Translations under genes and position numbers: made by a program
Shown here: positions 1 through 64,000 of the stretch, piece after piece
How positions within the stretch are numbered: position 1 is the stretch's first letter
Layout: each line of letters starts with the position of its first letter
Source: Candidatus Falkowbacteria bacterium
Lineage (GTDB): Bacteria; Patescibacteriota; Patescibacteriia; Patescibacteriales; UBA12465
DNA length: 64,000 bases
Assembly: GCA_037134915.1 (NCBI GenBank)
Contig: JBAXLJ010000002.1
Span: 64,935 to 128,934 of the forward strand
Direction: 5' to 3'
Notes under the pieces: generated by a model
Told to the model about the DNA's origin: nothing
The model's input: the letters and a program-made list of their open reading frames with translations, nothing else
Database searches by the model: none

Positions 1-1
1 A

Positions 2-595
2 AATATTAGTAAGGCTAAATTTATCCATTATGACGGACGTATTTTTCCTTTTACTAATAATTCTTTTGATGTTGCTTTGTCTAGTTTTGTTTTCGAACAT
101 TTATCTGACCCTATGACAACATTTAATGAGATGAGTCGCGTTGTTAAGCCTGGCGGACTAATAATTATTGCCTGTCCTAATTTTGGGTCGCCATTATTTA
201 AATCGCCCTGCAACAAAGAAAATCGCCTTTTATTAATGGTTTCTAGATTCTTTAAGGAGTTTATGCCAAGAGTATATTTTAAAAATGATTTTTATTGGAA
301 TAAAGTGGTTCCGATAGAGCTGCCAGCCCATGTTCACATATCCGACTACGATACTTTGTGCGAACCAAGCCTCTCATCTTTTCAGAAATTTTTAATTAAC
401 CACAAAGATAAATATTCTATTGTAAAAATTGATTCTCTTTGGGATTCTTACGACTATGATAAAATATTTACTAGTGGTCGTTTAAGTTTACTAAAGAAAG
501 GCTTGGTTAATCTTGCTAAGAACCTAGGATTAAAAAAGATGCTTCGATTTCAATATTTTGGATCATTCTTTTTTGTAGCCATTAAGAAGGTTTAA
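2..595 (+). CDS. class I SAM-dependent methyltransferase (N-terminus lies upstream of the window)
   Basis: Frame is open from base 2. NSFDVALSSFVFEHLSDP and VVKPGGLIIIACPN are Methyltransf_11-type motifs. The TTG at 77 in the ORF track is an internal codon. Confidence 0.8.
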   Translation, partial: NISKAKFIHYDGRIFPFTNNSFDVALSSFVFEHLSDPMTTFNEMSRVVKPGGLIIIACPNFGSPLFKSPCNKENRLLLMVSRFFKEFMPRVYFKNDFYWNKVVPIELPAHVHISDYDTLCEPSLSSFQKFLINHKDKYSIVKIDSLWDSYDYDKIFTSGRLSLLKKGLVNLAKNLGLKKMLRFQYFGSFFFVAIKKV

Positions 596-601
596 AATAA
601 T

Positions 602-1846
602 ATGGCAAAAATTCGTATCGCATTTATAAAATTTGGCGGACTTTCGGCTGGTGGCACCGAACGTTGGTTGCAAATGATGGCCGCTAATTTACCTAAAGAT
701 AGATTTGAGGTGGATTACTATTATTGCGATGCGGCGCCATATCTAGGTAGTGACTCAAGACATGCCGATACTAATCCTGAGCGTTTAAAATATATGTTGG
801 ATAATCAGGTTAATTTAATCAAATTTAAAGTTGGTTTTAAAGATGTAACTGTTTCTACTCACGATTGGATTAAAACTGATTTTTGGGAGAAGTTCGATGA
901 GTCCAAATATGATATAGTTCAAGCAGCTAAGGCTGGGCCAGCAGAATATCCTTTTAATAAAATGAAGAAAGTCAGAATCGTTGACTCAGTTCATTTGTTA
1001 GGCGTAGATCATAATCCTAATATTTTTTGGACTTGTTTTTTGTCAGAATGGTCTCGACTTAAATGGTCTCAAATGGGCGGCAGTTTAAGTAAAAGTTCTG
1101 TAATTTATGCATCAGTTGAAAAGCCGGTAACTGATGATGATTTACGGGCAGAATTAAAAATTTCCGCGGATTCAACGGTTGCCGGCTTTCATCAGCGCCC
1201 AGATAATAACATTGCCAGCGAAATACCGCTTAAAGCTTTTGCTCAAATTCAGCAGCCAAATTGGCATTTTGTAATCATGGGTGGCGGAGAATTTTATCGT
1301 AAACAAGCTAAGAATCTGGGATTGCAAAATGTCCATTTTTTAGAGGCTAGCGCTGATTATAATAGAGTCTCTTCTTTTTTAAATACTCTCGATATCTTTG
1401 CTCATGGCCGAAAAGATGGTGAAACTTTCGGAACCGTCTTTGCTGAGGCCATGATTCATGGCCTGCCGTGTTTGTCTCACTGGACAGGTATTGCCGACGC
1501 TCAGGAAGAAACCATGAATAAGGGTGGTCTGTTTGCGGCTAATTTGGAAGATTATAAAGATAAGCTCAAAGAATTTTTTGAAAACAGAGAACTTAGAGAA
1601 GGACTGGGAAACTTCGGAAAAAAATATGCCGAGGAGTTTTATACTATAGATAACTCAGTCAAAAAGCTCTGCTCCGTTTACGAGAAAGTTATGGAAGATG
1701 CACCGGCTACAAAAATAATCGCGGGTAATAATTTAGAAAAAAATCGAGCTAATAGAATATCTTTTAGAAATCGTATTAAAATATTAGTTTATAATAAATA
1801 TTTTTTTATTTGCTATCGATTTTTTAGGAAAATTTTTAAAAAATAG
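602..1846 (+). CDS. glycosyltransferase family 1 (GT4-like, GT-B fold)
   Basis: C-terminal half carries GRKDGETFGTVFAEAMIHGLPCL, typical of GT1/GT4 nucleotide-sugar binding. The ATG lies 6 nt after the upstream stop. Confidence 0.8.
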   Translation: MAKIRIAFIKFGGLSAGGTERWLQMMAANLPKDRFEVDYYYCDAAPYLGSDSRHADTNPERLKYMLDNQVNLIKFKVGFKDVTVSTHDWIKTDFWEKFDESKYDIVQAAKAGPAEYPFNKMKKVRIVDSVHLLGVDHNPNIFWTCFLSEWSRLKWSQMGGSLSKSSVIYASVEKPVTDDDLRAELKISADSTVAGFHQRPDNNIASEIPLKAFAQIQQPNWHFVIMGGGEFYRKQAKNLGLQNVHFLEASADYNRVSSFLNTLDIFAHGRKDGETFGTVFAEAMIHGLPCLSHWTGIADAQEETMNKGGLFAANLEDYKDKLKEFFENRELREGLGNFGKKYAEEFYTIDNSVKKLCSVYEKVMEDAPATKIIAGNNLEKNRANRISFRNRIKILVYNKYFFICYRFFRKIFKK

Positions 1847-1852
1847 AAATAT

Positions 1853-2806
1853 ATGGAAAAACCACGAGTCATTTGTTTGATGCCAGTTAAAAACGAGGTC
1901 GATTTATTGCCAATTACCTTGCCTATTATTTCTACATATTGCGATGTTATTATTATAGCTGACCAAATGTCCGATGATGGATCAAGGGAAGTGTATAAGA
2001 ATTTTCCTAAGGTTAAAGTTATAGATAACACAAGAGAAGGGCACTCAAATCAAGTTCGTTGGGATTTATTAAAAGCCGCCAGAAAATACGATGGTCTTAA
2101 TTTGATATTATGTCTGGATGCTGATGAATATATTCCACCTTTATTATTTAATAAGTTTGTAGATAATCATGAATTCAAAATTGGTGATAGTTTCCGTTTT
2201 CCATGGATACAGCTTTGGAAGTCTGTAAAATATTTCAATAATACAGGTGCTTGGTATAGAAATTATCAACGTGCCGCCTGGATTGATGATGGTAAAACCG
2301 ATTATGATGATAACATAGTAATTAATGATCACATATCTAGGGTGCCGCTCGGCTTTTTAAAAAACTGCAAAAGAATAAAAGATATACCAATTATTCATCT
2401 CCAGTGGCTTTATTGGGAGAGAACTCAGTTTAAGCAGGTATTATATCGTTGCACGGACTTTATTAAAAACCCTAAAAATTATATTTTTATTAACTCTGCC
2501 TACTCAGTTTCTTTAGATGTCCAGAATCTTAAACTAAACGAAGTTCCTGGCAAATGGACTGGCGGTTTTAATTCTTTAGAATTAATTGAAAAATTTCAAC
2601 CAACTTGGCATCGGATGGAGATTTATAAGTTATTTGATAAGTATGGTATAGAATTTTTTGAACCACTAGAGATTTGGCATGTTAAAGAATTGGCAGAAGA
2701 ATTTACAAAGCGTGTCGGCCGAAAACCGGTTTCGATAACTGAAAATAAATTAATCAAAAAATTTAAAGATATTAAAAGGTCTCTTATCAAAATTATTCAC
2801 TATTAA
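1853..2806 (+). CDS. glycosyltransferase family 2-like (GT-A fold)
   Basis: VICLMPVKNEVDLL...IIIADQMSDDGS block and DxD-like LDADE. Sits in the glycan cluster. Confidence 0.65.
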   Translation: MEKPRVICLMPVKNEVDLLPITLPIISTYCDVIIIADQMSDDGSREVYKNFPKVKVIDNTREGHSNQVRWDLLKAARKYDGLNLILCLDADEYIPPLLFNKFVDNHEFKIGDSFRFPWIQLWKSVKYFNNTGAWYRNYQRAAWIDDGKTDYDDNIVINDHISRVPLGFLKNCKRIKDIPIIHLQWLYWERTQFKQVLYRCTDFIKNPKNYIFINSAYSVSLDVQNLKLNEVPGKWTGGFNSLELIEKFQPTWHRMEIYKLFDKYGIEFFEPLEIWHVKELAEEFTKRVGRKPVSITENKLIKKFKDIKRSLIKIIHY

Positions 2807-2815
2807 AATATCTTT

Positions 2816-3526
2816 ATGCTTTCTATAATTACACCCAATTTAAATAATGCTAAATATCTTGAAGATAATATTTTATCTATTAGCAAGCTAAATATTCCTT
2901 TTGAACACATTATTGTTGACGGCGGTTCTACTGACGGTTCTTTGGATATTATTTTAAAATATCCACAGATTAAATTACTTCATCAAACCGAGAAGACTGG
3001 TATGTATGGAGCAATCCATCAAGGCTTTTCTGAAGCTAAGGGGGAATATATAACCTGGGTTAATGCCGATGATCGTATTATAACTGCCGGTTTTGAGGCT
3101 ATGTACCTGGAAATTTCTAAAGGTGTTTGCGATTTTATTTATTCTGATGGTTATTATTATTATGTTAAAGAAAATATTCAGAAGTTTGGTAAAGGAAGAA
3201 GATTTGGAAAATTTTTCTTGAAACACGGCTGTATGCCAACTATGCAACCAAGCAGTATTTATACTAAAAATTTATATCTGGAGATTGGTGGATTGAGATA
3301 TGATAAGTTTAAAATTATTGGTGATTTGGATTTATTCTTAAGAATGGCCAAATTAAAAAAGTGTCGTTTTAAATATATTCGAGCCTTATCCACGGTCTTT
3401 AGTAATCGCGATGATTCCTTAGGAAATAGCAATAGTAATCTTTATTATAAAGAGTTGGCCGATAATCAAATGCCTAAACCAAATTTATTGGTTAGTATTT
3501 TGTATCGCATATTTAAGTATATTTAA
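2816..3526 (+). CDS. glycosyltransferase family 2
   Basis: LSIITPNLNNAKYLEDNILS...IIVDGGSTDGS...WVNADD, the classic GT2 N-terminal signature. Confidence 0.85.
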   Translation: MLSIITPNLNNAKYLEDNILSISKLNIPFEHIIVDGGSTDGSLDIILKYPQIKLLHQTEKTGMYGAIHQGFSEAKGEYITWVNADDRIITAGFEAMYLEISKGVCDFIYSDGYYYYVKENIQKFGKGRRFGKFFLKHGCMPTMQPSSIYTKNLYLEIGGLRYDKFKIIGDLDLFLRMAKLKKCRFKYIRALSTVFSNRDDSLGNSNSNLYYKELADNQMPKPNLLVSILYRIFKYI

Positions 3527-3537
3527 ATTGTAATTTT

Positions 3538-4554
3538 ATGGATAATATTTTTATCTCAATTTGCATTCCTAATTACAACCGCCCCGATGAACTCCTGAGG
3601 CTTTTAAAGACCATCGATTCGATCCAGACCGGTAAGATTGAAATTGTAATCTGCGAAGATAAGAGTCCTAAGATGCTTGAAGTTAGGGGAAAGGTCAGAC
3701 TATTTTGTGAAAATACCCAGTATAAAGTAAACTATGTAGAAAATGAAGTCAATTTGGGCTTTGATAAGAATCTTAGAGCCTGTATTTTAAATGCTCATGG
3801 TAAATGGGTTATATATATGGGTAATGACGATGAGTTTGTTCCTGGGGCTCTAGATCAGCTGATTAATTTTTTGACCGAACACGAAAACCTGGGTTATATC
3901 TTGAAGTCGCATTATTTTATTCATAAAAATGGCAAAAAAGAACGTTTCCGTTATTATGATGGAATTAAATTTTTTGAACCTGGATTGGATACTTATATTC
4001 AAATGTTTCGCAAAAGTGTTTTTATCTCCGGTTTTACTATCAGAAAAGAATTAACAGAATCACTACTGAAAGATGATTTTGATGGCACCCTGCTTTTTCA
4101 ATTATATCTTTTAGCTGAAGTTTGCTTGAAATATCCGGCGGCTTATTTTGATGTTCCTCTGACTCAACAATATGACGAAGGAACTCCGGAATTCGGTAAC
4201 GCGGCTAGCGAAAAAGCCTTATACACCCCCGGATCGATTACGGTTGATAATTCAATTAAATTTTTATCTGGTTATTTTAAGATAACAAGATATATTGATG
4301 AAAAACATAAGTTTAACTCGACGGTTTTAATTGCCAAGGATATGTCTAAATATTTCTATCCGAGTTTAGCTATTCAAAGAAATAAAGGGATTTCCTCTTT
4401 CTTGAAATATGTAAAGGAACTTAATAGACTAGGTTTTAATGTTTCGTTGTATTATTATATTTATATCGGAGCGCTTTTAATCTTTGGTAAAAATATCTGT
4501 GATAATACTATTCGGATTTTAAAGAATATTATCGGTAAAACGCCAAAATTATAA
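3538..4554 (+). CDS. glycosyltransferase family 2
   Basis: ISICIPNYNRPDELLRLL...VICEDKSP...MGNDDEF GT2 signature. Confidence 0.8.
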   Translation: MDNIFISICIPNYNRPDELLRLLKTIDSIQTGKIEIVICEDKSPKMLEVRGKVRLFCENTQYKVNYVENEVNLGFDKNLRACILNAHGKWVIYMGNDDEFVPGALDQLINFLTEHENLGYILKSHYFIHKNGKKERFRYYDGIKFFEPGLDTYIQMFRKSVFISGFTIRKELTESLLKDDFDGTLLFQLYLLAEVCLKYPAAYFDVPLTQQYDEGTPEFGNAASEKALYTPGSITVDNSIKFLSGYFKITRYIDEKHKFNSTVLIAKDMSKYFYPSLAIQRNKGISSFLKYVKELNRLGFNVSLYYYIYIGALLIFGKNICDNTIRILKNIIGKTPKL

Positions 4555-4558
4555 TTTT

Positions 4559-5437
4559 ATGAAAACAGAAAGTTCACTAATGAGTTTTTTCCGTAAGCTT
4601 AATATGGATCCGATTGCTTGGTCGCTGCGCCGGATTTATTGCCCGGTTAAGAAAAGCGATTTGGTTTTAGAATTAGGCAGTGGAAGCAATCCATTTTTCA
4701 GATCGAATGTTCTGTGTGATGCTTTTGCTGAAGACACACCTCATCGCCATTTTGAAAAATTAATTCATGATCGCCCGACGGTCTTGGCTTTTGCTGAAGA
4801 TTTACCGTTTAAGGATGATTCTTTTGATTTTGTAATCGCTTGCCATGTTTTAGAACACTCAGAAGATCCAGCTAAATTTTTATCAGAAATTCAAAGAGTC
4901 GCTAAGGCCGGATATATTGAAGTTCCGGATGCTTTTGTTGAAAGACTGACGACTTATTCAGTGCATCGCTTAGAAATTACTGATCGTGATAATGGGTTGG
5001 TAATTAGAAAGAAGAAGGGAATTATTGAAGACGTCGAAGTTTCGGAGTTATTCCGACACAAGGCCTGGGAAGTCTTTAATGGATTTTTTTCAAAAAAGCC
5101 CTTCCATTTTCACGTTCGCTATTATTGGAACAAAGATAACGGTGGGATTAAATATCACATTGTTAATCCTGAATATAAGTTTGATTGGGATTTGCGGCCG
5201 CTGGAGGGTGTAGTTTTAAAACCTAGCCTCAAACAAAATATAAAAAAAATAATTTTGTTAGCCATCAGAAAGTTTTTATCACAAAATCGTCGTAATGAAA
5301 AAATTAATTTACCTAGTCTTATGAAATGCAAGGCTTGTGGTTACGAAAAGCTTTTAAAAGAAGAAGATGGTCTAATTTGTGGTAATTGTCGGAATAAGTA
5401 TAAAATTAATGGTCATATAGTAAATACAATCTTATGA
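4559..5437 (+). CDS. SAM-dependent methyltransferase with C-terminal Trm112-like zinc ribbon
   Basis: VLELGSGSNP (motif I) and FDFVIACHVLEHSEDP. The C-terminus CKACG...CGNCRNKYKINGHI resembles a Trm112/UPF0434 CxxC-CxxC ribbon. Confidence 0.75.
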   Translation: MKTESSLMSFFRKLNMDPIAWSLRRIYCPVKKSDLVLELGSGSNPFFRSNVLCDAFAEDTPHRHFEKLIHDRPTVLAFAEDLPFKDDSFDFVIACHVLEHSEDPAKFLSEIQRVAKAGYIEVPDAFVERLTTYSVHRLEITDRDNGLVIRKKKGIIEDVEVSELFRHKAWEVFNGFFSKKPFHFHVRYYWNKDNGGIKYHIVNPEYKFDWDLRPLEGVVLKPSLKQNIKKIILLAIRKFLSQNRRNEKINLPSLMKCKACGYEKLLKEEDGLICGNCRNKYKINGHIVNTIL

Positions 5438-6132
5438 AAAAAATAAAAAACTTTATCGTTAAAGAAGTAGTTGATTTGGGAAGCTTCTTTTACAAAAATA
5501 CCAAATACAAAACCAAAGAAAACCCAGCTAAAGTTAATTTGGGCTGTGGGCTGCAGTGTTTACCGGGTTGGATTAATATTGATGGCAGCTTAACGGCTTT
5601 ATTTGGGTCTAAGAAATTTTCTTTTATCAATAAATTGCTGTATAAATTAGCCGGATCGTCTGAATATTATTCTTTTGAGACTTATAATAAAGTAATTCAG
5701 AAGGACGGTCTTAAGTTTTATAACTTAATTAAAGGCGTGCCGGTAAAAAGCGATAGTGCTGATGTTATTTATTGTAGTCATTTTTTAGAACATTTGAATC
5801 GAAATGATGGCCGGTTTTTTCTGGAAGAATGTTTTAGGGCTCTTAAAAAAGGTGGCTTATTAAGAATTGCCGTTCCTGATTTAGATTTCGCTTTTGCCAT
5901 GTATGAGCGCGGTGAAGTCGAGGCGATGCTCGGTCTATTTTTCTACACCTCCGATGATTATAGTTTTACCGCTCATAAACACAACTATAATTTTACTTAT
6001 TTAAAAAGTATTCTAGAAAACCTTGGTTTTAGTAGTGTCGTTAAGCTGAGTTATCAGCAAGGCGAGTGTCCCGGGATTGATTATTTAGATGTTTATCCTG
6101 ATCATTCAATGTACGTTGAGTGCAAAAAATAA
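5434..6132 (+). CDS. class I SAM-dependent methyltransferase
   Basis: VNLGCGLQCLPGWINIDGS and DVIYCSHFLEHL...LKKGGLLRIAVPD. ATGA overlap with the upstream gene. Confidence 0.8.
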   Translation: MKKIKNFIVKEVVDLGSFFYKNTKYKTKENPAKVNLGCGLQCLPGWINIDGSLTALFGSKKFSFINKLLYKLAGSSEYYSFETYNKVIQKDGLKFYNLIKGVPVKSDSADVIYCSHFLEHLNRNDGRFFLEECFRALKKGGLLRIAVPDLDFAFAMYERGEVEAMLGLFFYTSDDYSFTAHKHNYNFTYLKSILENLGFSSVVKLSYQQGECPGIDYLDVYPDHSMYVECKK

Positions 6133-6136
6133 TTTT

Positions 6137-6886
6137 ATGAAAATATCCTTAATCACCCCCACTTATAATTCAGCAGCCACGATCGCTCGGACGATTGATA
6201 GTGTTCTAGAGCAAGACTATACCGACCTCGAATATATTATTGTTGACGGCGCCTCTACTGATAAGACTCAAGAGATTATTCTAAGTTACCAGGATAAAAT
6301 TGATATTAAATTTATTTCGGAACCGGATCAAGGGATTTATGATGCCATGAATAAGGGGGTGAAATTGGCTACCGGCGAGATTTTCGGCATCTTGAATTCC
6401 GATGATGTTTTTGATAATGCTAAAATCTTGTCCAAAGTCGCCGAATCATTTACTGGTCTCGAAGTCGAAGGTGTCTACGGCGATATCAAATATTTTGCTG
6501 ATGATATAAATAAAGTAACCCGCTATTGGTTTTCTGGTTATTACCAAGAAGCTAAATTAAATAGCGGTTGGACAATTCCACACCCCGCCTTATTCTTATT
6601 GCGCTCTGTTTATGATAAATGCGGTTTTTTTAGAACCGATTTTAAGATTGCTGGTGATTATGAATTTATTTTAAGGCTTTTAAAAATTCACCATCTTAAC
6701 CTTAAATACATTTCGACTGTTTTAGTTAGAATGTATGATGGGGGTGTTTCTGGTAGTGGCCTGGAGCAGAGAAAAAAAGGCTGGGCCGAATTGAAACTCG
6801 CTTGGCAAGTTAATAACCTCAAAGTGCCACCATTTTTTATTCTGCGGCGGGTGTTGTCTAAAATTTCGCAATATATTTTTAAATAA
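6137..6886 (+). CDS. glycosyltransferase family 2
   Basis: MKISLITPTYNSAATIARTIDSVLEQDY...IIVDGASTDKT...LNSDD. Start moved from the track's 6089 (which overlaps the upstream gene) to the ATG at 6137. Confidence 0.85.
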   Translation: MKISLITPTYNSAATIARTIDSVLEQDYTDLEYIIVDGASTDKTQEIILSYQDKIDIKFISEPDQGIYDAMNKGVKLATGEIFGILNSDDVFDNAKILSKVAESFTGLEVEGVYGDIKYFADDINKVTRYWFSGYYQEAKLNSGWTIPHPALFLLRSVYDKCGFFRTDFKIAGDYEFILRLLKIHHLNLKYISTVLVRMYDGGVSGSGLEQRKKGWAELKLAWQVNNLKVPPFFILRRVLSKISQYIFK

Positions 6887-6893
6887 TTACTTA

Positions 6894-6926
6894 CAAAAAA
6901 ATGGACCAGTCTGGTCCATTTTTTTA
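6894..6926. terminator. bidirectional rho-independent terminator between convergent genes
   Basis: atggaccag/ctggtccat palindrome (6901-6919) flanked by an A-run (6894-6900) and a T-run (6920-6926). Confidence 0.8.
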
Positions 6927-8009
6927 ATATTCTTGAATGTAAGGCTCAATCTCTAAAGTATTTTCTTGTTTTAAGAATTCGGTTCGCGCGGCTTCATCTT
7001 TAAACAGGTATAGAGCGTAGCCACCGTGTCCGCCACCGCTATATTTTTTAGCCATTTCGTTGGCCCCTGGTAGCGGTTTCATACCTTCGTCTAGCTGAAC
7101 CTGATAACTTAAATTAACCGCTTCACATAGTTTGTGATAGTCAGGTTTTAGAGGGTCAGCAGCTTCTCGGGCCAGCAGTGATGCCTTGGCGATTAAATCA
7201 AAATCTCTTTTAATATCGACGTTATTATAGGTAATGTGGCTTTTACCAGTCCAAAGCAAGGCCATCCTACCTTTTAGGAAACTAGGATCAGTTTTAAAAT
7301 CAAGTTTTGGTTTTAAACCGCTTTTCCAAATACACAAACCAGTTTCTAAAATAACGGCCGGGTCTTGCCAGCCGACGCCCAAATCTAACTCTGACTGGAC
7401 GCTGTTTTTACCAGTTAAAATGGCGTAAGCCGCTGAGCCGCCTAGGCCGCCACCCATTTCGTAGGGCCACTCTTTTAAGCTGACTGTGGGCGTAATGCTA
7501 CAATTGACGACGTAGGCACTATTCCGTGAGAATTTAGGTACATCAAGCCAGCCACCGGCAAAATCAACTCTTAAGGCAATATCTTTTGGGGCTTTAATGT
7601 AGTTGATTATTTCAGTGGTGGAGATTTTTTCAAAATTTAAAGTCTTTGGTAAAACGACATACTTAGCCCCCACCTCATCACATAATGCCATTTTTTCTTT
7701 AGTATATTTATCATCTTCAGTGACCGCTAAAATATCTGGTCTAATTCTTAAGAAGTGTTCTTTAAAGTCTAGACCGAGTTCGCCTACATAATCGCCAACG
7801 ACAACTTCATTAATCATTGAGAGTGATTCCAGTAATCTTTTTTTATGATCTTCGGGTAGAGAAGACTTCTTGTGTTTGTGTAACTCGAGAACGGCATCGT
7901 TAGCAAAGCAGACAATCAGATGGTCTCCTAAGGCTTTAGCTTGATTAAAAAATTCAACATGGCCACCATGTAAAATATCATAGCAACCAGATACAAAAAC
8001 TTTTTTCAT
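6924..8009 (-). CDS. bifunctional cytidylyltransferase-fold nucleotidyltransferase / GHMP-family sugar kinase fusion
   Basis: N-terminus GCYDILHGGHVEFF (HxGH nucleotidyltransferase motif). C-terminus RVDFAGGWLD, GGGLGGSAAY (GHMP motif II-like) and GGGHGGY (motif III-like). Confidence 0.7.
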   Translation of the reverse strand: MKKVFVSGCYDILHGGHVEFFNQAKALGDHLIVCFANDAVLELHKHKKSSLPEDHKKRLLESLSMINEVVVGDYVGELGLDFKEHFLRIRPDILAVTEDDKYTKEKMALCDEVGAKYVVLPKTLNFEKISTTEIINYIKAPKDIALRVDFAGGWLDVPKFSRNSAYVVNCSITPTVSLKEWPYEMGGGLGGSAAYAILTGKNSVQSELDLGVGWQDPAVILETGLCIWKSGLKPKLDFKTDPSFLKGRMALLWTGKSHITYNNVDIKRDFDLIAKASLLAREAADPLKPDYHKLCEAVNLSYQVQLDEGMKPLPGANEMAKKYSGGGHGGYALYLFKDEAARTEFLKQENTLEIEPYIQEY

Positions 8010-8024
8010 AATTTTTTATTTAAT

Positions 8025-9347
8025 TTACCGGCCGCTGCGTCCTAAAACGGTTGCTACTGTTTTAAAAATAATGGCTACATCAAAATAAATAGAGCGGTTT
8101 TTCAAATAATATAAATCGTATTGTAATTTTTCCATGGTGTCTTCAAGCGAGGGGGAGTGATAAACGCCCGAAACCTGGTCCCAGCCACTGACTCCCGGTT
8201 TAATTAAGAGCCTAGTCTTATAGAAAGGAATTTTAGCCGCGAGCTCGCTGACATATTCCGGACGCTCCGGGCGGGGTCCAATAAAACTCATATCACCTCT
8301 TATGATGTTAATCATCTGAGGAATTTCGTCGAGTCTAGTTTTGCGTAAAAAATTTCCTATCACCGTTATCCTGTCATCTTTTTCTTTAGTCATTGAACCG
8401 TCATTGCCTAAGGTCTTCATGGTCCTAAATTTTAGCATGTTAAAAACTTCTTCGTTCTGACCCACTCGTTTTTGTTTAAAAAATATTGGACCACGGCTTT
8501 CTAATTTAATCGCTAACGCAATTAGTGGCCAGAAGATTAAACTGATTAGTAAAAAACTTAAGCTAAAAACTAAATCAAAAACTCTTTTAAATAAATTAAA
8601 GTAATGTTTGTTACTTTCATCTAGATTATCAATAAACCAGGTCTGGTCAATGGCCTCGATTGGCACCTTGCCGTTGATGTTTTCGTAGAAGTCGCTGAGG
8701 CTGTAAAAAGAGACGTTTAAGGATAAGCAGTCAAAGAGAGTTTGAGTTAGCTGGGAATCACCGGCGAGTTCGGCACTGAGTACGATGGTGCGGATATTCT
8801 TTTCTTTGATAATTTCCGGTAAGTTGATAATTTCTTCCTTAGTTTTAAAAACTAAGGCCGTTTCAAAACCGTGATGGGGTTGATTTTTAATATCTTCGAT
8901 TAAATGAATAACCGCTTCATTCCAGCCGATAAAAGCCAAATTATTTTTAGGTAGATACGACTTGACGAAAAAGTTAAAAGCAGAGCGCCAAGCCAAAAAG
9001 AGTAAACCGAAGACAATTACAAAAATCAAGAGAATTGTTTTAGGGGCGACCTCTGATTTATTAACGTAAAAATAAATTATGGATAAGAGGGCTGAAAAGA
9101 TAATTGAATTTAAAGCGGTTAATTTAAACTGACGGGGATTATAGGCCAGGTTTAAGTTGTAAGCGCCGCCAATTGAAAGCACTAAGAGCCAAATAACGAA
9201 AACTGGCAAAAAATAAGGTAGGTTACTTTGCCAAACACCCCCTAGTGGAGTATTTAGATAGCGTAAGACTAGGGAGATGATTAAGGTAAGATATAAAACA
9301 ATGATATCACCCCCGAATAAGATTATCTGTTTGAATCTTTTATGCAT
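8025..9347 (-). CDS. polyprenyl-phosphate sugar phosphotransferase (WbaP/CpsE-type priming enzyme)
   Basis: N-terminal TM helices. C-terminal bacterial sugar-transferase block KRVFDLV...LAIKLESRGPIFFKQKRVG...FNMLKFRTM...DEIPQ...GDMSFIGPRP. Confidence 0.9.
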   Translation of the reverse strand: MHKRFKQIILFGGDIIVLYLTLIISLVLRYLNTPLGGVWQSNLPYFLPVFVIWLLVLSIGGAYNLNLAYNPRQFKLTALNSIIFSALLSIIYFYVNKSEVAPKTILLIFVIVFGLLFLAWRSAFNFFVKSYLPKNNLAFIGWNEAVIHLIEDIKNQPHHGFETALVFKTKEEIINLPEIIKEKNIRTIVLSAELAGDSQLTQTLFDCLSLNVSFYSLSDFYENINGKVPIEAIDQTWFIDNLDESNKHYFNLFKRVFDLVFSLSFLLISLIFWPLIALAIKLESRGPIFFKQKRVGQNEEVFNMLKFRTMKTLGNDGSMTKEKDDRITVIGNFLRKTRLDEIPQMINIIRGDMSFIGPRPERPEYVSELAAKIPFYKTRLLIKPGVSGWDQVSGVYHSPSLEDTMEKLQYDLYYLKNRSIYFDVAIIFKTVATVLGRSGR

Positions 9348-9401
9348 ATGATTATAGGGTAACTATAACAATTTAAGCCTTAAAAATCAATTCCTGACCC
9401 T

Positions 9402-9429
9402 TTGGCTTCTGGGGGCTCTATGATATAAT
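9402..9429 (+). promoter_or_regulatory. sigma70-like promoter of holB (extended -10), predicts a leaderless mRNA
   Basis: TTGGCT (9402-9407), 16 nt, TGaTATAAT (9421-9429). Only 6 nt separate it from the ATG at 9436. Confidence 0.55.
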
Positions 9430-9435
9430 AAAAGC

Positions 9436-10449
9436 ATGTCTCAAACTGTTAAACAATACCAAAAGCGATTTGAGTGGCCGGAAATTGGCAATGATAACTT
9501 AATTGAATTTTTGGACAGAAGCTTATTTCAGAAGAAATTAGCCCAAACTTATATTTTTGCCGGTCCCGAGGATTTAGGTAAGAGTACCATGGCTCTAGCT
9601 TTTGCGCGCAATTTAATCTTATCGGATCGTCAGGAGGTTCGAGATTTTTCGAGTGTTAACAGTGATTTACATATTCTGAACCGGGAACCGGGTAAGAAAA
9701 ATATTTCCATTGAAGCGGTTCGGGATTTTATTAAAATGTTGTCCTTGAGCTCTTTCTTAAATTCCTATAAAATTGGGATTATTAAAGGCGCTGAGACTTT
9801 GAGTTCTGAGGCCGCCTCGGCTTTACTTAAGACTTTAGAAGAACCTCGAGACAAGGTAATTATTATACTCCTTACTTCATCAGTTGATTTACTAATGCCC
9901 ACCATTGTTTCTCGCTCCCAAGTTCTATATTTTTATCCGGTGGCCTTTGATATTATTTATGATTATTTAGTTAAAGAGCTTAATTTAAAACGGGGTGAGG
10001 CTAAAAATATGGCCGCTCTGGCGGCGGGCCGTCCCTTGTTAGCGGTAAAATTTGCGGAAAATGAAGCTTTATATAACAGGCAATTGGAGGCAGCACGCCT
10101 TTTCTTAACTTTTTTTAACTTAAATATCCCCGATCGTTTATCCGCTTTGGCGGAATTTCTAAAAGGGGAGGGGGTTTTAAATCCTGATAAAGCGGCTGCT
10201 ATTTTAGAAATTTGGCAGCGCGCGGCCAGGGATTTAGCTTTAAATGCGGTGGCCTGTCCAGAATTAATCCAGCACACCGCTTTAAGCTCAGAATTAGATA
10301 GCGCGGGTGCCTGCCTGTCGTCTTTAAACAACGAAGAAGCTTTACGTCACCTTTGTAAAATATTAGACTTATTAAGTATGTTAAAGAATTATTTGGCGGC
10401 CAATGTGTCCCCCATTTTGGTTCTTGAACAAGTCGTTTATAATCTTTAG
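9436..10449 (+). CDS. holB: DNA polymerase III subunit delta prime
   Basis: AAA+ clamp-loader pattern: YIFAGPEDLGKST, LKTLEEP, TIVSRSQ (SRC-like motif). Confidence 0.8.
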   Translation: MSQTVKQYQKRFEWPEIGNDNLIEFLDRSLFQKKLAQTYIFAGPEDLGKSTMALAFARNLILSDRQEVRDFSSVNSDLHILNREPGKKNISIEAVRDFIKMLSLSSFLNSYKIGIIKGAETLSSEAASALLKTLEEPRDKVIIILLTSSVDLLMPTIVSRSQVLYFYPVAFDIIYDYLVKELNLKRGEAKNMAALAAGRPLLAVKFAENEALYNRQLEAARLFLTFFNLNIPDRLSALAEFLKGEGVLNPDKAAAILEIWQRAARDLALNAVACPELIQHTALSSELDSAGACLSSLNNEEALRHLCKILDLLSMLKNYLAANVSPILVLEQVVYNL

Positions 10450-10459
10450 TTAAAATATT

Positions 10460-11584
10460 ATGAAAAGCCAAAAAATTAGTTTTTTAGTACTATTACCGCT
10501 CCTGGCTCTTTCCTTGTCGGCCTGCTCCTTTTCGCTGTCCTCAAATTCTAGTGCGACTTCCGCGGGGCCAGATTTGGGCGGGGTGTTTCTGTCGCTTGAT
10601 AGCGGAGTTACTTTTAAACAGCAAGTGGCCATCCCTTCAGTTTCTGGTTTACCGGGCAGTATTGGTAGTCTAAACGTCCGCTCTTTAGTTCTAGACCCCT
10701 CGGATAACACCGCTATTTATCTAGCCAGTTATAAACAGGGTTTGTATTATTCTTATAATATCACCGCTGGTTGGAATGAGGCGAGCACTTTTCCAAAAGT
10801 CACTATTACTAACTTAGCCATTAATCCCGATAGTAAGTGTGATCTTTACGCGACCTTTGCTAATCGTTTATATAATTCGACTGATTGTGCTCGGACTTGG
10901 AAGCAGATTTATCTTGATTCCAATCAGAACGTGGTTTTTACCGCCCTGGCCATTGATTTTTATAACCCCGCTAATATTTATTTAGGAACTTCTGAAGGCG
11001 CCATTTTAAAGAGTATTGATGGAGGAACTTCCTGGCGGGTGATGAAACGACTCGACCAGTCAATTGCCAAATTAGTCTTATCGCCGCGTGATAGTCGTCA
11101 AATTTATGTTTTGACTCAAAATGCTAAGCTCTATACTTTTTTAACTAATACTAAAACTAACCCTAATACTTCGGCTGACCTAGAGGCTAATTTCGCGGTC
11201 GACAATTGGACCGATCTTAACTCAGTCCTAAAAGATTTGCAGATTGGGGACAATTTTCGTGATTTTGTAATTGTGCCAAGTGACGCTTCAATGTTTTTAA
11301 CTACCGATCATATGATTGCTAAATCTTTAGATCACGGAATTACTTGGCAAAAATTGAATTTGCTTCCTTCGGAGAAAGACGGTATTATAAGGACCATGGC
11401 CGTCAATCCTCAAAACCCCAAGCAGATTTATTACGCTACAAATTTAACTTTTTTTAGATCAATTGATGGCGGGGCGACCTGGTCTAATAAAAAATTACCG
11501 ACCAGCCGGGGCGCTTCCTCAATCGTCATTGATTATAAAAATCCCAATAATATTTATTTAGGTGTTAATGAAACTAGTAATTAA
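10460..11584 (+). CDS. lipoprotein with BNR/sortilin-type beta-propeller repeats (Ycf48-like)
   Basis: Lipobox LSLSAC after a signal peptide. Repeated SxDxGxxW motifs (SIDGGTSW, SLDHGITW, SIDGGATW, STDCARTW). Confidence 0.7.
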   Translation: MKSQKISFLVLLPLLALSLSACSFSLSSNSSATSAGPDLGGVFLSLDSGVTFKQQVAIPSVSGLPGSIGSLNVRSLVLDPSDNTAIYLASYKQGLYYSYNITAGWNEASTFPKVTITNLAINPDSKCDLYATFANRLYNSTDCARTWKQIYLDSNQNVVFTALAIDFYNPANIYLGTSEGAILKSIDGGTSWRVMKRLDQSIAKLVLSPRDSRQIYVLTQNAKLYTFLTNTKTNPNTSADLEANFAVDNWTDLNSVLKDLQIGDNFRDFVIVPSDASMFLTTDHMIAKSLDHGITWQKLNLLPSEKDGIIRTMAVNPQNPKQIYYATNLTFFRSIDGGATWSNKKLPTSRGASSIVIDYKNPNNIYLGVNETSN

Positions 11585-11590
11585 AAATAT

Positions 11591-12145
11591 ATGAGTAATT
11601 TTTTAGAAGACAATAAAGAAGAGTTTACGAGCGTGATTGAATTTTTTAAACGAGATATTTCTAGCTTGCGCACCGGCCGAGCTAACCCGATCATGTTAGA
11701 CGGCGTTCAAGTTGAAGCTTACGGCGTAATGAACGCCTTAAATGGTGTCGCTAATATCGTGGTTTCCGACTCACGCAGCTTTATTATCACCCCCTGGGAT
11801 AAGAGTGTTACTAAAGCGGTAGAAAAGGGGATCGTGGAAGCTAACTTAGGTTTAGGCATTGTTAATGAAGGTGATAAGATTCGTTTAAGTATCCCGCCGC
11901 TAACTGAAGAAAATCGCAAAGAATTAGTTAAGAAATTAAATGAACGCTTAGAAAAGGCTCGCATTTCTCTGCGCCAGGTTCGTGAGGAAGTAAAGACTGG
12001 TATCGAAGCTGAATTTGAGGCTAAAGAAATTACCGAGGATGAAAAATTTCGCTTTGAAAAAGAATTGGATGAATTTGTCGCTAAAAAGAACGAAGAGCTT
12101 AAAGAGTTAAGAGATAAAAAAGATAAAGATATAATGGAAATATAA
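11591..12145 (+). CDS. frr: ribosome recycling factor
   Basis: LRTGRANPIMLDGVQVEAYG...IPPLTEENRKELVK, typical RRF length (184 aa). Confidence 0.95.
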   Translation: MSNFLEDNKEEFTSVIEFFKRDISSLRTGRANPIMLDGVQVEAYGVMNALNGVANIVVSDSRSFIITPWDKSVTKAVEKGIVEANLGLGIVNEGDKIRLSIPPLTEENRKELVKKLNERLEKARISLRQVREEVKTGIEAEFEAKEITEDEKFRFEKELDEFVAKKNEELKELRDKKDKDIMEI

Positions 12146-12150
12146 ATTAA

Positions 12151-13272
12151 ATGATTACTACAATAATAATATTTATCTTAGTGTTGTCAGTTTTGGTGCT
12201 GGCTCACGAATTCGGGCATTTTTTCTCCGCCCGGAAATTTGGCGTTAAATCCGAAGAATTTGGATTAGGTTTTCCGCCACGAGCTATCGGGGTTTATAAA
12301 GATGCTAAAGGGAAGTGGCGTCGTCTTTTAGGCAATAAAAGCGTGGAAGATTTGACTGGTGAGGCAATTCCCGCAGATACGGTTTATTCTTTAAATTGGC
12401 TGCCAATCGGCGGTTTTGTAAAAATCAAAGGCCAAGATGGTGATAGCCGAGAGGAAAACGACAGCTTTGGTGCTAAAAAGATTTGGCAGCGAGCGATTAT
12501 TTTAGCGGCTGGAGTTTTTATGAATATTGTTCTAGCTTTTGTGTTATTCTCTCTGTGCTTTATGATTGGGGCGCCGCAGTCAGTAGATACTGGTGGCCGC
12601 ATTCAAATTACAGAGATCATTAAAGGTTCACCAGCACAGACCGCCGGTATTTTAAGCGGTGATATTGTTTTAGGTGCCGATGGTCAGAATTTTGCCAGCG
12701 TTTTAGAGATGCAAAATTACATTAGTGCCAGAGGCGGCAATGATATTTCTTTAGCACTAAGACGCGGCAATCAAGACTTAAATATTAAAGTTAAACCGGA
12801 ACTTAAAGACGCTAAAGTTTTAATCGGCGTTGGCCTTGATCAAGTTGATACAGTCCATTACTCTTTCTTTAAATCTATTTGGGAGGGTTTAAAACACACC
12901 GCAATTTTGCTTTGGCTGATTCTGGTCGCTTTTGTTGGCTTAATCCGTAATATGATAATTGGTGTTGGCGCCGGTGATGCGGTTGGTGGTCCGATTAGGA
13001 TCGCTCAGATGACCGGTGAAGTGGCTCGCTTTGGTCTGGTCAATCTGCTTAATTTTACCGCTATTCTATCGCTTAATTTGGCAGTGATAAATTTCTTGCC
13101 TTTCCCAGCTTTAGATGGTGGCCGCATTTTATTTTTAATTATCGAAAAGATTAAAGGAAGGCCAGTTAAAAAAGAAACTGAGGCAGTGATTCATAACATT
13201 GGTTTTATTATCTTGCTGGCGCTGATTGTGCTAGTAACTTATAAAGATATTGCCCGCATGTTTATCAAATAA
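12151..13272 (+). CDS. rseP: RIP metalloprotease RseP (M50 site-2 protease)
   Basis: HEFGHF zinc motif in TM1, a central PDZ-like segment, and the NFLPFPALDGG motif. Confidence 0.9.
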   Translation: MITTIIIFILVLSVLVLAHEFGHFFSARKFGVKSEEFGLGFPPRAIGVYKDAKGKWRRLLGNKSVEDLTGEAIPADTVYSLNWLPIGGFVKIKGQDGDSREENDSFGAKKIWQRAIILAAGVFMNIVLAFVLFSLCFMIGAPQSVDTGGRIQITEIIKGSPAQTAGILSGDIVLGADGQNFASVLEMQNYISARGGNDISLALRRGNQDLNIKVKPELKDAKVLIGVGLDQVDTVHYSFFKSIWEGLKHTAILLWLILVAFVGLIRNMIIGVGAGDAVGGPIRIAQMTGEVARFGLVNLLNFTAILSLNLAVINFLPFPALDGGRILFLIIEKIKGRPVKKETEAVIHNIGFIILLALIVLVTYKDIARMFIK

Positions 13273-13293
13273 TTTAGCGCTTAAGCATTAAAA

Positions 13294-13322
13294 ATCGAGC
13301 TTTTTCTGAGCTCGATTTTTTG
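13294..13322 (+). terminator. rho-independent terminator after rseP
   Basis: atcgagct (13294-13301) pairs with agctcgat (13309-13316), 7-nt loop, then a T-run. Confidence 0.8.
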
Positions 13323-13331
13323 TTGTAAAAA

Positions 13332-13340
13332 TGTTATAAT
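13332..13340 (+). promoter_or_regulatory. extended -10 element (TGtTATAAT) upstream of hpf
   Basis: The same aTGTTATAAT motif recurs at 24428 and 62858. It would leave a leader of roughly 77 nt containing the hairpin aagaaag/ctttctt. Confidence 0.4.
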
Positions 13341-13423
13341 TATGATGTTATAAGACAATAATTAAAGCGCCATTTGCCTCAACAAGAAAGTTATTCTTTC
13401 TTTTATCAAGTGGATCCATTTTT

Positions 13424-13747
13424 ATGAAAATCAATCTAAAAGCGACGAAGTTGGAAATGACCGATGCCATTGCTAATTATGTTAAAACGAAAATGGATAT
13501 GCTGGAAAAATATTTAGGGACGACCAAAATTACTAATTGTGACGTTGAAGTTGAACGCATTGTCAGTGGACAAAATAAAGGTGACGTTTTTCGCATGGAG
13601 GTTAATTTAGAGGTGCCTCGAGAGTTGTTGCGAGTCGAGAAAACGGAAAACGATTTATATAAAGCGATTGATAAAGTCAAAGATCATTTAGAAGGTGTGA
13701 TTATAAAGTATAAAGAAAAAGCTCGAGATAAAAAACGCGGCAAATAA
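13424..13747 (+). CDS. hpf: ribosome hibernation promoting factor (short HPF/RaiA type)
   Basis: 107 aa. Pattern MKINLKATKLEMTDAIANYV...KLEKY...VEVNLEVP...EKTENDLYKAIDKV is typical of sigma54-modulation/S30AE proteins. Confidence 0.85.
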   Translation: MKINLKATKLEMTDAIANYVKTKMDMLEKYLGTTKITNCDVEVERIVSGQNKGDVFRMEVNLEVPRELLRVEKTENDLYKAIDKVKDHLEGVIIKYKEKARDKKRGK

Positions 13748-13754
13748 TTAATCT

Positions 13755-13788
13755 AAAAAAATCGACTTATTACTAAGTCGATTTTTTT
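13755..13788. terminator. bidirectional rho-independent terminator
   Basis: atcgactta / taagtcgat 9-bp stem (13761-13782) with loop ttac, an A-run upstream and a T-run downstream. Lies between convergent genes. Confidence 0.85.
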
Positions 13789-13806
13789 ATAAGTGAGGGG
13801 GATTAT

Positions 13807-14841
13807 TTATTTAAGCGGTTCCATAACATTTTGTCCGCCATCTTCAATTCGGATTTCAGTCACACTAGCTGTCTGTGCACAAGTTTTTAGACTGTTGCTG
13901 TAAGTGGTCCAGATTTCTTTTTGAGAATTTCGAGCTTTATCGTTGGCTTTTTTCTGAGTATCTTGAAAAGTTTTATTGCAAGCATTTAAAGCTGTTTGTT
14001 GGTTACTGCTTAAAGCTAAAGCGGCCTTCTGACAAGTACCGCGGGCGCTAATGGCGCTGCTTATTTCTGAAGCTGCAGACGTCAGTGAGGCGCTAATTGC
14101 CACATCTTTCACATCAATAGCGGCGGAAGTGCAAGTTACTAAATTGGGAGTCATCGTTGGCAGGACGTAAGCGCTCTTTTTTCTAAGACCAAATAAATCA
14201 TTACCGATTTTTTTTATTTGATCAAATAATTTAATTTGTTCCGGCGACGCGATTCTTTCTAAAGTCGAAGTGGCCGGTGTGCCAGTGGCTTTATTTTCGG
14301 AATTATTTTTTTTAACACCAAATAAGTCTTGTCCGATTTTAACAATTTTTTCAAACAGATTGATGTGCTCTGGCGAAGGAATTCTTTGTAAAGTTGAGGT
14401 GCCCGAAGTGGTTACTAGGGTGCTGCTAGCACTGCCGGTGCTTAATTTAATAATTTCAGTTTGTGGCTTTCTGATACCAAATAAATCGTTACCGATTTTT
14501 CGGATTTCATTAAAATATTTAACATATTCCGGCTTCGGGATTTTTTCTAAATTTTTACCAATTACCAAAGTTGAGCTGGCATTATTTGGGCGTGGAGCGC
14601 CGTCTCGAGGCTCGATTCTGGGTGTGCCGCTGGCGATTCCGCTTTCTGGGTTAGCCGAAATCAGCATGGGAACGGGGGCGGTGCTGCTGCTAGTTTCCTC
14701 GGAATTAAAAGAGGTTAGCATTGGGACCGGTGGGTTCAAATTAGAAGTAGTCGTGGCGGTGTCTTCTGCTAGAACTGGCATCTGTGCCGTCATGGCAAAA
14801 ATAAAGGAAAAAACCAAGGCGATCGGAATAGTTTTTTTCAT
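13807..14841 (-). CDS. secreted protein with three tandem STL-x-RI-x-SPE-x-I-x-LF...KIGxDLFG repeats and a Cys-containing C-terminal domain
   Basis: Signal peptide MKKTIPIALVFSFIFAMTAQMPVLA. Start set at 14841 because a TTGAGT-17-TGtTATAAT promoter (14898-14870) lies downstream of the track's ATG at 14898. Confidence 0.7.
   Translation of the reverse strand: MKKTIPIALVFSFIFAMTAQMPVLAEDTATTTSNLNPPVPMLTSFNSEETSSSTAPVPMLISANPESGIASGTPRIEPRDGAPRPNNASSTLVIGKNLEKIPKPEYVKYFNEIRKIGNDLFGIRKPQTEIIKLSTGSASSTLVTTSGTSTLQRIPSPEHINLFEKIVKIGQDLFGVKKNNSENKATGTPATSTLERIASPEQIKLFDQIKKIGNDLFGLRKKSAYVLPTMTPNLVTCTSAAIDVKDVAISASLTSAASEISSAISARGTCQKAALALSSNQQTALNACNKTFQDTQKKANDKARNSQKEIWTTYSNSLKTCAQTASVTEIRIEDGGQNVMEPLK
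14176..14577 (-). repeat. three in-frame tandem repeats (about 135-160 nt each) inside the secreted protein gene
   Basis: DNA cores accaaataaatcattaccgatttt / accaaataagtcttgtccgatttt / accaaataaatcgttaccgatttt, encoding KIG(N/Q)DLFG. Confidence 0.8.
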
Positions 14842-14869
14842 AATTTTAAAATTAATTAATAATAGTGAA

Positions 14870-14898
14870 ATTATAACAGAAAATGGCTTTTTACTCAA
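14870..14898 (-). promoter_or_regulatory. sigma70-like promoter of the repeat-protein gene
   Basis: Minus strand reads TTGAGT, 17 nt, TGtTATAAT. Confidence 0.55.
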
Positions 14899-14922
14899 AG
14901 CCGCTCATTAAAAAATTAGTGG

Positions 14923-14951
14923 TTGAAAAAAATCTTTATTTAGGCTATAAT
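14923..14951 (+). promoter_or_regulatory. sigma70-like promoter of secA
   Basis: TTGAAA (14923-14928), 17 nt, TATAAT (14946-14951). Confidence 0.6.
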
Positions 14952-15002
14952 TTCTTATTAATAACACTTATATCCCCACATTTAATTAAACATATATAAC
15001 CT

Positions 15003-17729
15003 ATGAACTTCCTAACGAAACTTTTAGGCGACCCTAATGAGAAAATTATTAGAAATCTTGATCCAATAATCACTAAGATTAACGGTTTTGAGGCCTCTTT
15101 AACGGATTTACCGGAAACCGAACTGAAAGCTAAAACGGCCAGTTTTAAAGAACGTCTAGCTAAAGGCGAGTCTTTAGACGATATTTTGCCTGAGGCTTAC
15201 GCAGTAGTTCGAGAAGCTTCTCGCCGTTTGCTAAATAAACGCCATTACGACGTTCAGCTGGTCGGTGGTATTGTTTTGCATCGCGGGGAAATTGCTGAAA
15301 TGAAGACCGGTGAAGGTAAAACTCTAGTCGCTACTTTGCCTCTCTATCTTAATGCTTTGGAAGGTAAGGGGGTTCATCTAATTACGGTTAATGATTATTT
15401 GGCTCGAGTCGGTGCCGGTTGGATGGCGCCAGTTTATCACGCCCTTGATTTAACAGTCAGTGTTATTGTTCACGATGCGGCTTATGTTTATGACCCAGAA
15501 TATACTGACGAAACTCAATATGACGATCGTTTAAAACATTTTAAACGAATTTCTCGCCGGGAAGCTTATTATTGCGATATTACTTACGGCACTAATAATG
15601 AGTTTGGTTTTGATTTTCTGCGCGATAACATGGTTGGCACTTTAAGTCAGACGGTACAACGAACCTTGCATTACGCCATTGTCGATGAAATCGATTCAAT
15701 TTTAATTGATGAAGCCCGCACTCCTTTGATTATCAGTTCCGCCGCCGAAGAATCAACCGATAAATATTTTAAATTTGCCGAACTAGTACAACGTCTTGTT
15801 GAAGAAGAGGATTATAGTGTTGACGAAAAATTGCGCAGCACCAATTTGACCGAAGGTGGCATGAATAAGATGGAAAAACTTTTAGGAGTAGAGAATATTT
15901 ATGTTACGGGCGGCATTAAAGATGTACATCACATCGAACAGGCTCTAAAAGCACGTGTTTTATTTAAGCGTGATCGCGATTATGTAGTTAAAGATGATGA
16001 AATAATTATTGTCGATGAATTTACCGGGCGTATGATGCCGGGGCGTCGTTATAGCGAAGGACTTCACCAAGCTATTGAAGCTAAAGAAGGCGTAAAGGTG
16101 CAAAAAGAATCACAGACGATGGCGACTATTACCTTTCAGAATTTATTCCGTATGTATGACAAGCTTTGTGGTATGACCGGAACCGCAGTCACTGAAGCAG
16201 AGGAGTTTCATAAAATTTATAAATTAGAAACAATTGTTATCCCGACCAACCGTCCTAATATCCGTCAAGATTTTAATGATTTAATTTACCGAACCGAGGA
16301 AGATAAATTTAAAGCGGTAATTGCTGATGTTAAAGAACGAAATGAGAAGGGGCAGCCAGTTTTAATCGGTACAATTTCGATTGAGAAGAATGAAGTTTTA
16401 GCCGATATGATGGAACGTGAAGGTCTTCACCCGGCCATGTTAAATGCCAAGAATCACCAAAAAGAAGCGGAGATTATTTCCCAGGCCGGTCGTTTAGGTG
16501 GTATTACTCTCGCCACTAATATGGCGGGTCGTGGGGTTGATATTTTACTCGGTGGCAGTCCCGATCCTGATGACGAGGCGGATGTGGCTCGAGCTAAAGC
16601 TGAGCAGGTTAAAATTTGTGAACTCGGTGGCTTGCACGTTATCGGTACCGAACGCCATGAATCGCGTCGCATTGATAATCAGTTGCGTGGTCGTGCCGGT
16701 CGTCAAGGTGACCCTGGTTCGTCTCGTTTTTATGTTTCTACTGAAGACGACCTGATGAGAATTTTTGGTGGCGACCGTATGAAAAACACCATGAAGATGT
16801 TAAATGTGCCAGCTGATATGCCAATTGAAAGCGGAATTATTTCGAAATCAGTGGAATCGGCTCAGAAGAAAGTTGAAGGCAACAACTTCGACATGCGTAA
16901 ACATTTAGTAGAGTATGATGATGTGATTAATAAGCACCGTGAGGCAATTTATCGCCGCCGCCGGGAGATTTTAGAATTAGCCGAAGGTGAAGGCGAGCAC
17001 GGTGACAAAACTTTGAGCGATATTATTCTAGAATATGTCAGAAACGAAGTTGAAAAAATCGTAGAGTTTAACTGCGTGGGTGATATTAAAGATTGGAATT
17101 TAAAAGAAGTTGCTGAAACGGTAGCTAATATTTTTAATTTAAATGACGCCGAGAAGGCTCAGGTGGAAGTTATTGGTAAATCCGAAGCCCATGATCCAGG
17201 TCATGAAATTATTACTTACTTAAATGATTTAGCTAAGAGTAAATATGAAGCATTGGTTGCCGCTTTTAATCAGATTGGCGTGGCGGCTCCGGAAATTGAA
17301 AAGGGAATTTTAATCCGTTCCATTGATCAATTATGGATTGAACATTTAGAGACTATGGATTATCTAAGATCTAGCATTGGCTTGCGCGGCTATGGTCAGC
17401 GCGATCCGCTAGTTGAATACAAGAAAGAATCATTCAGACTTTATCAAGAACTTAATGATTTAATCCGCCAGCAAGTCGTTTATTCGATTTATAAGACCGG
17501 CGAAGCTGTGGATATGGCCCCGGAGATATTACTTAGCTTGCAGAAAGAAGAAGAGCCAAAAAATTTACAATTTGCCGGCGCTATTAAAGAAGCTGGTGAT
17601 AATCCACACGGCGAAACTTTTGATTTAGTAAACGAGAAAATGAAAGGTGAAGACGGTAAAGTTGTGGGACGAAATGACCTCTGCCCGTGTGGCTCCGGTT
17701 TGAAATATAAAAAGTGCCACGGGAAATAA
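15003..17729 (+). CDS. secA: preprotein translocase ATPase SecA
   Basis: MKTGEGKTLVATLP Walker A, DEIDSILIDEARTPLIIS, and the C-terminal zinc motif CPCGSGLKYKKCHG. Confidence 0.98.
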   Translation: MNFLTKLLGDPNEKIIRNLDPIITKINGFEASLTDLPETELKAKTASFKERLAKGESLDDILPEAYAVVREASRRLLNKRHYDVQLVGGIVLHRGEIAEMKTGEGKTLVATLPLYLNALEGKGVHLITVNDYLARVGAGWMAPVYHALDLTVSVIVHDAAYVYDPEYTDETQYDDRLKHFKRISRREAYYCDITYGTNNEFGFDFLRDNMVGTLSQTVQRTLHYAIVDEIDSILIDEARTPLIISSAAEESTDKYFKFAELVQRLVEEEDYSVDEKLRSTNLTEGGMNKMEKLLGVENIYVTGGIKDVHHIEQALKARVLFKRDRDYVVKDDEIIIVDEFTGRMMPGRRYSEGLHQAIEAKEGVKVQKESQTMATITFQNLFRMYDKLCGMTGTAVTEAEEFHKIYKLETIVIPTNRPNIRQDFNDLIYRTEEDKFKAVIADVKERNEKGQPVLIGTISIEKNEVLADMMEREGLHPAMLNAKNHQKEAEIISQAGRLGGITLATNMAGRGVDILLGGSPDPDDEADVARAKAEQVKICELGGLHVIGTERHESRRIDNQLRGRAGRQGDPGSSRFYVSTEDDLMRIFGGDRMKNTMKMLNVPADMPIESGIISKSVESAQKKVEGNNFDMRKHLVEYDDVINKHREAIYRRRREILELAEGEGEHGDKTLSDIILEYVRNEVEKIVEFNCVGDIKDWNLKEVAETVANIFNLNDAEKAQVEVIGKSEAHDPGHEIITYLNDLAKSKYEALVAAFNQIGVAAPEIEKGILIRSIDQLWIEHLETMDYLRSSIGLRGYGQRDPLVEYKKESFRLYQELNDLIRQQVVYSIYKTGEAVDMAPEILLSLQKEEEPKNLQFAGAIKEAGDNPHGETFDLVNEKMKGEDGKVVGRNDLCPCGSGLKYKKCHGK

Positions 17730-17730
17730 T

Positions 17731-18189
17731 ATGAAAAAAGTTTTTGAACCCAAACCGGGGCAAGTTGATTTTACTAATATTCGCTGGGCGCCGGTTATAA
17801 ATTGCGTTCTTAAATATAATGACAAGTTGTTAGTTGTTCAACGTAGCCTGGAGTTGAATTTTTATCCCGGTTATTGGACGGGTATTTCTGGATTTTTAGA
17901 TGACAGTAGAAGTTTGCATCAGAAAATTGCCGATGAAATAAAAGAAGAATTAGGGCTGTCTAAAAATAAAATAAAAGAGATTAAAATCGGAGAGATTTTT
18001 GATCAAGATGAGCCAAAATATAAAAAAACTTGGATTGTCCATCCAATTTTAGTTGAGGTGACAACTGATAAAATTCGTCTTGATTGGGAGGCTAAAAACT
18101 ATCAGTGGCTTACTTTGAAAGAGATAAATCAATTAAAATTGCTTCCAGGTTTTGATGAGGTTTTAAAACGTATATCTTCTTGGGTATAA
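17731..18189 (+). CDS. Nudix-family hydrolase (Nudix box partly degenerate)
   Basis: GFLDDSRSLHQKIADEIKEELGL fits the spacing of GX5EX7REUXEEXGU, but E is replaced by R and RE by DE. Confidence 0.7.
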   Translation: MKKVFEPKPGQVDFTNIRWAPVINCVLKYNDKLLVVQRSLELNFYPGYWTGISGFLDDSRSLHQKIADEIKEELGLSKNKIKEIKIGEIFDQDEPKYKKTWIVHPILVEVTTDKIRLDWEAKNYQWLTLKEINQLKLLPGFDEVLKRISSWV

Positions 18190-18197
18190 ATATAAAT

Positions 18198-18965
18198 ATG
18201 AATAAAAATTCTGGAAACTTTGGTAAATTAGTGAAGAATTATAAAATCATTCGACCTAGTTATCCGGTTAAGGTAATTAAAGATATTTATTCTTTTGTTA
18301 AAACTCCAAAACCAGTAATTTTAGATTTAGGATGTGGCACCGGAATTTCTACAAGACAAATGGCTAAAAAGAACTCAGTGGTATTCGGCTGTGACATTGA
18401 CGAAAAAATGTTAGCTCATGCTTCTTTAGATAAAAATAATATTACCTACGTAAAAGGCCGAGCCGAAAAACTCCCGTTTCCCAATGAAACCTTTAATCTT
18501 GTCACTATGTTTGCCTCCTTTCATTGGTTTGCAAACAAGCGAGCCTTAAACGAGCTACGGAGAGTTTTAAAACCAAAAGGAATTATTTGTATAATACAAC
18601 CGAGACAAACGTCTCCTTTCCGTCATGACCGAACTGATATAATTAACAAAGTATTGGGAATAAAAATAAAAACAAAGTACAGCCAAAGAAAATTTGAAGA
18701 TGTTCTAGGTCAAAATGATTTCAAAATTATTGAAAACAGAATTTACAAAACTGTTAATAAATACACCTTGGAACAATTTATTAAACTGTTGCAAACTTAC
18801 AGCATCTGGAATGACGTTCCAACATCAAAGCGCCAGCAAATTCTAAAATTATTTAAAAATCACTTTACCACAATCTTGAAAAACGGTTTTATTAATGACG
18901 CGGCCGACCTTAATTTAATTTGTGCTAAGGATGTTGCCTGTAAGACAGACTTAAAAAGAAAATAA
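18198..18965 (+). CDS. class I SAM-dependent methyltransferase
   Basis: ILDLGCGTGISTRQMA motif I and LRRVLKPKGIICI. ATG at 18198 preferred over the track's TTG at 18180, which overlaps the upstream gene. Confidence 0.8.
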   Translation: MNKNSGNFGKLVKNYKIIRPSYPVKVIKDIYSFVKTPKPVILDLGCGTGISTRQMAKKNSVVFGCDIDEKMLAHASLDKNNITYVKGRAEKLPFPNETFNLVTMFASFHWFANKRALNELRRVLKPKGIICIIQPRQTSPFRHDRTDIINKVLGIKIKTKYSQRKFEDVLGQNDFKIIENRIYKTVNKYTLEQFIKLLQTYSIWNDVPTSKRQQILKLFKNHFTTILKNGFINDAADLNLICAKDVACKTDLKRK

Positions 18966-19020
18966 ATTTGATATATCTTAAGAATCGATAAGTGTCACGG
19001 TAAATAATTTAATAAAGCAT

Positions 19021-19467
19021 ATGAAAGCAATTATTGAAATGCCTCAAGGTGATACCATTAGACGACATTTTAAGTTTGATAAAACAGGCTTTATTGATTT
19101 AGGCCCAATTAAAAGTGTTATTCCAATAAATGACGGCATCATGCCGGTTAATTATGGCTATATCGTTGGAACTTTGAATTCCGGTGAAGGTGATGAGATT
19201 GATGTTTTAATTTTTTCAAATAATATTTTAAGCGTCGGTCAGGAAGTTGAATTTGAACCAATCGCTTTAATAAGTCGCGCCGATGGCGATGATAAAATTG
19301 TGGCCGTTGATAAGACAGTTGATTTTAAATCTTGGTTTGATATTCCTAAAAGCGAGCGGGAACTAATTGAAAACTTTTTCAGTTATCACCACGAATTTAA
19401 ATCAATTGAAAACGCAGATGTCGCCAGACAATATATTGAAAAGGGTTATAAAGCCTTTATTCTATGA
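19021..19467 (+). CDS. ppa: inorganic pyrophosphatase (family I, short form)
   Basis: IIEMPQG..., PVNYGYIVGTLNSGEGDEIDVLI and ADGDDKIVAV match the family I PPase active-site blocks. Confidence 0.8.
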   Translation: MKAIIEMPQGDTIRRHFKFDKTGFIDLGPIKSVIPINDGIMPVNYGYIVGTLNSGEGDEIDVLIFSNNILSVGQEVEFEPIALISRADGDDKIVAVDKTVDFKSWFDIPKSERELIENFFSYHHEFKSIENADVARQYIEKGYKAFIL

Positions 19468-19673
19468 TTAAACTCGGTAAATATAAACATTACAAAGGTA
19501 ATGACTATGAAGTCATCGGCCTAGCTCATCATAGCGAAACTTTGGAAGATTTAGTGGTTTATCGTGCGCTTTACGGAGACTTTGATTTATGGGTCAGGCC
19601 GCTATCAATGTTTTTAGAAAACGTCGAAATAGATGGGGTAACGAGGCCAAGATTTAAGTATCTTGATAAATAG
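19464..19673 (+). CDS. DUF1653-family small protein
   Basis: YKHYKGNDYEVIGLAHHSETLEDLVVYRALYGD..LWVRPLSMF matches my recollection of DUF1653. ATGA overlap with ppa. Confidence 0.7.
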   Translation: MIKLGKYKHYKGNDYEVIGLAHHSETLEDLVVYRALYGDFDLWVRPLSMFLENVEIDGVTRPRFKYLDK

Positions 19674-19674
19674 T

Positions 19675-20106
19675 ATGATTTATAAAACCGAACCCGAAAA
19701 TTTTATTTCTCGATTTGAAGTTGTGAGCTGTTATGTCGAGCATGACGGTAAAATTTTAATTTTGCATCGCCAGAATCACAAACCGCAGGGAAATACCTGG
19801 GGGCTGCCAGCTGGTAAAATTGACGGTAACGAAGATAAAATCGAGGCCATGCTAAGAGAAATTTTTGAAGAAACTGGATACAAAATTGATTTGTCTAATT
19901 TAGAATATTTGGATAAAGTTTATGTAAAATATCCAGAATATTCTTTTATCTATCACATGTTTCGTTTAGTCGTAAATAGTGAGCCCTTAATTAAAATAAA
20001 TCCTGAGGAGCACCAAGATTTTAAATGGGTATCACCTAACGAAGCGCTTAACCTAGAGTTGATTCAGGATTTAGAAGAGTGTCTTAAGATTTCCTATAAG
20101 TTATAA
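19675..20106 (+). CDS. Nudix hydrolase
   Basis: Perfect Nudix box GKIDGNEDKIEAMLREIFEETGY. ATG at 19675 preferred over TTG at 19663. Confidence 0.85.
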   Translation: MIYKTEPENFISRFEVVSCYVEHDGKILILHRQNHKPQGNTWGLPAGKIDGNEDKIEAMLREIFEETGYKIDLSNLEYLDKVYVKYPEYSFIYHMFRLVVNSEPLIKINPEEHQDFKWVSPNEALNLELIQDLEECLKISYKL

Positions 20107-20110
20107 ATAT

Positions 20111-20596
20111 ATGACTTTCATCGATCCTAAAACTTATTATCAGAATCTGCCACAGAAACGAATGGCGGTAGCCGCTCTGTTTTTTAATGAACAGGGGCAG
20201 GTTTTAGTTTTAAAAACTAGCTATAAAAAACACTGGACTTTGCCGGGTGGGGTTGTGGAACATAATGAATCTCTGAGTCTAGCACTTGTTAGAGAAGTTA
20301 AAGAAGAAACTGGCTTGGCTGTTATTAATTATAAACTAGCGGTTTTAGATTATTGTGCCCCTAAGATTGTAAATGAAGTTCAAAACACGGAATCACTGCA
20401 GATTCTGTTTGACTGCGGGGTTCTTGATAAGACAGCGGAATCATCCATTAAAATTGATCATGATGAAATTGTGGAGTATAAATTTTGCTCATCCGCCGAG
20501 GCTTTAAAAATATTAGGCATCCCTTTGCGCCGCCGACTTAGTTCTTATTTGGAAGTAAAGCGGGCGGTTTATCTGGAAAACGGCTTAAACATTTAA
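20111..20596 (+). CDS. Nudix hydrolase
   Basis: Perfect Nudix box GGVVEHNESLSLALVREVKEETGL. Confidence 0.85.
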   Translation: MTFIDPKTYYQNLPQKRMAVAALFFNEQGQVLVLKTSYKKHWTLPGGVVEHNESLSLALVREVKEETGLAVINYKLAVLDYCAPKIVNEVQNTESLQILFDCGVLDKTAESSIKIDHDEIVEYKFCSSAEALKILGIPLRRRLSSYLEVKRAVYLENGLNI

Positions 20597-20632
20597 TTTA
20601 CATCTTAAAAATAAAAGATTAATATAAATTAT

Positions 20633-20830
20633 ATGAGTAAAGCAATTTTTGATCGCGAAACAGCTATTTGTCGCGACCTTCATAATAATAATGGCGGCAC
20701 TTGTAATTGGGGTGAATGTGATAAGTGCGGCGTGATTCCTTTTATGTATAAAATTTTTAAAGATGAGCAGATTGAAGATGTAGATGAAGTCGCGAGAATC
20801 AAAAAAGAAGTTTTTGAACAAGAAGTTTAA
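20633..20830 (+). CDS. small Cys4 protein of unknown function
   Basis: 65-aa ORF with the C-x10-C-x4-C-x2-C pattern ([20 protein letters not shown]) and an acidic tail. Fits the gap between neighbours exactly. Confidence 0.5.
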
Positions 20831-20841
20831 CTTTAAAATAT

Positions 20842-21375
20842 ATGATGAAATTTATTACCGGTAACATTAATAAATTTATCGAAGTGCAAAGCATTTTTCC
20901 GGACATTGAACAATTAGATATTGATTTACCGGAAATTCAAAGTCTAGATCCTCAAGAGATTGTGGCCTTTAAATTAAAAGCCGCCCTAGATCACGTCTCG
21001 GGTAATTTTATTGTGGAGGACACCTCACTTTATTTAGATGGGCTCCATGGCTTGCCGGGGCCACTGATTCGTTGGTTTTTAAAAGCTATGGGACGAGAAG
21101 GTTTAGCTAAAGTCGCTTTGTCTTCAGGCAACGATCGGGCAACCGCTAAAACGATTATTGGTTATGCCGATGAAATTGGTGGGGTCCATTATTTTGAAGG
21201 CTCTATTTCAGGTCGAATTGTGATGCCGCTGGGAGAAACTTCTTTTGGTTGGGACCCGATTTTTCAGCCCGACGGCTATGATGTTACTTTTGCGGAAATG
21301 GGCCCTGAGGAAAAGAACCGGATTAGTATGCGCCGCCAAGCCTCTCAAAAGTTAGCTGATTTTTTAAATAAGTAA
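20842..21375 (+). CDS. rdgB: non-canonical purine NTP pyrophosphatase (RdgB/HAM1 family)
   Basis: [11 protein letters not shown]..., [26 protein letters not shown] and ISMRRQA are HAM1/ITPase blocks. Confidence 0.85.
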
Positions 21376-21401
21376 AATTTTTCAACGTTTCTATAATTAA
21401 A

Positions 21402-21421
21402 ACACTCTCGCGGGTGTTTTT
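21402..21421 (+). terminator. rho-independent terminator after rdgB
   Basis: acactc / gggtgt stem (one G-U pair), loop tcgc, T-run. Confidence 0.6.
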
Positions 21422-21484
21422 GCTTGATTTTTAGGGTTTTATATGATATTTTTCTATTATATTATCTAGCTAATAAACAAAAAT

Positions 21485-24406
21485 ATGAGTGAACAGAACG
21501 GACGCGAAAGAACTTCATTTCCCGCCATGGAAGAAGATGTTTTAAAATTTTGGCAATCAGCGGCTATTTTTGAAAAATCTTTAAGTAAAGAAGCGCCTCG
21601 CGGTGAGTATGTTTTTTATGATGGCCCGCCCTTTGCTACTGGAACGCCGCATTACGGACATTTAGTCGGTAGCATTATGAAGGATGTAATTCCGCGTTAT
21701 CAAACGATGCGGGGCTATCACGTGGCGCGTAAATGGGGCTGGGATTGCCACGGTCTGCCGATTGAAAATATTGTTGAAAAAGAACTGGGCACTAAAACTA
21801 AAAAAGAAATTGAGGAACTAGGCGTCGCTAAGTTTAATGATTTATGCCGCGCTCGCGTTTCGACTTATATTGATGAATGGAAAACGGTAATTAGCCGTCT
21901 GGGTCGCTGGGCGGATATGGAAAATTCTTACCGCACCATGGACTTGCCTTATATGGAAACTATTTGGTGGGCCCTGAAACAGCTGTGGGATAAGAATTTG
22001 ATTTATAAAGCCTATCGCTCCATGCATATTTGTCCGCGTTGTGAAACCACTTTGTCACAGTCGGAAGTTAGTGAAGGCTATAAAGACATTAAAGATTTAT
22101 CCGCCATTGCTAAATTTGAATTAATCAGTGAGCCGGGAACTTATATTTTAGCTTGGACGACCACTCCTTGGACTTTAATTGGTAATGTTGCTTTAGCGGT
22201 TGGCGCGGAGATTGATTATGTTAAAATAAAAACCGCTGAGGCGCAATTTATTTTAGCTAAAGAACGCTTAGCCGACGTCATTAAAGAAGTGGCTTATGAA
22301 TTAATCTCTGAATTTAAAGGCGCCGATTTAGTCGGTCAAAAATATCAACCCTTATTTAACTATTATGCCGCTGACCCTAAATTAGAAAATCGTGACAACG
22401 GTTGGAAAGTTTATGCGGCGGAATTTGTCACCACTACTGATGGCACCGGGGTAGTCCATATTGCCCCCGCTTTTGGTGAAGATGATATGGCCTTGGGTCG
22501 GGCTAATAATTTACCATTTGTCCAACATGTTGGCATGGATGGTTTGTTTAAAGCCGAAGTTCTTGATTTTCCGGGTTTACACGTGAAACCGCTCGAAGAT
22601 CATATGGCCACTGACATTGAAATTATTAAATATTTAGCTAGTCATGCCACCTTGTTTCATAAAGAAAAATATGAACATAGTTATCCTCATTGCTGGCGCT
22701 GTGACACCCCTTTAATTAATTACGCCACTTCTTCTTGGTTTATTAATGTCACTAAACTCAAGCCGGAGTTACTGGAGAACGCTAAAGGAATTAATTGGTC
22801 ACCGGATTATTTAAAGAATGGTCGTTTTGGTAATTGGCTAGAAGGCGCTCGCGATTGGTCAATTTCTCGTCAACGTTTTTGGGCTAGCGCCATTCCAATT
22901 TGGGAGTGTGCTTGTGGCCATCAGCACCTAGTAGGCAGTATTAGCGAGCTCGAAGAATTATCTGGTCAGAAAAATATCGACGATATCCACAAAGACAAAG
23001 TAGACCCGATTACTTTTCCTTGCTCTAAGTGCGGTGGCCAAATGAAACGTATTTCGGACGTACTTGATTGTTGGTTCGAATCTGGCTCAATGCCTTATGC
23101 TCAGTTACATTATCCTTTTGAGAATAAAGATAAATTAGAATCAGAATTTCCGGCTCAATTTATTGCCGAAGGCGTCGATCAAACGCGAACTTGGTTTTAT
23201 TATACCCATGTGGTAGCCGGAGCTTTAAAAAATAGCCGCGGTTTTGATAATGTGATTGCCAACGGTATCGTGTTAGCTGAAGATGGGAAAAAAATGTCTA
23301 AGAAATTAAAGAATTACCCCGACCCATTAGTGGTCATGGAAAAATATGGTTCAGATGCACTGCGCGCTTATCTTCTGTCATCACCTGTGATGCTAGCTGA
23401 GAATTTGAATTTTTCCGAAAAAGGCGTCGAAGAATCACTGCGTAAGAATATCATGATTCTGTGGAATGTTTATAAATTCTACGAAATGTATGCTATTAAA
23501 GTTCCTGGTGAAATTGTTTTGCCATCAAGTAAAAATGTTATCGATCAGTGGATTCTCGCTAAATTAAAATTATTAAATAAAGAGGTAATAGAAGCTATGG
23601 AAGCTTATAATTTACCTAAGGCGACGCGCCCGATTACCGATTTTATTGATGAACTTTCCACTTGGTATTTGCGCCGCAGTCGCGATCGTTTTAAAGAAGA
23701 GGGAGCGGATAAAACTGAAGTTTTAACAACTCTTCGTTATGTTTTAAGTGAGTTAGCTAAAATTATGGCTCCGGCGATGCCATTTATGGCGGAAAATCTT
23801 TGGCAAAAAGTAACGGGTTATAATTTTGCTGACACCGGTAAATCAGTCCATCTTGAAGCTTGGAGTGCCTCCTCAGACTTAAGCGAAGCCGAGTCGGAAG
23901 TGATTATTAAAATGGAACTAGTGCGTAAAATTGTGGAGTTAGGTTTAGCTCGTCGTGATGAAGCGGGGGTCAAAATTCGTCAGATGTTAAGTTCAGTCAC
24001 CGTTAAATCACAAGAAATTATTTTAGCGCTAGAATATTTAGATTTAATTAAAGACGAACTTAATATTCAAAAAGTAATTTGGGATTTAGGCGATTTAGAT
24101 TATCCCGAATTGATTTTAGACGCCGAAATCACTCCGGAACTTAAAAAAGAAGGTGTTAAGAGAGAATTAATTCGTTTCATTAATAATTTAAGAAAAGACG
24201 AAGGCTTAACCCTGTCTGATGTAGCCATAGTTAGTGTTATCGGAGCTAGTGCTGATATAAATCAGGTAATTAGTGACCGGGAGGCGGAAATTATGAAGGA
24301 CACTTTAAGCGTGGCCATTAAAGTTTTGGCAGCCTCAGAAAATGAGTCAGCTAAAGAAGTAAGGATTGATGATTGTAAATTTGCCATCGCTTTAAAACGA
24401 AGTTAA
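21485..24406 (+). CDS. ileS: isoleucine--tRNA ligase, type 2 (eukaryote-like)
   Basis: PPFATGTPHYGHLVGS (HIGH), KMSKKLKNYPDP (KMSKS), editing CP1 region WTTTPWTL, zinc motif CWRC. Confidence 0.95.
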   Translation: MSEQNGRERTSFPAMEEDVLKFWQSAAIFEKSLSKEAPRGEYVFYDGPPFATGTPHYGHLVGSIMKDVIPRYQTMRGYHVARKWGWDCHGLPIENIVEKELGTKTKKEIEELGVAKFNDLCRARVSTYIDEWKTVISRLGRWADMENSYRTMDLPYMETIWWALKQLWDKNLIYKAYRSMHICPRCETTLSQSEVSEGYKDIKDLSAIAKFELISEPGTYILAWTTTPWTLIGNVALAVGAEIDYVKIKTAEAQFILAKERLADVIKEVAYELISEFKGADLVGQKYQPLFNYYAADPKLENRDNGWKVYAAEFVTTTDGTGVVHIAPAFGEDDMALGRANNLPFVQHVGMDGLFKAEVLDFPGLHVKPLEDHMATDIEIIKYLASHATLFHKEKYEHSYPHCWRCDTPLINYATSSWFINVTKLKPELLENAKGINWSPDYLKNGRFGNWLEGARDWSISRQRFWASAIPIWECACGHQHLVGSISELEELSGQKNIDDIHKDKVDPITFPCSKCGGQMKRISDVLDCWFESGSMPYAQLHYPFENKDKLESEFPAQFIAEGVDQTRTWFYYTHVVAGALKNSRGFDNVIANGIVLAEDGKKMSKKLKNYPDPLVVMEKYGSDALRAYLLSSPVMLAENLNFSEKGVEESLRKNIMILWNVYKFYEMYAIKVPGEIVLPSSKNVIDQWILAKLKLLNKEVIEAMEAYNLPKATRPITDFIDELSTWYLRRSRDRFKEEGADKTEVLTTLRYVLSELAKIMAPAMPFMAENLWQKVTGYNFADTGKSVHLEAWSASSDLSEAESEVIIKMELVRKIVELGLARRDEAGVKIRQMLSSVTVKSQEIILALEYLDLIKDELNIQKVIWDLGDLDYPELILDAEITPELKKEGVKRELIRFINNLRKDEGLTLSDVAIVSVIGASADINQVISDREAEIMKDTLSVAIKVLAASENESAKEVRIDDCKFAIALKRS

Positions 24407-24407
24407 C

Positions 24408-24436
24408 TTGATTTTTTTCGATTTTTCTGTTATAAT
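24408..24436 (+). promoter_or_regulatory. sigma70-like promoter of lemA-htpX
   Basis: TTGATT (24408-24413), 17 nt, TATAAT (24431-24436), with TG at 24428-24429. Confidence 0.6.
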
Positions 24437-24463
24437 GATTAAACTATAATTAATTAAAAAATT

Positions 24464-25021
24464 ATGACTACTTGGATTATTTTGGGCCTTATCGTGGTTT
24501 TAGTGCTAGTAATTATGTCGATGTATAACGGACTGATTACTCTCAAAAATCGCGTTGAAGAAGCCATGAGCGATATGGATGTTCAGCTTAAACGCCGTTA
24601 CGATTTGATCCCTAACCTAGTGGAAACGGTTAAAGGTTACGCGGCTCACGAGCAGGGAACTTTAGAAAAAGTAATCGCCGCTCGTAACTCAGCTATGTCT
24701 GTTTCCAGTGCTGATGTGGAAAATAAAATTAAAGCAGAGAATGAATTATCTTCAACCTTAAAATCAATTTTTGCTCTCTCTGAAGCCTATCCAGATTTAA
24801 AAGCTAACCAAAACTTTTTAGAATTACAACGCGAACTCTCAGATACCGAAGACAAGATTATGGCTTCGCGCCGCTTTTATAACGGCAATGTCCGTGATTT
24901 CAATACTAAACTACAAGTTTTTCCTACTAATGTGATAAATAGCTTGCTGAAGTTTAGCGCTTATAAGTTTTATGAATTAACAGATAACGCTCAAAGAGAA
25001 AATATTAGTGTTAAATTTTAA
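24464..25021 (+). CDS. lemA: LemA family protein
   Basis: N-terminal TM helix, then YNGLITLKNRVEEAMSDMDVQLKRRYDLIPNLVETVKGYAAHE, the canonical LemA block. Confidence 0.9.
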   Translation: MTTWIILGLIVVLVLVIMSMYNGLITLKNRVEEAMSDMDVQLKRRYDLIPNLVETVKGYAAHEQGTLEKVIAARNSAMSVSSADVENKIKAENELSSTLKSIFALSEAYPDLKANQNFLELQRELSDTEDKIMASRRFYNGNVRDFNTKLQVFPTNVINSLLKFSAYKFYELTDNAQRENISVKF

Positions 25022-25024
25022 GTT

Positions 25025-25930
25025 ATGACTCTATATCAAGACAGCGCTTCTAATCAAAGAAAAACCTGGTTTTTAATGACTGGGTTTTTCGTGTTAGTGA
25101 TGCTAATTGGCTACGCGATTTCTTGGTATTTTAATAGTCCGATAATTTTAGTGATTGCCGTTTTATTTAGTGTCATTTCTAGTTTTGTTAGTTATTGGTG
25201 GAGCGATAAAATTGTTTTAGGTATGTCTGGTGCTAAATTAGTCAATCACGAAAACGGCCGAGAAATTTATCATCTGGTAGAAAATTTATGTATTACCGCT
25301 GGCCTGCCGCTGCCGAAAATTTATATTATCGAAGATAGCGCGCCTAATGCCTTCGCCACGGGTCGCGATCCAGAGCACGCCGCTATCGCTTTAACTACCG
25401 GTATTCTGGCTAAGCTTGAAAAAGCTGAGCTTGAAGGAGTAATCGCTCACGAATTATCTCATATTGGTAATCGTGATATCTTAATTTCCACCGTGGCCAC
25501 AGTTTTAGTGGGGACGGTTATTTTAGTCACCGACTGGTCGGCTCGCTCGGCTTTTTGGGGTAGGCGTAGTAATGATGACAATAATAGCGGGGGCTTAGGT
25601 TTAATTTTAATAATTTTACTTTCTATTTTAGCGCCACTCTCGGCTCAGTTATTACAATTAGCCGTTTCTCGTAAGCGCGAATTTTTAGCCGATGCTTCAG
25701 GGGCGCTTTTAACTCGTTATCCTGAAGGTTTAGCTCGCGCCCTAGAGAAGATTAGCGCCGACCCCGATGAACTAGAAGTGGCTAATCGGGCCACCGCCCA
25801 TATGTATATCGTCTCGCCTTTAAAAGGAGATGATGAGGGTAAAAAGACTTCTTGGTTAGCCGCGGCCTTTATGACTCATCCACCGGTGGCCGAAAGAATT
25901 AAAAGATTAAGAGACAGTGAAATCAAATAA
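25025..25930 (+). CDS. htpX: M48 zinc metalloprotease HtpX
   Basis: PNAFATG, HELSHI (HExxH), EFLADASGA, four TM segments. Confidence 0.9.
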   Translation: MTLYQDSASNQRKTWFLMTGFFVLVMLIGYAISWYFNSPIILVIAVLFSVISSFVSYWWSDKIVLGMSGAKLVNHENGREIYHLVENLCITAGLPLPKIYIIEDSAPNAFATGRDPEHAAIALTTGILAKLEKAELEGVIAHELSHIGNRDILISTVATVLVGTVILVTDWSARSAFWGRRSNDDNNSGGLGLILIILLSILAPLSAQLLQLAVSRKREFLADASGALLTRYPEGLARALEKISADPDELEVANRATAHMYIVSPLKGDDEGKKTSWLAAAFMTHPPVAERIKRLRDSEIK

Positions 25931-25937
25931 AAAAAGA

Positions 25938-25967
25938 AGACCTCGCTTAATTGGCGGGGTCTTTTTT
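25938..25967 (+). terminator. rho-independent terminator after htpX (overlaps the 3' end of the convergent ORF)
   Basis: agacctcgc / gcggggtct stem (one G-U pair), loop ttaattg, T-run 25963-25967. Confidence 0.7.
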
Positions 25968-26318
25968 AAGATGCTTTAAAATTTCGTGAGTTTTTTTGTA
26001 TACGACGTTAGCTCTTTTGCGTAGATAATAATTCTGCACGTGGTGCATTAAGCCGCTTTTACGTTGAAACACTTCGTTGGTTTCAATAAAGTTATCAATA
26101 GCCTTCTTTAACTCAGTGATTTGTTCACGGGAAGAATGCGCCTCTAGATGGTGGTCAAAATCTTGGCGGTAAGCCCTAAGGGTTGAAATATAATGACCAT
26201 CTTTATTTTTCTTTTCCCAAATGTTGTTAAACAATTCCGGATTAAAAATTCGGCCAATCCAATCAAGTCCGCTATCAATTGTGATGGCGTCTTTCGCTGA
26301 TAAATTTTTTGAGTTCAT
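25947..26318 (-). CDS. hypothetical protein (123 aa, His-rich, no recognisable domain)
   Basis: The ORF fills the gap and has its own TTGACA-16-TAAAAT promoter (26372-26345, minus strand). Confidence 0.55.
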   Translation of the reverse strand: MNSKNLSAKDAITIDSGLDWIGRIFNPELFNNIWEKKNKDGHYISTLRAYRQDFDHHLEAHSSREQITELKKAIDNFIETNEVFQRKSGLMHHVQNYYLRKRANVVYKKTHEILKHLKKDPAN

Positions 26319-26344
26319 ATCGATGGTTTTAAGGTTCTACTTTT

Positions 26345-26372
26345 ATTTTAGTCTAGGTAGCTTATTTGTCAA
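26345..26372 (-). promoter_or_regulatory. sigma70-like promoter of the 123-aa orphan gene
   Basis: Minus strand reads TTGACA, 16 nt, TAAAAT. It lies directly downstream of the terminator of the preceding minus-strand gene. Confidence 0.6.
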
Positions 26373-26374
26373 AT

Positions 26375-26412
26375 AAAAAAGACCCCAAAATGCGTTAAGC
26401 AAGTCGGGGTCT
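26375..26412 (-). terminator. rho-independent terminator after the 148-aa gene
   Basis: Minus strand reads agacccc ... ggggtct followed by a T-run (plus-strand A-run 26375-26379). The loop is long (19 nt). Confidence 0.6.
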
Positions 26413-26440
26413 ATGAGATAATTGAGAGGAGTTAATAAGG

Positions 26441-26887
26441 CTAGGCTTCAGTTTTTTCTAATCTTTTTATTTTTAATGTCAATATTACTATAATAAGTGA
26501 AAGCGCAGCGCTGACTATAAAGAGAAACTCAAATTTAGTCTCGCCTCTTTCTGCTTTTCCTGTGGCTCTTGCATAATCATCTTTTAATAGAGCAATTTCC
26601 TCTTCAAGATCCTCCTTTTGCTGCTCCATTTTCTGCAGTCTGGTATCGTAGATGCCATCTTTGGCATTAGTTAGTTTCCACAGATCCTCAGGCAAGTCTG
26701 AATATCTCAGCTGCGAAATTGTCGGATTCATCAGACTGGAGCTGGTAATCCAGGTCCGGTTGAGATCGCTCGAAAGATTGTAGATGGTAATTTTCTCACC
26801 TTCTTTTACCAAAACATACTCAGTAGCGGCAGCGGCAAAATTAATTGCCATCATCACCACAATAATAATCAAAAATAATTTTTTCAT
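26441..26887 (-). CDS. hypothetical envelope protein (signal peptide, coiled coil, C-terminal TM anchor)
   Basis: MKKLFLIIIVVMMAINFAAAA signal-like N-terminus, the heptad-like segment QKMEQQKEDLEEEIALLKDDY, and the hydrophobic FLFIVSAALSLIIVILTL near the C-terminus. Confidence 0.55.
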   Translation of the reverse strand: MKKLFLIIIVVMMAINFAAAATEYVLVKEGEKITIYNLSSDLNRTWITSSSLMNPTISQLRYSDLPEDLWKLTNAKDGIYDTRLQKMEQQKEDLEEEIALLKDDYARATGKAERGETKFEFLFIVSAALSLIIVILTLKIKRLEKTEA

Positions 26888-27037
26888 CTTTTACAGTTTT
26901 TAAGGGTTATTTTTTATTTTAAGGTACGATTCTCCAATTTATTTCTTAACTATATCATAATACCTTTAATCTGTCAATATTTATTTAAATCCAGTTTTAC
27001 GCTATACTTGTTTTAATTAAAGAATATGGCTAATTTT

Positions 27038-28300
27038 ATGAAAAAACTAGAATTACTCGCGCCCGCGGGAAATATCTTAAAAATGAGGACCGCTTTGTCG
27101 TCGGGGGCTGACGCGGTCTATTTAGGTATCCCCGATTTTTCGCTAAGGGTACGTATTAATGACTTCACTTTAGAAAGTTTAGAAGAGGCGATTAAAGAGG
27201 TGCACGCTCAAAATAAGAAGGTTTATGTGACTTTAAATATTTTTGCACACAATCAGCACGTGGCTCTGTTACCGCCCTATATTAAAAAAATTAAAAGTTT
27301 CGGGCCGGATGGTCTAATTATTTCTGATCCGGGCGTGATGGCGACGGTTAAAAAGATTTGGCCGGAAGCAGAAATTCATTTATCAACTCAGGCTAATTGC
27401 ACTAACGCTGCTGCGGCTAAATTTTGGTATGACCAGGGAGTGACTCGGGTAGTTTTAGGTCGGGAAGTCACCTTAAACGAGATTAAGGAGATTCATCAAG
27501 TGGTTCCAAAATTAGAACTGGAGTATTTTGTTCACGGCGCGATGTGCATGGCCTATTCCGGACGCTGTTTTTTATCTAAAGAGCTAGTTGATCGTAGTGG
27601 TAATTTGGGTGACTGTGCTCAGCCGTGTCGTTGGGAGTATAGTATCAAGGCTAGAAATCATGAAGAGGAATTTGATTTAGTCGAAGAAAGTCACGGCACT
27701 TATTTGCTTAATTCCAAAGATCTTTGTTTACTTGAATATCTGCCGCAACTAATTGAGGCCGGAATTGTTTCTTTTAAAATCGAAGGCCGAGCTAAAAGTG
27801 TTTATTACCAGGCCGTGGTTTCTGGAATTTACGCCCGGGCTTTAGAATTATTAAAAACAAGACCAAGCGAGGCAGTTTGGAAAAAAGAATTAAAATATTT
27901 AAAAAGTGAACTGGCTAGCAAACTAGTCCATCGGGGTTACACTTCCGGATTTTTATTGGGCGGAAAAGCCGAACAAAATTTAACCAGTGCCAATCATCTA
28001 AGTGACTTCGAATTTTGTGGCCAAGTAATTAAAGCGGCCCCGGATTTTTTTAAGCCAGTTCTAAAAAATGGGGAATATGCCCTCTATTTCCAGGTTCATA
28101 ACACAATTAAGACCGGTGATCAGGTAGAAATAATTGGTCCAAAATATGCTATAATAAAAATAAGTCCGAAGAAAATATTCGATGCTCAAACCGGTGAAGC
28201 GTTGCTTGAAGCTCACGGTGGTGGCGGTAGCCGGACAGCCTTAATTATTGTTCGCGAAAAAATTGGAGTACTTAGTGTTCTAAGAAGAAAAATTATATGA
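27038..28300 (+). CDS. peptidase U32 family protein (collagenase-like / Fe-S RNA or quinone hydroxylase family)
   Basis: MKKLELLAPAGN..., signature EYFVHGAMCMAYSGRCFLS, CAQPCRW. An alternative ATG at 27026 adds 4 aa. Confidence 0.85.
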   Translation: MKKLELLAPAGNILKMRTALSSGADAVYLGIPDFSLRVRINDFTLESLEEAIKEVHAQNKKVYVTLNIFAHNQHVALLPPYIKKIKSFGPDGLIISDPGVMATVKKIWPEAEIHLSTQANCTNAAAAKFWYDQGVTRVVLGREVTLNEIKEIHQVVPKLELEYFVHGAMCMAYSGRCFLSKELVDRSGNLGDCAQPCRWEYSIKARNHEEEFDLVEESHGTYLLNSKDLCLLEYLPQLIEAGIVSFKIEGRAKSVYYQAVVSGIYARALELLKTRPSEAVWKKELKYLKSELASKLVHRGYTSGFLLGGKAEQNLTSANHLSDFEFCGQVIKAAPDFFKPVLKNGEYALYFQVHNTIKTGDQVEIIGPKYAIIKISPKKIFDAQTGEALLEAHGGGGSRTALIIVREKIGVLSVLRRKII

Positions 28301-28875
28301 TTGCTTACTTGAAAGGCACGGTTGTTGCTAAAACTAATAATTATATTATTTTGGAAACCGGCGGCGTCGGTTACCAAGTCTTTGCGGGTGAAAATTTTTT
28401 AGCAGAACTTAAATCCGGCGATGTTAAAGAATTATATCTTCACCATCGCGTGCGCGAAGAAGCGAGCGATTTGTATGGTTTTTCTAATTTGGAAGATTTA
28501 AATTTATTTGAATTATTATTATCAGTTTCTGGCGTTGGTCCTAAATCAGCTTTAGCAGTTTTGTCCTTGGCTAGTTCTGATGACATTAAAGAAGCCATTA
28601 TTAGAGGTGATGCCAGTTTGCTGACTAAAGTTTCGGGTATCGGTAAGAAAACAGCGGAGCGCTTAGTTCTAGAACTTAAGACTAAGATAACGAGAGTTTC
28701 AAGCGGCACTTCTTTAGTCGGTGGCGGCTTAAGTGGCGCCGGTGATGAACTCGACGCGCTTATGTCTTTAGGCTACGGCCTAAGTGAGGCCCGAGAGGCC
28801 CTAAATCAAGTCGAACCAGCAATTACCAGCGCTGGCGGACGAGTCAAGGCGGCCTTAAAATATTTAGCGCGCTAG
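28297..28875 (+). CDS. ruvA: Holliday junction DNA helicase subunit RuvA
   Basis: MIAYLKGTV......GGVGYQV, HhH motifs LLSVSGVGPKSALAVLS and LTKVSGIGKKTAERLVLELK. ATGA overlap with the U32 gene. Confidence 0.95.
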   Translation: MIAYLKGTVVAKTNNYIILETGGVGYQVFAGENFLAELKSGDVKELYLHHRVREEASDLYGFSNLEDLNLFELLLSVSGVGPKSALAVLSLASSDDIKEAIIRGDASLLTKVSGIGKKTAERLVLELKTKITRVSSGTSLVGGGLSGAGDELDALMSLGYGLSEAREALNQVEPAITSAGGRVKAALKYLAR

Positions 28876-28927
28876 CTTTACTTAGAAGTTTTTATAAGTT
28901 AAAATATACAAAAAATATAGAAAACAT

Positions 28928-30355
28928 ATGGCTAAAAACAATATTACTAAACAGAGTGAAAATTTTCCTGAGTGGTATCAGGACGTCGTTAAGGAAGCGG
29001 AACTGGCCGAAATGTCTGAGGTCCGTGGTTGTGGTATTGTTAGGCCCTATGGTTTAAAAATTTGGGAGCTGATTAAAGCCGAGTTTAACCGCGTCATTGA
29101 AGAAGATGGTGTTGAGAATGTTTATTTTCCAATTTTTGTACCGATGGAGAATTTAATGGCCGAAAAGGATCACGTCGAAGGTTTCTCTCCGGAGCTTGCG
29201 GTTGTCACTCATGCCGGCGGGGAAGAATTAGTTAATAAATTAGCGGTTCGTCCCACTAGTGAAGCGGCGATGTATAAGACTTATGCTCGTTGGATTCAGA
29301 GTTATAAAGATTTGCCAATGCGTCTTAATCAATGGGCTAATGTGGTTCGTTGGGAAAAACGGCCTCGAGCTTTTTTAAGATGGAGCGAATTCTTGTGGCA
29401 GGAAGGTCACACTGTGTTTGCTAATGAGGAGGAGGCTCGCACTGAAGTTGATAAAATTTTAGGCTTCTACTCAGATATTTATAAGTTTATGGCGCTGCCG
29501 GCTTTTACCGGTCGTAAATCCGAAAGTGAAAAATTTGCCGGCGCCGTCACAACTAAAACGGCCGAAGTGATGGCTAAAGATGGTAAGGCGATTCAGGGTG
29601 CTACTAGTCATTATTTGGGAACCAATTTTGCTGAAGTTTTTGATGTAAAATACTTAGGTGCCGATGGTGAAATGCATTTTGGCCACCAAAATAGCTGGGG
29701 TTTGTCTTGGCGGGCCGTTGGGGCCGTGATTATGGGGCATGGCGATGATAATGGCTTGCGCTTGCCACCAAATATTGCTCCGGTGCAAATTATCATCGTG
29801 CCCATATATAAAGATGATGAGGCTAAAGCCAAAGTCTTAAGCTACTGCCAAAATTTAAAAACTGATTTAGGTAAAACCTATCGCGTTAAAATAGATGAAA
29901 GAGATGGCTGCACCCCTGGTTTTAAATTTAATCATTGGGAGGTGCGTGGCGTTCCGGTCCGTTTTGAAATCGGACCAAAAGAAGTTGAAGAAGGCTTGGT
30001 CTCGATTTATCGCCGGGATACTGGTGAAAAAACTGGGGCTTCACTTTGTGAATTATCCCGTTTCATTGAAAAGTTAATGCTCGATATCCATCAGAACTTA
30101 TATGACCAAGCTTTAGAATTTGCCAAGAGTCATATCTATCGCATTGAAAATATTGATGAAATTGATGATCGCCAGGGTTGGTTTGAAGCCAGCTGGAGTG
30201 AAGACGCGGCGAGTGAAAAACTGCTTAAAGAAAAATATCAAATGGTCTCTCGCGTTTTGCCAAAAGACCATGAAGATAAGGCCCCAAAAAATAAAAAATG
30301 TTTTATTACTGGTAAAGAAGCCAAACATGACTGGTATTTTGCCAAAAGTTATTAA
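28928..30355 (+). CDS. proS: proline--tRNA ligase, archaeal/eukaryotic type
   Basis: FPEWYQDVV...AEMSEVRGCGIVRPYG, no INS editing insertion, and a C-terminal extension ending in Tyr (...WYFAKSY). Confidence 0.9.
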   Translation: MAKNNITKQSENFPEWYQDVVKEAELAEMSEVRGCGIVRPYGLKIWELIKAEFNRVIEEDGVENVYFPIFVPMENLMAEKDHVEGFSPELAVVTHAGGEELVNKLAVRPTSEAAMYKTYARWIQSYKDLPMRLNQWANVVRWEKRPRAFLRWSEFLWQEGHTVFANEEEARTEVDKILGFYSDIYKFMALPAFTGRKSESEKFAGAVTTKTAEVMAKDGKAIQGATSHYLGTNFAEVFDVKYLGADGEMHFGHQNSWGLSWRAVGAVIMGHGDDNGLRLPPNIAPVQIIIVPIYKDDEAKAKVLSYCQNLKTDLGKTYRVKIDERDGCTPGFKFNHWEVRGVPVRFEIGPKEVEEGLVSIYRRDTGEKTGASLCELSRFIEKLMLDIHQNLYDQALEFAKSHIYRIENIDEIDDRQGWFEASWSEDAASEKLLKEKYQMVSRVLPKDHEDKAPKNKKCFITGKEAKHDWYFAKSY

Positions 30356-30370
30356 TTAATTATACAAAAT

Positions 30371-31414
30371 ATGTTTGCCAAACTTTTAGGAAGATTCAGC
30401 CATGACTTAGGTATAGACCTTGGCACTAAAAATACTCTAGTTTATGTGACCGATAAGGGCATCGTGGTTAACGAGCCGTCGGTCGTGGCCATTAATAAAC
30501 GGACCAACGAAATTTTAGAAGTCGGGGAAGCGGCTAATCGCATGGTCGGCAAAACCCCGGGGCACATCGAAGCAATTAAGCCTTTAGTTGATGGGGTTAT
30601 TTCTGATTTTGAAGTGACTGAAAAAATGCTTAAATATTTTATTACTAAAGTTCATCAAGAAAATTTTGTTTTAATTCCTCGTCCGCGAGTGGTAATTGGC
30701 ATTCCTTTGGATCTAACGGAAGTTGAAAGAAAAGCGGTAGAAGATGCTGCTCGTTCAGCGGGCGCTCGTAAAGTTTATCTTATTGAAGAGGCGATGGCGG
30801 CGGCTATCGGCGCTCATTTGCCAGTCACCGATGCTACGGCTACGATGGTGGTGGATATTGGTGGTGGAACCACGGAAATTGCGGTTATCTCTTTGGGCGG
30901 AGTCGTAACCTGGAAGTCTTTGCGCTTAGCCGGTAATGAATTTGATAATAATATCATTGAGTATATTCGTGAGGAATTTAATATTTTAATTGGCGAGCAG
31001 ATCGCTGAAAGTATTAAAATAAAAATTGGTTCGGCGATGCCACTAGATGAGCCGAAGGAAATGGAAGTTCGTGGCCGTGATTTAATCACCGGTTTACCTA
31101 AGGCTATTATGATTAATGATATTCAGATTCGTGATGCCATTAATCGAACCATCGCTAAAATCGTGGAAAATATTAAAACTATTTTAGAAACAACCCCGCC
31201 GGAATTGGTTTCTGATATTTATGAGCGAGGTATAATTTTGTCTGGCGGTGGCGCTCTGCTACGCGGACTTGATAAAGCTATTTCTTTAGCTTCAAAAATA
31301 CCAGTGAAAATCGCCGAGGATCCACTTACCTGTGTAGTTCGAGGAACCGGTTATTTATTGGGCAACAAAGAACTTTTAGAGAAAGTGGTTTTACCTAGTT
31401 CCAGTGGTAAGTAA
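30371..31414 (+). CDS. mreB: rod shape-determining actin homologue MreB
   Basis: DLGIDLGTKNTLVY, EPSVVA, VVDIGGGTTEIAVISLGG, ILSGGGALLRGLD. Confidence 0.95.
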   Translation: MFAKLLGRFSHDLGIDLGTKNTLVYVTDKGIVVNEPSVVAINKRTNEILEVGEAANRMVGKTPGHIEAIKPLVDGVISDFEVTEKMLKYFITKVHQENFVLIPRPRVVIGIPLDLTEVERKAVEDAARSAGARKVYLIEEAMAAAIGAHLPVTDATATMVVDIGGGTTEIAVISLGGVVTWKSLRLAGNEFDNNIIEYIREEFNILIGEQIAESIKIKIGSAMPLDEPKEMEVRGRDLITGLPKAIMINDIQIRDAINRTIAKIVENIKTILETTPPELVSDIYERGIILSGGGALLRGLDKAISLASKIPVKIAEDPLTCVVRGTGYLLGNKELLEKVVLPSSSGK

Positions 31415-31429
31415 ACTAAATTAAGTCAG

Positions 31430-32242
31430 ATGGCTTTTTACAGTAAAAAAAATAAAAATTGGATTTGGGCCCTAGCTTTTAGTTTGGTTATATTTTTGCA
31501 CTTTACCAAAATACTAGCTCCTTTAGAAAATTTAGCCATCTTCTCAGCTAAGCCACTGGCAGGTTTTTTGTATGGTTCTGGATCAGGAATTAGAAAATCT
31601 TATGAGGCTAGCCAACAGCAGAAGGATGTTTTTTCTAAAGTAAGTAGTTTAGAACAAGAAGTCGCGCGGCTGACAGTCGAGAATGCTCAGTTTAAAGAAG
31701 TAGCGCAAGACAATCTCAAGTTAAGATCTCAGCTATCTTTTTTGTCGGCCAATAAATATAAGAATATTTTAGCTAATGTCATTTCTCAAAATTTAGTTTT
31801 TGACATTAAAGAAGGTGACCAGGATATTGTCATTGATAAAGGCTCAAAGGACGGCATTAAGGAGGATCTGGGAGTTATTAATGAAAACGGGGTTATTATC
31901 GGTAAGGTTTCCGAGGTTCGTGATAATATTTCCAAGATCTGTCTGACGACTAATAGCAATTGTAAATTTGCGGCGACCATTCAAAACAATGATCGAACTA
32001 TGGGGATAACTGAAGGCGATTTAGGTCTGACTATTAAAATGAATTACATCCCCCAATCAGAAAAAATAAATTTAAATGACACCGTTATTACCTCTGGTTT
32101 AGGCGGCAATATTGCTCGGGGTTTGGTTATTGGAAAAGTTAGCCAGATTAATAATAAGAGTAATGAGATTTGGCAGGATGTAAATATTGAGCCCTTGTTT
32201 GATTTAAACACTTTAACTATCGTGACTGTTCTAACTCCCTAA
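31430..32242 (+). CDS. mreC: rod shape-determining protein MreC
   Basis: N-terminal TM helix, coiled coil (LEQEVARLTVENAQFKE), beta-rich domain with VINENGVIIGKVSEV / VITSGLGG. Position directly after mreB. Confidence 0.8.
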   Translation: MAFYSKKNKNWIWALAFSLVIFLHFTKILAPLENLAIFSAKPLAGFLYGSGSGIRKSYEASQQQKDVFSKVSSLEQEVARLTVENAQFKEVAQDNLKLRSQLSFLSANKYKNILANVISQNLVFDIKEGDQDIVIDKGSKDGIKEDLGVINENGVIIGKVSEVRDNISKICLTTNSNCKFAATIQNNDRTMGITEGDLGLTIKMNYIPQSEKINLNDTVITSGLGGNIARGLVIGKVSQINNKSNEIWQDVNIEPLFDLNTLTIVTVLTP

Positions 32243-32244
32243 GT

Positions 32245-32790
32245 ATGTCGCACTTAAAATATTATTTTGAGTGGTTTTTTTATTCTTTATTCTTTTCTGG
32301 GGTAGCGATTATTCAAGCTGCTTTTATTTCGGCATTGCCACCGGTTTATGCCGCCATTAATTTACCTTTAACCTGTCTGCTTTTCAGTCTCCTAGTTTTT
32401 AATAAAGAAAAGACTTTAGTTTTTGCCATTCTGATTGGTTTTTGGCTCGACATCTTGAACTTTAATTTTTTTGGTTTAAATATTTTAATTTTTTTAGCCA
32501 CCTTTTTTATTATTGATTTTTTATTAAATAACTGGCTGACCAATCGTTCGCTGTATTCTTTTCTGGTCTTATCATCACTAAGTGTCGTCATTTACAATAT
32601 TTTACTTTACTTATTTTTGGCTATTAGTCATAGCGGACAAGCAGGTTTTAGTTTCTTTCTGTTTCAGTCGAGTTTTTGGATACAGTTGGGTTGGCAGATA
32701 ATTTGGGGCGGTATTTTTATGCTTTTATTCTTTAATGTCGCTAATTTTTTATCCCGTCGCTTGAAACCGTTCTTTTTGGAAAATAAATAA
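32245..32790 (+). CDS. mreD: MreD-like polytopic membrane protein
   Basis: 181 aa, five or so hydrophobic segments. The call rests mainly on its position immediately after mreC. Confidence 0.55.
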   Translation: MSHLKYYFEWFFYSLFFSGVAIIQAAFISALPPVYAAINLPLTCLLFSLLVFNKEKTLVFAILIGFWLDILNFNFFGLNILIFLATFFIIDFLLNNWLTNRSLYSFLVLSSLSVVIYNILLYLFLAISHSGQAGFSFFLFQSSFWIQLGWQIIWGGIFMLLFFNVANFLSRRLKPFFLENK

Positions 32791-32814
32791 GAATTATGTT
32801 AAGATGATAACCAT

Positions 32815-33801
32815 ATGAAATATGATTTTATAACTATTGGCGGCGCGACTCGAGACATTGCTTTCTTTACGGAAGAATATCTTTTGATCGATAATAAGCG
32901 TGATCCGCTACGTCAAAAATTAGTGGCCTTTGAATACGGCGCGAAGATTAGAATTGATAAATTCATTAATTTGTTCGGCGGCGGCGCGACTAATGCCGCT
33001 GTCAATTTAAAAGGTTTAGGTTTTAAAACTTCAGCTTTAGTTGAGATTGGTGATGATGAAAATGGCCGGGCGATTTTAAAAAATATCAAGGACCACGGCG
33101 TTACGGCTGATTTGATAAATGTTAATAAAAAAGCCGATTCCGGGTCTTCATTTATTTTGATCACTAAAAGTGGAGAACGGGTTATTTTTACTACCCGAGG
33201 CGTTAATGATTATCTGACTCTAACTAAAAATCGCCTCCAGGCTCTAAAAAAGGCTCACAATATTTATATTACTTCTTTAACTGGAACTTGGCTTAAGGAT
33301 TTGCGCCAAATATTTGCCAGTGGCCATAATAAAATTTTTTGGAATCCGGGATCCAAGCAGTATAATAGCGGGGTTAAAGTTCTATCACCTTTTTTTAAGA
33401 AAACTTACTGTTTGATGCTTAATCGCGACGAAGCGCTTGCTTTAATTTTAAGTGATCCCTTAAATTCTAAGCGGCCGCGAGTTTTTCTGGATAATATCAA
33501 AAATCTATTAATTATCATTAAATCATACGGACCGAAAATTGTTGTCATTACTGACGGCGAAGCGGGGGCCGATTTTTATGATGGCGTAAATTTTCATCAC
33601 CAAAAAGTAATTAAAGAAAAAAAACATTTAGATACAACTGGTATTGGTGATGTCTTTAATTCTACTTTTGCGGCCGGTTTGATTATGTACCAGGGTGATA
33701 TTGCTAAGGCGGCGCTTATGGCTAGTCATAATGCGGCTCATAAAATCAGTTATTTAGGCGCTCAGAATGGACTTTTAACTAAAAAAGAATTAATGAAATA
33801 A
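32815..33801 (+). CDS. PfkB-family carbohydrate kinase
   Basis: GGGATNAAVNLKGLGF (N-terminal PfkB signature) and DTTGIGDVFNSTFAAG (C-terminal signature). Confidence 0.85.
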   Translation: MKYDFITIGGATRDIAFFTEEYLLIDNKRDPLRQKLVAFEYGAKIRIDKFINLFGGGATNAAVNLKGLGFKTSALVEIGDDENGRAILKNIKDHGVTADLINVNKKADSGSSFILITKSGERVIFTTRGVNDYLTLTKNRLQALKKAHNIYITSLTGTWLKDLRQIFASGHNKIFWNPGSKQYNSGVKVLSPFFKKTYCLMLNRDEALALILSDPLNSKRPRVFLDNIKNLLIIIKSYGPKIVVITDGEAGADFYDGVNFHHQKVIKEKKHLDTTGIGDVFNSTFAAGLIMYQGDIAKAALMASHNAAHKISYLGAQNGLLTKKELMK

Positions 33802-33805
33802 GTTT

Positions 33806-34258
33806 ATGATAAATGGCGTTGTTGTTAAAGAATTAAAAAAATATGAAGATGATCGTGGTTATTTGATGGAACTTTATCGCCGTGATGAAGTTGACTCAGG
33901 CGTGGCGATGTCATACTTAAGTTTAACCTTACCCGGCGTGGCTCGCGGACCCCATGAACATGTTTATCAAACTGATTATTTTATATTCCCAGGAGCGGGT
34001 GACTTTACTCTATATTTGTGGGACAGAAGGGAAGACTCAAGTACCAAAGGTGAAAAATTGGAAATGACTGTCGGTGCCTCACACCCTTGTACGGTCATCG
34101 TGCCCCCTGGCGTAGTCCACGGTTATAAATGCATCTCCGAGGTGCCAGCGTTATCGATAAATTTTCCTGATAAATTGTATAAAGGGGTAGCTAAATCTGA
34201 AGAAGTTGATGAAATCCGTTGGGAAAAAGATGAAAATTCACCTTATAAAATAGTTTAA
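33806..34258 (+). CDS. dTDP-4-dehydrorhamnose 3,5-epimerase-like cupin (short RmlC family)
   Basis: YEDDRGYLMEL, GVARGPHEH, PPGVVHGY. 150 aa, adjacent to rfbB. Confidence 0.7.
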   Translation: MINGVVVKELKKYEDDRGYLMELYRRDEVDSGVAMSYLSLTLPGVARGPHEHVYQTDYFIFPGAGDFTLYLWDRREDSSTKGEKLEMTVGASHPCTVIVPPGVVHGYKCISEVPALSINFPDKLYKGVAKSEEVDEIRWEKDENSPYKIV

Positions 34259-34259
34259 T

Positions 34260-35231
34260 ATGAAATTACTTGTCACTGGCGGCGCCGGCTTTATTGGCTC
34301 CAACTTCATTCATTATTGGCTCGCTAAATATCCGACTGATCAAGTTATCAATCTGGATCTTTTAACTTATGCCGGTAATTTAGATAATTTAAAAGATCTT
34401 GAGGGGCAGCCTAATTATCAATTTGTTAAAGGTGACATCTGTGACGCACTTCTGGTTAATGAACTAGTTAAAGAAGTTGATATTATTGTACACTTTGCGG
34501 CCGAGAGTCATGTGGATCGTTCAATTTTAAATAGTGCCGATTTTATTAGGACTAATGTCGAAGGTACTCGCGTCTTACTTGAGGCTGCTAAAAATAATGG
34601 TAATAAACGTTTTCATCATATTTCGACTGATGAGGTGTTTGGCGCCTTATCTTTTGATGCCCCCAATTTTAATGAACAGACGCCCTATGATCCTCGCTCG
34701 CCTTACAGTGCTTCTAAAGCCGCTTCTGATCATTTAGTCCGAGCTTATTACCACACCCACGGTTTACCGATCACCATTTCCAATTGCTCTAATAATTACG
34801 GCCCCTATCAATATCCAGAAAAGCTTATTCCACTTTTTATCACTAATTTGCTTGAGGGTAAAAAAGTTGGTGTTTATGGTCAGGGGCAAAATATCAGAGA
34901 CTGGATTCACGTTGACGATCATAATCGAGGAGTCGATTTAATCATAAACAAAGGGAAAATCGGCGAAACTTATTGTTTGGGCGGAAATAGTGAATCTAGC
35001 AATTTACAAATCACCCATAATATACTAAGTTTAATGGGTAAAGGCGAAGAAATGATTGAATATGTTAAAGATCGCCTGGGGCATGATTTGCGTTACGCGA
35101 TCGATTATTCTAAAGCCGCTAAAGAATTAGGTTTTTCACCTCAAGTTTCTTTAGAATCCGGCTTGCTAGCAACTATCAATTGGTATAAAAATAATTATTC
35201 TTGGTGGGAGAAAATAAAAAATAAAAAATAA
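34260..35231 (+). CDS. rfbB: dTDP-glucose 4,6-dehydratase
   Basis: LVTGGAGFIGSNF, HFAAESHVDRS, HISTDEVFG, YSASKAASDHLVRAY (YxxxK). Confidence 0.9.
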   Translation: MKLLVTGGAGFIGSNFIHYWLAKYPTDQVINLDLLTYAGNLDNLKDLEGQPNYQFVKGDICDALLVNELVKEVDIIVHFAAESHVDRSILNSADFIRTNVEGTRVLLEAAKNNGNKRFHHISTDEVFGALSFDAPNFNEQTPYDPRSPYSASKAASDHLVRAYYHTHGLPITISNCSNNYGPYQYPEKLIPLFITNLLEGKKVGVYGQGQNIRDWIHVDDHNRGVDLIINKGKIGETYCLGGNSESSNLQITHNILSLMGKGEEMIEYVKDRLGHDLRYAIDYSKAAKELGFSPQVSLESGLLATINWYKNNYSWWEKIKNKK

Positions 35232-35232
35232 T

Positions 35233-35679
35233 ATGGACAAAAAAATTTTTATCATCGAAGACGATGCTAACATCCTTTATAGCTTGGAAGCTAACTTCAG
35301 TGCCGAAGGTCTAGATACGCAAACGAGTGAAGGAGAAGAAGAGCTTGATGAGCTGATGGAGAACATTCGTGACTTCGAACCGGATTATTTAATCTTGGAT
35401 GTAATTTTGCCCAAGTTAGATGGTTTTGAAATTATAAAAAAGGTAAAAGAAGATGATGAATTATCGGATTTACCAATTTTTGTTTTCTCGGATATTTCCG
35501 ATGAAGATAGTCGTAGCCGTAGTTTAGAAATTGGGGCTGATTATTTCTTTCCTAAAGATGAATTCGATACTTACGAGTTTACCGAAAAAGTGAAAAAAAT
35601 TATGGCCAACCAAGAACGTTTAGACGAGGATACGGATAAAGGTTGGGAACAAGACGAGGATAGTTCTTTGGTTGACTAA
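35233..35679 (+). CDS. stand-alone response-regulator receiver domain with acidic tail
   Basis: By my count the REC signatures are DD (10-11), phospho-acceptor D56 in YLILDVILP, S86 and K108. No output domain. Confidence 0.8.
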   Translation: MDKKIFIIEDDANILYSLEANFSAEGLDTQTSEGEEELDELMENIRDFEPDYLILDVILPKLDGFEIIKKVKEDDELSDLPIFVFSDISDEDSRSRSLEIGADYFFPKDEFDTYEFTEKVKKIMANQERLDEDTDKGWEQDEDSSLVD

Positions 35680-35773
35680 AATTGCCTAAGTCGCTAAGAT
35701 AGAGAATGCTTTTGATAGCTTTTTGCTGTGACAGAAAATGATTTTTAGGTAATTTATCACAATTTTTAATACT

Positions 35774-36781
35774 ATGTTTATAAAAAGAATCGGAATTGAT
35801 TTAGGCACCACCTACACCTTGGTTTATTTGCCAAAGCGCGGGATTGTCATCAATGAACCGTCAGTCGTTGCTATCTCAATTGATGATAATAAAATTTTAG
35901 CCGTTGGTAATGAGGCTAAAGATATGTTAGGTCGAACACCTGACACTATTCGGGCTGTTAGACCGCTCAAAGATGGCGTAATCGCCGACTATCGGACGAC
36001 TGAAGCCATGATTCGGTATTTTATCAATAAAACTTTAGGCGGTATTCGTTTTTTTAGACCAGAGGTGATGGTTGCGGTTCCGGCCGGTATTTCGTCAACC
36101 GAAAGACGGGCGGTTATTGAAGCGACTATCTCGGCTGGCGCTAAAGCTGCTTACATCATTAAAGAGCCAGTGGCGGCGGCTATTGGCGCTGATATCCCTA
36201 TTGGTTCCGCAACTGGGCATATGGTTATTGATATCGGTGGTGGTACCGCGGAAATGGCCGTTATTTCCTTGGGCGGGATTGTATCGTCAACTTCAGTTCG
36301 AGTGGGTGGCAATAAATTTGATGCCGCTATTTTAGAATTTGTCCGCAAGAAATATAATTTAGCCATTGGCGAAAGGACGGCTGAAGAAATAAAAATTAAT
36401 ATTGGTTCGGCGCTGTTTATGGAAGATAAACTTTATATGGAAATTCGCGGCCGCGATATTGTCACCGGTTTACCACGGAGCATTACCGTTTCTTCTGACG
36501 ATGTGACCGAAGCGATCCAAAATGAACTAGAAGCTATTATGGTAGCCGCTAAAAGAGTGCTGTATACGACACCGCCAGAGTTAGCAGCTGATATCATGGA
36601 TAAGGGCATCGTTTTAACTGGCGGCAGCTCTTTGCTTCGCAATATTGATCAACTAATATCCCGGACCACCGGTGTTCCCGCTTACGTCGCTGATGATGCT
36701 TTACTTTGTGTGGCTAAAGGAACCGGAATTGCCTTGGATAATCTAGATTCTTATAAACGCAGTATCTTGGCTACAAAATAA
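35774..36781 (+). CDS. mreB: second MreB/Mbl paralogue
   Basis: IGIDLGTTYTLVY, EPSVVA, VIDIGGGTAEMAVISLGG, VLTGGSSLLRNID. Full-length actin-like fold markers. Confidence 0.9.
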   Translation: MFIKRIGIDLGTTYTLVYLPKRGIVINEPSVVAISIDDNKILAVGNEAKDMLGRTPDTIRAVRPLKDGVIADYRTTEAMIRYFINKTLGGIRFFRPEVMVAVPAGISSTERRAVIEATISAGAKAAYIIKEPVAAAIGADIPIGSATGHMVIDIGGGTAEMAVISLGGIVSSTSVRVGGNKFDAAILEFVRKKYNLAIGERTAEEIKINIGSALFMEDKLYMEIRGRDIVTGLPRSITVSSDDVTEAIQNELEAIMVAAKRVLYTTPPELAADIMDKGIVLTGGSSLLRNIDQLISRTTGVPAYVADDALLCVAKGTGIALDNLDSYKRSILATK

Positions 36782-36805
36782 TCTTTATTTTGGTTATTTT
36801 ATTAT

Positions 36806-38020
36806 ATGATTATTGGCATTGACGCTTCGCGAGCTAATCGAAAAAATAAAACTGGTACCGAATGGTATTCTTTTTATTTAATTAAAAGCTTGGCTAAAAT
36901 AGATTTTAATAATAAATATATTTTATATTTGGATAAGCTGCCTTCGCCGGAGCTTATTAAGGTGATTAAAAATAACCAGAACTTTTCCTATAAAATTTTA
37001 AATTGGCCCATCACTTCTTTTTGGACTTTGGGCCGTTTGTCTCTAGAAATGCTCGTTAAGGCTCCGGATGTTTTATTTGTGCCCGCACACGGCATTCCGT
37101 TAATTCATCCAAAGCGTACCATCAACACCATTCACGATGTGGCTTTTATGAGCGAGCGCAATGTTTATCGTTTAGAAGCGCCTAAAGCTAAAACTAAATT
37201 ACGCCGACAAATTTTAAAGGCGATTATTCGCCTCGTTACTTTTGGTCGTTACGAAGGTAATTCTTTAGACTATCTTTATTGGTCAACTTTGTTTGCTTTG
37301 CGCCACGCTTCTAATATTATTACGGTTTCTAATTTTACCAAAGAAGAGATTTTAAGATATTACCCAAAAGTTAAAAGCGATAAGATTACGGTTATTCATA
37401 ACGGTTTTCCCACAGAAATATTTAATGAAATTATTGATAAACCAAAAATCTTAGAAACTTTAAATAAGTATAATTTAACCAGCCCTTATTATCTTTATGT
37501 GGGGCGTCTGGAGCGTAAAAAAAATACTTCGTATTTAATTGAGGCTTTGTCTATTTTACGCAGTGATCACCAAGAAATTAAAGAAAAATTAGTTTTAATC
37601 GGTAACGCTAGTTATGGTTATGACGAGGTTAAATATGCTATTGAAGAGTTCGATTTAAGTCATGAAGTTCTAATGCCAGGCTGGGTGGAGGAAAATGACT
37701 TACCTAATATTTTTAAAGGGGCTTCGGCTTTTATCTTTCCGACTCGTCATGAGGGCTTTGGTATTCCCGTTTTGCAAGCTTTAGCCTGCGGCGTACCGAC
37801 AGCGGTTTCAGATTTACCGGTTTTGCATGAGGTGGCTGAAGATTCCGTTTTATATTTTGATCAAAACAATAAACAGGCGATTGCTCAGGCGATGGCTAAA
37901 ATAGTTTCAGACAAAGATCTGCGACATAAACTCATAACCGCTGGACGCGAGCAAGTTAAAAAGTTCAGTTGGCTAAATTGTGCTAAAGAGACTTTAGCGG
38001 TAATGGAAAAGCGCTTCTAA
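36806..38020 (+). CDS. glycosyltransferase family 1 (GT4-like)
   Basis: MIIGIDASRA..., YLYVGRLERKKN, FIFPTRHEGFGIPVLQALACGVP. Confidence 0.85.
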   Translation: MIIGIDASRANRKNKTGTEWYSFYLIKSLAKIDFNNKYILYLDKLPSPELIKVIKNNQNFSYKILNWPITSFWTLGRLSLEMLVKAPDVLFVPAHGIPLIHPKRTINTIHDVAFMSERNVYRLEAPKAKTKLRRQILKAIIRLVTFGRYEGNSLDYLYWSTLFALRHASNIITVSNFTKEEILRYYPKVKSDKITVIHNGFPTEIFNEIIDKPKILETLNKYNLTSPYYLYVGRLERKKNTSYLIEALSILRSDHQEIKEKLVLIGNASYGYDEVKYAIEEFDLSHEVLMPGWVEENDLPNIFKGASAFIFPTRHEGFGIPVLQALACGVPTAVSDLPVLHEVAEDSVLYFDQNNKQAIAQAMAKIVSDKDLRHKLITAGREQVKKFSWLNCAKETLAVMEKRF

Positions 38021-38041
38021 ATATGTTATGATATTGATGTT

Positions 38042-40072
38042 ATGAGAAAATTGCTAACATCTTTTTTGATAGTTCTGTTTTTGTTTTTTCTGGTCCTTCC
38101 AGTTGAAGCAGGCATTACACCTAATGATCCTTATTATTCAAGGCAGTGGTATCTGCCTAGAATCGAGGCTGATTCAGCGTGGACTAAAGTTAAAGAAACC
38201 CCAGATATTACAGTCGCTGTCATTGACTCGGGAGTAGATATCAACAATCCTGATCTTAAAAATAATATCTGGATTAATCCCAAAGAAATTGCCGGCAACG
38301 GTTTAGATGACGATCATAATGGTTTTATCGATGATGTAAACGGTTGGGATTTTGTGAATAATGTGCCCGATCCGTCACCTAAATTTGATGACGGCTGGAC
38401 TGAAGCGGGTATTTCTCACGGCACAATGGTGGCCGGGATTATTGGCGCCGAAGGTAATAATGGTATTGGTGTTACCGGGGTTACTTGGAAGGCCAAAATT
38501 ATGCCCCTTCGGGTTTTAAATGATAAGGGTGAAGGAAAAATTAGCGCCGTAGTTCGAGCGATTGACTACGCTGTCGCTAATGGAGCTGATGTTATTAATT
38601 TAAGTTTTGTTACCTATAATTATAGTGAAGCGCTTTATGGCGCAATTTATCGAGCCTATCGCGCTGGAGTAGTAGTGGTTGCGGCGGCGGGCAATGATCA
38701 ATTAAATGTCGAGGGGCGAAATACTAGCAAATCACCAATTTATCCCGCCTGTATGGATGGGCCTAATGGTGAAAATATGGTTATCGGAGTCGCAGCTACC
38801 GATGCTTTGGATCAGAAAACTCCTTTTTCTAGCTATGGTTTTAGTTGCATTGATATTACGGCTCCAGGGATTAGTTTTTTTAATACCATTACCTACGGTG
38901 GTAATGCTCAGGCCCAGGATCCAAATTATGATGGTTATTGGTCGGGAACTAGTATGGCAGCACCAGTTGTCTCCGGTGTGGTAGCTCTAGTTGCCCAGGT
39001 TAATCCAGATTTAAGCCGATCGGAAATTATCAATTTAATTTTGGGTTCAGCTAATAATATTAGTTTGCTAAATCCGGATTATTTAGGGCAACTGGGTCAT
39101 GGCCGAGTTAACGCTAATGGTGCTGTTAATCTAGCCCGTGATAAGATGTATGATCACATCACTAGATTACTAGTCGCGCCTTCCTCAGGTTCTAATAAAA
39201 TTAAGATTACCAGTGTTAGCGGGGCTACGGTGAGTGAATTTTCAGTGCCTGATTTTAAAACTGGTTTTAATGTCGCCAGCGGTGATGTAAATGGCGATGG
39301 GGAAAGTGAAATTATTTTAGCGGCCGAAAAAGGCAGTCAACCTTGGGTGCGCATTTATGATAAAAAAGGAAAACTACTTAAACAATTTTTAGCCTACGAT
39401 AAAAATTTTAAAGGGGGTGTTAGATTAGCGGTTGGTGATTTTTCTAATCACGGCGTGGCTGATATTATTGTGGCCCCCGGTCCAGGCGGTGGACCTCATG
39501 TTAGGGTTTGGAGCGGCGACGGAAAACTGCTGCGACAATTTTTCGCTGATGATGCTAAAACTCGAGGCGGCTTAACGGTTGCGATTGGCGACTTGGATAA
39601 TAACGGTCAAAATGAATTAGTGATTGGGGCCGGCGTCGGTCGCCAGCCATTTGTTAAGATATATAGTAATCAACTTAAATTACAAGGATCATTTTTAGCT
39701 TTTCCTAAAGATTATTTAGGTGGTGTTAATTTGGCGGTCGCTAGTATGTATGGACGACTAGATCATCATAAACAAAGCATTGTGGTGGCTCCGGCGGGAA
39801 AATATCGCCCCTTGGTTAAGGTTTATAATAATTCTGGGGTTCTTAAAAAACAATTTTTAGCTTATGGCGAAAATTGGCAGGGCGGAATTAATATTGCCGC
39901 GGGCGACATCAGTAATGATGGTAAGGCGGAAATTATTACGGGTGCCAAAAGTGGCGCGACACCGCATGTTCGTGTTTTTGACGGGGAAGGCGGGCTAATT
40001 GATTCTTTTTACGCTTATGAGGATACTTTTTCTGGCGGCGTCAGTGTTGGCTTACTCAAATTTAATAATTAG
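38042..40072 (+). CDS. secreted S8 subtilisin-like serine protease fused to an FG-GAP/VCBS repeat beta-propeller
   Basis: Signal peptide. Catalytic D (VAVIDSGVD), H (HGTMVAGII) and S (GTSMAAPVVSG). The C-terminus has 5-6 repeats such as GDVNGDGESEII, GDFSNHGVADII, GDLDNNGQNELV and GDISNDGKAEII. Confidence 0.85.
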   Translation: MRKLLTSFLIVLFLFFLVLPVEAGITPNDPYYSRQWYLPRIEADSAWTKVKETPDITVAVIDSGVDINNPDLKNNIWINPKEIAGNGLDDDHNGFIDDVNGWDFVNNVPDPSPKFDDGWTEAGISHGTMVAGIIGAEGNNGIGVTGVTWKAKIMPLRVLNDKGEGKISAVVRAIDYAVANGADVINLSFVTYNYSEALYGAIYRAYRAGVVVVAAAGNDQLNVEGRNTSKSPIYPACMDGPNGENMVIGVAATDALDQKTPFSSYGFSCIDITAPGISFFNTITYGGNAQAQDPNYDGYWSGTSMAAPVVSGVVALVAQVNPDLSRSEIINLILGSANNISLLNPDYLGQLGHGRVNANGAVNLARDKMYDHITRLLVAPSSGSNKIKITSVSGATVSEFSVPDFKTGFNVASGDVNGDGESEIILAAEKGSQPWVRIYDKKGKLLKQFLAYDKNFKGGVRLAVGDFSNHGVADIIVAPGPGGGPHVRVWSGDGKLLRQFFADDAKTRGGLTVAIGDLDNNGQNELVIGAGVGRQPFVKIYSNQLKLQGSFLAFPKDYLGGVNLAVASMYGRLDHHKQSIVVAPAGKYRPLVKVYNNSGVLKKQFLAYGENWQGGINIAAGDISNDGKAEIITGAKSGATPHVRVFDGEGGLIDSFYAYEDTFSGGVSVGLLKFNN

Positions 40073-40086
40073 TTAATTTTAATAAT

Positions 40087-41109
40087 ATGGCTAAAAAAGT
40101 AATTTTTGATAAAAAAAATGTCTTAGTCGCCGGTGGGGCGGGTTTTATCGGTTCGCATCTCTGCGATGAGCTGGTTAAAACTTGCAAAGTTATCTGCGTG
40201 GATAACTTTATTAGCGGTTCTGAAAATAATATTGACCACTTGCTCTCTAATCCAGATTTTGCTTTTATCAATCATGACTTATCGCTTCCTTTGGATTTAA
40301 ATGATATTCCTGACCTGGCTAAGTTTAAAGTTCAATTTCAGGGAGTTCAAGAAATTTATAATTTAGCTTGTCCGATGTCGCCACGAAATTTTTTAGATAA
40401 TCGAGCGGCTATTTTAGATGCTAATTCTTTGGTGACTCGTAATCTTCTAGATATCGCTGTTAAAAATGAAGCTAAATTTTTACATTTTTCTTCGTCGGTG
40501 GTTTACGGTAAACGGGATTTAATTAACGCCTCTCGAAAAGTTAAAGAGAATGAGATTGGTTTAGTTGATCACTTATCTGATAGAAGTTGTTATGACGAAG
40601 GCAAGCGTTTCTCAGAGACCTTAGTTAATTGTTATCGTAATATTTATAATTTAGACACTAAGATTGTCCGCTTGTTCAGGGTTTATGGACCGCGCATGAT
40701 TTTAAATGATGATCAGGTAATTCCGGACTTAATTAGTTCCGCTTTAGATAACACCGACTTGGTTATTTTCGGTGACGAAAGTTTTGCCTCGTCTTTTTGC
40801 TATATCGATGATGTTATTGATGCTTCCTGTAAGCTGATGAATTCCGATTTAAGCGGACCGATCAACATTGGTTCGGATGTGGATATTAATTTAACTGATA
40901 TCGCTCAGATGATTATTAAAGAAACGGAATCAACTTCCAAAATATCTTATTCGGAGCGAAAATTATTTATGAGCGAATTATTATTGCCGGATATTTATCT
41001 AGCCAAAAATGATTTAGCCTGGATGCCGATTGTGACTTTAGAAAATGGCATTAAGAAAACCATTTTTTCTCTTCAGGCCAGTAAGCGCTTACAAGGCTTT
41101 AACGGTTAA
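40087..41109 (+). CDS. NAD-dependent SDR epimerase/dehydratase, UDP-glucuronate decarboxylase (UXS)-like
   Basis: VLVAGGAGFIGSHLCDEL, and SCYDEGKRFSETL, which resembles the UXS YDEGKR catalytic block. Confidence 0.75.
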   Translation: MAKKVIFDKKNVLVAGGAGFIGSHLCDELVKTCKVICVDNFISGSENNIDHLLSNPDFAFINHDLSLPLDLNDIPDLAKFKVQFQGVQEIYNLACPMSPRNFLDNRAAILDANSLVTRNLLDIAVKNEAKFLHFSSSVVYGKRDLINASRKVKENEIGLVDHLSDRSCYDEGKRFSETLVNCYRNIYNLDTKIVRLFRVYGPRMILNDDQVIPDLISSALDNTDLVIFGDESFASSFCYIDDVIDASCKLMNSDLSGPINIGSDVDINLTDIAQMIIKETESTSKISYSERKLFMSELLLPDIYLAKNDLAWMPIVTLENGIKKTIFSLQASKRLQGFNG

Positions 41110-41127
41110 TTTAAAATTGATTTCTTT

Positions 41128-41161
41128 TAAAAAATCCCACTTCTTAGAGTGGGATTTTTTA
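41128..41161. terminator. bidirectional rho-independent terminator between convergent operons
   Basis: atcccact / agtgggat 8-bp stem (41134-41155), A-run upstream, T-run downstream. Confidence 0.85.
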
Positions 41162-42241
41162 TAACTGAGCTAATATTTTTTGGGTGTAGTTTTCATTAAT
41201 TGGCAGCGGTGGACTAGACACTCCTTTTGCAATAAATTCCGTAATCGCCATAATCAAGCTATCGAGATTGTCTGGCTCAAATAAGAGCCCGCCAAAGCGC
41301 TCAATTAGTTCTGGAATGCCACCCAAGTTAGCCGCGATCACCGGTGTTTTAACGGCCGCCGCTTCATAGATAACGGTGGGCGAGTTTTCGTAGCAGCGGG
41401 AGGGAATAATAAGCGCTAAACTATCACTAAGCAACTGACTAACGTTTTCAGGATTTTTTCGGCCGAGTAATTTTAGATTACTGGTTTCGGTGATATCTTT
41501 AAGTGAGCCATCACCGACGACTAAGAAATTATAATCCGTAAATCTAGCGGCCGCGGCCGCAAATAAATCTAGGCCCTTGTGATATTCTAATTGGCCGACG
41601 AAGATAAAGCTTTTTGAACGGGCAGCAGCTGGTTTACCATCGGAAAACGGGTTGGCAATCACTAACTTTTTATTTTTTTTAAATAGGCCGCAAGACAAAT
41701 GCAAGTTAAGCAGCCATTTAGAAGGTGAGACTATAATAACCTGAGATGAAAACATAACGGCGGTGACTCTTTGATAAATTTTAGCCATTACCGATTTAAG
41801 TATTTTTTCTTGACCGAAATACATTAAGCCGGAAGGGTGAAGTAATTGGATGTCGTGTAAAACTTGAATGTGGCGCGCTGATGATTTTTTAATCGCTAAG
41901 GGAATTAGCAGACCTAGTCCCATTAAATTGTGGGAGATGATAAGTTCCGGTTGCTCTTTTTTTAAGATATTTGAAACTTGATGATATTTTTTTAAATTTA
42001 CTAAATTACCCAGCTGCCAAAATAGTCGTTTAAGGTAAGGCCACTTAGATAAATCACTATAGCTTGATTCTAGATAATAAACTCCGGATTCTTCTAAGTC
42101 TTTCCTGGTTCTTGGTTTAGTGCTAATAATAAAAACCGTCTGCCCAGACTGGCGCAACTCAGTCGCCATTAACTCCACGATGCGTTCGGCGCCTCCGCGG
42201 TTATATGGTTTGTAGAGATTATTTATTAATCCGATTTTCAT
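41159..42241 (-). CDS. glycosyltransferase family 1
   Basis: MKIGLINNLYKPYNRGGAERIV, FIFVGQLEYHKG, IIPSRCYENSPTVIYEAAAVKTPVIA. Confidence 0.85.
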   Translation of the reverse strand: MKIGLINNLYKPYNRGGAERIVELMATELRQSGQTVFIISTKPRTRKDLEESGVYYLESSYSDLSKWPYLKRLFWQLGNLVNLKKYHQVSNILKKEQPELIISHNLMGLGLLIPLAIKKSSARHIQVLHDIQLLHPSGLMYFGQEKILKSVMAKIYQRVTAVMFSSQVIIVSPSKWLLNLHLSCGLFKKNKKLVIANPFSDGKPAAARSKSFIFVGQLEYHKGLDLFAAAAARFTDYNFLVVGDGSLKDITETSNLKLLGRKNPENVSQLLSDSLALIIPSRCYENSPTVIYEAAAVKTPVIAANLGGIPELIERFGGLLFEPDNLDSLIMAITEFIAKGVSSPPLPINENYTQKILAQL

Positions 42242-43398
42242 ATAAAAATCTTCCTTAATTTATCTTCAACCTGATTCCAAGAGTAAGTCGCAGTGGCATA
42301 AGTCCGGGCATTTTTACCCATAACCAGCCTTTCATTTTCATTATTGATTAAGGTATCAATTTTTTTTGACAAATCTTGGGCGTCACCGGTCTTAGCTAAT
42401 AAGCCATCTACCCGGTCCCTAAAAACCCGACGGACACCAGGTAAGTCCGAGGCAATAACCGGCAGACCGCAGGCCATAGCTTCAGTTAAGACGATGCCGA
42501 AAGCTTCATGGCGATTAATTGAAGGCAAGATGAAGATATCTGAATCTTGATAAGTTTTAATTAGCTCTGAGTCACTCAAGCGGCCTAAAAATTTTATTTT
42601 CTTGATTAATCCTAAATTTTCCGCCTGTCTCTGATAATCAGATTTTAAATTGCCGGAGCCAACAATATTTAGTTGCCAGTGTTTATTTTCTAATTTAGTT
42701 AGCGCTTCAAACAAAACCGATAAGCCTTTAAAATAATGGGCACTATCTAAGCCGCCGACAAATAATAGATTGACCAGGCCGCGCTTAATGAAATTTTTGG
42801 TTACAAAGTTTACAATCTCTTTGGTTTTGGCAATTAAGCCGTGATTATTTTCTGGTAATTTAGGACTAAATAAATTAGTGTCCAAGCCAAAAGGAATTTC
42901 TTGAAATTTGTCTGGGTATTTTTTGTAAAATTCTGAGATCTGACTATTTCGAATATAATCTAGGCTGCCAGATATAATCGTGCTAGCCCGTTTGAATAAG
43001 CGGTCACGGATTAAGCGACTAGGCCAGGCTAGTGGTTTTAAATACCAAGCTAAGTTTTGTGTATCCATGTGATAATGGATAACTAGCTTAGTCTTTTTAT
43101 TAAACAGCAAATAAAGCCAAATTATTTCTGTGGCCCCAAAAAATGGGTAGTGCAAGTATAAACAATCAAATTCTTTTAAAGAGTTAAGTAAAGAAAAGGG
43201 TAGTCCGCCGTGTCCATATCTAATTAGGGGCTTTAAATATTTAACAGGATCACTGCTAATAGCGGTTTCAGTTTGCGGCGCCAAGGTAAAAGTGACCACT
43301 TGGTGGTCAGAACTTAAGATTTCGCCATAACGTTTGGCGCTTTGGCCGATGCCGCCGACGTAGGGCGGAAAGGCGCACACTATTTGAGCTATTTTCAT
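42238..43398 (-). CDS. glycosyltransferase family 1
   Basis: MKIAQIVCAFPPYVGGIG, LLFVGGLD, FILPSINRHEAFGIVLTEAMACGLPVIA. 4-nt overlap with the downstream GT1. Confidence 0.85.
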   Translation of the reverse strand: MKIAQIVCAFPPYVGGIGQSAKRYGEILSSDHQVVTFTLAPQTETAISSDPVKYLKPLIRYGHGGLPFSLLNSLKEFDCLYLHYPFFGATEIIWLYLLFNKKTKLVIHYHMDTQNLAWYLKPLAWPSRLIRDRLFKRASTIISGSLDYIRNSQISEFYKKYPDKFQEIPFGLDTNLFSPKLPENNHGLIAKTKEIVNFVTKNFIKRGLVNLLFVGGLDSAHYFKGLSVLFEALTKLENKHWQLNIVGSGNLKSDYQRQAENLGLIKKIKFLGRLSDSELIKTYQDSDIFILPSINRHEAFGIVLTEAMACGLPVIASDLPGVRRVFRDRVDGLLAKTGDAQDLSKKIDTLINNENERLVMGKNARTYATATYSWNQVEDKLRKIFI

Positions 43399-43401
43399 AA
43401 A

Positions 43402-43731
43402 TTATTTTTTGAGCAAGGTTATTTCCCGTGTCAGGTCGGTTAGGTCGCGATCCAATTTAGCTAAGCGCAAACGAAGCTTAAAAATAAAATAAAATAGAAT
43501 TAAAATAGCGCCGTAGAAAAGTAAATTAATACCACTAGCCGAGAAGCCAAGGGCAGCGGCTAAATGATCTAATTCTTTTAAAAATAAAATAGCTATGGCA
43601 GAGGCTATCCAGAAACTTAGCCATAGGATAAATTCGTTACCACCTACTTGTTTTTTATTCTTTTGCTTAAACAGGCGATAAACAAAAAAAGCGATAATAA
43701 TTAAAGCTAAAAATTGTTGCAGACTGATCAT
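43402..43731 (-). CDS. DUF2304-family small membrane protein (usual partner of polyprenol-phosphate GT2 enzymes)
   Basis: 109 aa, hydrophobic helices plus a C-terminal amphipathic LRLRLAKLDRDLTDLTREITLLKK. Matches my recollection of the DUF2304 pattern and its context next to GT2. Confidence 0.65.
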   Translation of the reverse strand: MISLQQFLALIIIAFFVYRLFKQKNKKQVGGNEFILWLSFWIASAIAILFLKELDHLAAALGFSASGINLLFYGAILILFYFIFKLRLRLAKLDRDLTDLTREITLLKK

Positions 43732-43732
43732 G

Positions 43733-44389
43733 TTATTTGATGAAATTATGAATAATTAAGTCTTTTATAATTTTGAAGCCGCCGCCAAAGCTTTGGCCAA
43801 ATTCATGGTAGGTGACTGTAATCGGAACTTCGACGATTCGGGCACCACTCTTAAAAGTTTTGTACAGGATTTCACTGCAATGGGCCATGCCGCGGTTTTC
43901 AATTTTAATTTGGCTCAGAGTTTGGCGATTTAGCGCCCTAAAACCACTTTGTGGATCACTTAAGGTGATGCCGAAGAAACGATTAATTAGTCTCGCTAGG
44001 GGCATGATAACCACTCTTTTGATGTAAGGGAAATTAGCGCTACCTAAAAAGCGTGAGCCAAAAACAGCGTCCGCTTTATTTTCTATAATTGGCTTAATTA
44101 AATCTTTAATTTCTTCAGCTTTAAATTGGTCGTCAGCGTCAAAGTGGACCACAATATCAGCATCATGATTTAAAGCATATTCATCGCCGGTTTGAAGGGC
44201 GGCCCCTTGGCCGCGATTAATTGGATGGCGCAGGACAATAGCTGTGGTTGTTTTAGCTAACTCGTAGGTATTATCGCTAGAACAATCATCAACAATAATT
44301 ACCTCATCAACTAGTGGGCTAACTTTAGCGACCACTTTGATAATATTCTGACTTTCATTGTAGGCTGGAATAACACAACTGATTTTCAT
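43733..44389 (-). CDS. glycosyltransferase family 2 (Dpm1/GtrB-like polyprenol-phosphate glycosyltransferase)
   Basis: ISCVIPAYNESQNI, IIVDDCSSDNT, HFDADDQ, and no TM tail. Confidence 0.85.
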   Translation of the reverse strand: MKISCVIPAYNESQNIIKVVAKVSPLVDEVIIVDDCSSDNTYELAKTTTAIVLRHPINRGQGAALQTGDEYALNHDADIVVHFDADDQFKAEEIKDLIKPIIENKADAVFGSRFLGSANFPYIKRVVIMPLARLINRFFGITLSDPQSGFRALNRQTLSQIKIENRGMAHCSEILYKTFKSGARIVEVPITVTYHEFGQSFGGGFKIIKDLIIHNFIK

Positions 44390-45480
44390 AATTTTTTAAT
44401 TGAGGATAAGCGGTGTTTAGTAATAAATTTACTAATTGATATTAAGCCGTTAGCCGCCTTTTGTAAAATATCGGAAGCCAGGGTAGAGATTACGGCAACT
44501 TCTTGGTTATTTAGCTTAATTAGACTAAAGGTGGCAATTAGCCCTTTGGTTCCTAAATGATGACATTTAGAGCAGCCCTGACTAGTAAAGAAAAATTTGG
44601 GTTTATATTTTTTTTCAAAAGGCCAATATTTGGTAATTAGTTCTTCGGATTCAGAAATGGCATAAGCCTTTAAGCATTTGGGGCAATTTTTTTTGATTAG
44701 TTTTTGAAAAATGACTAAGGTTTCTAAATCATCTTTTTGACTAAGGCTTTGAATCTTTTCACTGAGAGTGGTGACATTATCACTTTTAATTCCCACTAGG
44801 ACTAAGCGTCCGGCTCGAGCCGCAATCACAGCCTCGCTTAGCAATTTATCGTCAGCATCGTCAATCATAATGACTTCGCTGTTGTTTTTAATTATTTCCG
44901 ATAAATCATTGAGGCGTTTTTGTCCTTGGCTAAGGATTCGGCTGACCTCATCAAGCTCTAGTTCAGAGTATCTCTCCAAGGCATAACAAGTTCTTTTTTC
45001 TTTATTTATTTTTTGGAGTAGGGCATAGAGAGTAGTCGTCTTGCCCTGATTATCATCCGCCCCGACTATAATAAGGCCTCTTCTTTTGTTTAAGATTTTC
45101 TCGATTAACTGCCTTTCGCTTCGACCTAGACCTAAACGGGGTAAAGTGAGTAATTTTTTGTCTTTATTATTTATTTTGATGATTATTTTTTCACCGTCAT
45201 TTTCGGGAATAATTGATAAATGAAAGGCGGCTTCGGCGGTTTTTAAATAGGCATTGCTGATTAAATCGCTAGAAGCTAGAGCGGTTAGTTCACGAAAAGC
45301 GAGGCCCAAATCTTTTTCTAGATGAATTGGAATCTTGAGTTCATGAGATTTTAATCCGTTATTGGCTAGTAAAATATGATGACCAGCTGATTTAGTGATA
45401 GCCAAATCAAAGATTTCGTGTTCACGGGCATAATCTAGGATTTTTTTGATAATTTTAGATTTCATATCTTTATTATACAT
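44386..45480 (-). CDS. PilB/GspE-like secretion-ATPase homologue with degenerate catalytic motifs
   Basis: GKTTTLYALL, GEKIIIKI and the CPKC...CSKC module are retained. Walker A is GADDNQGKT, the His box is AGRLVLVGIKSD. The likely true start is ATG 45465, because TATAAT at 45477-45472 lies 6 nt upstream of it. Confidence 0.7.
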   Translation of the reverse strand: MYNKDMKSKIIKKILDYAREHEIFDLAITKSAGHHILLANNGLKSHELKIPIHLEKDLGLAFRELTALASSDLISNAYLKTAEAAFHLSIIPENDGEKIIIKINNKDKKLLTLPRLGLGRSERQLIEKILNKRRGLIIVGADDNQGKTTTLYALLQKINKEKRTCYALERYSELELDEVSRILSQGQKRLNDLSEIIKNNSEVIMIDDADDKLLSEAVIAARAGRLVLVGIKSDNVTTLSEKIQSLSQKDDLETLVIFQKLIKKNCPKCLKAYAISESEELITKYWPFEKKYKPKFFFTSQGCSKCHHLGTKGLIATFSLIKLNNQEVAVISTLASDILQKAANGLISISKFITKHRLSSIKKL

Positions 45481-45551
45481 TATTTATATTATTTTTAAAA
45501 TGTGTTAAAATATTATGGTAAATCATATTTAATCAGATTTTTGCTAGTTTT

Positions 45552-45965
45552 ATGCTATATTCAAAATTCTACGAACGTTTTTATTCTCTGCGGCTGAAAG
45601 CGGCTAATGCTTTCGGCGATTTTTTTGGTTTTTGGCCAAATTTGGTTTATTTATCGGTTATTTTTTTATTTCAGGCGGCCTCTTGGTGGCTCTCTTATTA
45701 TATTTTTAAAAATTTAACCGGTAATTTGTTGGTACTGCATTATAATGTTGATTTTGGAATCGACTGGATTAGTGATTTAAATTCGATTTTTTATTTTCCG
45801 CTTCTGGGTTTGTTGTTTTTATTTTTGTCTTTAGTACTTATCTTTATTTTTGGTTCCGGGCGCCATTCTCGGTTTGAGTCGCACTGTTTGATGTCGGGGG
45901 CCGCCTTAGCTAATCTAGGTATGTTAGCCGCTTTAACCTTAGTTTATATAATTAACTTTAGATAG
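45552..45965 (+). CDS. hypothetical polytopic membrane protein
   Basis: 137 aa with three or four hydrophobic segments, directly upstream of mraY. Confidence 0.5.
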   Translation: MLYSKFYERFYSLRLKAANAFGDFFGFWPNLVYLSVIFLFQAASWWLSYYIFKNLTGNLLVLHYNVDFGIDWISDLNSIFYFPLLGLLFLFLSLVLIFIFGSGRHSRFESHCLMSGAALANLGMLAALTLVYIINFR

Positions 45966-45973
45966 TTTTATCT

Positions 45974-47026
45974 ATGCCAGATTTTTATATTATAAAAATA
46001 ATTTTGCTTTCAACGGCGGCTTTTTTATTTGCTGGTTTTTTAACGCCGCTACTAACTAACTTTTTGTATAAGTATCATTTAGGTAAAAAAATTAGAAATA
46101 GCGGGGAAACTCCAATATTTAGCCAGCTGCACGCTCACAAGGAAGGGACACCGACGATGGGCGGAATTTTAATTTGGGGAACAGTCTTAATTTTTGCCTT
46201 AGTCTTTTCTATTTTATCGCAAACTCTACCTTGGGCAATTTTTAAGAATTTAAATTTTTTAACTCGTTCTGAAACTCTGTTGCCCCTGGGTGCTTTAGTG
46301 GCCTCGGCCTTAATCGGTTTATTTGATGATTGGCTCGATGTTCGCGGTAAAGGCTCTTTGGGTGGCGGAGGTTTAAAAATGAAGCATCGCTTACTTATTT
46401 ACACCGTGATCGCTTTAATTGGGGCGCTGTGGTTTTATTTTAAACTTGATTGGACGATTTTCCATGTGCCTTTCTTTGGTAACTTTGAAATTACCTGGTG
46501 GTATATTCCGGTTTTTATGTTTATTATTGTGGCTACTGCTTTTTCGGTTAACGAGACCGATGGTTTAGATGGGCTAGCGGGCGGCACCTTAATGATTTCT
46601 TTTGTGGCTTATGGCGTTATTGCTTTTGTTATGGGACGTTACGAACTGGCCACTTTTTGCGGGGTTATTATCGGGGCTCTACTCGCTTTTTTATGGTATA
46701 ACATTCCACCAGCCCGTTTTTATATGGGAGACACTGGATCTATGAGCTTAGGGGTTACTTTAGGGGTAATTGCCCTACTGACTAATAGCGCCTTACTGTT
46801 GCCGTTCTTCGGTTTTGTTTTTATGGCCGAATCGATTTCCGTTATTATCCAGCTAACATCTAAAAAATTATTTAAGGGCCATAAGGTTTTTCTATCAGCG
46901 CCAATTCATCATCACTTTCAAGCTATTGGCTGGTGTGAAAGCAAGATTGTGATGCGTTTTTGGGTTATCGCTGCCGTTACTTCATCAATTGGTCTCATGA
47001 TATTCTTACTTGATAAAAATTTTTAA
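45974..47026 (+). CDS. mraY: phospho-N-acetylmuramoyl-pentapeptide transferase
   Basis: HAHKEGTPTMGG, GLFDDWLDV, NETDGLDGLAGG, PARFYMGDTGS, APIHHHF. Confidence 0.97.
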   Translation: MPDFYIIKIILLSTAAFLFAGFLTPLLTNFLYKYHLGKKIRNSGETPIFSQLHAHKEGTPTMGGILIWGTVLIFALVFSILSQTLPWAIFKNLNFLTRSETLLPLGALVASALIGLFDDWLDVRGKGSLGGGGLKMKHRLLIYTVIALIGALWFYFKLDWTIFHVPFFGNFEITWWYIPVFMFIIVATAFSVNETDGLDGLAGGTLMISFVAYGVIAFVMGRYELATFCGVIIGALLAFLWYNIPPARFYMGDTGSMSLGVTLGVIALLTNSALLLPFFGFVFMAESISVIIQLTSKKLFKGHKVFLSAPIHHHFQAIGWCESKIVMRFWVIAAVTSSIGLMIFLLDKNF

Positions 47027-47029
47027 TTC

Positions 47030-48175
47030 ATGTTTTTTGCTCAAACAATTAAAAAGGCTCTAACTCCAAATCGCGGAGAACATGAAGCTGATCAAAGTTT
47101 AATTATTTCTCTAGGAGTCATTCTAGTTTTTGGTTTGGTGATGCTATCTTCAGCCTCGTCGGTAGTCTCTTACGCTAAATTCGGTAATATCTATAACTAT
47201 TTTTTGCATCAACTGGGCATGGTAATTCTCAGCTTAATTTTCATGTTTATTGTGTCCAAGATTGATTATCATAAATGGCGCAAACACGCAGGATCGTTTT
47301 TAGTCATTTCTATCGTCCTGTTACTGTCAGTTTTTATTCCTGGTATCAGGGCTGATTTCGGTACTTCAAGAAGTTGGATCGACATTTTCGGTTACTCCTT
47401 TCAACCGTCAGAACTGGTTAAAATTACTTTCTTAATTTATTTAGCCACTTGGTTGGAGGCTAAAAAAGGTCAATTAAGCAGCGTTTATGACGGAATTTTC
47501 CCGTTTTTAGTTACCTTAGGAATTATCTCATTTTTAATGATGTTGCAGCCGGATTTAGGTAGTTTATTTATTATCGCCTCGATGGCCATGGTCGTCTTTT
47601 TTGTGGGCGGTGGCAAGTTCACTCATATTTTAATTACCATCCTTTTGGCAGGTTTACTTTTGTTTTTGGCTATGTCGCTTAAGTCTTCATATCAAAGTGA
47701 TCGTTTTCGTTGTTATCAAAACCCTAGTTATGATACGCAAAAAGAGTGTTACCAAATTAATCAATCTTTAATTGCGACCGGTTCTGGCGGTTGGTTTGGC
47801 CGTGGTTTAGGGCAAAGCCGTCAGAAATTTATGTATCTGCCAGAAGTTTGGGGTGATTCCATTTTTCCGATCATCGCTGAGGAAATCGGCTTCGTTTTTA
47901 GCAGTTTGATTTTACTGTTGTTTCTATTTTTATTTTATCGTATCCTACAAGTCGCTAAGGCCGCTCCCGATGCCTATGGAACTGCTCTGGCTACCGGCGT
48001 GGTTTCCTGGTTAGCGGTGCAATCATTTTTAAATATTGGCGGTCAGCTTAATTTAATTCCGATGACTGGAGTACCCTTACCCTTTATTTCTGCTGGCGGT
48101 TCTTCGACCATTGCTTCTTTAATCGCTCTTGGAATCGTAATAAATATCAGTAAGCAAACTCGAAATCTAAAATAG
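47030..48175 (+). CDS. ftsW: SEDS-family peptidoglycan glycosyltransferase FtsW
   Basis: SRSWIDIFGYSFQPSELVK, MLQPDLGS, PEVWGDSIFPIIAEE, PMTGVPLPFISAGGSS. dcw context. Confidence 0.85.
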   Translation: MFFAQTIKKALTPNRGEHEADQSLIISLGVILVFGLVMLSSASSVVSYAKFGNIYNYFLHQLGMVILSLIFMFIVSKIDYHKWRKHAGSFLVISIVLLLSVFIPGIRADFGTSRSWIDIFGYSFQPSELVKITFLIYLATWLEAKKGQLSSVYDGIFPFLVTLGIISFLMMLQPDLGSLFIIASMAMVVFFVGGGKFTHILITILLAGLLLFLAMSLKSSYQSDRFRCYQNPSYDTQKECYQINQSLIATGSGGWFGRGLGQSRQKFMYLPEVWGDSIFPIIAEEIGFVFSSLILLLFLFLFYRILQVAKAAPDAYGTALATGVVSWLAVQSFLNIGGQLNLIPMTGVPLPFISAGGSSTIASLIALGIVINISKQTRNLK

Positions 48176-48176
48176 T

Positions 48177-49256
48177 ATGCCAGACAAGAAAATAAAAATT
48201 ATGCTTTCTGGGGGTGGGACTGGTGGACCAGTGGTGCCTTTGCTCGCTATTGCTAGAGAGTTCTATTTAAAATATCCGGAAACAACTTTTATCTTCGCGG
48301 GAACTCATCAGGGGCCGGAAAAATTATTAGTTGAAGAGGCTGCTCTTGATTTACCAATTAAATTTGTACCGATGCTATCTGGCCGCCTCCGCCGCTACGT
48401 CTCTTTTAAAAATTTTACCGATTTGTTTAATATCGGTGGGGCTTTTTTTGAGTCAATCTACCTCCTTAAAAAAGAAAAGCCGGATTTGGTGATGTCGGTT
48501 GGAGCTTTTGTTAGTGTGCCTTTAGTTTGGGCGGCTAAATTTTTAAACATTCCTGTTTTAATTCACCAACAAGACTTGCGCCCGGGACTGGCTAATCGTT
48601 TGATGGCTAGGGCAGCTAGTTTAATTACAGTGACTTTCGCTGAGTCCTTGAAGGCGTATCCGGAGCGCGCGGTTTTAACCGGTAATCCTTATTCGCTACC
48701 CACTCTGTTGACTAAAGAAGCGATTTTTAAAGAATACAATCTTGACTTGAGCCGGCCGCTTATTTTAGTTTTTGGCGGCGGCACTGGTTCGGTCTCGATT
48801 AATGAAGCGGTGGTTGGTAATTTAGATGAACTACTTAAGATAACACAAATCATTCATCTTTCGGGAGCAGGTAAGAAAATAAGTGAATCTCGAACTGGTT
48901 ATTTTGCCACAGAGTTTTTAAATTACGCCAAGATATTGGCGGTGATGTTCGCTTGTGATTTAGTGATTGCTCGACCAGGACTGGGCACGCTAACAGATTT
49001 GTCAGCCCTTAAAAAGGCGAGTATTTTAGTGCCTATGCCCAATTCTCATCAAGAGGATAATGCTGAAGCTTGCGCCGCTGAAGGGGCCGCTCTTTATGTT
49101 GAACAGAAAGATCTAAGTAATAAGTTGGTGCGACTGGTTGGCGATCTCTTAGGTAATCCTGATAAACGCCAAGAATTGGAAAATAAGATGGCTAGTATTA
49201 TTAAGCCAGGGGCGGCGGATACAATTGTTAAGTTAAGTCGGAAACTGATTAAATAA
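48177..49256 (+). CDS. murG: UDP-N-acetylglucosamine--lipid I GlcNAc transferase
   Basis: LSGGGTGGPVVPLLAIA, FGGGTGS, ARPGLGTLTDL, HQEDNA. Confidence 0.9.
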   Translation: MPDKKIKIMLSGGGTGGPVVPLLAIAREFYLKYPETTFIFAGTHQGPEKLLVEEAALDLPIKFVPMLSGRLRRYVSFKNFTDLFNIGGAFFESIYLLKKEKPDLVMSVGAFVSVPLVWAAKFLNIPVLIHQQDLRPGLANRLMARAASLITVTFAESLKAYPERAVLTGNPYSLPTLLTKEAIFKEYNLDLSRPLILVFGGGTGSVSINEAVVGNLDELLKITQIIHLSGAGKKISESRTGYFATEFLNYAKILAVMFACDLVIARPGLGTLTDLSALKKASILVPMPNSHQEDNAEACAAEGAALYVEQKDLSNKLVRLVGDLLGNPDKRQELENKMASIIKPGAADTIVKLSRKLIK

Positions 49257-49259
49257 ATT

Positions 49260-50672
49260 ATGTCTTCATTTCTCCAAAAATATAAAAAAGTCTATTTACT
49301 AGGCATTAAAGGCGTGGGCATGACTATGCTGGCGCAGTTTTTAAAAGAGAAGGGGGTAAGTATTACCGGATCCGACACTCTAGAAAAATTCTTAACTGAT
49401 GCTGTCCTTAAAAAAGAAAAAATTCCGGTTTATAATTTTTCTGAAAAAAATATTAAAAGTGGGATAGGAGTAGTCATTCATTCTTCAGCTTATAATAAGG
49501 AGAATAATGTGGAGATGAAAAAACTCGCCGCCAGAAAAATAAAAACTCTAACTTATGCTGAGGCCTTGGGAGATATTTTTAATCAACATTATGGTGTAGC
49601 GGTCTGCGGCAGTCATGGCAAAACCACAACCTCTGCCTGGTTGGGCTATGTTATGTGGCGCGGTGAACTAGATCCTAATGTTTTGGTGGGTTCTAGTGTG
49701 CCGCAATTTAAAGGTAGTAGCTTGGCTGGTAGCTCTCGGTTGTTGGTGGCGGAGTGCGATGAATATCAAAACAAACTACAATACTTTAAACCGCAAGGCG
49801 TCGTTTTAAATAATATTGACTATGATCATCCGGATTTTTTTAAAACTAAAGATTCATATTATCAAGTTTTCGAAGATTTTGTCGCCAAGATTCCCTCTGA
49901 TGGTTTTTTAGTAGCTAACAATAGCGACGGGCATATTAGAAACTTATATTCTAAAAATAGAGGCTGGCTGCTTAATTATGATTTTGTGACTGACAAGGCG
50001 GAGTATTTAAAGAAAAAAGAAACCGTTCGTTTTTTAGCCTATAACTATTATGTTAAGGATGCTTATCAATATTTTACCGTGAATGAAATTGGTGAATTTA
50101 AAATTAAGATGATAGGCCGTCATAATATTTATAATGCCCTAGCGGTGATAGCGGCCGCTTACGCCTTAGGACTGGAGATGCCAGTTATTAAAAAACATTT
50201 AGCCACTTTTACCGGCACCACTCGCCGCGCGCAATTCTTAGGAACTTATAATGAAGTGCCGGTTTATGATGATTACGCTCATCATCCGACTGAGGTTAAA
50301 GCTACTTTAGCGGCTTTTAAAGAAGCTTATAAGGATAAAAAGATTATCGCCGTTTTTCATCCTCATACTTTTACTAGAACTTTAGCTTTATTTGATGATT
50401 TTAAATCAAGCTTTAAAGATGCTGATAAATTAATCATCATTGATATTTACGGCTCGGCTCGAGAAGAGCAAGGAGGAGTCTCTAGCAGCCAGTTAATTGC
50501 GGCTATTAAAGAATGGAACAAAGAGCAGGGAATTAAGCAAACGGTCGTTTATCAAAAGAATTTGGAAACCGTTCAGGAATATCTTAAAAAAACCTTAAAA
50601 AATAAGGATTTATTATTACTGATGGGGGCGGGCGATATTTTTAGAGTGGGGGCAAAACTGATTAAATCGTAA
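49260..50672 (+). CDS. murC: UDP-N-acetylmuramate--L-alanine ligase
   Basis: YLLGIKGVGMTMLAQFL, VCGSHGKTTTSAWL, NNIDYDHPD, DYAHHPTE. Confidence 0.9.
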   Translation: MSSFLQKYKKVYLLGIKGVGMTMLAQFLKEKGVSITGSDTLEKFLTDAVLKKEKIPVYNFSEKNIKSGIGVVIHSSAYNKENNVEMKKLAARKIKTLTYAEALGDIFNQHYGVAVCGSHGKTTTSAWLGYVMWRGELDPNVLVGSSVPQFKGSSLAGSSRLLVAECDEYQNKLQYFKPQGVVLNNIDYDHPDFFKTKDSYYQVFEDFVAKIPSDGFLVANNSDGHIRNLYSKNRGWLLNYDFVTDKAEYLKKKETVRFLAYNYYVKDAYQYFTVNEIGEFKIKMIGRHNIYNALAVIAAAYALGLEMPVIKKHLATFTGTTRRAQFLGTYNEVPVYDDYAHHPTEVKATLAAFKEAYKDKKIIAVFHPHTFTRTLALFDDFKSSFKDADKLIIIDIYGSAREEQGGVSSSQLIAAIKEWNKEQGIKQTVVYQKNLETVQEYLKKTLKNKDLLLLMGAGDIFRVGAKLIKS

Positions 50673-50740
50673 CAAAAAGACTAAACCCTCGTATTCTATA
50701 AGAGACGGCATTTGCTTAGCTCTTATTTTAATATAAATAT

Positions 50741-52528
50741 ATGGAGAGTGAAAAACGGGGAGAAGAAAAAAAGAAAGAATTATCTTTCAAAGATTTTTGG
50801 GCAAAACTCTGGCAAATTTTAAACCCCAGTCATCGGGCCATCCGCTCTATTTTAGTCGTGATTATGACAGGGGCAGCTTTAGATATCTTTAAACCATATT
50901 TAGTTAAGTTATTAATTGACAGGTTAACCAACTTCCATCCGGAAGATCTTTTTATAATGATGGTTTTTGTAGGTGCTTACTTTTTAAGCGACCAAATCAG
51001 ATCAATCATTCAATATTTTGCTGATACCAAATTATTTAAGCTGCTAACGGACTTAGAATATTATTTAGCGGTGCAAGCTCAAAGAAAATTAATTTATCTG
51101 CCTCTTGGTTATCATGAAAAAGAAAATACCGGCAATAAGATTGCTAAAATAAGCCGCGGAGTAGATAAAATTTCTAATCTGGTTGGTAATATGGGTTGGG
51201 AAGTAGTGCCAACGGTGGTTCAGTTATTTTTCTCTCTGGTTGTTTTATATTTTGCCGATTGGCGGCTGGCTGCCTCCTTATTATTTTTTTCGTCTTTTCA
51301 TGTTTACTTAACTTATCGGATTAATAAAAAAATGTATCCGGTGCGCAAAGAGATTTATAAGAGTTACGAAGAGGCCTCCGGTAAAATGACTCAAAGTATT
51401 ATTAATATTAACGCGGTGCAGTCTTTTTCCCAGGAAGAAAATGAGCTCGGTAGTTTTGATAAGATAAAAACCTCAATTAGAAAAAATGAAGCTTGGCAGT
51501 GGATTAAAACAATGCGAACTAATTTAGAACGCAACGCCATCTCCGATTTTGGTAATAGTTTTATTTTATTCTTTGGCGTCTACCTGGTTTATAAACAGCA
51601 GATTAGTATTGGTACCTTGATCTTTGCTTTCTCCATGTCGACCAGTTCTTATATGTCGTTATTTCGTTTATCCCGTTTTTATGACCGCATGGAAGAAGGT
51701 AAAGAGGGGGTGCATCGTTTGATTGATTTACTATCAACTAAAAGTGAGATTAAAGAAAAAAAGAAGGCGCTTATTCCCAAAGATATTAAAGGCGAGGTGG
51801 AGTTTAAAAACGTTAGTTTTAGTTATGGCAGTAATTATCGGGCCGCTTTGTCTAAAGTCAGTTTCAAAATAGCGTCCGGTTCCATGGTAGCCTTAATTGG
51901 TCCTTCGGGTGGCGGCAAGACGACTGTGGCGCGACTGCTATATCGTCACTATGATCCGCAAGACGGCGAAGTTTTAATTGATGGTGTTAACTTGCGTGAT
52001 TATAATCTACACGGTTTTCGAAAATTCTTGGCAATTGTGCCGCAGGAAGTAGAAATTTTTGATTTGCCGGTTCGTGAAAATATTGCCTATGCTAAACCCG
52101 ATGCTACACTGGCGGAAATTGAAGTCGCTGCTAAGATCGCTAATGCTCATGACTTCATTGCTAAATTAGAAAAAGGTTATGACACCTTAGTCGGCGAGCG
52201 CGGTATTAAATTATCAGGTGGTCAGCGTCAGCGAGTCGGTATTGCTCGAGCGATTCTGGCTAACCCCCGAATTCTAATCTTTGATGAAGCCACCTCTAAT
52301 CTAGATAGTGAAAGTGAGCATTTAATTCAAGATGCGATGGATAAAATTAGTAAGAATAGAACTTTAATTGTGATTGCTCATAGGCTCAGTACAATTACTA
52401 AGGCTGATAAAATTATTGTTTTAGAAGAAGGAGAAATGGTTGAAGAAGGCTCTCATACTGAGCTCGCTAAACAAAAAGGAGTTTATTCCAGATTACTCAA
52501 GTTACAACAGTTAGGAGAAGTTAAATAA
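50741..52528 (+). CDS. ABC exporter, fused permease/ATPase (MsbA-like type I exporter)
   Basis: Six-TM N-terminal half. GPSGGGKTT Walker A, LSGGQRQR signature, ILIFDEATS Walker B. Confidence 0.9.
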   Translation: MESEKRGEEKKKELSFKDFWAKLWQILNPSHRAIRSILVVIMTGAALDIFKPYLVKLLIDRLTNFHPEDLFIMMVFVGAYFLSDQIRSIIQYFADTKLFKLLTDLEYYLAVQAQRKLIYLPLGYHEKENTGNKIAKISRGVDKISNLVGNMGWEVVPTVVQLFFSLVVLYFADWRLAASLLFFSSFHVYLTYRINKKMYPVRKEIYKSYEEASGKMTQSIININAVQSFSQEENELGSFDKIKTSIRKNEAWQWIKTMRTNLERNAISDFGNSFILFFGVYLVYKQQISIGTLIFAFSMSTSSYMSLFRLSRFYDRMEEGKEGVHRLIDLLSTKSEIKEKKKALIPKDIKGEVEFKNVSFSYGSNYRAALSKVSFKIASGSMVALIGPSGGGKTTVARLLYRHYDPQDGEVLIDGVNLRDYNLHGFRKFLAIVPQEVEIFDLPVRENIAYAKPDATLAEIEVAAKIANAHDFIAKLEKGYDTLVGERGIKLSGGQRQRVGIARAILANPRILIFDEATSNLDSESEHLIQDAMDKISKNRTLIVIAHRLSTITKADKIIVLEEGEMVEEGSHTELAKQKGVYSRLLKLQQLGEVK

Positions 52529-52531
52529 AAA

Positions 52532-52563
52532 GAAAAGCGTCAGATTGGTTCTGACGCTTTTTT
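52532..52563. terminator. bidirectional rho-independent terminator
   Basis: agcgtcag / ctgacgct 8-bp stem (52536-52558), loop attggtt, flanked by an A-run and a T-run. Lies between convergent genes. Confidence 0.85.
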
Positions 52564-52573
52564 AAAGTTCAAT

Positions 52574-53350
52574 TTAGTTTGGTCCGATAAATTCCACTCC
52601 GCCAGTAAAGTACTGACGAAAAACTTTTTGGATTTTGGGGAGCAGGTCTGTCCACTTAACGCTGGACTCTTTTTTGATATTGAATTGATAAGCATCTTTA
52701 GCCTCCATTTGCGTTACTGTATCAAACCGGTCGACAACCCCTGGTATATCACCCAGAAGAATGCCTAAACGCACATGGTCGCTGGTCATTTTTTTCATAT
52801 GACAATTTAATTGGTCATCTTCAATGTATTGGAACGAAATAACTATTTTTTCATTCATCCAGCTGTATTTTCTATTAAGATAAATAAACAGGTGCTTCAG
52901 GATCAAATCGTCGATTTGGTAGAAACTGGTGGCCGGTGATTTCAAAAGTAGTAGTTGGTGGCTATTTAGAACCGACACTTCCACTAATTCTGGTATCGCT
53001 TCTCTTAGGGCGCGACGATCTTCGCCGTTAAAATTAAAAGGCAGGGAGGAAGCAAAAATTAATTTATCCTTGTCTTCGGTTTTTCCAAATACCTTGACTG
53101 TGCGAATTTTAATTTTTTCGTTTTGCCAGTTTATAAAAATACTTGGATCACTTCCGTTTCTAAAATATTCTTCCAAACCTCGAATTCGAAACTCTTCTTC
53201 GGGCTCTGGTTTCTTTTTTGCTTCGGGCTCTTTGGCTTCTTTCTTTCTGTAACTGTGTAGAGCAAAAAGGGTAAATACTGAGCCTAAGATCAAAACGATG
53301 GCTAATCCGACGTAAAAACGGGATTCTAGCGTTAAAATAATTGTTATCAT
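52574..53350 (-). CDS. hypothetical N-terminally membrane-anchored protein with an apparent internal duplication
   Basis: TM helix FYVGLAIVLILGSVFTLFAL, a KE/P-rich linker, then two similar modules (IPELVEVSVLNS... / IPGVVDRFDTVTQ...). No recognisable family. Confidence 0.55.
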   Translation of the reverse strand: MITIILTLESRFYVGLAIVLILGSVFTLFALHSYRKKEAKEPEAKKKPEPEEEFRIRGLEEYFRNGSDPSIFINWQNEKIKIRTVKVFGKTEDKDKLIFASSLPFNFNGEDRRALREAIPELVEVSVLNSHQLLLLKSPATSFYQIDDLILKHLFIYLNRKYSWMNEKIVISFQYIEDDQLNCHMKKMTSDHVRLGILLGDIPGVVDRFDTVTQMEAKDAYQFNIKKESSVKWTDLLPKIQKVFRQYFTGGVEFIGPN

Positions 53351-53370
53351 ATTGTGAAGGTGCTAATTTT

Positions 53371-53471
53371 CTAGTAAACGCTACTAGATTACGGATTTTG
53401 ATGGCTACTAGCCGTTCAAGGTATGGTTCTTTACCTCATAATTCCAAGCGTTAGGAATGGCTAGATTCTAG
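53371..53471. promoter_or_regulatory. cluster of three CTAG-centred palindromes in the divergent control region
   Basis: ctagta-N5-tactag (53371-53387), ggctaCtagcc (53403-53413), ctagaTtctag (53461-53471). GCTACTAG and ATGGCTA are each present twice. Confidence 0.6.
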
Positions 53472-53493
53472 TATATTTGTTTATATTTGTAAA
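53465..53493 (-). promoter_or_regulatory. sigma70-like promoter of the 258-aa orphan gene
   Basis: Minus strand reads TTTACA (53493-53488), 17 nt, TAGAAT (53470-53465). The -10 box lies inside the third palindrome. The predicted leader is about 105 nt. Confidence 0.5.
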
Positions 53494-53505
53494 TAGTTAG
53501 CGCTC

Positions 53506-53537
53506 TTGACGTAATTTAATAAAAGTTGTAAATTACG
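53506..53537 (+). promoter_or_regulatory. sigma70-like promoter of the 157-aa orphan gene, overlapped by a 9-bp inverted repeat (putative operator)
   Basis: TTGACG (53506-53511), 17 nt, TAAATT (53529-53534). The inverted repeat cgtaattta (53510-53518) / taaattacg (53529-53537) spans both boxes. Confidence 0.55.
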
Positions 53538-53583
53538 ATGAGTTCTTTAATAATAAAATATTAACTTTTAAAAATTATAAATC

Positions 53584-54057
53584 ATGGATTTAAAAATGAG
53601 ACAGGAATTAGTGCAGACTTGTGGCACTATTACCAATTTTAATTATGCATATTGTTCTATTCTCTACGAGAAATTATACTGGTTATTGAGAAGTGACATC
53701 ATCGATGCTAATGGGAATCAATTTGTGATTTTTGGTATCGAGGCTGGTGATTGGGTAAGAAGATATCAGAACAGACTTGATGTAACTCAAAAAGCTCTTG
53801 ATAAGTATAATCCGAATGATGACGAAGAAAATGTTAGAAACGATTATCAAAAAAATCTTAACATTTCCCACATTATTATCAAAGATGAATCGCTACTTCC
53901 AGTAATAATTGAACATCTTGAAGAACAAACAAAAATCAAAAGTCGTATATTTTTTGCTTCTAACGGCTACATTGAATTAGAAGAGCTTAGAAAATTCATT
54001 AATGAAGTTAACCTGTTCTTCGGACAAGTAAAGGAATTTTTAGAGATGTTTGGATAA
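53584..54057 (+). CDS. hypothetical protein (157 aa, no recognisable domain)
   Basis: ORF bracketed by its own promoter and a strong terminator. Hand count over 53581-53940 gives about 32% GC. Confidence 0.55.
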   Translation: MDLKMRQELVQTCGTITNFNYAYCSILYEKLYWLLRSDIIDANGNQFVIFGIEAGDWVRRYQNRLDVTQKALDKYNPNDDEENVRNDYQKNLNISHIIIKDESLLPVIIEHLEEQTKIKSRIFFASNGYIELEELRKFINEVNLFFGQVKEFLEMFG

Positions 54058-54084
54058 TTCAAACAATCTTTTCGTGCCTAAAGG

Positions 54085-54118
54085 CCTTAGAGTACACAAA
54101 GTATTCTAAGGTTTTTTT
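54085..54118 (+). terminator. rho-independent terminator
   Basis: ccttagagtac / gtattctaagg 11-bp stem (one G-U pair), loop acaaa, then seven T. Confidence 0.85.
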
Positions 54119-54123
54119 ATTTT

Positions 54124-54152
54124 TTGACATTTGACCTTATTTTTGCTTTAAT
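54124..54152 (+). promoter_or_regulatory. sigma70-like promoter of hisS
   Basis: TTGACA (54124-54129), 17 nt, TTTAAT (54147-54152). Only 8 nt separate it from the ATG at 54161. Confidence 0.55.
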
Positions 54153-54160
54153 TTGCTTAT

Positions 54161-55459
54161 ATGAAAGACAAAATTTCTACCAAGACTCTGCCTGGTTTCA
54201 ATGAATATTTACCAGCCGAGCAATTAGCTTTTAATGATATTTTAGACACTATTCGTGGTGTTTATGAATCATATGGCTTTGTGCCACTTGATACTCCAGT
54301 CTTGGAGCGTCAGGAAGTAATTCTAGCTAAAGCGGGCGGGGAAACGGAAAAACAAATTTACTGCTTAGAAAAAGGTGATGAAAAATTAGCCCTGCGTTTT
54401 GATTTGACTGTGCCCTTAGCTCGTTATGTGAGTGAACATTATAATAATTTAGTTTTCCCATTTCGTAGATATTGCATTTCCAAAGTTTATCGTGGCGAGA
54501 GGCCACAGCGCGGACGTTTTCGGGAATTATATCAAGCTGATATTGATATTGTGGGCGAAGGGGAATTATCATTGATAAATGATGCCGAAATTGTCAGTAT
54601 TATTTACAGTACTTTTTCGAAATTAAATTTCGGTGACTTTACCGTGCGTTTAAATAATCGTAAATTGTTAACTGGTTTTTTTGAATCATTATCGTTATCT
54701 AAAGAAGCAACTGATATCTTAAGAATAGTTGATAAGATAGATAAAGTGGGACGCGATCAAATTAAAGAAATACTTATAAAATTTGAAATTGAAGCTGCCA
54801 AAGTTGATAAAATCTTAGAATTTATAACTTTAAAAGATAATATTTTAGAATCTTTAACTAAGATGAAAATAGATAATGCTATTTTTCAGCAAGGCTTATC
54901 AGAAATAAAAGAAGTTGTAGCTTATTTAGAAGACTATGGTGTGCCAGCTAGCAATTATAAAATAGATCTATCTATTGCTCGTGGCTTGGATTATTATACT
55001 GGTACAGTTTACGAAACGATTTTAAATGATTATCCGCAAATTGGTTCAGTTTGTTCTGGCGGTAGATATGATGATTTAGCCGGTTATTATAGTGATAGAA
55101 AATTACCAGGCGTTGGTGCTTCGATTGGTTTATCTCGTTTATTTTTTCAATTACAAGAAGCCGATTTAATTGCCACCCGACAAGCTACTAGCGCTGACAT
55201 ATTTTTAGTCAGTGAGAACATTAAAGCCGCTTCGGCACTAGCTAATAATCTTCGTCAGTCCGGTTTTTCAGTTTTGACTGCTTATGGTCCAGAGAAATTT
55301 AAAAAGAAATTAACCTTGGCTAATCGTTTAGGCGTTAAGCTGGTAATTATTTTAGGAGAGGATGAAATTGCTGGTGGTTATTTTTCTTTAAAGGATATGA
55401 CTAGTGGAGAACAGATTAAGGCCCATTCGATTGAAGAGGTTAATGATTTCTTAAAATAA
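54161..55459 (+). CDS. hisS: histidine--tRNA ligase
   Basis: GFNEYLP, class II motif 2 FRYCISKVYRGERPQRGRFRELYQADIDIVG, CSGGRYDDL, GVGASIGLSRL. Confidence 0.95.
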   Translation: MKDKISTKTLPGFNEYLPAEQLAFNDILDTIRGVYESYGFVPLDTPVLERQEVILAKAGGETEKQIYCLEKGDEKLALRFDLTVPLARYVSEHYNNLVFPFRRYCISKVYRGERPQRGRFRELYQADIDIVGEGELSLINDAEIVSIIYSTFSKLNFGDFTVRLNNRKLLTGFFESLSLSKEATDILRIVDKIDKVGRDQIKEILIKFEIEAAKVDKILEFITLKDNILESLTKMKIDNAIFQQGLSEIKEVVAYLEDYGVPASNYKIDLSIARGLDYYTGTVYETILNDYPQIGSVCSGGRYDDLAGYYSDRKLPGVGASIGLSRLFFQLQEADLIATRQATSADIFLVSENIKAASALANNLRQSGFSVLTAYGPEKFKKKLTLANRLGVKLVIILGEDEIAGGYFSLKDMTSGEQIKAHSIEEVNDFLK

Positions 55460-55476
55460 AAAGAAGCTAAGAAAAA

Positions 55477-55502
55477 ACAGGTTCATTTTAGGATCTGTTT
55501 TT
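55477..55502 (+). terminator. rho-independent terminator after hisS
   Basis: acaggttc / ggatctgt stem (two G-U pairs), loop atttta, T-run. Confidence 0.55.
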
Positions 55503-55524
55503 GTTTGGAAAGACTCAGTTAAAC

Positions 55525-55554
55525 TAGACTTTTGTTAATTATTTATAGTATAAT
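55525..55554 (+). promoter_or_regulatory. sigma70-like promoter of murB, predicts a leaderless mRNA
   Basis: TAGACT, 18 nt, TATAAT (55549-55554), with 6 nt to the ATG at 55561. Confidence 0.5.
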
Positions 55555-55560
55555 AGCCTT

Positions 55561-56568
55561 ATGTTAGAAATTAAGAAGAATGTCCTGCTAGCAGATTATA
55601 CCACTCTTAAAATCGGCTCACGTGCCGAATTTTTTGCGGTTATCAAAAATCTAGAAGACTTAAAAGCGGCCATTGTCTGGGCTCGCCAAAATAAACAAAC
55701 AATTTTTGTCTTAGGTGGCGGCTCTAATTTACTGATTACTTCTAAAATTAGAGGTTTGGTAATCAAGAATGAAATCATGGGCGCCCAAATAACTGCGGAA
55801 ACACAAGACGAAGCTTGGCTCACTGGTAATTCCGGTGAGATTTGGTCGCGCTTTGTGCATCAAGCGGTGACCCTTCATTTATATGGCTTAGAAAATTTAT
55901 ATTTAATTTACGGCACCGTGGGAGCGGCTCCGGTGCAAAACATTGGGGCTTACGGGGTGGAATTAAAGGATATTTTTGATTCTTTAGTGGCTATTGATTT
56001 GCAAACTGGTAAAGAAAAAGTCTTTAAAATAGCTGATTGTCAGTTTGGTTATCGCGATAGTATCTTTAAGAAAAAACTAAAAGGGAAGTATTTTATCTAT
56101 CAAGTAACCGTTAAATTATCTAAGAAACCAAAATTTAAAATCGATTACGCCGATATTAAAGCGGAATTAGGCCGCAAAAAACCCAACCTAAGCAACGTTG
56201 TCGCCGCTATCTTCAAAATCAGAAATTCTAAATTACCCAATCCAATAGTCTTAGCTAACGCCGGTTCATTTTTTAAGAATCCAGAAATCAGTGTGGCCGA
56301 TTTTAAAAAATTAGCCAAAAAATATCCAGATATCAAAAGCTTTCCCTCTGGTAAAAAAATAAAAATTCCCGCTGGTTGGTTGATTGAACGAGCGGGACTC
56401 AAAGGAAAAAAGTTTGGACCAGTGTCGATGTACGAAAAACAAGCACTTATTTTAGTAAATCACGGCGGAGCTACGGCTTCACAAGTTTTGCGTCATATTG
56501 ACCGTGTCCAAGCGGCCGTGTTAAAACAATTTAGTATCAAACTTGAACCCGAAGTAAACATTATTTAA
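55561..56568 (+). CDS. murB: UDP-N-acetylenolpyruvoylglucosamine reductase
   Basis: LADYTTLKIGSRAEFF, VLGGGSNLL, NIGAYGVE, GSFFKNP, AGWLIERAGLKG. Confidence 0.93.
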   Translation: MLEIKKNVLLADYTTLKIGSRAEFFAVIKNLEDLKAAIVWARQNKQTIFVLGGGSNLLITSKIRGLVIKNEIMGAQITAETQDEAWLTGNSGEIWSRFVHQAVTLHLYGLENLYLIYGTVGAAPVQNIGAYGVELKDIFDSLVAIDLQTGKEKVFKIADCQFGYRDSIFKKKLKGKYFIYQVTVKLSKKPKFKIDYADIKAELGRKKPNLSNVVAAIFKIRNSKLPNPIVLANAGSFFKNPEISVADFKKLAKKYPDIKSFPSGKKIKIPAGWLIERAGLKGKKFGPVSMYEKQALILVNHGGATASQVLRHIDRVQAAVLKQFSIKLEPEVNII

Positions 56569-56579
56569 TTTTTAAACTT

Positions 56580-58355
56580 ATGACCGCTAACGAACTTCGT
56601 CAGAAATATTTAGACTTCTTTAAGAGCAAGGGGCACGCTATTATCTCTAGCGCCTCTTTGATTCCGGAAAATGATCCAACTGTTTTGTTTACTACCGCCG
56701 GCATGCATCCTTTGGTGCCTTATCTAATGGGTGAAAAACATCCGGCCGGCTCAAGACTAACAAGCGCTCAAAAATGTATCCGGACTGGAGACATCGATGA
56801 AGTGGGGGACAAAACTCACCATACATTTTTTGAAATGATGGGGAACTGGTCTTTGGGGGATTATTTTAAAAAAGAATCCATTAACTATAGTTGGGAGTTT
56901 TTAACAAGCAATGAATATCTAAACTTAGATAAAAATCGTATCGCGGTTTCGGTTTTTATTGGTGATGATGACGCCCCATTTGATGATGAAGCCTATAATA
57001 TCTGGTCAGAAATTTTTAAGGCCAACGGTTTACCTATAGAAAGAATCGCTAAGTTGCCAAAGAAAAATAATTGGTGGGGGCCAGCGGGAGTAACCGGACC
57101 CTGCGGACCGGATACAGAAATTTTTTATTGGTCTGGGTCCGATGAGGCGCCAAATTATTTTAATGATGATAATGATTTTTGGGTGGAAATTTGGAACAAT
57201 GTTTTCATGCAGTATAATAAAAATGTGGCTGGAAAATTTGAAACGCTTATTCAAAAAAATGTCGATACTGGTCTGGGTCTAGAAAGAGTTTATGCTGTTA
57301 TAAATGGTTTCGATGATAACTATCTCACAGATTTATTTTCAAATATTATAAATAAGATTGAAGAACTCAGTGGTCATAAGTATGGCGAAAGTGTCGAGAT
57401 AACAAGAGCTATAAGAATTATTGCTGACCACTTAAAAGCGGCGACTTTTATTATCGGTGATAATCACGGTGTTATTCCGTCTAATACTGATCAGGGTTAT
57501 GTGGTGCGTCGTTTGATTAGAAGAGCAATTAGATACGGTTTTAAGATAAATATCAAGGAGCGTCTTTGGGTAAGAGAAATTGCGCAAGTCGTAATAAACG
57601 ATTATAAGGATATTTACTCCGAACTAGATAACAATCAAGAATTTATTTTTGAAAATTTGATGAAGGAAGAAGAAAAATTTTCCAAGACTCTATTGAATGG
57701 TCTTCAGGAATTTAATAAGTTAACCGATAAAAATATTACTGGTGCTCAAGCTTTCAATCTATACCAAAGTTATGGTTTTCCTTTGGAGATCACTGAAGAA
57801 CTAGCCTCTGAAAAGGGGATGACAGTCGATAAAGATGGTTTTGCTTTGGAACTAGCTAAACATCAAGAATTATCGCGCACGGCTTCCGCTGGTAAATTTA
57901 AGGGCGGCTTAGCGGATAGCAGTGAGGCCACAACCAGACTTCATACCGCCGCTCATCTGCTTTTGGCGGCTTTGCGCCGGGTTTTAGGCGATCACGTTAG
58001 TCAAAAGGGTAGCAATATTACCGCTGACCGTTTACGCTTTGACTTTTCTCACCCAGAGAAGTTGACACCTGAGCAAATTTCCGAGGTTGAAAGATTAGTT
58101 AATGAAGCTATTTCTCGAAAAATACCGGTCACTTGTGAGGAAATTAGTTTAGAAGAAGCCAAAAATACCGGTGCCATGGGAGTTTTTGATTCAAAATACG
58201 GAGAACAGGTTAAAGTTTACACGGCTGGTGACTTTTCTCGGGAGATTTGTGGTGGTCCTCATGTCAAAAATACTGGTGAATTAGGACATTTTTCGATTAG
58301 CAAGGAAGAGTCTTCCAGTTCGGGGGTAAGACGCATTAAGGCGATATTATCTTAA
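56580..58355 (+). CDS. alaS: alanine--tRNA ligase, short form (no C-Ala domain)
   Basis: ELRQKYLDFFKSKGH, FTTAGM, FFEMMGNWSLGDYFK, DTGLGLERV. Editing motifs HTAAH and CGGPH. The protein ends 30 aa after CGGPH (591 aa). Confidence 0.9.
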   Translation: MTANELRQKYLDFFKSKGHAIISSASLIPENDPTVLFTTAGMHPLVPYLMGEKHPAGSRLTSAQKCIRTGDIDEVGDKTHHTFFEMMGNWSLGDYFKKESINYSWEFLTSNEYLNLDKNRIAVSVFIGDDDAPFDDEAYNIWSEIFKANGLPIERIAKLPKKNNWWGPAGVTGPCGPDTEIFYWSGSDEAPNYFNDDNDFWVEIWNNVFMQYNKNVAGKFETLIQKNVDTGLGLERVYAVINGFDDNYLTDLFSNIINKIEELSGHKYGESVEITRAIRIIADHLKAATFIIGDNHGVIPSNTDQGYVVRRLIRRAIRYGFKINIKERLWVREIAQVVINDYKDIYSELDNNQEFIFENLMKEEEKFSKTLLNGLQEFNKLTDKNITGAQAFNLYQSYGFPLEITEELASEKGMTVDKDGFALELAKHQELSRTASAGKFKGGLADSSEATTRLHTAAHLLLAALRRVLGDHVSQKGSNITADRLRFDFSHPEKLTPEQISEVERLVNEAISRKIPVTCEEISLEEAKNTGAMGVFDSKYGEQVKVYTAGDFSREICGGPHVKNTGELGHFSISKEESSSSGVRRIKAILS

Positions 58356-58378
58356 AGGCTAGAATTAGCCTGTATCTA

Positions 58379-58407
58379 TTGACAAGCTTTAAACTTATCC
58401 CTATAAT
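58379..58407 (+). promoter_or_regulatory. consensus sigma70 promoter of the infA-ribosomal protein-rpoA block
   Basis: TTGACA (58379-58384), exactly 17 nt, TATAAT (58402-58407). Confidence 0.7.
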
Positions 58408-58499
58408 AATTTCATATCAAGATGTCAAAATATAAAACTAATATTTTTACCAAGAATTGATAAGGCTTTTTAAGTCTATATCAAATTTTTTTTGTATTA

Positions 58500-58760
58500 A
58501 TGTCAAAACGTACTAAAGATAAAACCAAAAGTGAGGCCGAAACAATGAATGCTAAAGATTTCATTGAAATTCAAGGTGAAGTTGAAGAACTGATGCCAGC
58601 GGCCACTTTTAAAGTTGTTTTGGAAAACGGTCATGAAATTTTAGCCCACTTATCGGGTAAAATGCGAATGAATAAAATTCGTCTTTTGCCAGGTGACCGG
58701 GTTAAGGTCCAGATTAGCCCCTACGACCTTACAAAGGGAAGAATCGTGTACCGTATGTAA
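58500..58760 (+). CDS. infA: translation initiation factor IF-1
   Basis: [70 protein letters not shown]. The conserved core starts at ATG 58545. The ATG at 58500 would add a 15-aa K-rich extension. Confidence 0.9.
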
Positions 58761-58819
58761 TATATGAAAGGAGGTTCCCCGACTTCCGAAAATAGATTTA
58801 ATAAATTTATAAACGCATT

Positions 58820-58933
58820 ATGAAAGTAAGAGCCAGCGCAAAACCAATTTGTAAAGATTGTAAGGTCGTCCGCCGTGAAGGCCGAGTGCATGTTATTTGC
58901 AAAAACCCTAAACATAAACAAAGACAAGGATAA
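58820..58933 (+). CDS. rpmJ: 50S ribosomal protein L36
   Basis: Not in the ORF track because it is under 60 aa. My translation is [37 protein letters not shown], which matches the L36 family. Confidence 0.95.
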
Positions 58934-58991
58934 ATAAGGAGGCAAGTGGACTGATTTTTTTAGAATTCAGTTAGCTTATGCTTAAAAAATT

Positions 58992-59384
58992 ATGGCTATT
59001 AGAATTGCAGGTGTTAATATTCCAATGGAAAAGAAAGCGACGATTGCTTTAACTTACATTTATGGTATCGGTAATACCCGTTCCCAGAAGATTTTAGCGG
59101 ACGCTAAAGTTGATCCGGAGACTCGTATGAAGGACTTAAAAGAAACCGAAGTTAATACTCTTCGTGAAATTATTGAAAAGAAATTTACCGTTGAAGGTGA
59201 TCTTCGTCGTGAAGTTTCTAGCAATATCAAACGTTTAAAAGAAATCAATTGTTATAGAGGGTCTCGCCACACTAAGCATTTGCCTTTACGCGGTCAGAGA
59301 ACTAAGACAAATAGCCGTACAGTTCGTGGCAATAAGCGCGTCACAGCCGTTAGCGGTAAAGCTAAAGCTGGTCTTAAGACTTAA
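58992..59384 (+). CDS. rpsM: 30S ribosomal protein S13
   Basis: [12 protein letters not shown]....[16 protein letters not shown]...[11 protein letters not shown]. Confidence 0.97.
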
Positions 59385-59431
59385 GAATCTAGCTGATTAT
59401 TCACTGATAAAATGATCTAATTTTATAAACT

Positions 59432-60046
59432 ATGTCTGATGAAAAGAAACAACTGGAAGAAAATATTACTCCAGTTACAAAAGAAAATACTTTAGTCGAA
59501 GCTCCAGTAGCTGATGAGGCTATTTCCATTCAAACTGATCTTGATAAAGAAGATCGCGAAGAATTAGCCCGAGGTTTTTCTATGGATTCAGCTGATGAGG
59601 AATTACCTGAAGAAATTAAGCAGAAACTGGAAAAAAATAAGCAAGCTCGTGCTAAAAAGAAATTAGTTAAGAAAAGAAAGAAAAAGACTGATAAGGTGGT
59701 AAAAATTGGTCGTGCTTATATTAATGCGACTTATAACAACACCATGATTTCTTTAACTGATAATAATGGCGACGTTATTTCTTGGGCAAGTGCCGGCATG
59801 GCTGGTTTTAAGGGGGCTAAAAAAGCCACTCCTTACGCTTCTCAGATTATTACCAAAATTGCTTGCCAAAAAGCTAAAGAAGAATATGGTTTAGAAGAAG
59901 TTAGCGTGTTTGTTTCCGGCGTCGGTACCGGTCGTGAGGCCGCTATCCGAGCTTTAAATGCTAATGGTTTAAATGTGACCTCCATTAAAGATATGACTCC
60001 AGTGCCTCATAATGGTTGCCGCCCGAAGAAACCAAGACGCGTCTAA
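59432..60046 (+). CDS. rpsK: 30S ribosomal protein S11 with an N-terminal acidic/lysine-rich extension of about 75 aa
   Basis: The core [21 protein letters not shown]...[17 protein letters not shown]...[13 protein letters not shown] begins near residue 90 of 204. Confidence 0.9.
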
Positions 60047-60073
60047 TTAATTTAAGTAATCCAAGAAATACAT

Positions 60074-60700
60074 ATGGGAAAAAATTTAGAACCACAATGT
60101 AAGCAATGCCGCCGGGCCGGTGAAAAACTTTTCTTAAAAGGTGATCGTTGTTTAACGGCTAAATGCGGTATCGTAAAACGTAACACTATTCCAGGTTTTC
60201 ATGGTCCTAAGGGCCGTAAACGACAATCTGATTTCGGTTTACAGTTAGCTGAAAAGCAAAAAGCTAAGAAATACTATAACTTACTAGAAAAGCAATTCCG
60301 TTTAACTTTTGAAAAAGCTCAAAAGAAATCTGGTGATGCTGGTAAGAATTTCTTAAAACTACTTGAAACCAGACTAGATAATACAGTCTATCGTTTAGGA
60401 CTAGCGACTTCTCGCTATGAATCTCGTCAGATTGTAAGTCACGGTCATATTACCGTAAATGATAAGAAAGTAGACATTGCTTCATACATCGTTAAAACTG
60501 GTGATGTTGTTTCCATTAGAAAACAGAGTGTGTCTAATAGATATTTTAAAAAGATTTTAGAACGTAAGAATGTTGAACGTCCTAGTTGGTTAAATTGGGA
60601 TGTTACCACTAAGTCCGGAAAAGTTTTACATGAACCAGTTGATACCGACTTACCGGCTAACTTAAACGTCCAAGTTATTATTGAGTATTATTCGAAATAA
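60074..60700 (+). CDS. rpsD: 30S ribosomal protein S4
   Basis: CKQCRRAGEKLFLKGDRC zinc-ribbon-like N-terminus, LETRLDNTVYRLG, and S4 domain SRQIVSHGHITVN. Confidence 0.97.
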   Translation: MGKNLEPQCKQCRRAGEKLFLKGDRCLTAKCGIVKRNTIPGFHGPKGRKRQSDFGLQLAEKQKAKKYYNLLEKQFRLTFEKAQKKSGDAGKNFLKLLETRLDNTVYRLGLATSRYESRQIVSHGHITVNDKKVDIASYIVKTGDVVSIRKQSVSNRYFKKILERKNVERPSWLNWDVTTKSGKVLHEPVDTDLPANLNVQVIIEYYSK

Positions 60701-60721
60701 TTATTAGTTACATGTTCTTTT

Positions 60722-60739
60722 GCCAGATTTTTATCTGGC
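60722..60739 (+). promoter_or_regulatory. intercistronic hairpin between rpsD and rpoA (no T-run)
   Basis: gccagat tttt atctggc, a perfect 7-bp stem. Function unknown (mRNA processing or stability element?). Confidence 0.35.
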
Positions 60740-60761
60740 GGCAATGTGACAATAGCAACAT

Positions 60762-61553
60762 ATGCAAAACATCGCTTTACCTAAAAAAATAGAATTTAAA
60801 GCGGGGAACACATCCAGTGAAGGCCAAATTATTGTTGAGCCTTTATATTCTGGATATGGTATGACACTTGGCAACTCTCTGCGCCGTGTCTTATTATCCT
60901 CATTGCCTGGCGCCGCTGTAATTGGCGTTAAGATTAAAGGAGTTAGCCACGAGTTTATGGCTCTTCCCGGGGTAAAAGAAGACATGTTAGAGATTATTCT
61001 TAATTTAAAACAGTTACGTCTTAAGATGTTTACCGAAGAAGAAGTAACTTTAGTTTTAAAGGCTAAGGGTCAAGGTGAAATAACCGCTGCGGCTATTTCC
61101 AAAAATAGTGATGTTGAAATTAAGAATCCGGAACTTTTACTAGCCACTTTAACAGACGGCAACGCTTCTTTAGAAATGGAAATTTTAGTTAAAGAAGGTC
61201 GTGGTTATAAGATGTCTGAAGGCGGTAAGCGTGATAATGAACTTGGTTATATTGAAATTGATTCGATTTTCTCTCCAGTTTTGTCTGTTAGTATCGACGT
61301 GGAAAATGCTCGTGTCGGTAAGATGACTAACTGGGATAAACTCGTTTTGAATATAAAAACTGACGGAACAATTACTCCTCAAGAGGCGGTTGAACAATCA
61401 GTGAAAATCTTGGTTGATCAATTCTCAGCTTTACTCCCTAATACTATTTCGGAACCGGCCCCGGTTGCTGAAGAAGTCGTTAGCGAAGAATCTGAGGAAG
61501 AAGCTGTTTTAGAGGAAGAAGTGGTTAAGCCAAAAAAGAAGGCTAAAAAATAA
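60762..61553 (+). CDS. rpoA: DNA-directed RNA polymerase alpha subunit, N-terminal domain only
   Basis: EPLYSGYGMTLGNSLRRVLLSSLPGAA and SPVLSVSIDVENARVGKMTNWDKLVL. 263 aa ending in an acidic tail plus KKKAKK. No HhH alpha-CTD. Confidence 0.9.
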   Translation: MQNIALPKKIEFKAGNTSSEGQIIVEPLYSGYGMTLGNSLRRVLLSSLPGAAVIGVKIKGVSHEFMALPGVKEDMLEIILNLKQLRLKMFTEEEVTLVLKAKGQGEITAAAISKNSDVEIKNPELLLATLTDGNASLEMEILVKEGRGYKMSEGGKRDNELGYIEIDSIFSPVLSVSIDVENARVGKMTNWDKLVLNIKTDGTITPQEAVEQSVKILVDQFSALLPNTISEPAPVAEEVVSEESEEEAVLEEEVVKPKKKAKK

Positions 61554-61576
61554 TAATAAGCATTCAGAAGATTTAT

Positions 61577-61927
61577 ATGAGACACAGAAACAAAAATAAA
61601 ATTTTAGATAGAAAAAAGGGACCACGTGAACTTATGTTACGTAACCTGGCATCTAGTATTATTCTTTACGAAAAAGTTCAGACTACCAGAGCGAAAGCTG
61701 AGGCAGTCCGTCCTTTAGTTGAAAAGTTAATTACAATGTCCAAGGCTCAAGACTTAAACGCTCGCCGCAATTTGCTGGAAGTGCTATTACAGAAAAATGC
61801 TGTTTTAAAAGCGATGGAAGTTTTAGGCGCTCGTTACAAAGAACGCGCTGGCGGTTACACTCGAACTATTAAGATTGGCAATCGTCAAGGTGACGGAGCA
61901 GCTATGGTTCAGATTGAATTAGTTTAA
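61577..61927 (+). CDS. rplQ: 50S ribosomal protein L17
   Basis: MRHRNKNKILDRKKGPRELMLRNLA...TT..KA......EKLIT. Confidence 0.95.
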   Translation: MRHRNKNKILDRKKGPRELMLRNLASSIILYEKVQTTRAKAEAVRPLVEKLITMSKAQDLNARRNLLEVLLQKNAVLKAMEVLGARYKERAGGYTRTIKIGNRQGDGAAMVQIELV

Positions 61928-61944
61928 TAAATTCGTTTAGATTT

Positions 61945-62301
61945 ATGAAAAACATAGAAAGAAAATTACATAAAATAGATGCTACTGAACAGTCTATTGG
62001 TCGCATGGCCAGTGAGATTGCGATTTTGCTTCGAGGCAAAAATAAGCCAGAATACGAACCATATTTAGATTTAGGTGATATGGTTGAAGTTTCAAATATC
62101 GAAAAAGCTAAATTTACTGGTCGCAAATTTGAACAGAAAAATTATTTTTCTTTCACCGGTTATGTTGGAGGACTCAAGACAAGAAAAATGTCGGAAATCT
62201 TTTCTAAAAAGCCAAGTGAAGTTTTACACCGAGCCGTTAAACAAATGTTGCCTCCTACTAGACTTAGGAACGATATGATGAAGCGTCTTGTTATCAAATA
62301 A
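61945..62301 (+). CDS. rplM: 50S ribosomal protein L13 (short, 118 aa)
   Basis: IDATEQSIGRMASEIAILLRGKNKPEYEPYLDLGD, FTGYVGGLK, AVKQMLP. Confidence 0.93.
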   Translation: MKNIERKLHKIDATEQSIGRMASEIAILLRGKNKPEYEPYLDLGDMVEVSNIEKAKFTGRKFEQKNYFSFTGYVGGLKTRKMSEIFSKKPSEVLHRAVKQMLPPTRLRNDMMKRLVIK

Positions 62302-62326
62302 TTTTGTATAACCAAATATTAATTTT

Positions 62327-62791
62327 ATGCCCGAGAAAAAAACCGTAAAAGAAAAGGAAATCAAGCCGGAAGTTGAAAAGACTGAAAGCGTTGAATTTAC
62401 CGGTAAATATATTAAAGCCATTGGTCGTCGTAAGACTTCAGTTGCTCAAGTTCGTCTTTATGAAGAAGGCGGCAAAGGCGCTGTTATTGCTAACGGCGTT
62501 AAGCTTAATAAATACATCAATAATGATTTGGCGGCGGTGGCGATGCAGGCCATGAAAGCTACTGGCCATACCCGCGATATTAATGTTTCCATTATTGTTA
62601 AAGGTGGTGGAACTATTGGTCAAGTTGAGGCGATGCGTCACGGAATTGCTCGCGCGATTTTGATTATGGACCCAGCGACTCGCGAAGCCTTAAAAGTTAA
62701 TGGCTTCTTGACTCGTGATCCACGTGCCAAAGAAAGAAAAAAGCCAGGTTTAAAGGGCGCCAGAAAGGCTCCTCAATGGTCCAAGCGTTAA
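62327..62791 (+). CDS. rpsI: 30S ribosomal protein S9 (with a K/E-rich N-terminal extension of about 24 aa)
   Basis: GRRKTSVAQVRL, GGGTIGQVEAMRHGIARA, LTRDPRAKERKKPGLKGARKAPQWSKR. Confidence 0.95.
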   Translation: MPEKKTVKEKEIKPEVEKTESVEFTGKYIKAIGRRKTSVAQVRLYEEGGKGAVIANGVKLNKYINNDLAAVAMQAMKATGHTRDINVSIIVKGGGTIGQVEAMRHGIARAILIMDPATREALKVNGFLTRDPRAKERKKPGLKGARKAPQWSKR

Positions 62792-62818
62792 TCTTTACCT
62801 CATTTCAAATATTTCAAG

Positions 62819-62846
62819 AAAGTCCCGTTATTGGGACTTTTTTGTT
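62819..62846 (+). terminator. rho-independent terminator after rpsI
   Basis: aaagtccc / gggacttt stem, loop gttatt, then a T-run. It lies inside the track's TTG-started N-terminal extension of prfB. Confidence 0.8.
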
Positions 62847-62857
62847 TGCTTCAAGAA

Positions 62858-62866
62858 TGTTATAAT
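62858..62866 (+). promoter_or_regulatory. extended -10 promoter (TGtTATAAT) of prfB, near-leaderless
   Basis: 9 nt between the -10 box and the ATG at 62876. No clear -35, because the T-run of the terminator occupies that position. Confidence 0.5.
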
Positions 62867-62875
62867 AACCTTACT

Positions 62876-63982
62876 ATGAGTGATAAATCCAAAATAATTG
62901 AAGACTTAGCTATAAAACTCGCCGAACTTGAGACTATTTTAGATTTACCAGCTAAACGCTTAATGATTGATCATAATAAAGCTTTACAAGGGAAGCCTGA
63001 TTTTTGGAATGATCAAGAGAAGGCAGTGGAAGTTGGTCAGGAAACGGAGCGTTTAGTCGCCCAAGTTGCCCCCTTTGATAAGATGAACAAAGATTTAAAT
63101 GATACGGCCGACTTATTAGTGATGGCAGAGTCAGAAAAAGAAACGGAATTGCTAGTAGAGCTTGATAAAAAAATTGCCGAGCTGCAAGCTGAATTTAAAG
63201 GTTTAGAATTTTATTCTTTGCTGTCCGGTCCTTATGATAACGGTCCCGCCATTGTTTCCATCCATGCGGGTACCGGTGGCGTTGATGCTCAAGATTTTGC
63301 CCAGATGTTAGAACGGATGTATCTGCGCTTTTGTGAAACGAGTAATTTTAAAGTTGAAATTTTAGAACACACGATGGCTAATGAAGCGGGTATTAAAAGC
63401 ATGATGATGCGTATTTCTGGTCCCTTTGCTTATGGGTATCTGCAAAGTGAAAACGGAGTTCATCGTTTAGTTAGAATTTCTCCTTTTGATGGCGAATCAC
63501 TGCGTCAAACCTCTTTTGCGCTCGTTGAAGTGTTGCCGGAATTACCCGATAGTGCCGGCATTATTGTTCGTGACGAAGATTTACGGGTTGATGTTTTTCG
63601 CTCCAGCGGCCCCGGCGGTCAAAATGTTAATAAGACAGAATCAGCCATTAGAATCACTCATATCCCGTCCGGAATTGTGGTGGCTTGCCAAACAGAACGC
63701 TCTCAACATCAGAATCGAGAGATTGCCATGAAAATTTTATATGCGAAACTATATCAATTAGTTCTTGAAGAAAGGAGCGGTGAAGTTAAAAAGATTAAAG
63801 GAGCGGTACAAATGGCGGCTTGGGGTCGTCAGATTCGCTCTTATGTTTTACAGCCTTACCAAATGGTTAAAGATCATCGCACCGAATACGAAACGTCTAA
63901 TGTCAGCGCTGTCTTCGATGGTGATTTAAAGGCTTTTATGGAAGCTTATTTACGTTTGAAAAAAAGTCAGGAAAAAGTTTAA
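62876..63982 (+). CDS. prfB: peptide chain release factor 2 (single ORF, no programmed frameshift)
   Basis: SPF tripeptide (VRISPFD) and GGQ (SSGPGGQNVNKTESAIRITHIPSG). Start set at ATG 62876, downstream of the terminator and promoter. Confidence 0.93.
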   Translation: MSDKSKIIEDLAIKLAELETILDLPAKRLMIDHNKALQGKPDFWNDQEKAVEVGQETERLVAQVAPFDKMNKDLNDTADLLVMAESEKETELLVELDKKIAELQAEFKGLEFYSLLSGPYDNGPAIVSIHAGTGGVDAQDFAQMLERMYLRFCETSNFKVEILEHTMANEAGIKSMMMRISGPFAYGYLQSENGVHRLVRISPFDGESLRQTSFALVEVLPELPDSAGIIVRDEDLRVDVFRSSGPGGQNVNKTESAIRITHIPSGIVVACQTERSQHQNREIAMKILYAKLYQLVLEERSGEVKKIKGAVQMAAWGRQIRSYVLQPYQMVKDHRTEYETSNVSAVFDGDLKAFMEAYLRLKKSQEKV

Positions 63983-64000
63983 AAAAATTTCAGCTCTCTT

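Follow-up and report, generated by a model that had tools for sequence, protein, structure and literature searches.

Salvage of L-fucose into GDP-fucose was thought to rest on the bifunctional enzymes Fkp of Bacteroides fragilis and FKGP of plants, or on a separate fucokinase and pyrophosphorylase. Fkp, a protein of ~950 aa, carries its pyrophosphorylase N-terminally and its kinase C-terminally; it is the current tool for the chemo-enzymatic production of GDP-fucose and fucosylated oligosaccharides, for which a small catalyst would be attractive. The same logic of fusing a kinase to a transferase is found with other folds. HldE joins an N-terminal PfkB-type kinase to a nucleotidyltransferase domain (RfaE domain II, as in HldC), acts on heptose-7-phosphate and needs GmhA and GmhB; the enzymes of Tang et al. 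(2024) have the same nucleotidyltransferase fold, and NDP-heptose enzymes are spread over bacteria, viruses and eukaryotes. The phage protein AfhE (gp52:53 of RB69, gp82 of DLP3) makes UDP-arabinose for DNA glycosylation (PMC13326640). Genetics of D-arabinose resistance led in June 2026 to the proposal that the closest described relative, Amuc_1591 of Akkermansia muciniphila, is a ‘fucose-nucleotidyltransferase’ (Gut Microbes, PMC13313206). Its C-terminal half was described there as a ‘sugar-binding domain’ and not as a demonstrated kinase, and the study contains no enzymology and names no nucleotide (PMC13313206).

The window analysed here, a stretch of 64,000 nucleotides, encodes an ortholog of Amuc_1591. 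The two proteins are 57% identical over their full length (363 columns, E = 3e-136) and share the two-domain architecture and its motifs. Judging from conserved residues, the 361-aa protein of the window is probably a compact bifunctional enzyme of L-fucose salvage, a non-orthologous analogue of Fkp/FKGP that would follow the same chemistry, from fucose through fucose-1-phosphate to NDP-fucose. The locus is arranged as follows:

602–6886, plus strand: convergent glycan-assembly block with one GT4, four GT2 and two SAM methyltransferases (Pfam)
6895–6925, no strand assigned: hairpin between convergent genes, with an A-run and a T-run on its flanks (terminator scan, 14-pair stem)
6924–8009, minus strand: putative bifunctional nucleotidyltransferase/mini-GHMP kinase, ortholog of Amuc_1591 (complete coding sequence, 361 aa plus stop, ATG start)
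8025–9347, minus strand: priming phosphoglycosyltransferase (Bac_transf), upstream operon partner (PF02397, E = 2.5e-62)
9348–9435, minus strand: divergent intergenic region with promoter-like sites for the two-gene operon (sigma-70-like consensus matches only)

Exactly 15 nt separate the gene from the priming phosphoglycosyltransferase gene, a gap checked on the coordinates, and the two form an operon. They lie inside a glycan cluster, as the original prediction had said. The hairpin is probably a bidirectional intrinsic terminator that closes the operon, and two sigma-70-like sites lie at 9390–9362 and 9452–9425, both on the minus strand and both consensus matches only. The enzymes of the convergent block are likely users of the activated sugar. 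The setting differs from that of Amuc_1591, which is co-transcribed with murJ and tied to LPS core fucose: here the gene upstream is that of a priming phosphoglycosyltransferase, in a Patescibacteria-like glycan cluster. Bac_transf genes are also neighbours in five related loci. Homologs of gmd, fcl, fucI, fucU and GT11 are absent from the 64-kb window, so that the fucose assignment for this genome rests on orthology.

The original prediction described the open reading frame 6924–8009 (minus strand) as a cytidylyltransferase-fold domain followed by a GHMP-type kinase, in the domain order of Fkp. The frame and its motifs (HGGH, RVDFAGGWLDVP, GGGLGGSAA and KKYSGGGHGGY) were recovered at verified coordinates, and both folds and their order stand. 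The N-terminal half contains the following features:

7590–8009, minus strand: cytidylyltransferase-like (HIGH-motif, Rossmann-like) domain, aa 1–140 (PF01467, aa 6–135; Foldseek)
7959–7970, minus strand: HxGH nucleotide-binding signature H14-G-G-H17 (HGGH, aa 14–17), aligning with HWGH of TagD
7842–7877, minus strand: basic residues K45, K47, K48 and H55, K56 (phmmer alignment with TagD 1coz)
7614–7625, minus strand: ISTT motif, aa 129–132, counterpart of RTEGISTT in TagD and of (F/L)xxGxSTT in HENases

Assignment of this half to the cytidylyltransferase-like family is far beyond chance: PF01467 matches aa 6–135 at E = 3.4e-11 (43.9 bits against a cut-off of 21), and phmmer finds TagD and ECT in the PDB at E values of 1e-11 to 1e-12. 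The same family is recovered by Foldseek, with target TM scores of 0.83 for 3glv and 0.84–0.86 for TagD 2b7l; for HldC 5xf2 the score is 0.66–0.74 depending on the chain (0.66 for chain B, 0.72 or more for A and E). The better chains of the three superpose with rmsd values of 2.1–2.5 A. TagD, ECT and CCT, the best sequence matches in the PDB, align with the window protein at HxGH, (V/I)(D/N)EVV, the basic substrate-binding residues and ISTT, but they are CTP-dependent, act on small phospho-alcohols rather than on sugar-1-phosphates and have no fused kinase. Residues K45, K47, K48 and H55, K56 correspond to TagD K44, K46, K47 and H54, R55, to which binding of the phospho-substrate is ascribed. 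The C-terminal (R/K)T...ISTT pattern is present as K122-T and I129-S-T-T. Across the 40 homologs in which invariance was judged, H14, H17, K45, H55, K56, K122, S130 and T131 do not vary. HENases are defined by the motif (F/L)xxGxSTT, or STTR5 when x is Arg (PMC11573728). The local sequence NFEKISTT does not match it, having no Gly at position 4 and no Arg at position 5 (the ‘R5’ arginine). In NCBIfam and PHROG, the N-terminal domain scores best with RfaE domain II and HldE; both NCBIfam scores lie far below the equivalog cut-offs (rfaE_dom_II, 59.7 bits against 181.5; HldE, 53.6 against 521). Of the 11 NCBIfam families listed for the protein at E <= 1, none is the Fkp equivalog NF009948, a model that does detect an Opitutaceae neighbour protein at 5e-18. 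The pyrophosphorylase of Fkp has another fold than the HxGH domain, a GT-A-like NTP_transferase combined with a beta-helix.

The C-terminal half is a reduced domain with these features:

6927–7589, minus strand: reduced GHMP-kinase domain, aa 141–361 (Foldseek; family profile against the PDB)
7536–7571, minus strand: GHMP motif I, RVDFAGGWLDVP, aa 147–158 (HMMER alignment with FKP)
7428–7454, minus strand: GHMP motif II, glycine-rich phosphate-binding loop GGGLGGSAA, aa 186–194 (motif order and spacing against FKP loop 712–720)
7362–7373, minus strand: GWQD, aa 213–216 (aligned with GGGWQD of FKP)
7017–7049, minus strand: GHMP motif III, KKYSGGGHGGY, aa 321–331 (aligned with KLPGAGGGGY of FKP)

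At ~220 aa as compared with ~350 in FKP, the domain is ~125 aa shorter and escapes family models. Pfam gives no match to aa 141–361 even at E <= 10, only one of 25 family members shows a marginal GHMP_kinases_C match (0.027), NCBIfam likewise yields nothing usable, and single-sequence phmmer against the PDB is marginal (0.35). The assignment by HMM that had been suggested therefore succeeded for the N-terminal half (PF01467) and failed for GHMP_kinases_N/C, the domain being reduced and divergent; its fold was recognized instead by structure prediction and profile comparison. In the AlphaFold model, which is confident (pLDDT 90.6), the C-terminal domain has a GHMP fold, nearest to FKP fucokinase (9iip, 1.2e-9) and to heptose kinases such as WcbL (4usm, 1.5e-9). 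Foldseek probability is 1.00 for FKP 9iip, WcbL 4usm/4usk, mevalonate kinases and galactokinase. When the family profile was compared with the PDB, all matches were GHMP kinases except for two chance-level cohesin rows (E ~0.7), and FKP was the best (1e-4).

At ~17% identity, the kinase of Fkp is only remotely homologous to this mini-GHMP domain, yet the residues R, W, D, Q, D of the fucokinase-type sugar pocket and the Gly-rich motifs are common to both, and the pocket is highly uniform in the family. R147, W154 and D156 correspond to FKP R592, W599 and D601, while Q215 and D216 correspond to Q761 and D762; all are invariant, as are G188, G190, G191 and S192 of motif II. R147 also aligns with WcbL R13, and D216 with WcbL D163. 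E207, likewise invariant, lies between motif II and GWQD and is for that reason equated with FKP E751; motif II itself is equated with loop 712–720 from motif order and spacing rather than from a printed alignment. In FKP, W599 stacks on the sugar, its replacement by alanine cuts kcat/Km more than 3000-fold, D762 is the general base and T602 binds O3 (PMC11982464). The last residue is replaced by V157 in the window protein. In FKP and WcbL, mutating the counterparts of R147, D156, Q215, D216 and the Gly-Ser loop abolishes activity. The heptose kinases HddA and WcbL resemble the mini-GHMP domain in fold and profile as strongly as FKP does and share R13, D22, Q162 and D163, but they are full-size (~345 aa), stand-alone enzymes that phosphorylate 7-phospho-heptose. 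Since manno-heptose kinases, too, have most of the sugar-contacting residues (R, D, Q, D), only W154, replaced by Gly in heptose kinase 3k85, and the gene context discriminate.

What has been lost is a segment between motifs I and II, whose starts lie 39 aa apart (147 to 186) as compared with ~120 aa in FKP (592 to 712). The missing ~80 aa include the adenine contacts of FKP, D644, M645, P666 and I669. A profile–profile alignment of the mini-GHMP family with the Opitutaceae Fkp-like kinase gave a probability of 1.4%; because the latter profile comprised three near-identical sequences only, the extent of the deletion was read off the residue numbers of FKP rather than off a structural alignment. 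A GHMP kinase may thus lose the lobe for adenine binding and yet keep every catalytic residue. Without the adenine-contact segment, ATP binding is unexplained by our main model.

The family is not new, since its first member, Amuc_1591, was tied to fucose by genetics in 2026. A literature search did not find the domain combination before the Akkermansia paper. The architecture is thus characterized only as far as genetics and modelling go. D-Arabinose, a look-alike of fucose, is toxic to A. muciniphila; growth is rescued by L-fucose or mucin, and 12 of 12 resistant mutants mapped to Amuc_1591, the changes being V176G, a frameshift and G326E, which lies in motif III (PMC13313206). This phenotype is reported for A. 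muciniphila only. The window protein conserves V176 and G327, the counterpart of Amuc_1591 G326, at positions that do not vary in the alignment of homologs. The spread of the family is far wider than the single Akkermansia report suggests: 4422 homologs were found, and the family occurs in at least 569 species genomes, Patescibacteria among them, as well as in several phage lineages and chlorophyte algae. The two domains also exist as adjacent separate genes (P0123 being a separate C-terminal gene). In the cultured-phage collection INPHARED, tblastn gave matches to the N-terminal domain and none of full length, and a BFVD fold search likewise matched the N-terminal domain only. The original prediction held that the enzyme would suit organisms with little sugar metabolism of their own; this fits poorly, the family being common in metabolically rich Verrucomicrobiota with the de novo genes gmd and fcl adjoining.

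The substrate, left unnamed in the original prediction, is most likely L-fucose, to which both the Amuc_1591 genetics (PMC13313206) and the gene neighbourhoods point. Among 124 related loci, with neighbour genes called by a GC3-aware caller, the gene adjoins gmd/fcl, fucI/fucU or GT11 fucosyltransferase-family genes in 19. Gmd (57–81% identical to that of E. coli) and Fcl (50–59%) are adjacent in 11 distinct loci, usually in the order fcl–gmd–target with gaps of 43–439 bp. The order fucI–target–fucU occurs in three Opitutales loci (gaps of 5–90 bp), two of which have an MFS permease upstream of fucI, and three loci of Patescibacteria and two of phages have GT11-family genes close by. FucI is fucose isomerase, FucU a mutarotase, and gmd/fcl encode GDP-fucose synthesis. 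A WecG-type glycosyltransferase always follows the gene in Verrucomicrobiae; in phages, a Glyco_tranf_2_5 glycosyltransferase follows it, and in some of them the gene lies amid nucleotide- and DNA-metabolism genes.

The missing ~125 aa, the silence of Pfam kinase models and the published naming of a fucose-nucleotidyltransferase with a ‘sugar-binding domain’ (PMC13313206) would also suit a protein that is a nucleotidyltransferase only, its C-terminal domain being a non-catalytic module that presents fucose-1-phosphate made elsewhere. We consider this improbable, since the phosphoryl-transfer residues (R147, S192 and the Gly loop, E207, D216 and the motif III glycines) are invariant across phyla, motif III is the site of a resistance mutation, the mini-GHMP domain persists as a separate gene beside the transferase gene, and another source of fucose-1-phosphate is not evident in the operons. 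If the domain is a kinase, its substrate might, at least in some lineages (phages for instance), be a similarly shaped sugar like D-arabinose or L-galactose, leading to a rarer activated sugar. Amuc_1591 evidently takes D-arabinose as a substrate in vivo (PMC13313206), the O3 binder T602 of FKP is replaced here, and the phage copies are paired with their own glycosyltransferase among DNA-metabolism genes; other phages build NDP-arabinose for DNA glycosylation by an analogous transferase–kinase fusion (PMC13326640). Set against this are the fucose-specific neighbours fucI, fucU, gmd, fcl and GT11, the uniform pocket and the rescue of D-arabinose toxicity by L-fucose, which suggests that fucose is preferred (PMC13313206), and we regard such a substrate as quite unlikely. 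AfhE resembles the window protein in its N-terminal transferase and C-terminal kinase, and is phage-borne and paired with glycosyltransferases; identity with it was rejected, as both folds differ (MurU-like NTP_transferase and APH-like kinase). The substrate of AfhE is arabinose-5-phosphate.

Classical gmd/fcl clusters also include manB/manC. Alternatively, the protein could act as an anomeric mannose kinase and guanylyltransferase that supplies GDP-mannose to Gmd and Fcl, replacing ManB/ManC in the fcl–gmd operons. In its favour, the Verrucomicrobiae block shows no ManC-like gene, the kinase resembles manno-heptose kinases no less than FKP, the absolute configuration at C1 is the same in GDP-alpha-D-mannose and GDP-beta-L-fucose, and in some phages a GMP/PMI-type cupin lies near the gene. 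This explanation is nevertheless very unlikely, as it accounts neither for the fucI–target–fucU operons, nor for the D-arabinose/L-fucose genetics (PMC13313206), nor for Trp at the W599 position, and the standard route to GDP-mannose would already be present in green algae and Verrucomicrobiota. We give even less credence to an analogue of HldE for NDP-heptose synthesis, in which a GHMP heptose-7-phosphate kinase of HddA type would be combined with an HldC-type adenylyltransferase; the analogy had been drawn in the original prediction and is not borne out. In favour of it, the N-terminal domain finds its best NCBIfam and PHROG matches in RfaE domain II/HldE, WcbL and other heptose kinases rank among the top fold and profile matches, and both viruses and eukaryotes are known to have NDP-heptose enzymes. 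Against it, the 59.7 bits in NCBIfam fall far short of the cut-off, Trp stands where 3k85 has Gly, the HENase motif is unmatched, and one phage group has a separate small HldC-like gene too. Moreover, the 1,7-bisphosphate made by heptose kinases needs GmhB, and approximate GmhA and GmhB probe sequences matched nothing at E < 1e-6, either in the window or across the 124 loci; Gmd and Fcl probes of the same approximate kind did find 80%-identical orthologs. The heptose pathway was accordingly rejected, within the limits of these approximate probes.

The preferred mechanism, a one-protein route from sugar through sugar-1-phosphate to NDP-sugar as originally proposed, remains the best supported. 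In its first step, the mini-GHMP domain would bind free beta-L-fucose, with W154 stacking on C4–C6 of the sugar and D156 and Q215 binding O3/O4. With D216 as general base, O1 would be phosphorylated from ATP held in the GGGLGGS loop, and R147 would stabilize the leaving group, giving beta-L-fucose-1-phosphate. The HxGH domain would then convert fucose-1-phosphate and an NTP into NDP-beta-L-fucose and pyrophosphate. In the Patescibacteria-like genome studied here, the gene context suggests that the product feeds the glycan cluster, where the co-transcribed priming transferase would start the glycan and the convergent GT2/GT4 enzymes would extend it.

The nucleotide is most likely GTP and the product GDP-fucose, because the gene is found repeatedly beside de novo GDP-fucose genes and GT11-family genes. 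If so, this would be, to our knowledge, the first guanylyltransferase of the HxGH cytidylyltransferase fold. We know of no member of the cytidylyltransferase-like fold that uses GTP, and because the fold is known for CTP, ATP or UTP, the transferase may instead make CDP- or ADP-L-fucose, to be read by the WecG-type or Glyco_tranf_2_5 glycosyltransferase; we advance this reading tentatively and think it somewhat unlikely. Characterized relatives do use CTP, ATP or UTP (PMC11573728). A product other than GDP-fucose would be a new glycosyl donor and a second, parallel fucosylation currency, and a role in glycosylating DNA or virions is conceivable in some phages, those with the gene amid nucleotide- and DNA-metabolism genes. 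With GDP-fucose as the product, the enzyme would itself be an attractive small catalyst for making GDP-fucose and fucosylated oligosaccharides. The family would represent a second, independently assembled solution to fucose salvage at ~40% of the size of Fkp, and thousands of proteins labelled “cytidyltransferase-like” could receive a specific role. Speaking against the main reading, in some Opitutaceae a second, Fkp-like kinase/pyrophosphorylase adjoins the gene, so that two fucose-activating enzymes would be redundant there.

Translation of the target gene, an ORF with an ATG start encoding 361 aa, confirmed at the checked coordinates all of the motif strings quoted in the original prediction. 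The features considered here are as follows.

6924-8009, minus strand: target gene, with a cytidylyltransferase-like nucleotidyltransferase (NT) domain (aa 1-140) and a reduced GHMP-kinase (mini-GHMP) domain (aa 141-361)
aa 14-17 of its product: HGGH
aa 147-158: GHMP motif I, RVDFAGGWLDVP
aa 186-194: GHMP motif II, GGGLGGSAA
aa 321-331: GHMP motif III, KKYSGGGHGGY
8025-9347, minus strand: priming phosphoglycosyltransferase (PGT) gene
6895-6925: hairpin, 14-pair stem (AAAAAAATGGACCAGTCTGGTCCATTTTTTT), A-run on one side and T-run on the other
6089-6886, plus strand: convergent GT2 gene

The upstream gene is indeed a priming phosphoglycosyltransferase (Bac_transf, PF02397, E 2.5e-62), and 15 nt separate its stop from the target start, as had been proposed. 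The hairpin, which sits between the target and the convergent GT2 gene, looks like a bidirectional intrinsic terminator shared by the two; a convergent block, with one GT4 gene, four GT2 genes and two for methyltransferases, lies beyond it. Given the short gap after the PGT gene and the separation from the convergent block by the hairpin, the transcription unit is a two-gene operon, PGT followed by target, inside the glycan cluster. Elsewhere in the window, just past a DNA polymerase III delta'-like gene, ORF 10460-11584 (plus strand) encodes BNR/Asp-box and Sortilin-Vps10-type repeats with, by eye, a lipoprotein-type N-terminus (LSLSAC); it has no relation to the present finding.

The nucleotidyltransferase fold of the N-terminal half is well founded, since aa 6-135 match Pfam CTP_transf_like above the gathering score (E 3.4e-11). 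The nearest NCBIfam models, RfaE domain II and TagD, are both far under their equivalog cut-offs, and the best matches in a PDB sequence search were ECT and TagD. An AlphaFold2 model built on a 40-sequence alignment has a mean pLDDT of 90.6 with no segment below 50, and Foldseek against the PDB placed its N-terminal half with TagD, HldC and 3glv (target-TM 0.72-0.86 for the better chains). The GHMP assignment of the C-terminal half fared unevenly: Pfam gave no match to aa 141-361 with the threshold relaxed to E<=10, nor did any of 25 diverse family members reach a GHMP model. Since Pfam is silent here, the call had to come from fold and profile evidence, and both agree with it. Foldseek returned first the fucokinase part of the fucokinase/GDP-fucose pyrophosphorylase FKP (9iip, 1.2e-9) and the heptose kinase WcbL (4usm, 1.5e-9), followed by mevalonate kinases and galactokinase. 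A profile of the C-terminal half alone, run against all PDB sequences, retrieved GHMP kinases (FKP, 1e-4; heptose kinase 3k85, 1.7e-3; mevalonate kinase, 2.6e-3; WcbL, 0.013), the sole other rows being two chance-level cohesin matches (E ~0.7).

In FKP, leaving-group stabilisation falls to R592, stacking on fucose C4-C6 to W599, contacts with O3/O4 to D601 and T602 and with O4 to Q761, general-base catalysis to D762 and phosphate binding to loop 712-720, and activity requires E751 (PMC11982464); the WcbL equivalents are R13, D22, Q162, D163 and S118-120 (PMC4691232). The HMMER alignment places R147, W154 and D156 of the window protein on R592, W599 and D601, G213-W-Q-D216 on G759-W-Q-D762, and motif III on KLPGAGGGGY, while the GGGLGGS loop and E207 may be equated, from order and spacing, with loop 712-720 and E751. 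Apart from T602, which is replaced by V157, these residues are invariant in 40- and 25-sequence family alignments. The domain is nonetheless much reduced: motifs I and II are 39 aa apart as compared with ~120 aa in FKP, R147 and D216 are 69 aa apart as compared with 170 aa for their counterparts, and ~125 aa are absent overall, including the stretch with FKP's adenine contacts. In the NT domain, the invariant H14, H17, K45, H55, K56, K122, S130 and T131 line up with TagD HWGH, K44/K46, H54/R55 and RTEGISTT. Judged by these residues, both halves look active.

A search of 5.8 billion proteins with the window protein gave 4422 hits. The best 120 are all full-length (nearly all 350-400 aa, identity >=59%), come from Patescibacteria, Bacteroidota, Verrucomicrobiota and green algae, and are annotated without exception as "cytidyltransferase-like" only. 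The closest of the matches listed (98-77% identity) are metagenomic or belong to Patescibacteria MAGs; a Nomurabacteria MAG (79%) is the best match in a genome. The architecture is thus widespread in public genomes: at least 569 GTDB species genomes, chiefly Verrucomicrobiota, encode a homolog, as do 37 viral contigs in IMG/VR, and the GTDB matches listed also include Planctomycetota, Myxococcales, Kiritimatiellae, Lentisphaerae, Cytophagales and Ignavibacteria. An exhaustive phmmer search with the C-terminal domain, run against 1.84 billion representatives, yielded no more than 225 proteins at E<=1e-3; at the level of primary sequence, mini-GHMP is therefore an isolated family, which no single sequence can link to canonical GHMP kinases. 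Split and enlarged forms occur. P0123 consists of mini-GHMP alone (231 aa), its gene starting 2 nt downstream of one for a 161-aa CTP_transf_like protein, and the 500-aa P0082 has two tandem NT domains before mini-GHMP, the first without HxGH (FDKLTAGD). P0192 (217 aa), a probably inactive stand-alone paralog, no longer has the Trp, GLGGS loop or GWQD. Full-length chlorophyte homologs (P0077, P0086, P0092 and P0106), some N-terminally extended, are ~60% identical to bacterial proteins and lie on contigs as long as 520 kb (P0077, Dunaliella salina) and 6 Mb (P0086, Tetradesmus obliquus), which suggests horizontal transfer into green algae.

Gene neighbourhoods, read with gene calls adjusted for high-GC genomes, point to fucose. 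By tBLASTn across 124 loci, Gmd (57-81% identical to E. coli) and Fcl (50-59%) were found beside target homologs. Seven distinct Verrucomicrobiae/Akkermansiaceae loci share the order fcl-gmd-target-WecG-type GT (gmd-target gaps of 8-439 bp), often followed by UDP-Glc dehydrogenase or epimerase, APS kinase and CysD/CysN. Genes for fucose activation and for sulfate activation occur together here, which suggests that the glycan made contains fucose and is sulfated. The fcl-to-CysN block lies at ~7-16 kb in each locus (L001/L054, L027, L039, L076, L078, L083 and L084), and its GT is of the WecG/TagA type; at the split-gene locus L126, APS kinase and a PAPS_reduct-family gene lie just downstream. 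The order is target-gmd-fcl in an Opitutaceae locus and target-fcl in an unclassified MAG, and fcl or gmd lies within 4-5 kb in one Myxococcales and one deltaproteobacterial MAG. When 150 immediate neighbours, drawn from 60 non-redundant loci, were pooled and scanned with Pfam, Epimerase/GDP_Man_Dehyd (12 and 9 members) and then Bac_transf (5) were commonest, and L-fucose isomerase also came to light. Three Opitutales loci have the order fucI-target-fucU (gaps of 71-90 and 5-6 bp), two of them with an MFS permease upstream of fucI; FucU supplies the beta anomer, the form used by fucokinases. In three Patescibacteria-type loci, GT11 genes (alpha-1,2-fucosyltransferase family) are found 28 bp to 7.4 kb from the target, and on two phage contigs ~7 kb from it. 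In all, 19 distinct loci in at least five arrangements have a fucose-specific neighbour, for which we estimate chance adjacency within 10 kb at less than ~1% per locus (single-copy genes, genomes of several Mb); the 64-kb window itself contains no fcl, gmd, fucI, fucU or GT11 gene.

We found no description of the NT-GHMP combination earlier than a 2026 report on Akkermansia muciniphila, by which a protein of this kind, Amuc_1591, was recognised some months ago from genetics; the family was to that extent already known. Growth of A. muciniphila is inhibited by D-arabinose, a structural mimic of L-fucose, and rescued by L-fucose or mucin; 12 of 12 resistant mutants were changed in Amuc_1591 (V176G, G326E or frameshift), whose modelled N-terminal domain is an adenylyl/cytidylyltransferase and whose C-terminal domain superposes on FKP 9IIP (PMC13313206, Gut Microbes, June 2026). 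From genetics and modelling alone, the protein, co-transcribed with murJ, was proposed as a "fucose-nucleotidyltransferase" feeding LPS (PMC13313206). The supplement sequence and the window protein share 57% identity along their full length (E 3e-136), Amuc_1591 V176 and G326 correspond to the invariant V176 and G327 (motif III), and murJ also follows the homolog in A. glycaniphila. Beyond that report, we add evidence that the C-terminal half keeps the full kinase catalytic set although ~125 aa smaller, support for fucose from genomes of several phyla that is independent of the genetics, and a wider view of the family, which extends to Patescibacteria, phages and algae and includes split and triplicated forms.

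On the observed folds, residue conservation, orthology and gene context, the one-protein sugar-salvage route originally put forward is the best-supported reading, and we consider it probable that the window protein performs two-step salvage for the adjacent glycan cluster. From these observations we infer both activities, the sugar used in the window's own genome and the nucleotide. The mini-GHMP domain would phosphorylate beta-L-fucose at O1, the HxGH domain would couple fucose-1-P to an NTP, and the activated product would serve the cluster; the NTP is probably GTP, because the target travels with GDP-fucose de novo genes and GT11. Set against the conserved catalytic residues, it is unlikely that the protein is a transferase only, with a non-catalytic sugar-binding C-terminal domain. 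Equally doubtful is that another L-galacto-configured sugar is the true substrate in some lineages, and a role in supplying GDP-mannose seems rather less likely still. Least probable is NDP-heptose synthesis, even with heptose kinases among the structural matches: W154 is informative because the same position is Gly in heptose kinase 3k85, and tBLASTn with approximate probes found neither GmhA nor GmhB in the window or the 124 loci. The NDP-heptose enzymes of Tang et al. are mono-, di- (HldE-type) or tri-domain and carry (F/L)xxGxSTT, whereas the window protein has NFEKISTT; two commentaries on that work describe no GHMP-fused type. Phage AfhE likewise joins an NT to a kinase but is built from other folds, and Fkp is a functional analogue of the salvage enzyme proposed here rather than a relative in architecture.

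Phage contexts support a role for the target in making a sugar nucleotide. About 13 IMG/VR contigs (the L097-L111 group, e.g. L098:6036-11320) share the order QueC ... amidotransferase, GNAT, dATP/dGTP-diphosphohydrolase N-domain, target, Glyco_tranf_2_5 GT, small RfaE-II-like NT, GMP/PMI cupin and DnaB, followed by a gene taken by eye for a DHH-family phosphoesterase. In this group, 7-deazaguanine-type DNA-modification genes directly adjoin the sugar-nucleotide/GT module. A second lineage (L088, L090, L093 and L095), which appears to carry a phage-borne multi-sugar glycan cluster, has at target +1 (~11080-12460) a 458-aa fusion of a beta-phosphoglucomutase-type HAD and an NTP_transferase (sugar-1-P nucleotidyltransferase), and past it putative methyltransferase and glycosyltransferase genes and a GT11-like gene. 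In a jumbo-phage-like context (L006:6398-9089, on a 207-kb contig, and L089), the target directly follows dUTPase, dCMP deaminase and YAcAr (SLOG) genes, with B-family DNA polymerase and DNA methylase genes downstream and no glycosyltransferase gene in the immediate vicinity; on further phage contigs it is paired with NDP-sugar dehydrogenases or GTs. Among the bacterial loci, a 1110-aa ORF adjoins the target in Opitutaceae and a deltaproteobacterial MAG (L052:~850-4200, L048, L059 and L086). In its product, an Fkp-like fucokinase domain (NF009948, 5e-18), whose motifs RMDLSHSSWSD and GSRLAVST are atypical, is followed by a C-terminal half that by eye resembles UDP-sugar pyrophosphorylase (VVTLAAGAGSRW); the protein would seem to be a further kinase/pyrophosphorylase fusion, as yet uncharacterised.

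Follow-up and report, generated by a model that had tools for sequence, protein, structure and literature searches.

Within the window, i.e., the whole 64-kb stretch of Candidatus Falkowbacteria DNA analysed here, five tightly packed minus-strand ORFs span positions 41159-45480 (Table 1). Two of the junctions are 4-nt overlaps (44386-44389 and 42238-42241) and the others are gaps of 1 and 3 nt, in agreement with the first-pass annotation, which had described five packed genes with two such overlaps and gaps of 1-3 nt. The hairpin and T-run with which it had closed the array are also present, although the stem, given there as 8 bp at 41134-41161, is actually a perfect 10 bp with the arms AAAATCCCAC/GTGGGATTTT; the structure was missing from the pattern-scanner listing and was found from the sequence. 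It is terminator-like when read on either strand, and likely acts as a bidirectional terminator between GT4b and a convergent epimerase gene. At the upstream end, the nominal “MYNK” N-terminus of the ATPase-like protein (ATGTATAATAAA) contains within its codons a TATAAT box (45472-45477), with TTTAAA 16 nt upstream of it. As the NCBI annotation and all orthologues of subfamilies B and C (described below) begin at the equivalent of M6 (45465), this Met is probably the true start, giving a protein of 359 aa.

Table 1. Features of the five-gene array and its boundaries (positions in the window).
Feature	Position	Strand	Basis
PilB/GspE-fold, N1-less, catalytically altered ATPase-like protein (subfamily A), 364 aa	44386-45480	-	ORF, profiles, model
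GT2, soluble, 218 aa, GacI/PpgS-like candidate polyprenyl-phosphate-HexNAc synthase	43733-44389	-	ORF, profiles
DUF2304 small membrane protein, 109 aa, family of GacJ/Rv3632	43402-43731	-	PF10066
GT4a (first GT4 glycosyltransferase), 386 aa	42238-43398	-	ORF, profiles
Clade-specific insertion in GT4a, aa 186-210, HGLIAKTKEIVNFVTKNFIKRGLVN	42769-42843	-	
GT4b (second GT4 glycosyltransferase), 360 aa, 4-nt overlap with GT4a	41159-42241	-	ORF, profiles
Hairpin, perfect 10-bp stem, 8-nt loop, T-runs on both strands	41131-41158	.	sequence
Divergent promoter region common to the array and the small137-MraY-FtsW-MurG unit	45466-45551	-	
H87; K102 (former Arg-finger codons)	45220-45222; 45175-45177	-	codons
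GKT; E173; D207/D208	45037-45045; 44962-44964; 44857-44862	-	codons
R225; K232; Cys4	44806-44808; 44785-44787; 44563-44685	-	codons

The product of the first gene descends from PilB, the extension ATPase of type IV pili, and keeps a folded N2D, CTD and Zn module. It matches T2SSE (PF00437) at 5.5e-25 (88.2 bits vs a Pfam gathering cutoff of 24.9), and superposition of its AF2 model (pLDDT 87) onto the PilB core structure 5TSH gives a TM of 0.77, with the PilB structures 5TSH, 5ZFR and 5TSG as the best Foldseek matches (TM 0.73-0.78), all of which bears out the type II/IV secretion ATPase fold markers recognized at first pass. The fold is the bilobed N2D+CTD arrangement with Cys4 of the PilB core, in which residues 10-85 align with the N2D of canonical PilB; the N1 (GSPII/MshEN) domain is absent, there being no PF05157 match in a profile search. 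Scores against the NCBIfam equivalogs fall far below cutoff (GspE TIGR02533, 95 vs 630 bits; PilB TIGR02538, 84.5 vs 676), and the resemblance to PilB/GspE is much stronger than that to PilT/PilU (E 1e-20 vs 1e-4). An N1-less N2D+CTD protein of ~350 aa is also what the retraction ATPases PilT and PilU are, but these keep all their catalytic motifs and lack the Cys4 that the window protein has.

The catalytic motifs were placed in register by alignment to V. cholerae EpsE, and no other register brings back intact ones: Walker A, GPTGSGKS in EpsE, is ADDNQGKT; the Asp box, EDPIE, is ERYSE; Walker B, VVMVGEIRD, is VIMIDDADD; and the His-box segment TGHLVMSTLHTN is AGRLVLVGIKSD. The universally conserved catalytic residues listed by McCallum 2017 map positionally to H87, K102, E173, D208, R225 and K232, and our motif census took in 52 sequences of subfamily A, to which this protein belongs, and 116 of subfamily B. 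Both Arg fingers (PilB-Gm R271 and R286) are replaced, by H87 and K102, at positions that are unconserved throughout subfamily A (K/R/L/H/N at 87; N30/K15/Q4/R2 at 102). The His-box histidines (PilB-Gm H413 and H420) have likewise given way to R225 (R/K in 52/52) and K232 (variable), and Walker B has undergone Gly to Asp and Glu to Asp changes, each in all 52 sequences, the latter replacing the catalytic Glu (PilB-Gm E395). Ahead of GKT the GPTGS stretch is replaced and two Asp stand in it, but ADDNQGKT still meets the generic P-loop pattern [AG]x4GK[ST]. What is kept in subfamily A is GKT, D207D208 and the tetracysteine Zn motif (C266, C269, C303 and C306), each in 52/52, and the Mg-coordinating Glu of the Asp box (PilB-Gm E357), which is E173, in 51/52. 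Since GKT, the two Walker B acids and the Glu that binds Mg are thus invariant in subfamily A, nucleotide and Mg binding are probably still possible there, this window's protein included, and “dead” is too strong a word for it. The claim that every catalytic signature deviates from the family stands in the EpsE register, with GKT and E173 kept; the designation as a pseudo-enzyme is established only for the sister subfamilies in which the P-loop Lys is gone.

Compared with PilB/GspE (G. metallireducens PilB 5TSH/5TSG; V. cholerae EpsE 1P9R), the protein thus shares the N2D+CTD fold, the GKT of the P-loop, the Mg-binding Glu and the tetracysteine Zn module, and differs in having no N1/GSPII, in the replaced Arg fingers, catalytic Glu and His-box His, in the Walker B Gly to Asp change, and in the lack of PilC/GspF, PilM and pilin genes nearby. 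A search of the whole 64-kb window for T2SSE paralogues, pilin motifs, PilC and other Pfam domains of pili found none, which upholds the earlier statement that no pilin, PilC/GspF platform, PilMNO or secretin gene is adjacent, and no platform (PilC/GspF) or pilin genes were found in the flanks of related loci. Canonical PilB-PilC-pilin clusters do occur in Falkowbacteria MAGs, away from this locus.

The other four products are indeed the GT2, DUF2304 and two GT4 proteins first proposed, as Pfam matches agree. The GT2 matches Glycos_transf_2 (PF00535; 1.3e-26, 94 bits) and has PpgS as its best NCBIfam match (7e-46, 156.5 bits, under the 370-bit cutoff); 1 nt downstream, the DUF2304 protein matches PF10066 (8e-19, 68 bits). 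GT4a and GT4b match Glycos_transf_1 (2e-43, 148 bits, and 8e-22, 78 and 41 bits), with the GT4 architecture of a Glycos_transf_1 C-domain and a Glyco_transf_4 N-domain. A small GT2 directly followed by a DUF2304 membrane protein is the arrangement of GacI/GacJ in S. pyogenes and PpgS/Rv3632 in M. tuberculosis, in which GacJ and Rv3632 bind and stimulate their GT2 (Rush et al. 2017). Unlike the window operon, those systems have no known T2SSE-family protein, and within the five genes of the operon there is no Wzx flippase gene and none for a GT-C transferase, the enzyme that in such systems uses the polyprenyl-monophosphate sugar.

The five-gene order is conserved in every examined relative that has the ATPase-like gene, more than 60 loci (L001-L015, L033-L035, L037 and ~45 metagenome loci), as the neighbourhood check proposed at first pass was to establish, and the 4-nt overlap of the ATPase-like gene with the GT2 is kept in relatives. 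Although the pairing of ATPase and glycosyltransferases is therefore conserved, the whole 20-kb region is syntenic among relatives, so adjacency alone is weak evidence and may be purely historical. Outgroups hold canonical PilB in the same slot, e.g., one of 578 aa lies 117 nt upstream of the GT2 in L092 and a fragment of one in L093, so the pairing was inherited from an ordinary pilB position. In a tree that took in L092 and L102, which branched as outgroups, and left out L093, subfamilies A, B and C group together as one clade (NJ bootstrap 75.5% and 97.5%). Its sister clade (L036, L044, L060, L111 and L116) has the GT operon and no ATPase gene; the operon can exist without it, and the gene is accessory, the protein being unneeded for the glycan pathway. 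One syntenic slot thus presents a series, from canonical full-length PilB to A, then B and C, and then no gene, in which the ATPase-like gene has been kept as lead cistron since the common ancestor of A, B and C in ultrasmall, Falkowbacteria-type Patescibacteria.

Along this series, the P-loop Lys has become Arg in 14 of the 116 subfamily B sequences, the Ser/Thr is gone in ~25 and Cys4 is deleted, and in subfamily C the Lys is Leu or Ala in 4/5 loci and in P0361. Asp has replaced the Walker-B Gly repeatedly, in A, in C and in L098, and the N2D and ring-forming residues P92, G96-E97-K98, G117, G135, G224-R-L and Q259 are kept across A, B and C. That the gene is a functionless relict of pilB in the course of being lost might be suspected from a dN 2-3x that of the neighbouring genes, progressive shrinkage from 364 to 288 aa and absence from the sister clade. 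However, ORFs are intact throughout the ~170 clusters that the protein forms at 90% identity, each subfamily has its own invariant residues, and dN/dS values of 0.058, 0.089 and 0.082, in the range of the neighbouring genes, point to purifying selection on all forms; the selection data effectively refute decay, which we regard as very improbable.

Ties between the ATPase-like protein and its operon come from GT4a, which has a conserved insertion of ~21-25 aa just before the C-domain strand LLFVGGLD. The insertion was present in 39/39 scored A, B and C loci and absent in 8/8 loci with canonical PilB or no ATPase gene, having arisen on the branch on which the ATPase degenerated, a co-occurrence that amounts to one or two evolutionary events only since A, B and C are a single clade. 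It is helix-like, with an amphipathicity that is no more than moderate, and may just as well serve as a membrane anchor. In partial Mantel tests, which are liberal with related sequences, the evolutionary rate of the T2SSE protein covaried with that of GT4a (r=0.57, p=0.0014 in A; r=0.56, p=0.013 in B) and of DUF2304 (r=0.46, p=0.0002 in B), values comparable to those for GT2-DUF2304, a pair of the known GacI-GacJ type (r=0.37 and 0.60). The link to a glycan pathway drawn at first pass thus gains from the insertion and the covariation, toward GT4a and DUF2304 and not toward the GT2 that it had emphasised.

A motor protein without motor chemistry, kept under selection at the head of a glycan operon, suggests reuse, and we give about an even chance to the protein having evolved from PilB into a regulator or scaffold that serves the glycan pathway and is not a motor. 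On this reading it would no longer work as a motor, and would probably regulate or scaffold a membrane-associated glycosyltransferase complex in a nucleotide-dependent way, either without catalysis or very slowly, its likeliest contact being GT4a, possibly via the helix-like insertion, and/or DUF2304. More tentatively, the motor may have become a dedicated, hydrolysis-independent subunit of that complex, a PilB-derived ring that docks on the GT4a insertion helix and DUF2304 and gates or organises the synthesis of a lipid-linked envelope glycan beside the dcw genes, with nucleotide occupancy as the switch in subfamily A.

An active enzyme of an unusual kind would likewise be compatible with the invariant GKT/DD/ExxxE of subfamily A. 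Its site might have been rebuilt, with the classical Walker B Asp regained, Asp as catalytic base and Arg/Lys in place of the His box, in a hexamer that powers glycan assembly or export, e.g., the flipping or extraction of lipid-linked sugars. The (near) invariance of GKT, D207D208, E169/E173, R/K225 and Cys4 in 52 sequences, the recurrent Walker-B change and the lack of a flippase gene are in its favour, but neither of the trans-acting Arg-finger positions is conserved, selection persists on the positional orthologues in B and C even though these have lost the P-loop Lys/Ser and the Walker B acids, there is no PilC/GspF-like platform as a target, and the pathway persists in the absence of the gene; we find this reading distinctly unlikely. 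Somewhat less improbable, if still unlikely, is that the protein still serves the type IV pilus machinery as a regulator or decoy, e.g., in mixed hexamers with canonical PilB or in competition with it, the GT adjacency being purely historical. The canonical PilB in the outgroup slot, the conserved N2D and ring-forming positions, the pilus clusters elsewhere in Falkowbacteria MAGs and the signalling roles of PilB in M. xanthus all speak for it; the loss of N1, thought to touch the stator/PilM, the absence of pilus genes within 64 kb, the rate covariation with GT4a and DUF2304 and the conserved GT2 overlap, suggesting translational coupling, speak against it, and a canonical PilB in the same genome could not be shown.

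For the regulator or scaffold of a glycan pathway, the nearest parallel is M. xanthus, where PilB signals to exopolysaccharide production independently of pilus assembly, and ATP-binding-deficient forms signal too (reviewed in PMC11656802). In both cases a PilB-type protein would influence polysaccharide synthesis, but M. xanthus PilB is a working motor that moonlights as a signal, whereas here a separate copy without the motor residues is built into a glycan operon and its glycan effect is one that we infer. As the first-pass annotation had supposed, no published description of a PilB-like protein paired with a GT operon was found in the searchable literature. Should the protein prove to be a hydrolysis-independent subunit of a glycosyltransferase complex, glycan biosynthesis would have its first pseudo-enzyme of secretion-ATPase origin, and the syntenic slot would hold a natural series of the stepwise loss of catalysis.

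The ATPase-like protein encoded at the head of the operon belongs to the T2SSE superfamily by both profile and fold, but differs from a working PilB or GspE in lacking the N1 domain, the Arg fingers, the catalytic Glu and the His box, in having neither platform nor pilin genes as neighbours, and in scoring well below the GspE/PilB NCBIfam equivalog cutoffs (84-95 bits against more than 600 bits). Its residues 87-326 aligned in a single register with Vibrio cholerae EpsE, Geobacter PilB and Thermus PilB in phmmer searches against the PDB, and the full-length AlphaFold model (pLDDT 87, from a 108-sequence alignment) superposed on the N2D+CTD core of Geobacter metallireducens PilB with a TM score of 0.77, so that the structural comparison suggested by the first-pass annotation confirmed the fold. 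The N1/GSPII domain is absent, since residues 10-85 already match N2D in canonical PilBs. According to McCallum et al. (2017), PilT-like ATPases universally conserve Walker A and B, a catalytic Glu (E395), two Arg fingers (R271 and R286), the Mg-binding Asp-box Glu (E357) and the His-box H420. When these residues were mapped, presuming a 20-residue tag that is implied by the PDB chain coordinates and consistent with all spacings, the GKT of Walker A and the Asp-box Glu (E173) proved to be kept, the Walker B/catalytic Glu region had become D207-D208 (Gly to Asp and Glu to Asp), both Arg fingers were lost (H87 and K102 in their places), as were both His of the His box (R225/K232). An alternative register with intact motifs, the outcome that would have overturned the original proposal, was ruled out, as the PDB matches and a 209-sequence MAFFT alignment agreed on one register and none restored the motifs.

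Homologues sharing these changes, termed subfamily A, were sharply set apart in a search of 5.8 billion proteins: 54 clusters of 346-365 aa and 39-100% identity, all labelled Ca. Falkowbacteria or Patescibacteria, beyond which the next matches were canonical PilBs at an E value of about 1e-22. When 1.84 billion representatives were searched exhaustively with a profile, just 182 clusters reached E<=1e-30, and roughly one in three was a short N1-less form, indicating that the lineage is narrow. High scorers of ~1000 aa (P0362 and P0366) were rejected as relatives, being tandem fusions of two complete, fully canonical PilB cores. GKT, D207, D208 and all four Cys were invariant in 52 of 52 subfamily A sequences, E173 was present in 51 and E169 in 49, and position 225 was Arg or Lys in every one; the positions of the former Arg fingers were unconserved. 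The protein had been called catalytically degenerate and possibly a pseudo-enzyme. Its motor residues have indeed been replaced, but judged by these conservation patterns the active site is remodelled under constraint, not decayed. Binding of nucleotide and Mg has probably been retained in subfamily A, and efficient inter-subunit hydrolysis is unlikely.

The five minus-strand ORFs of the array lie exactly where they were originally placed, with ATGA-type 4-nt overlaps at its ends and internal spacers of 1 and 3 nt. Co-expression is suggested, but not proved, by the close packing of the genes and by the 4-nt overlap, which is conserved. The hairpin of the predicted terminator is also present, its stem being a perfect 10 bp rather than the 8 bp first reported; it directly follows the last stop codon, has T-runs on both strands and faces the convergent epimerase gene. 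At the other end, the first four nominal codons of the ATPase-like ORF (ATG-TAT-AAT-AAA) include a TATAAT box, the conserved "MYNK" N-terminus (45466-45480) being encoded by ATGTATAATAAA, a TATAAT -10 box. Given this, and the start at the equivalent of Met6 in the NCBI model and in all distant orthologues, the true start is probably Met6 (45465), yielding a protein of 359 aa from an mRNA that is probably near-leaderless, with a very short leader.

Coordinates of the operon, of other window features, and of genes at related loci (locus named where not the window)
Feature	Position	Strand	Remarks
ATPase-like gene	44386-45480	-	Pfam T2SSE
GT2	43733-44389	-	Pfam Glycos_transf_2
DUF2304	43402-43731	-	Pfam DUF2304
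GT4a (first GT4)	42238-43398	-	Pfam Glycos_transf_1/GT4
GT4a insertion	42769-42843		aa 186-210
GT4b (second GT4)	41159-42241	-	Pfam Glycos_transf_1/GT4
Hairpin (likely terminator)	41131-41158
small137	45552-45965	+	137-aa multi-pass membrane protein, directly before MraY
Secreted subtilase (Peptidase_S8) fused to FG-GAP repeats	38042-40072	+	676 aa
Second glycan-synthesis cluster	77-9347
its GT4	602-1846
its four GT2 genes	1853, 2816, 3538, 6089
its three SAM-methyltransferase-like genes	77, 4559, 5434
its cytidylyltransferase-like gene	6924-8009	-
its Bac_transf priming phosphoglycosyl transferase	8025-9347	-
NUDIX hydrolases	17731-18189, 19663-20106, 20111-20596		within 17731-20596
Ham1-family NTP pyrophosphatase	20842-21375
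ORFs without Pfam match	13807-14898, 25947-26887	-
ORF without Pfam match	32245-32790	+
ORFs without Pfam match	52574-54057
Canonical PilB, L092	4147-5883		578 aa, every motif intact
Inserted multi-TM gene, L054	6694-7161	-	subfamily C
Inserted multi-TM gene, L069	5121-5561	-	subfamily C
Pilin-like gene, L036	10218-11294	-	between GT4b and epimerase gene

Conservation of the neighbourhood, a check that the first-pass annotation had called for, was complete in subfamily A, all of whose loci have one order: MurG-FtsW-MraY-small137, then the divergent ATPase-GT2-DUF2304-GT4a-GT4b, then the convergent epimerase-S8/FG-GAP peptidase-GT4-MreB. Because the whole region is syntenic, GT2 was used as the anchor to survey the slot upstream of it, and six kinds of content were encountered. 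Besides subfamily A, there is a subfamily B of about 117 clusters (288-354 aa), which has a deletion of the four-Cys module and conserves the acids of neither the Asp box nor Walker B; among 116 of its sequences, 14 have Arg for the P-loop Lys and about 25 have lost the Ser/Thr. Subfamily C (about 360-369 aa) keeps the four Cys and has Leu or Ala for the P-loop Lys at four of five loci and in P0361. At the subfamily C loci L054 and L069, GT2 and DUF2304, otherwise contiguous, are split by a gene on the other strand that encodes a multi-TM protein of 146-155 aa. At L092 the slot holds a canonical PilB, directly upstream of GT2-DUF2304-GT4 genes and alone, with no PilC, PilT or pilins; L093, of an outgroup lineage, has a canonical PilB fragment, and L098 an intermediate whose Walker B reads "MLDE", whose Asp-box Glu has gone and whose His box has become Tyr. 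The slot is empty at nine loci (L036, L044, L060, L063, L065, L084, L111, L115 and L116), where small137 directly abuts GT2, and in more distant lineages with a rearranged order it is taken by the epimerase gene. The possibility that A and B are paralogues on one contig was rejected, as two 98,239-bp contigs were separate records and their match coincidental.

In NJ trees of the neighbouring genes, A, B and C were each a clade (91-100%), A+B+C was recovered with 75.5% and 97.5% support, its sister was a clade without the ATPase-like gene (99.5%), and the canonical-PilB loci L092 and L102 were outgroups. The most economical history would have a pilB resident beside the GT2 operon, a single loss of N1 and the motor residues in the A+B+C ancestor, further erosion in B and C, and loss of the gene in the sister clade. 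Bit-score ranks of the L092 PilB (1-3 for subfamily B and one C member, 6-43 for the others) are not decisive for direct descent. With our own NG86 implementation, dS was saturated in most pairs, and the 3-4 usable pairs gave dN/dS of 0.058, 0.089 and 0.082 for the ATPase-like gene, close to the values of neighbouring genes, with dN 2-3 times theirs; by this measure the protein is fast-evolving yet clearly functional. A single gene slot offers a natural decay series, from intact motor through loss of the motor residues (with nucleotide binding probably kept) and then of the P-loop lysine to no gene, whose altered forms are still under purifying selection: a ready-made experiment on a secretion-ATPase ring without catalysis.

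The best NCBIfam match of GT2 was the polyprenyl-phospho-GalNAc synthase PpgS (below cutoff). Together, GT2 and DUF2304 correspond to two pairs known from experiment, GacI/GacJ and PpgS/Rv3632, in which the DUF2304 protein binds and stimulates a polyprenyl-phosphate-HexNAc synthase (Rush et al. 2017, for GacI/GacJ). GT4a carries a conserved insertion whose length varies with the subfamily (about 21-25 aa), with the core IVxFVxxxFIK[KR], which was present at 39 of 39 scored A/B/C loci and absent from all loci lacking the ATPase-like gene and from both canonical-PilB loci; given the tree topology, this pattern represents one or two events, i.e., co-origin rather than a statistical association. 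Pairwise distances, with species signal removed by means of MraY+FtsW distances, showed the strongest rate covariation of the ATPase-like protein with GT4a (r=0.57, p=0.0014 in A; r=0.56, p=0.013 in B), an exploratory result, as Mantel-type tests are liberal, that was replicated in two independent clades. The ATPase-like protein also covaried with DUF2304 (0.26 in A and 0.46 in B), compared with 0.37 and 0.60 for the known complex of GT2 with DUF2304; its values for GT2 (0.23 and 0.01) and for the equally fast-evolving GT4b (0.29 and 0.09) were counted as no covariation. Insertion and covariation point to a tie between the ATPase-like protein and the operon and indicate a specific, testable partner, the GT4 with the co-arising insertion. 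That the same operon runs without the gene in the sister clade argues against an essential role.

We give about an even chance to a PilB-derived ring or scaffold that does no mechanical work and modulates or organises a membrane-associated glycosyltransferase complex, probably through contact with GT4a and/or DUF2304, and in which subfamily A may have kept nucleotide binding as a switch. The closest functional precedent is PilB of Myxococcus xanthus, which regulates exopolysaccharide production independently of pilus assembly and whose Walker-A-defective forms are active in signalling (PMC11656802). That the protein instead regulates a pilus machine, its location merely inherited, is unlikely; the canonical PilB in the same slot of outgroups speaks for it, the rate covariation with GT4a and DUF2304 against it. 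The reported absence of adjacent pilus genes extended to the entire 64-kb window, where no second T2SSE, PilC or pilin gene was found (Pfam on ~55 ORFs, phmmer with canonical PilB, pilin-motif regex). A canonical PilB may lie elsewhere in the genome of the window; the accessions of canonical matches did not adjoin those from the window (MEI6835606/07). A pilin-like gene, with an AFTLIE prepilin motif and N_methyl and Fib_succ_major matches, was seen only at L036, in the sister lineage without the ATPase-like gene.

A rebuilt, genuinely active ATPase that powers a glycan step would make use of the conserved GKT and acidic residues, and would have to work without the Arg fingers, catalytic Glu and His box; we regard it as decidedly improbable. 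A functionless relic, for which the faster evolution and the empty slots might speak, is contradicted by the selection data and is barely credible. A defence or conflict system was also considered and rejected, weak nSTAND and GT4-conflict Pfam matches having been unproductive and PADLOC having returned nothing for all six proteins. In line with the first-pass annotation, which knew of no such pairing, full-text literature searches turned up no paper that mentions it or that describes a glycan operon with a degenerate PilB. To our knowledge, PilB/GspE-type ATPases have been treated as obligate motors with essentially universal Arg fingers, catalytic Glu and His box, and we know of almost nothing on envelope glycan synthesis and its regulation in Patescibacteria, for whose episymbiotic lifestyle the envelope is central. 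The system is of interest mainly because it is a natural motor-to-pseudoenzyme series and opens a way into the envelope biology of Patescibacteria; the function that we assign to the protein is inferred. No curated family covers it, and the roughly 170 clusters that bear generic database names ("ATPase, T2SS/T4P/T4SS family", "PilB" or "TadA") should not be counted as evidence of pili or secretion.

The rest of the window encodes cell wall (MraY, FtsW, MurG, MurC, MurB) and cell shape (MreB) proteins, sugar-nucleotide enzymes, housekeeping genes and the second, separate glycan cluster; Rfam and tRNA scans of positions 1-64000 found neither a tRNA gene nor an Rfam family at threshold, and the ORFs without a Pfam match are of 120-363 aa. 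Small137 had no Pfam or PADLOC match and seems to be an uncharacterised part of the dcw cluster in this lineage, because it is kept at every related locus, including those without the ATPase-like gene. Three NUDIX hydrolase genes lie within 3 kb and are followed by a Ham1-family gene. The subtilase/FG-GAP gene always accompanies the epimerase and a third GT4 beside the operon, and is linked to GT2-DUF2304 even in distant rearranged lineages.
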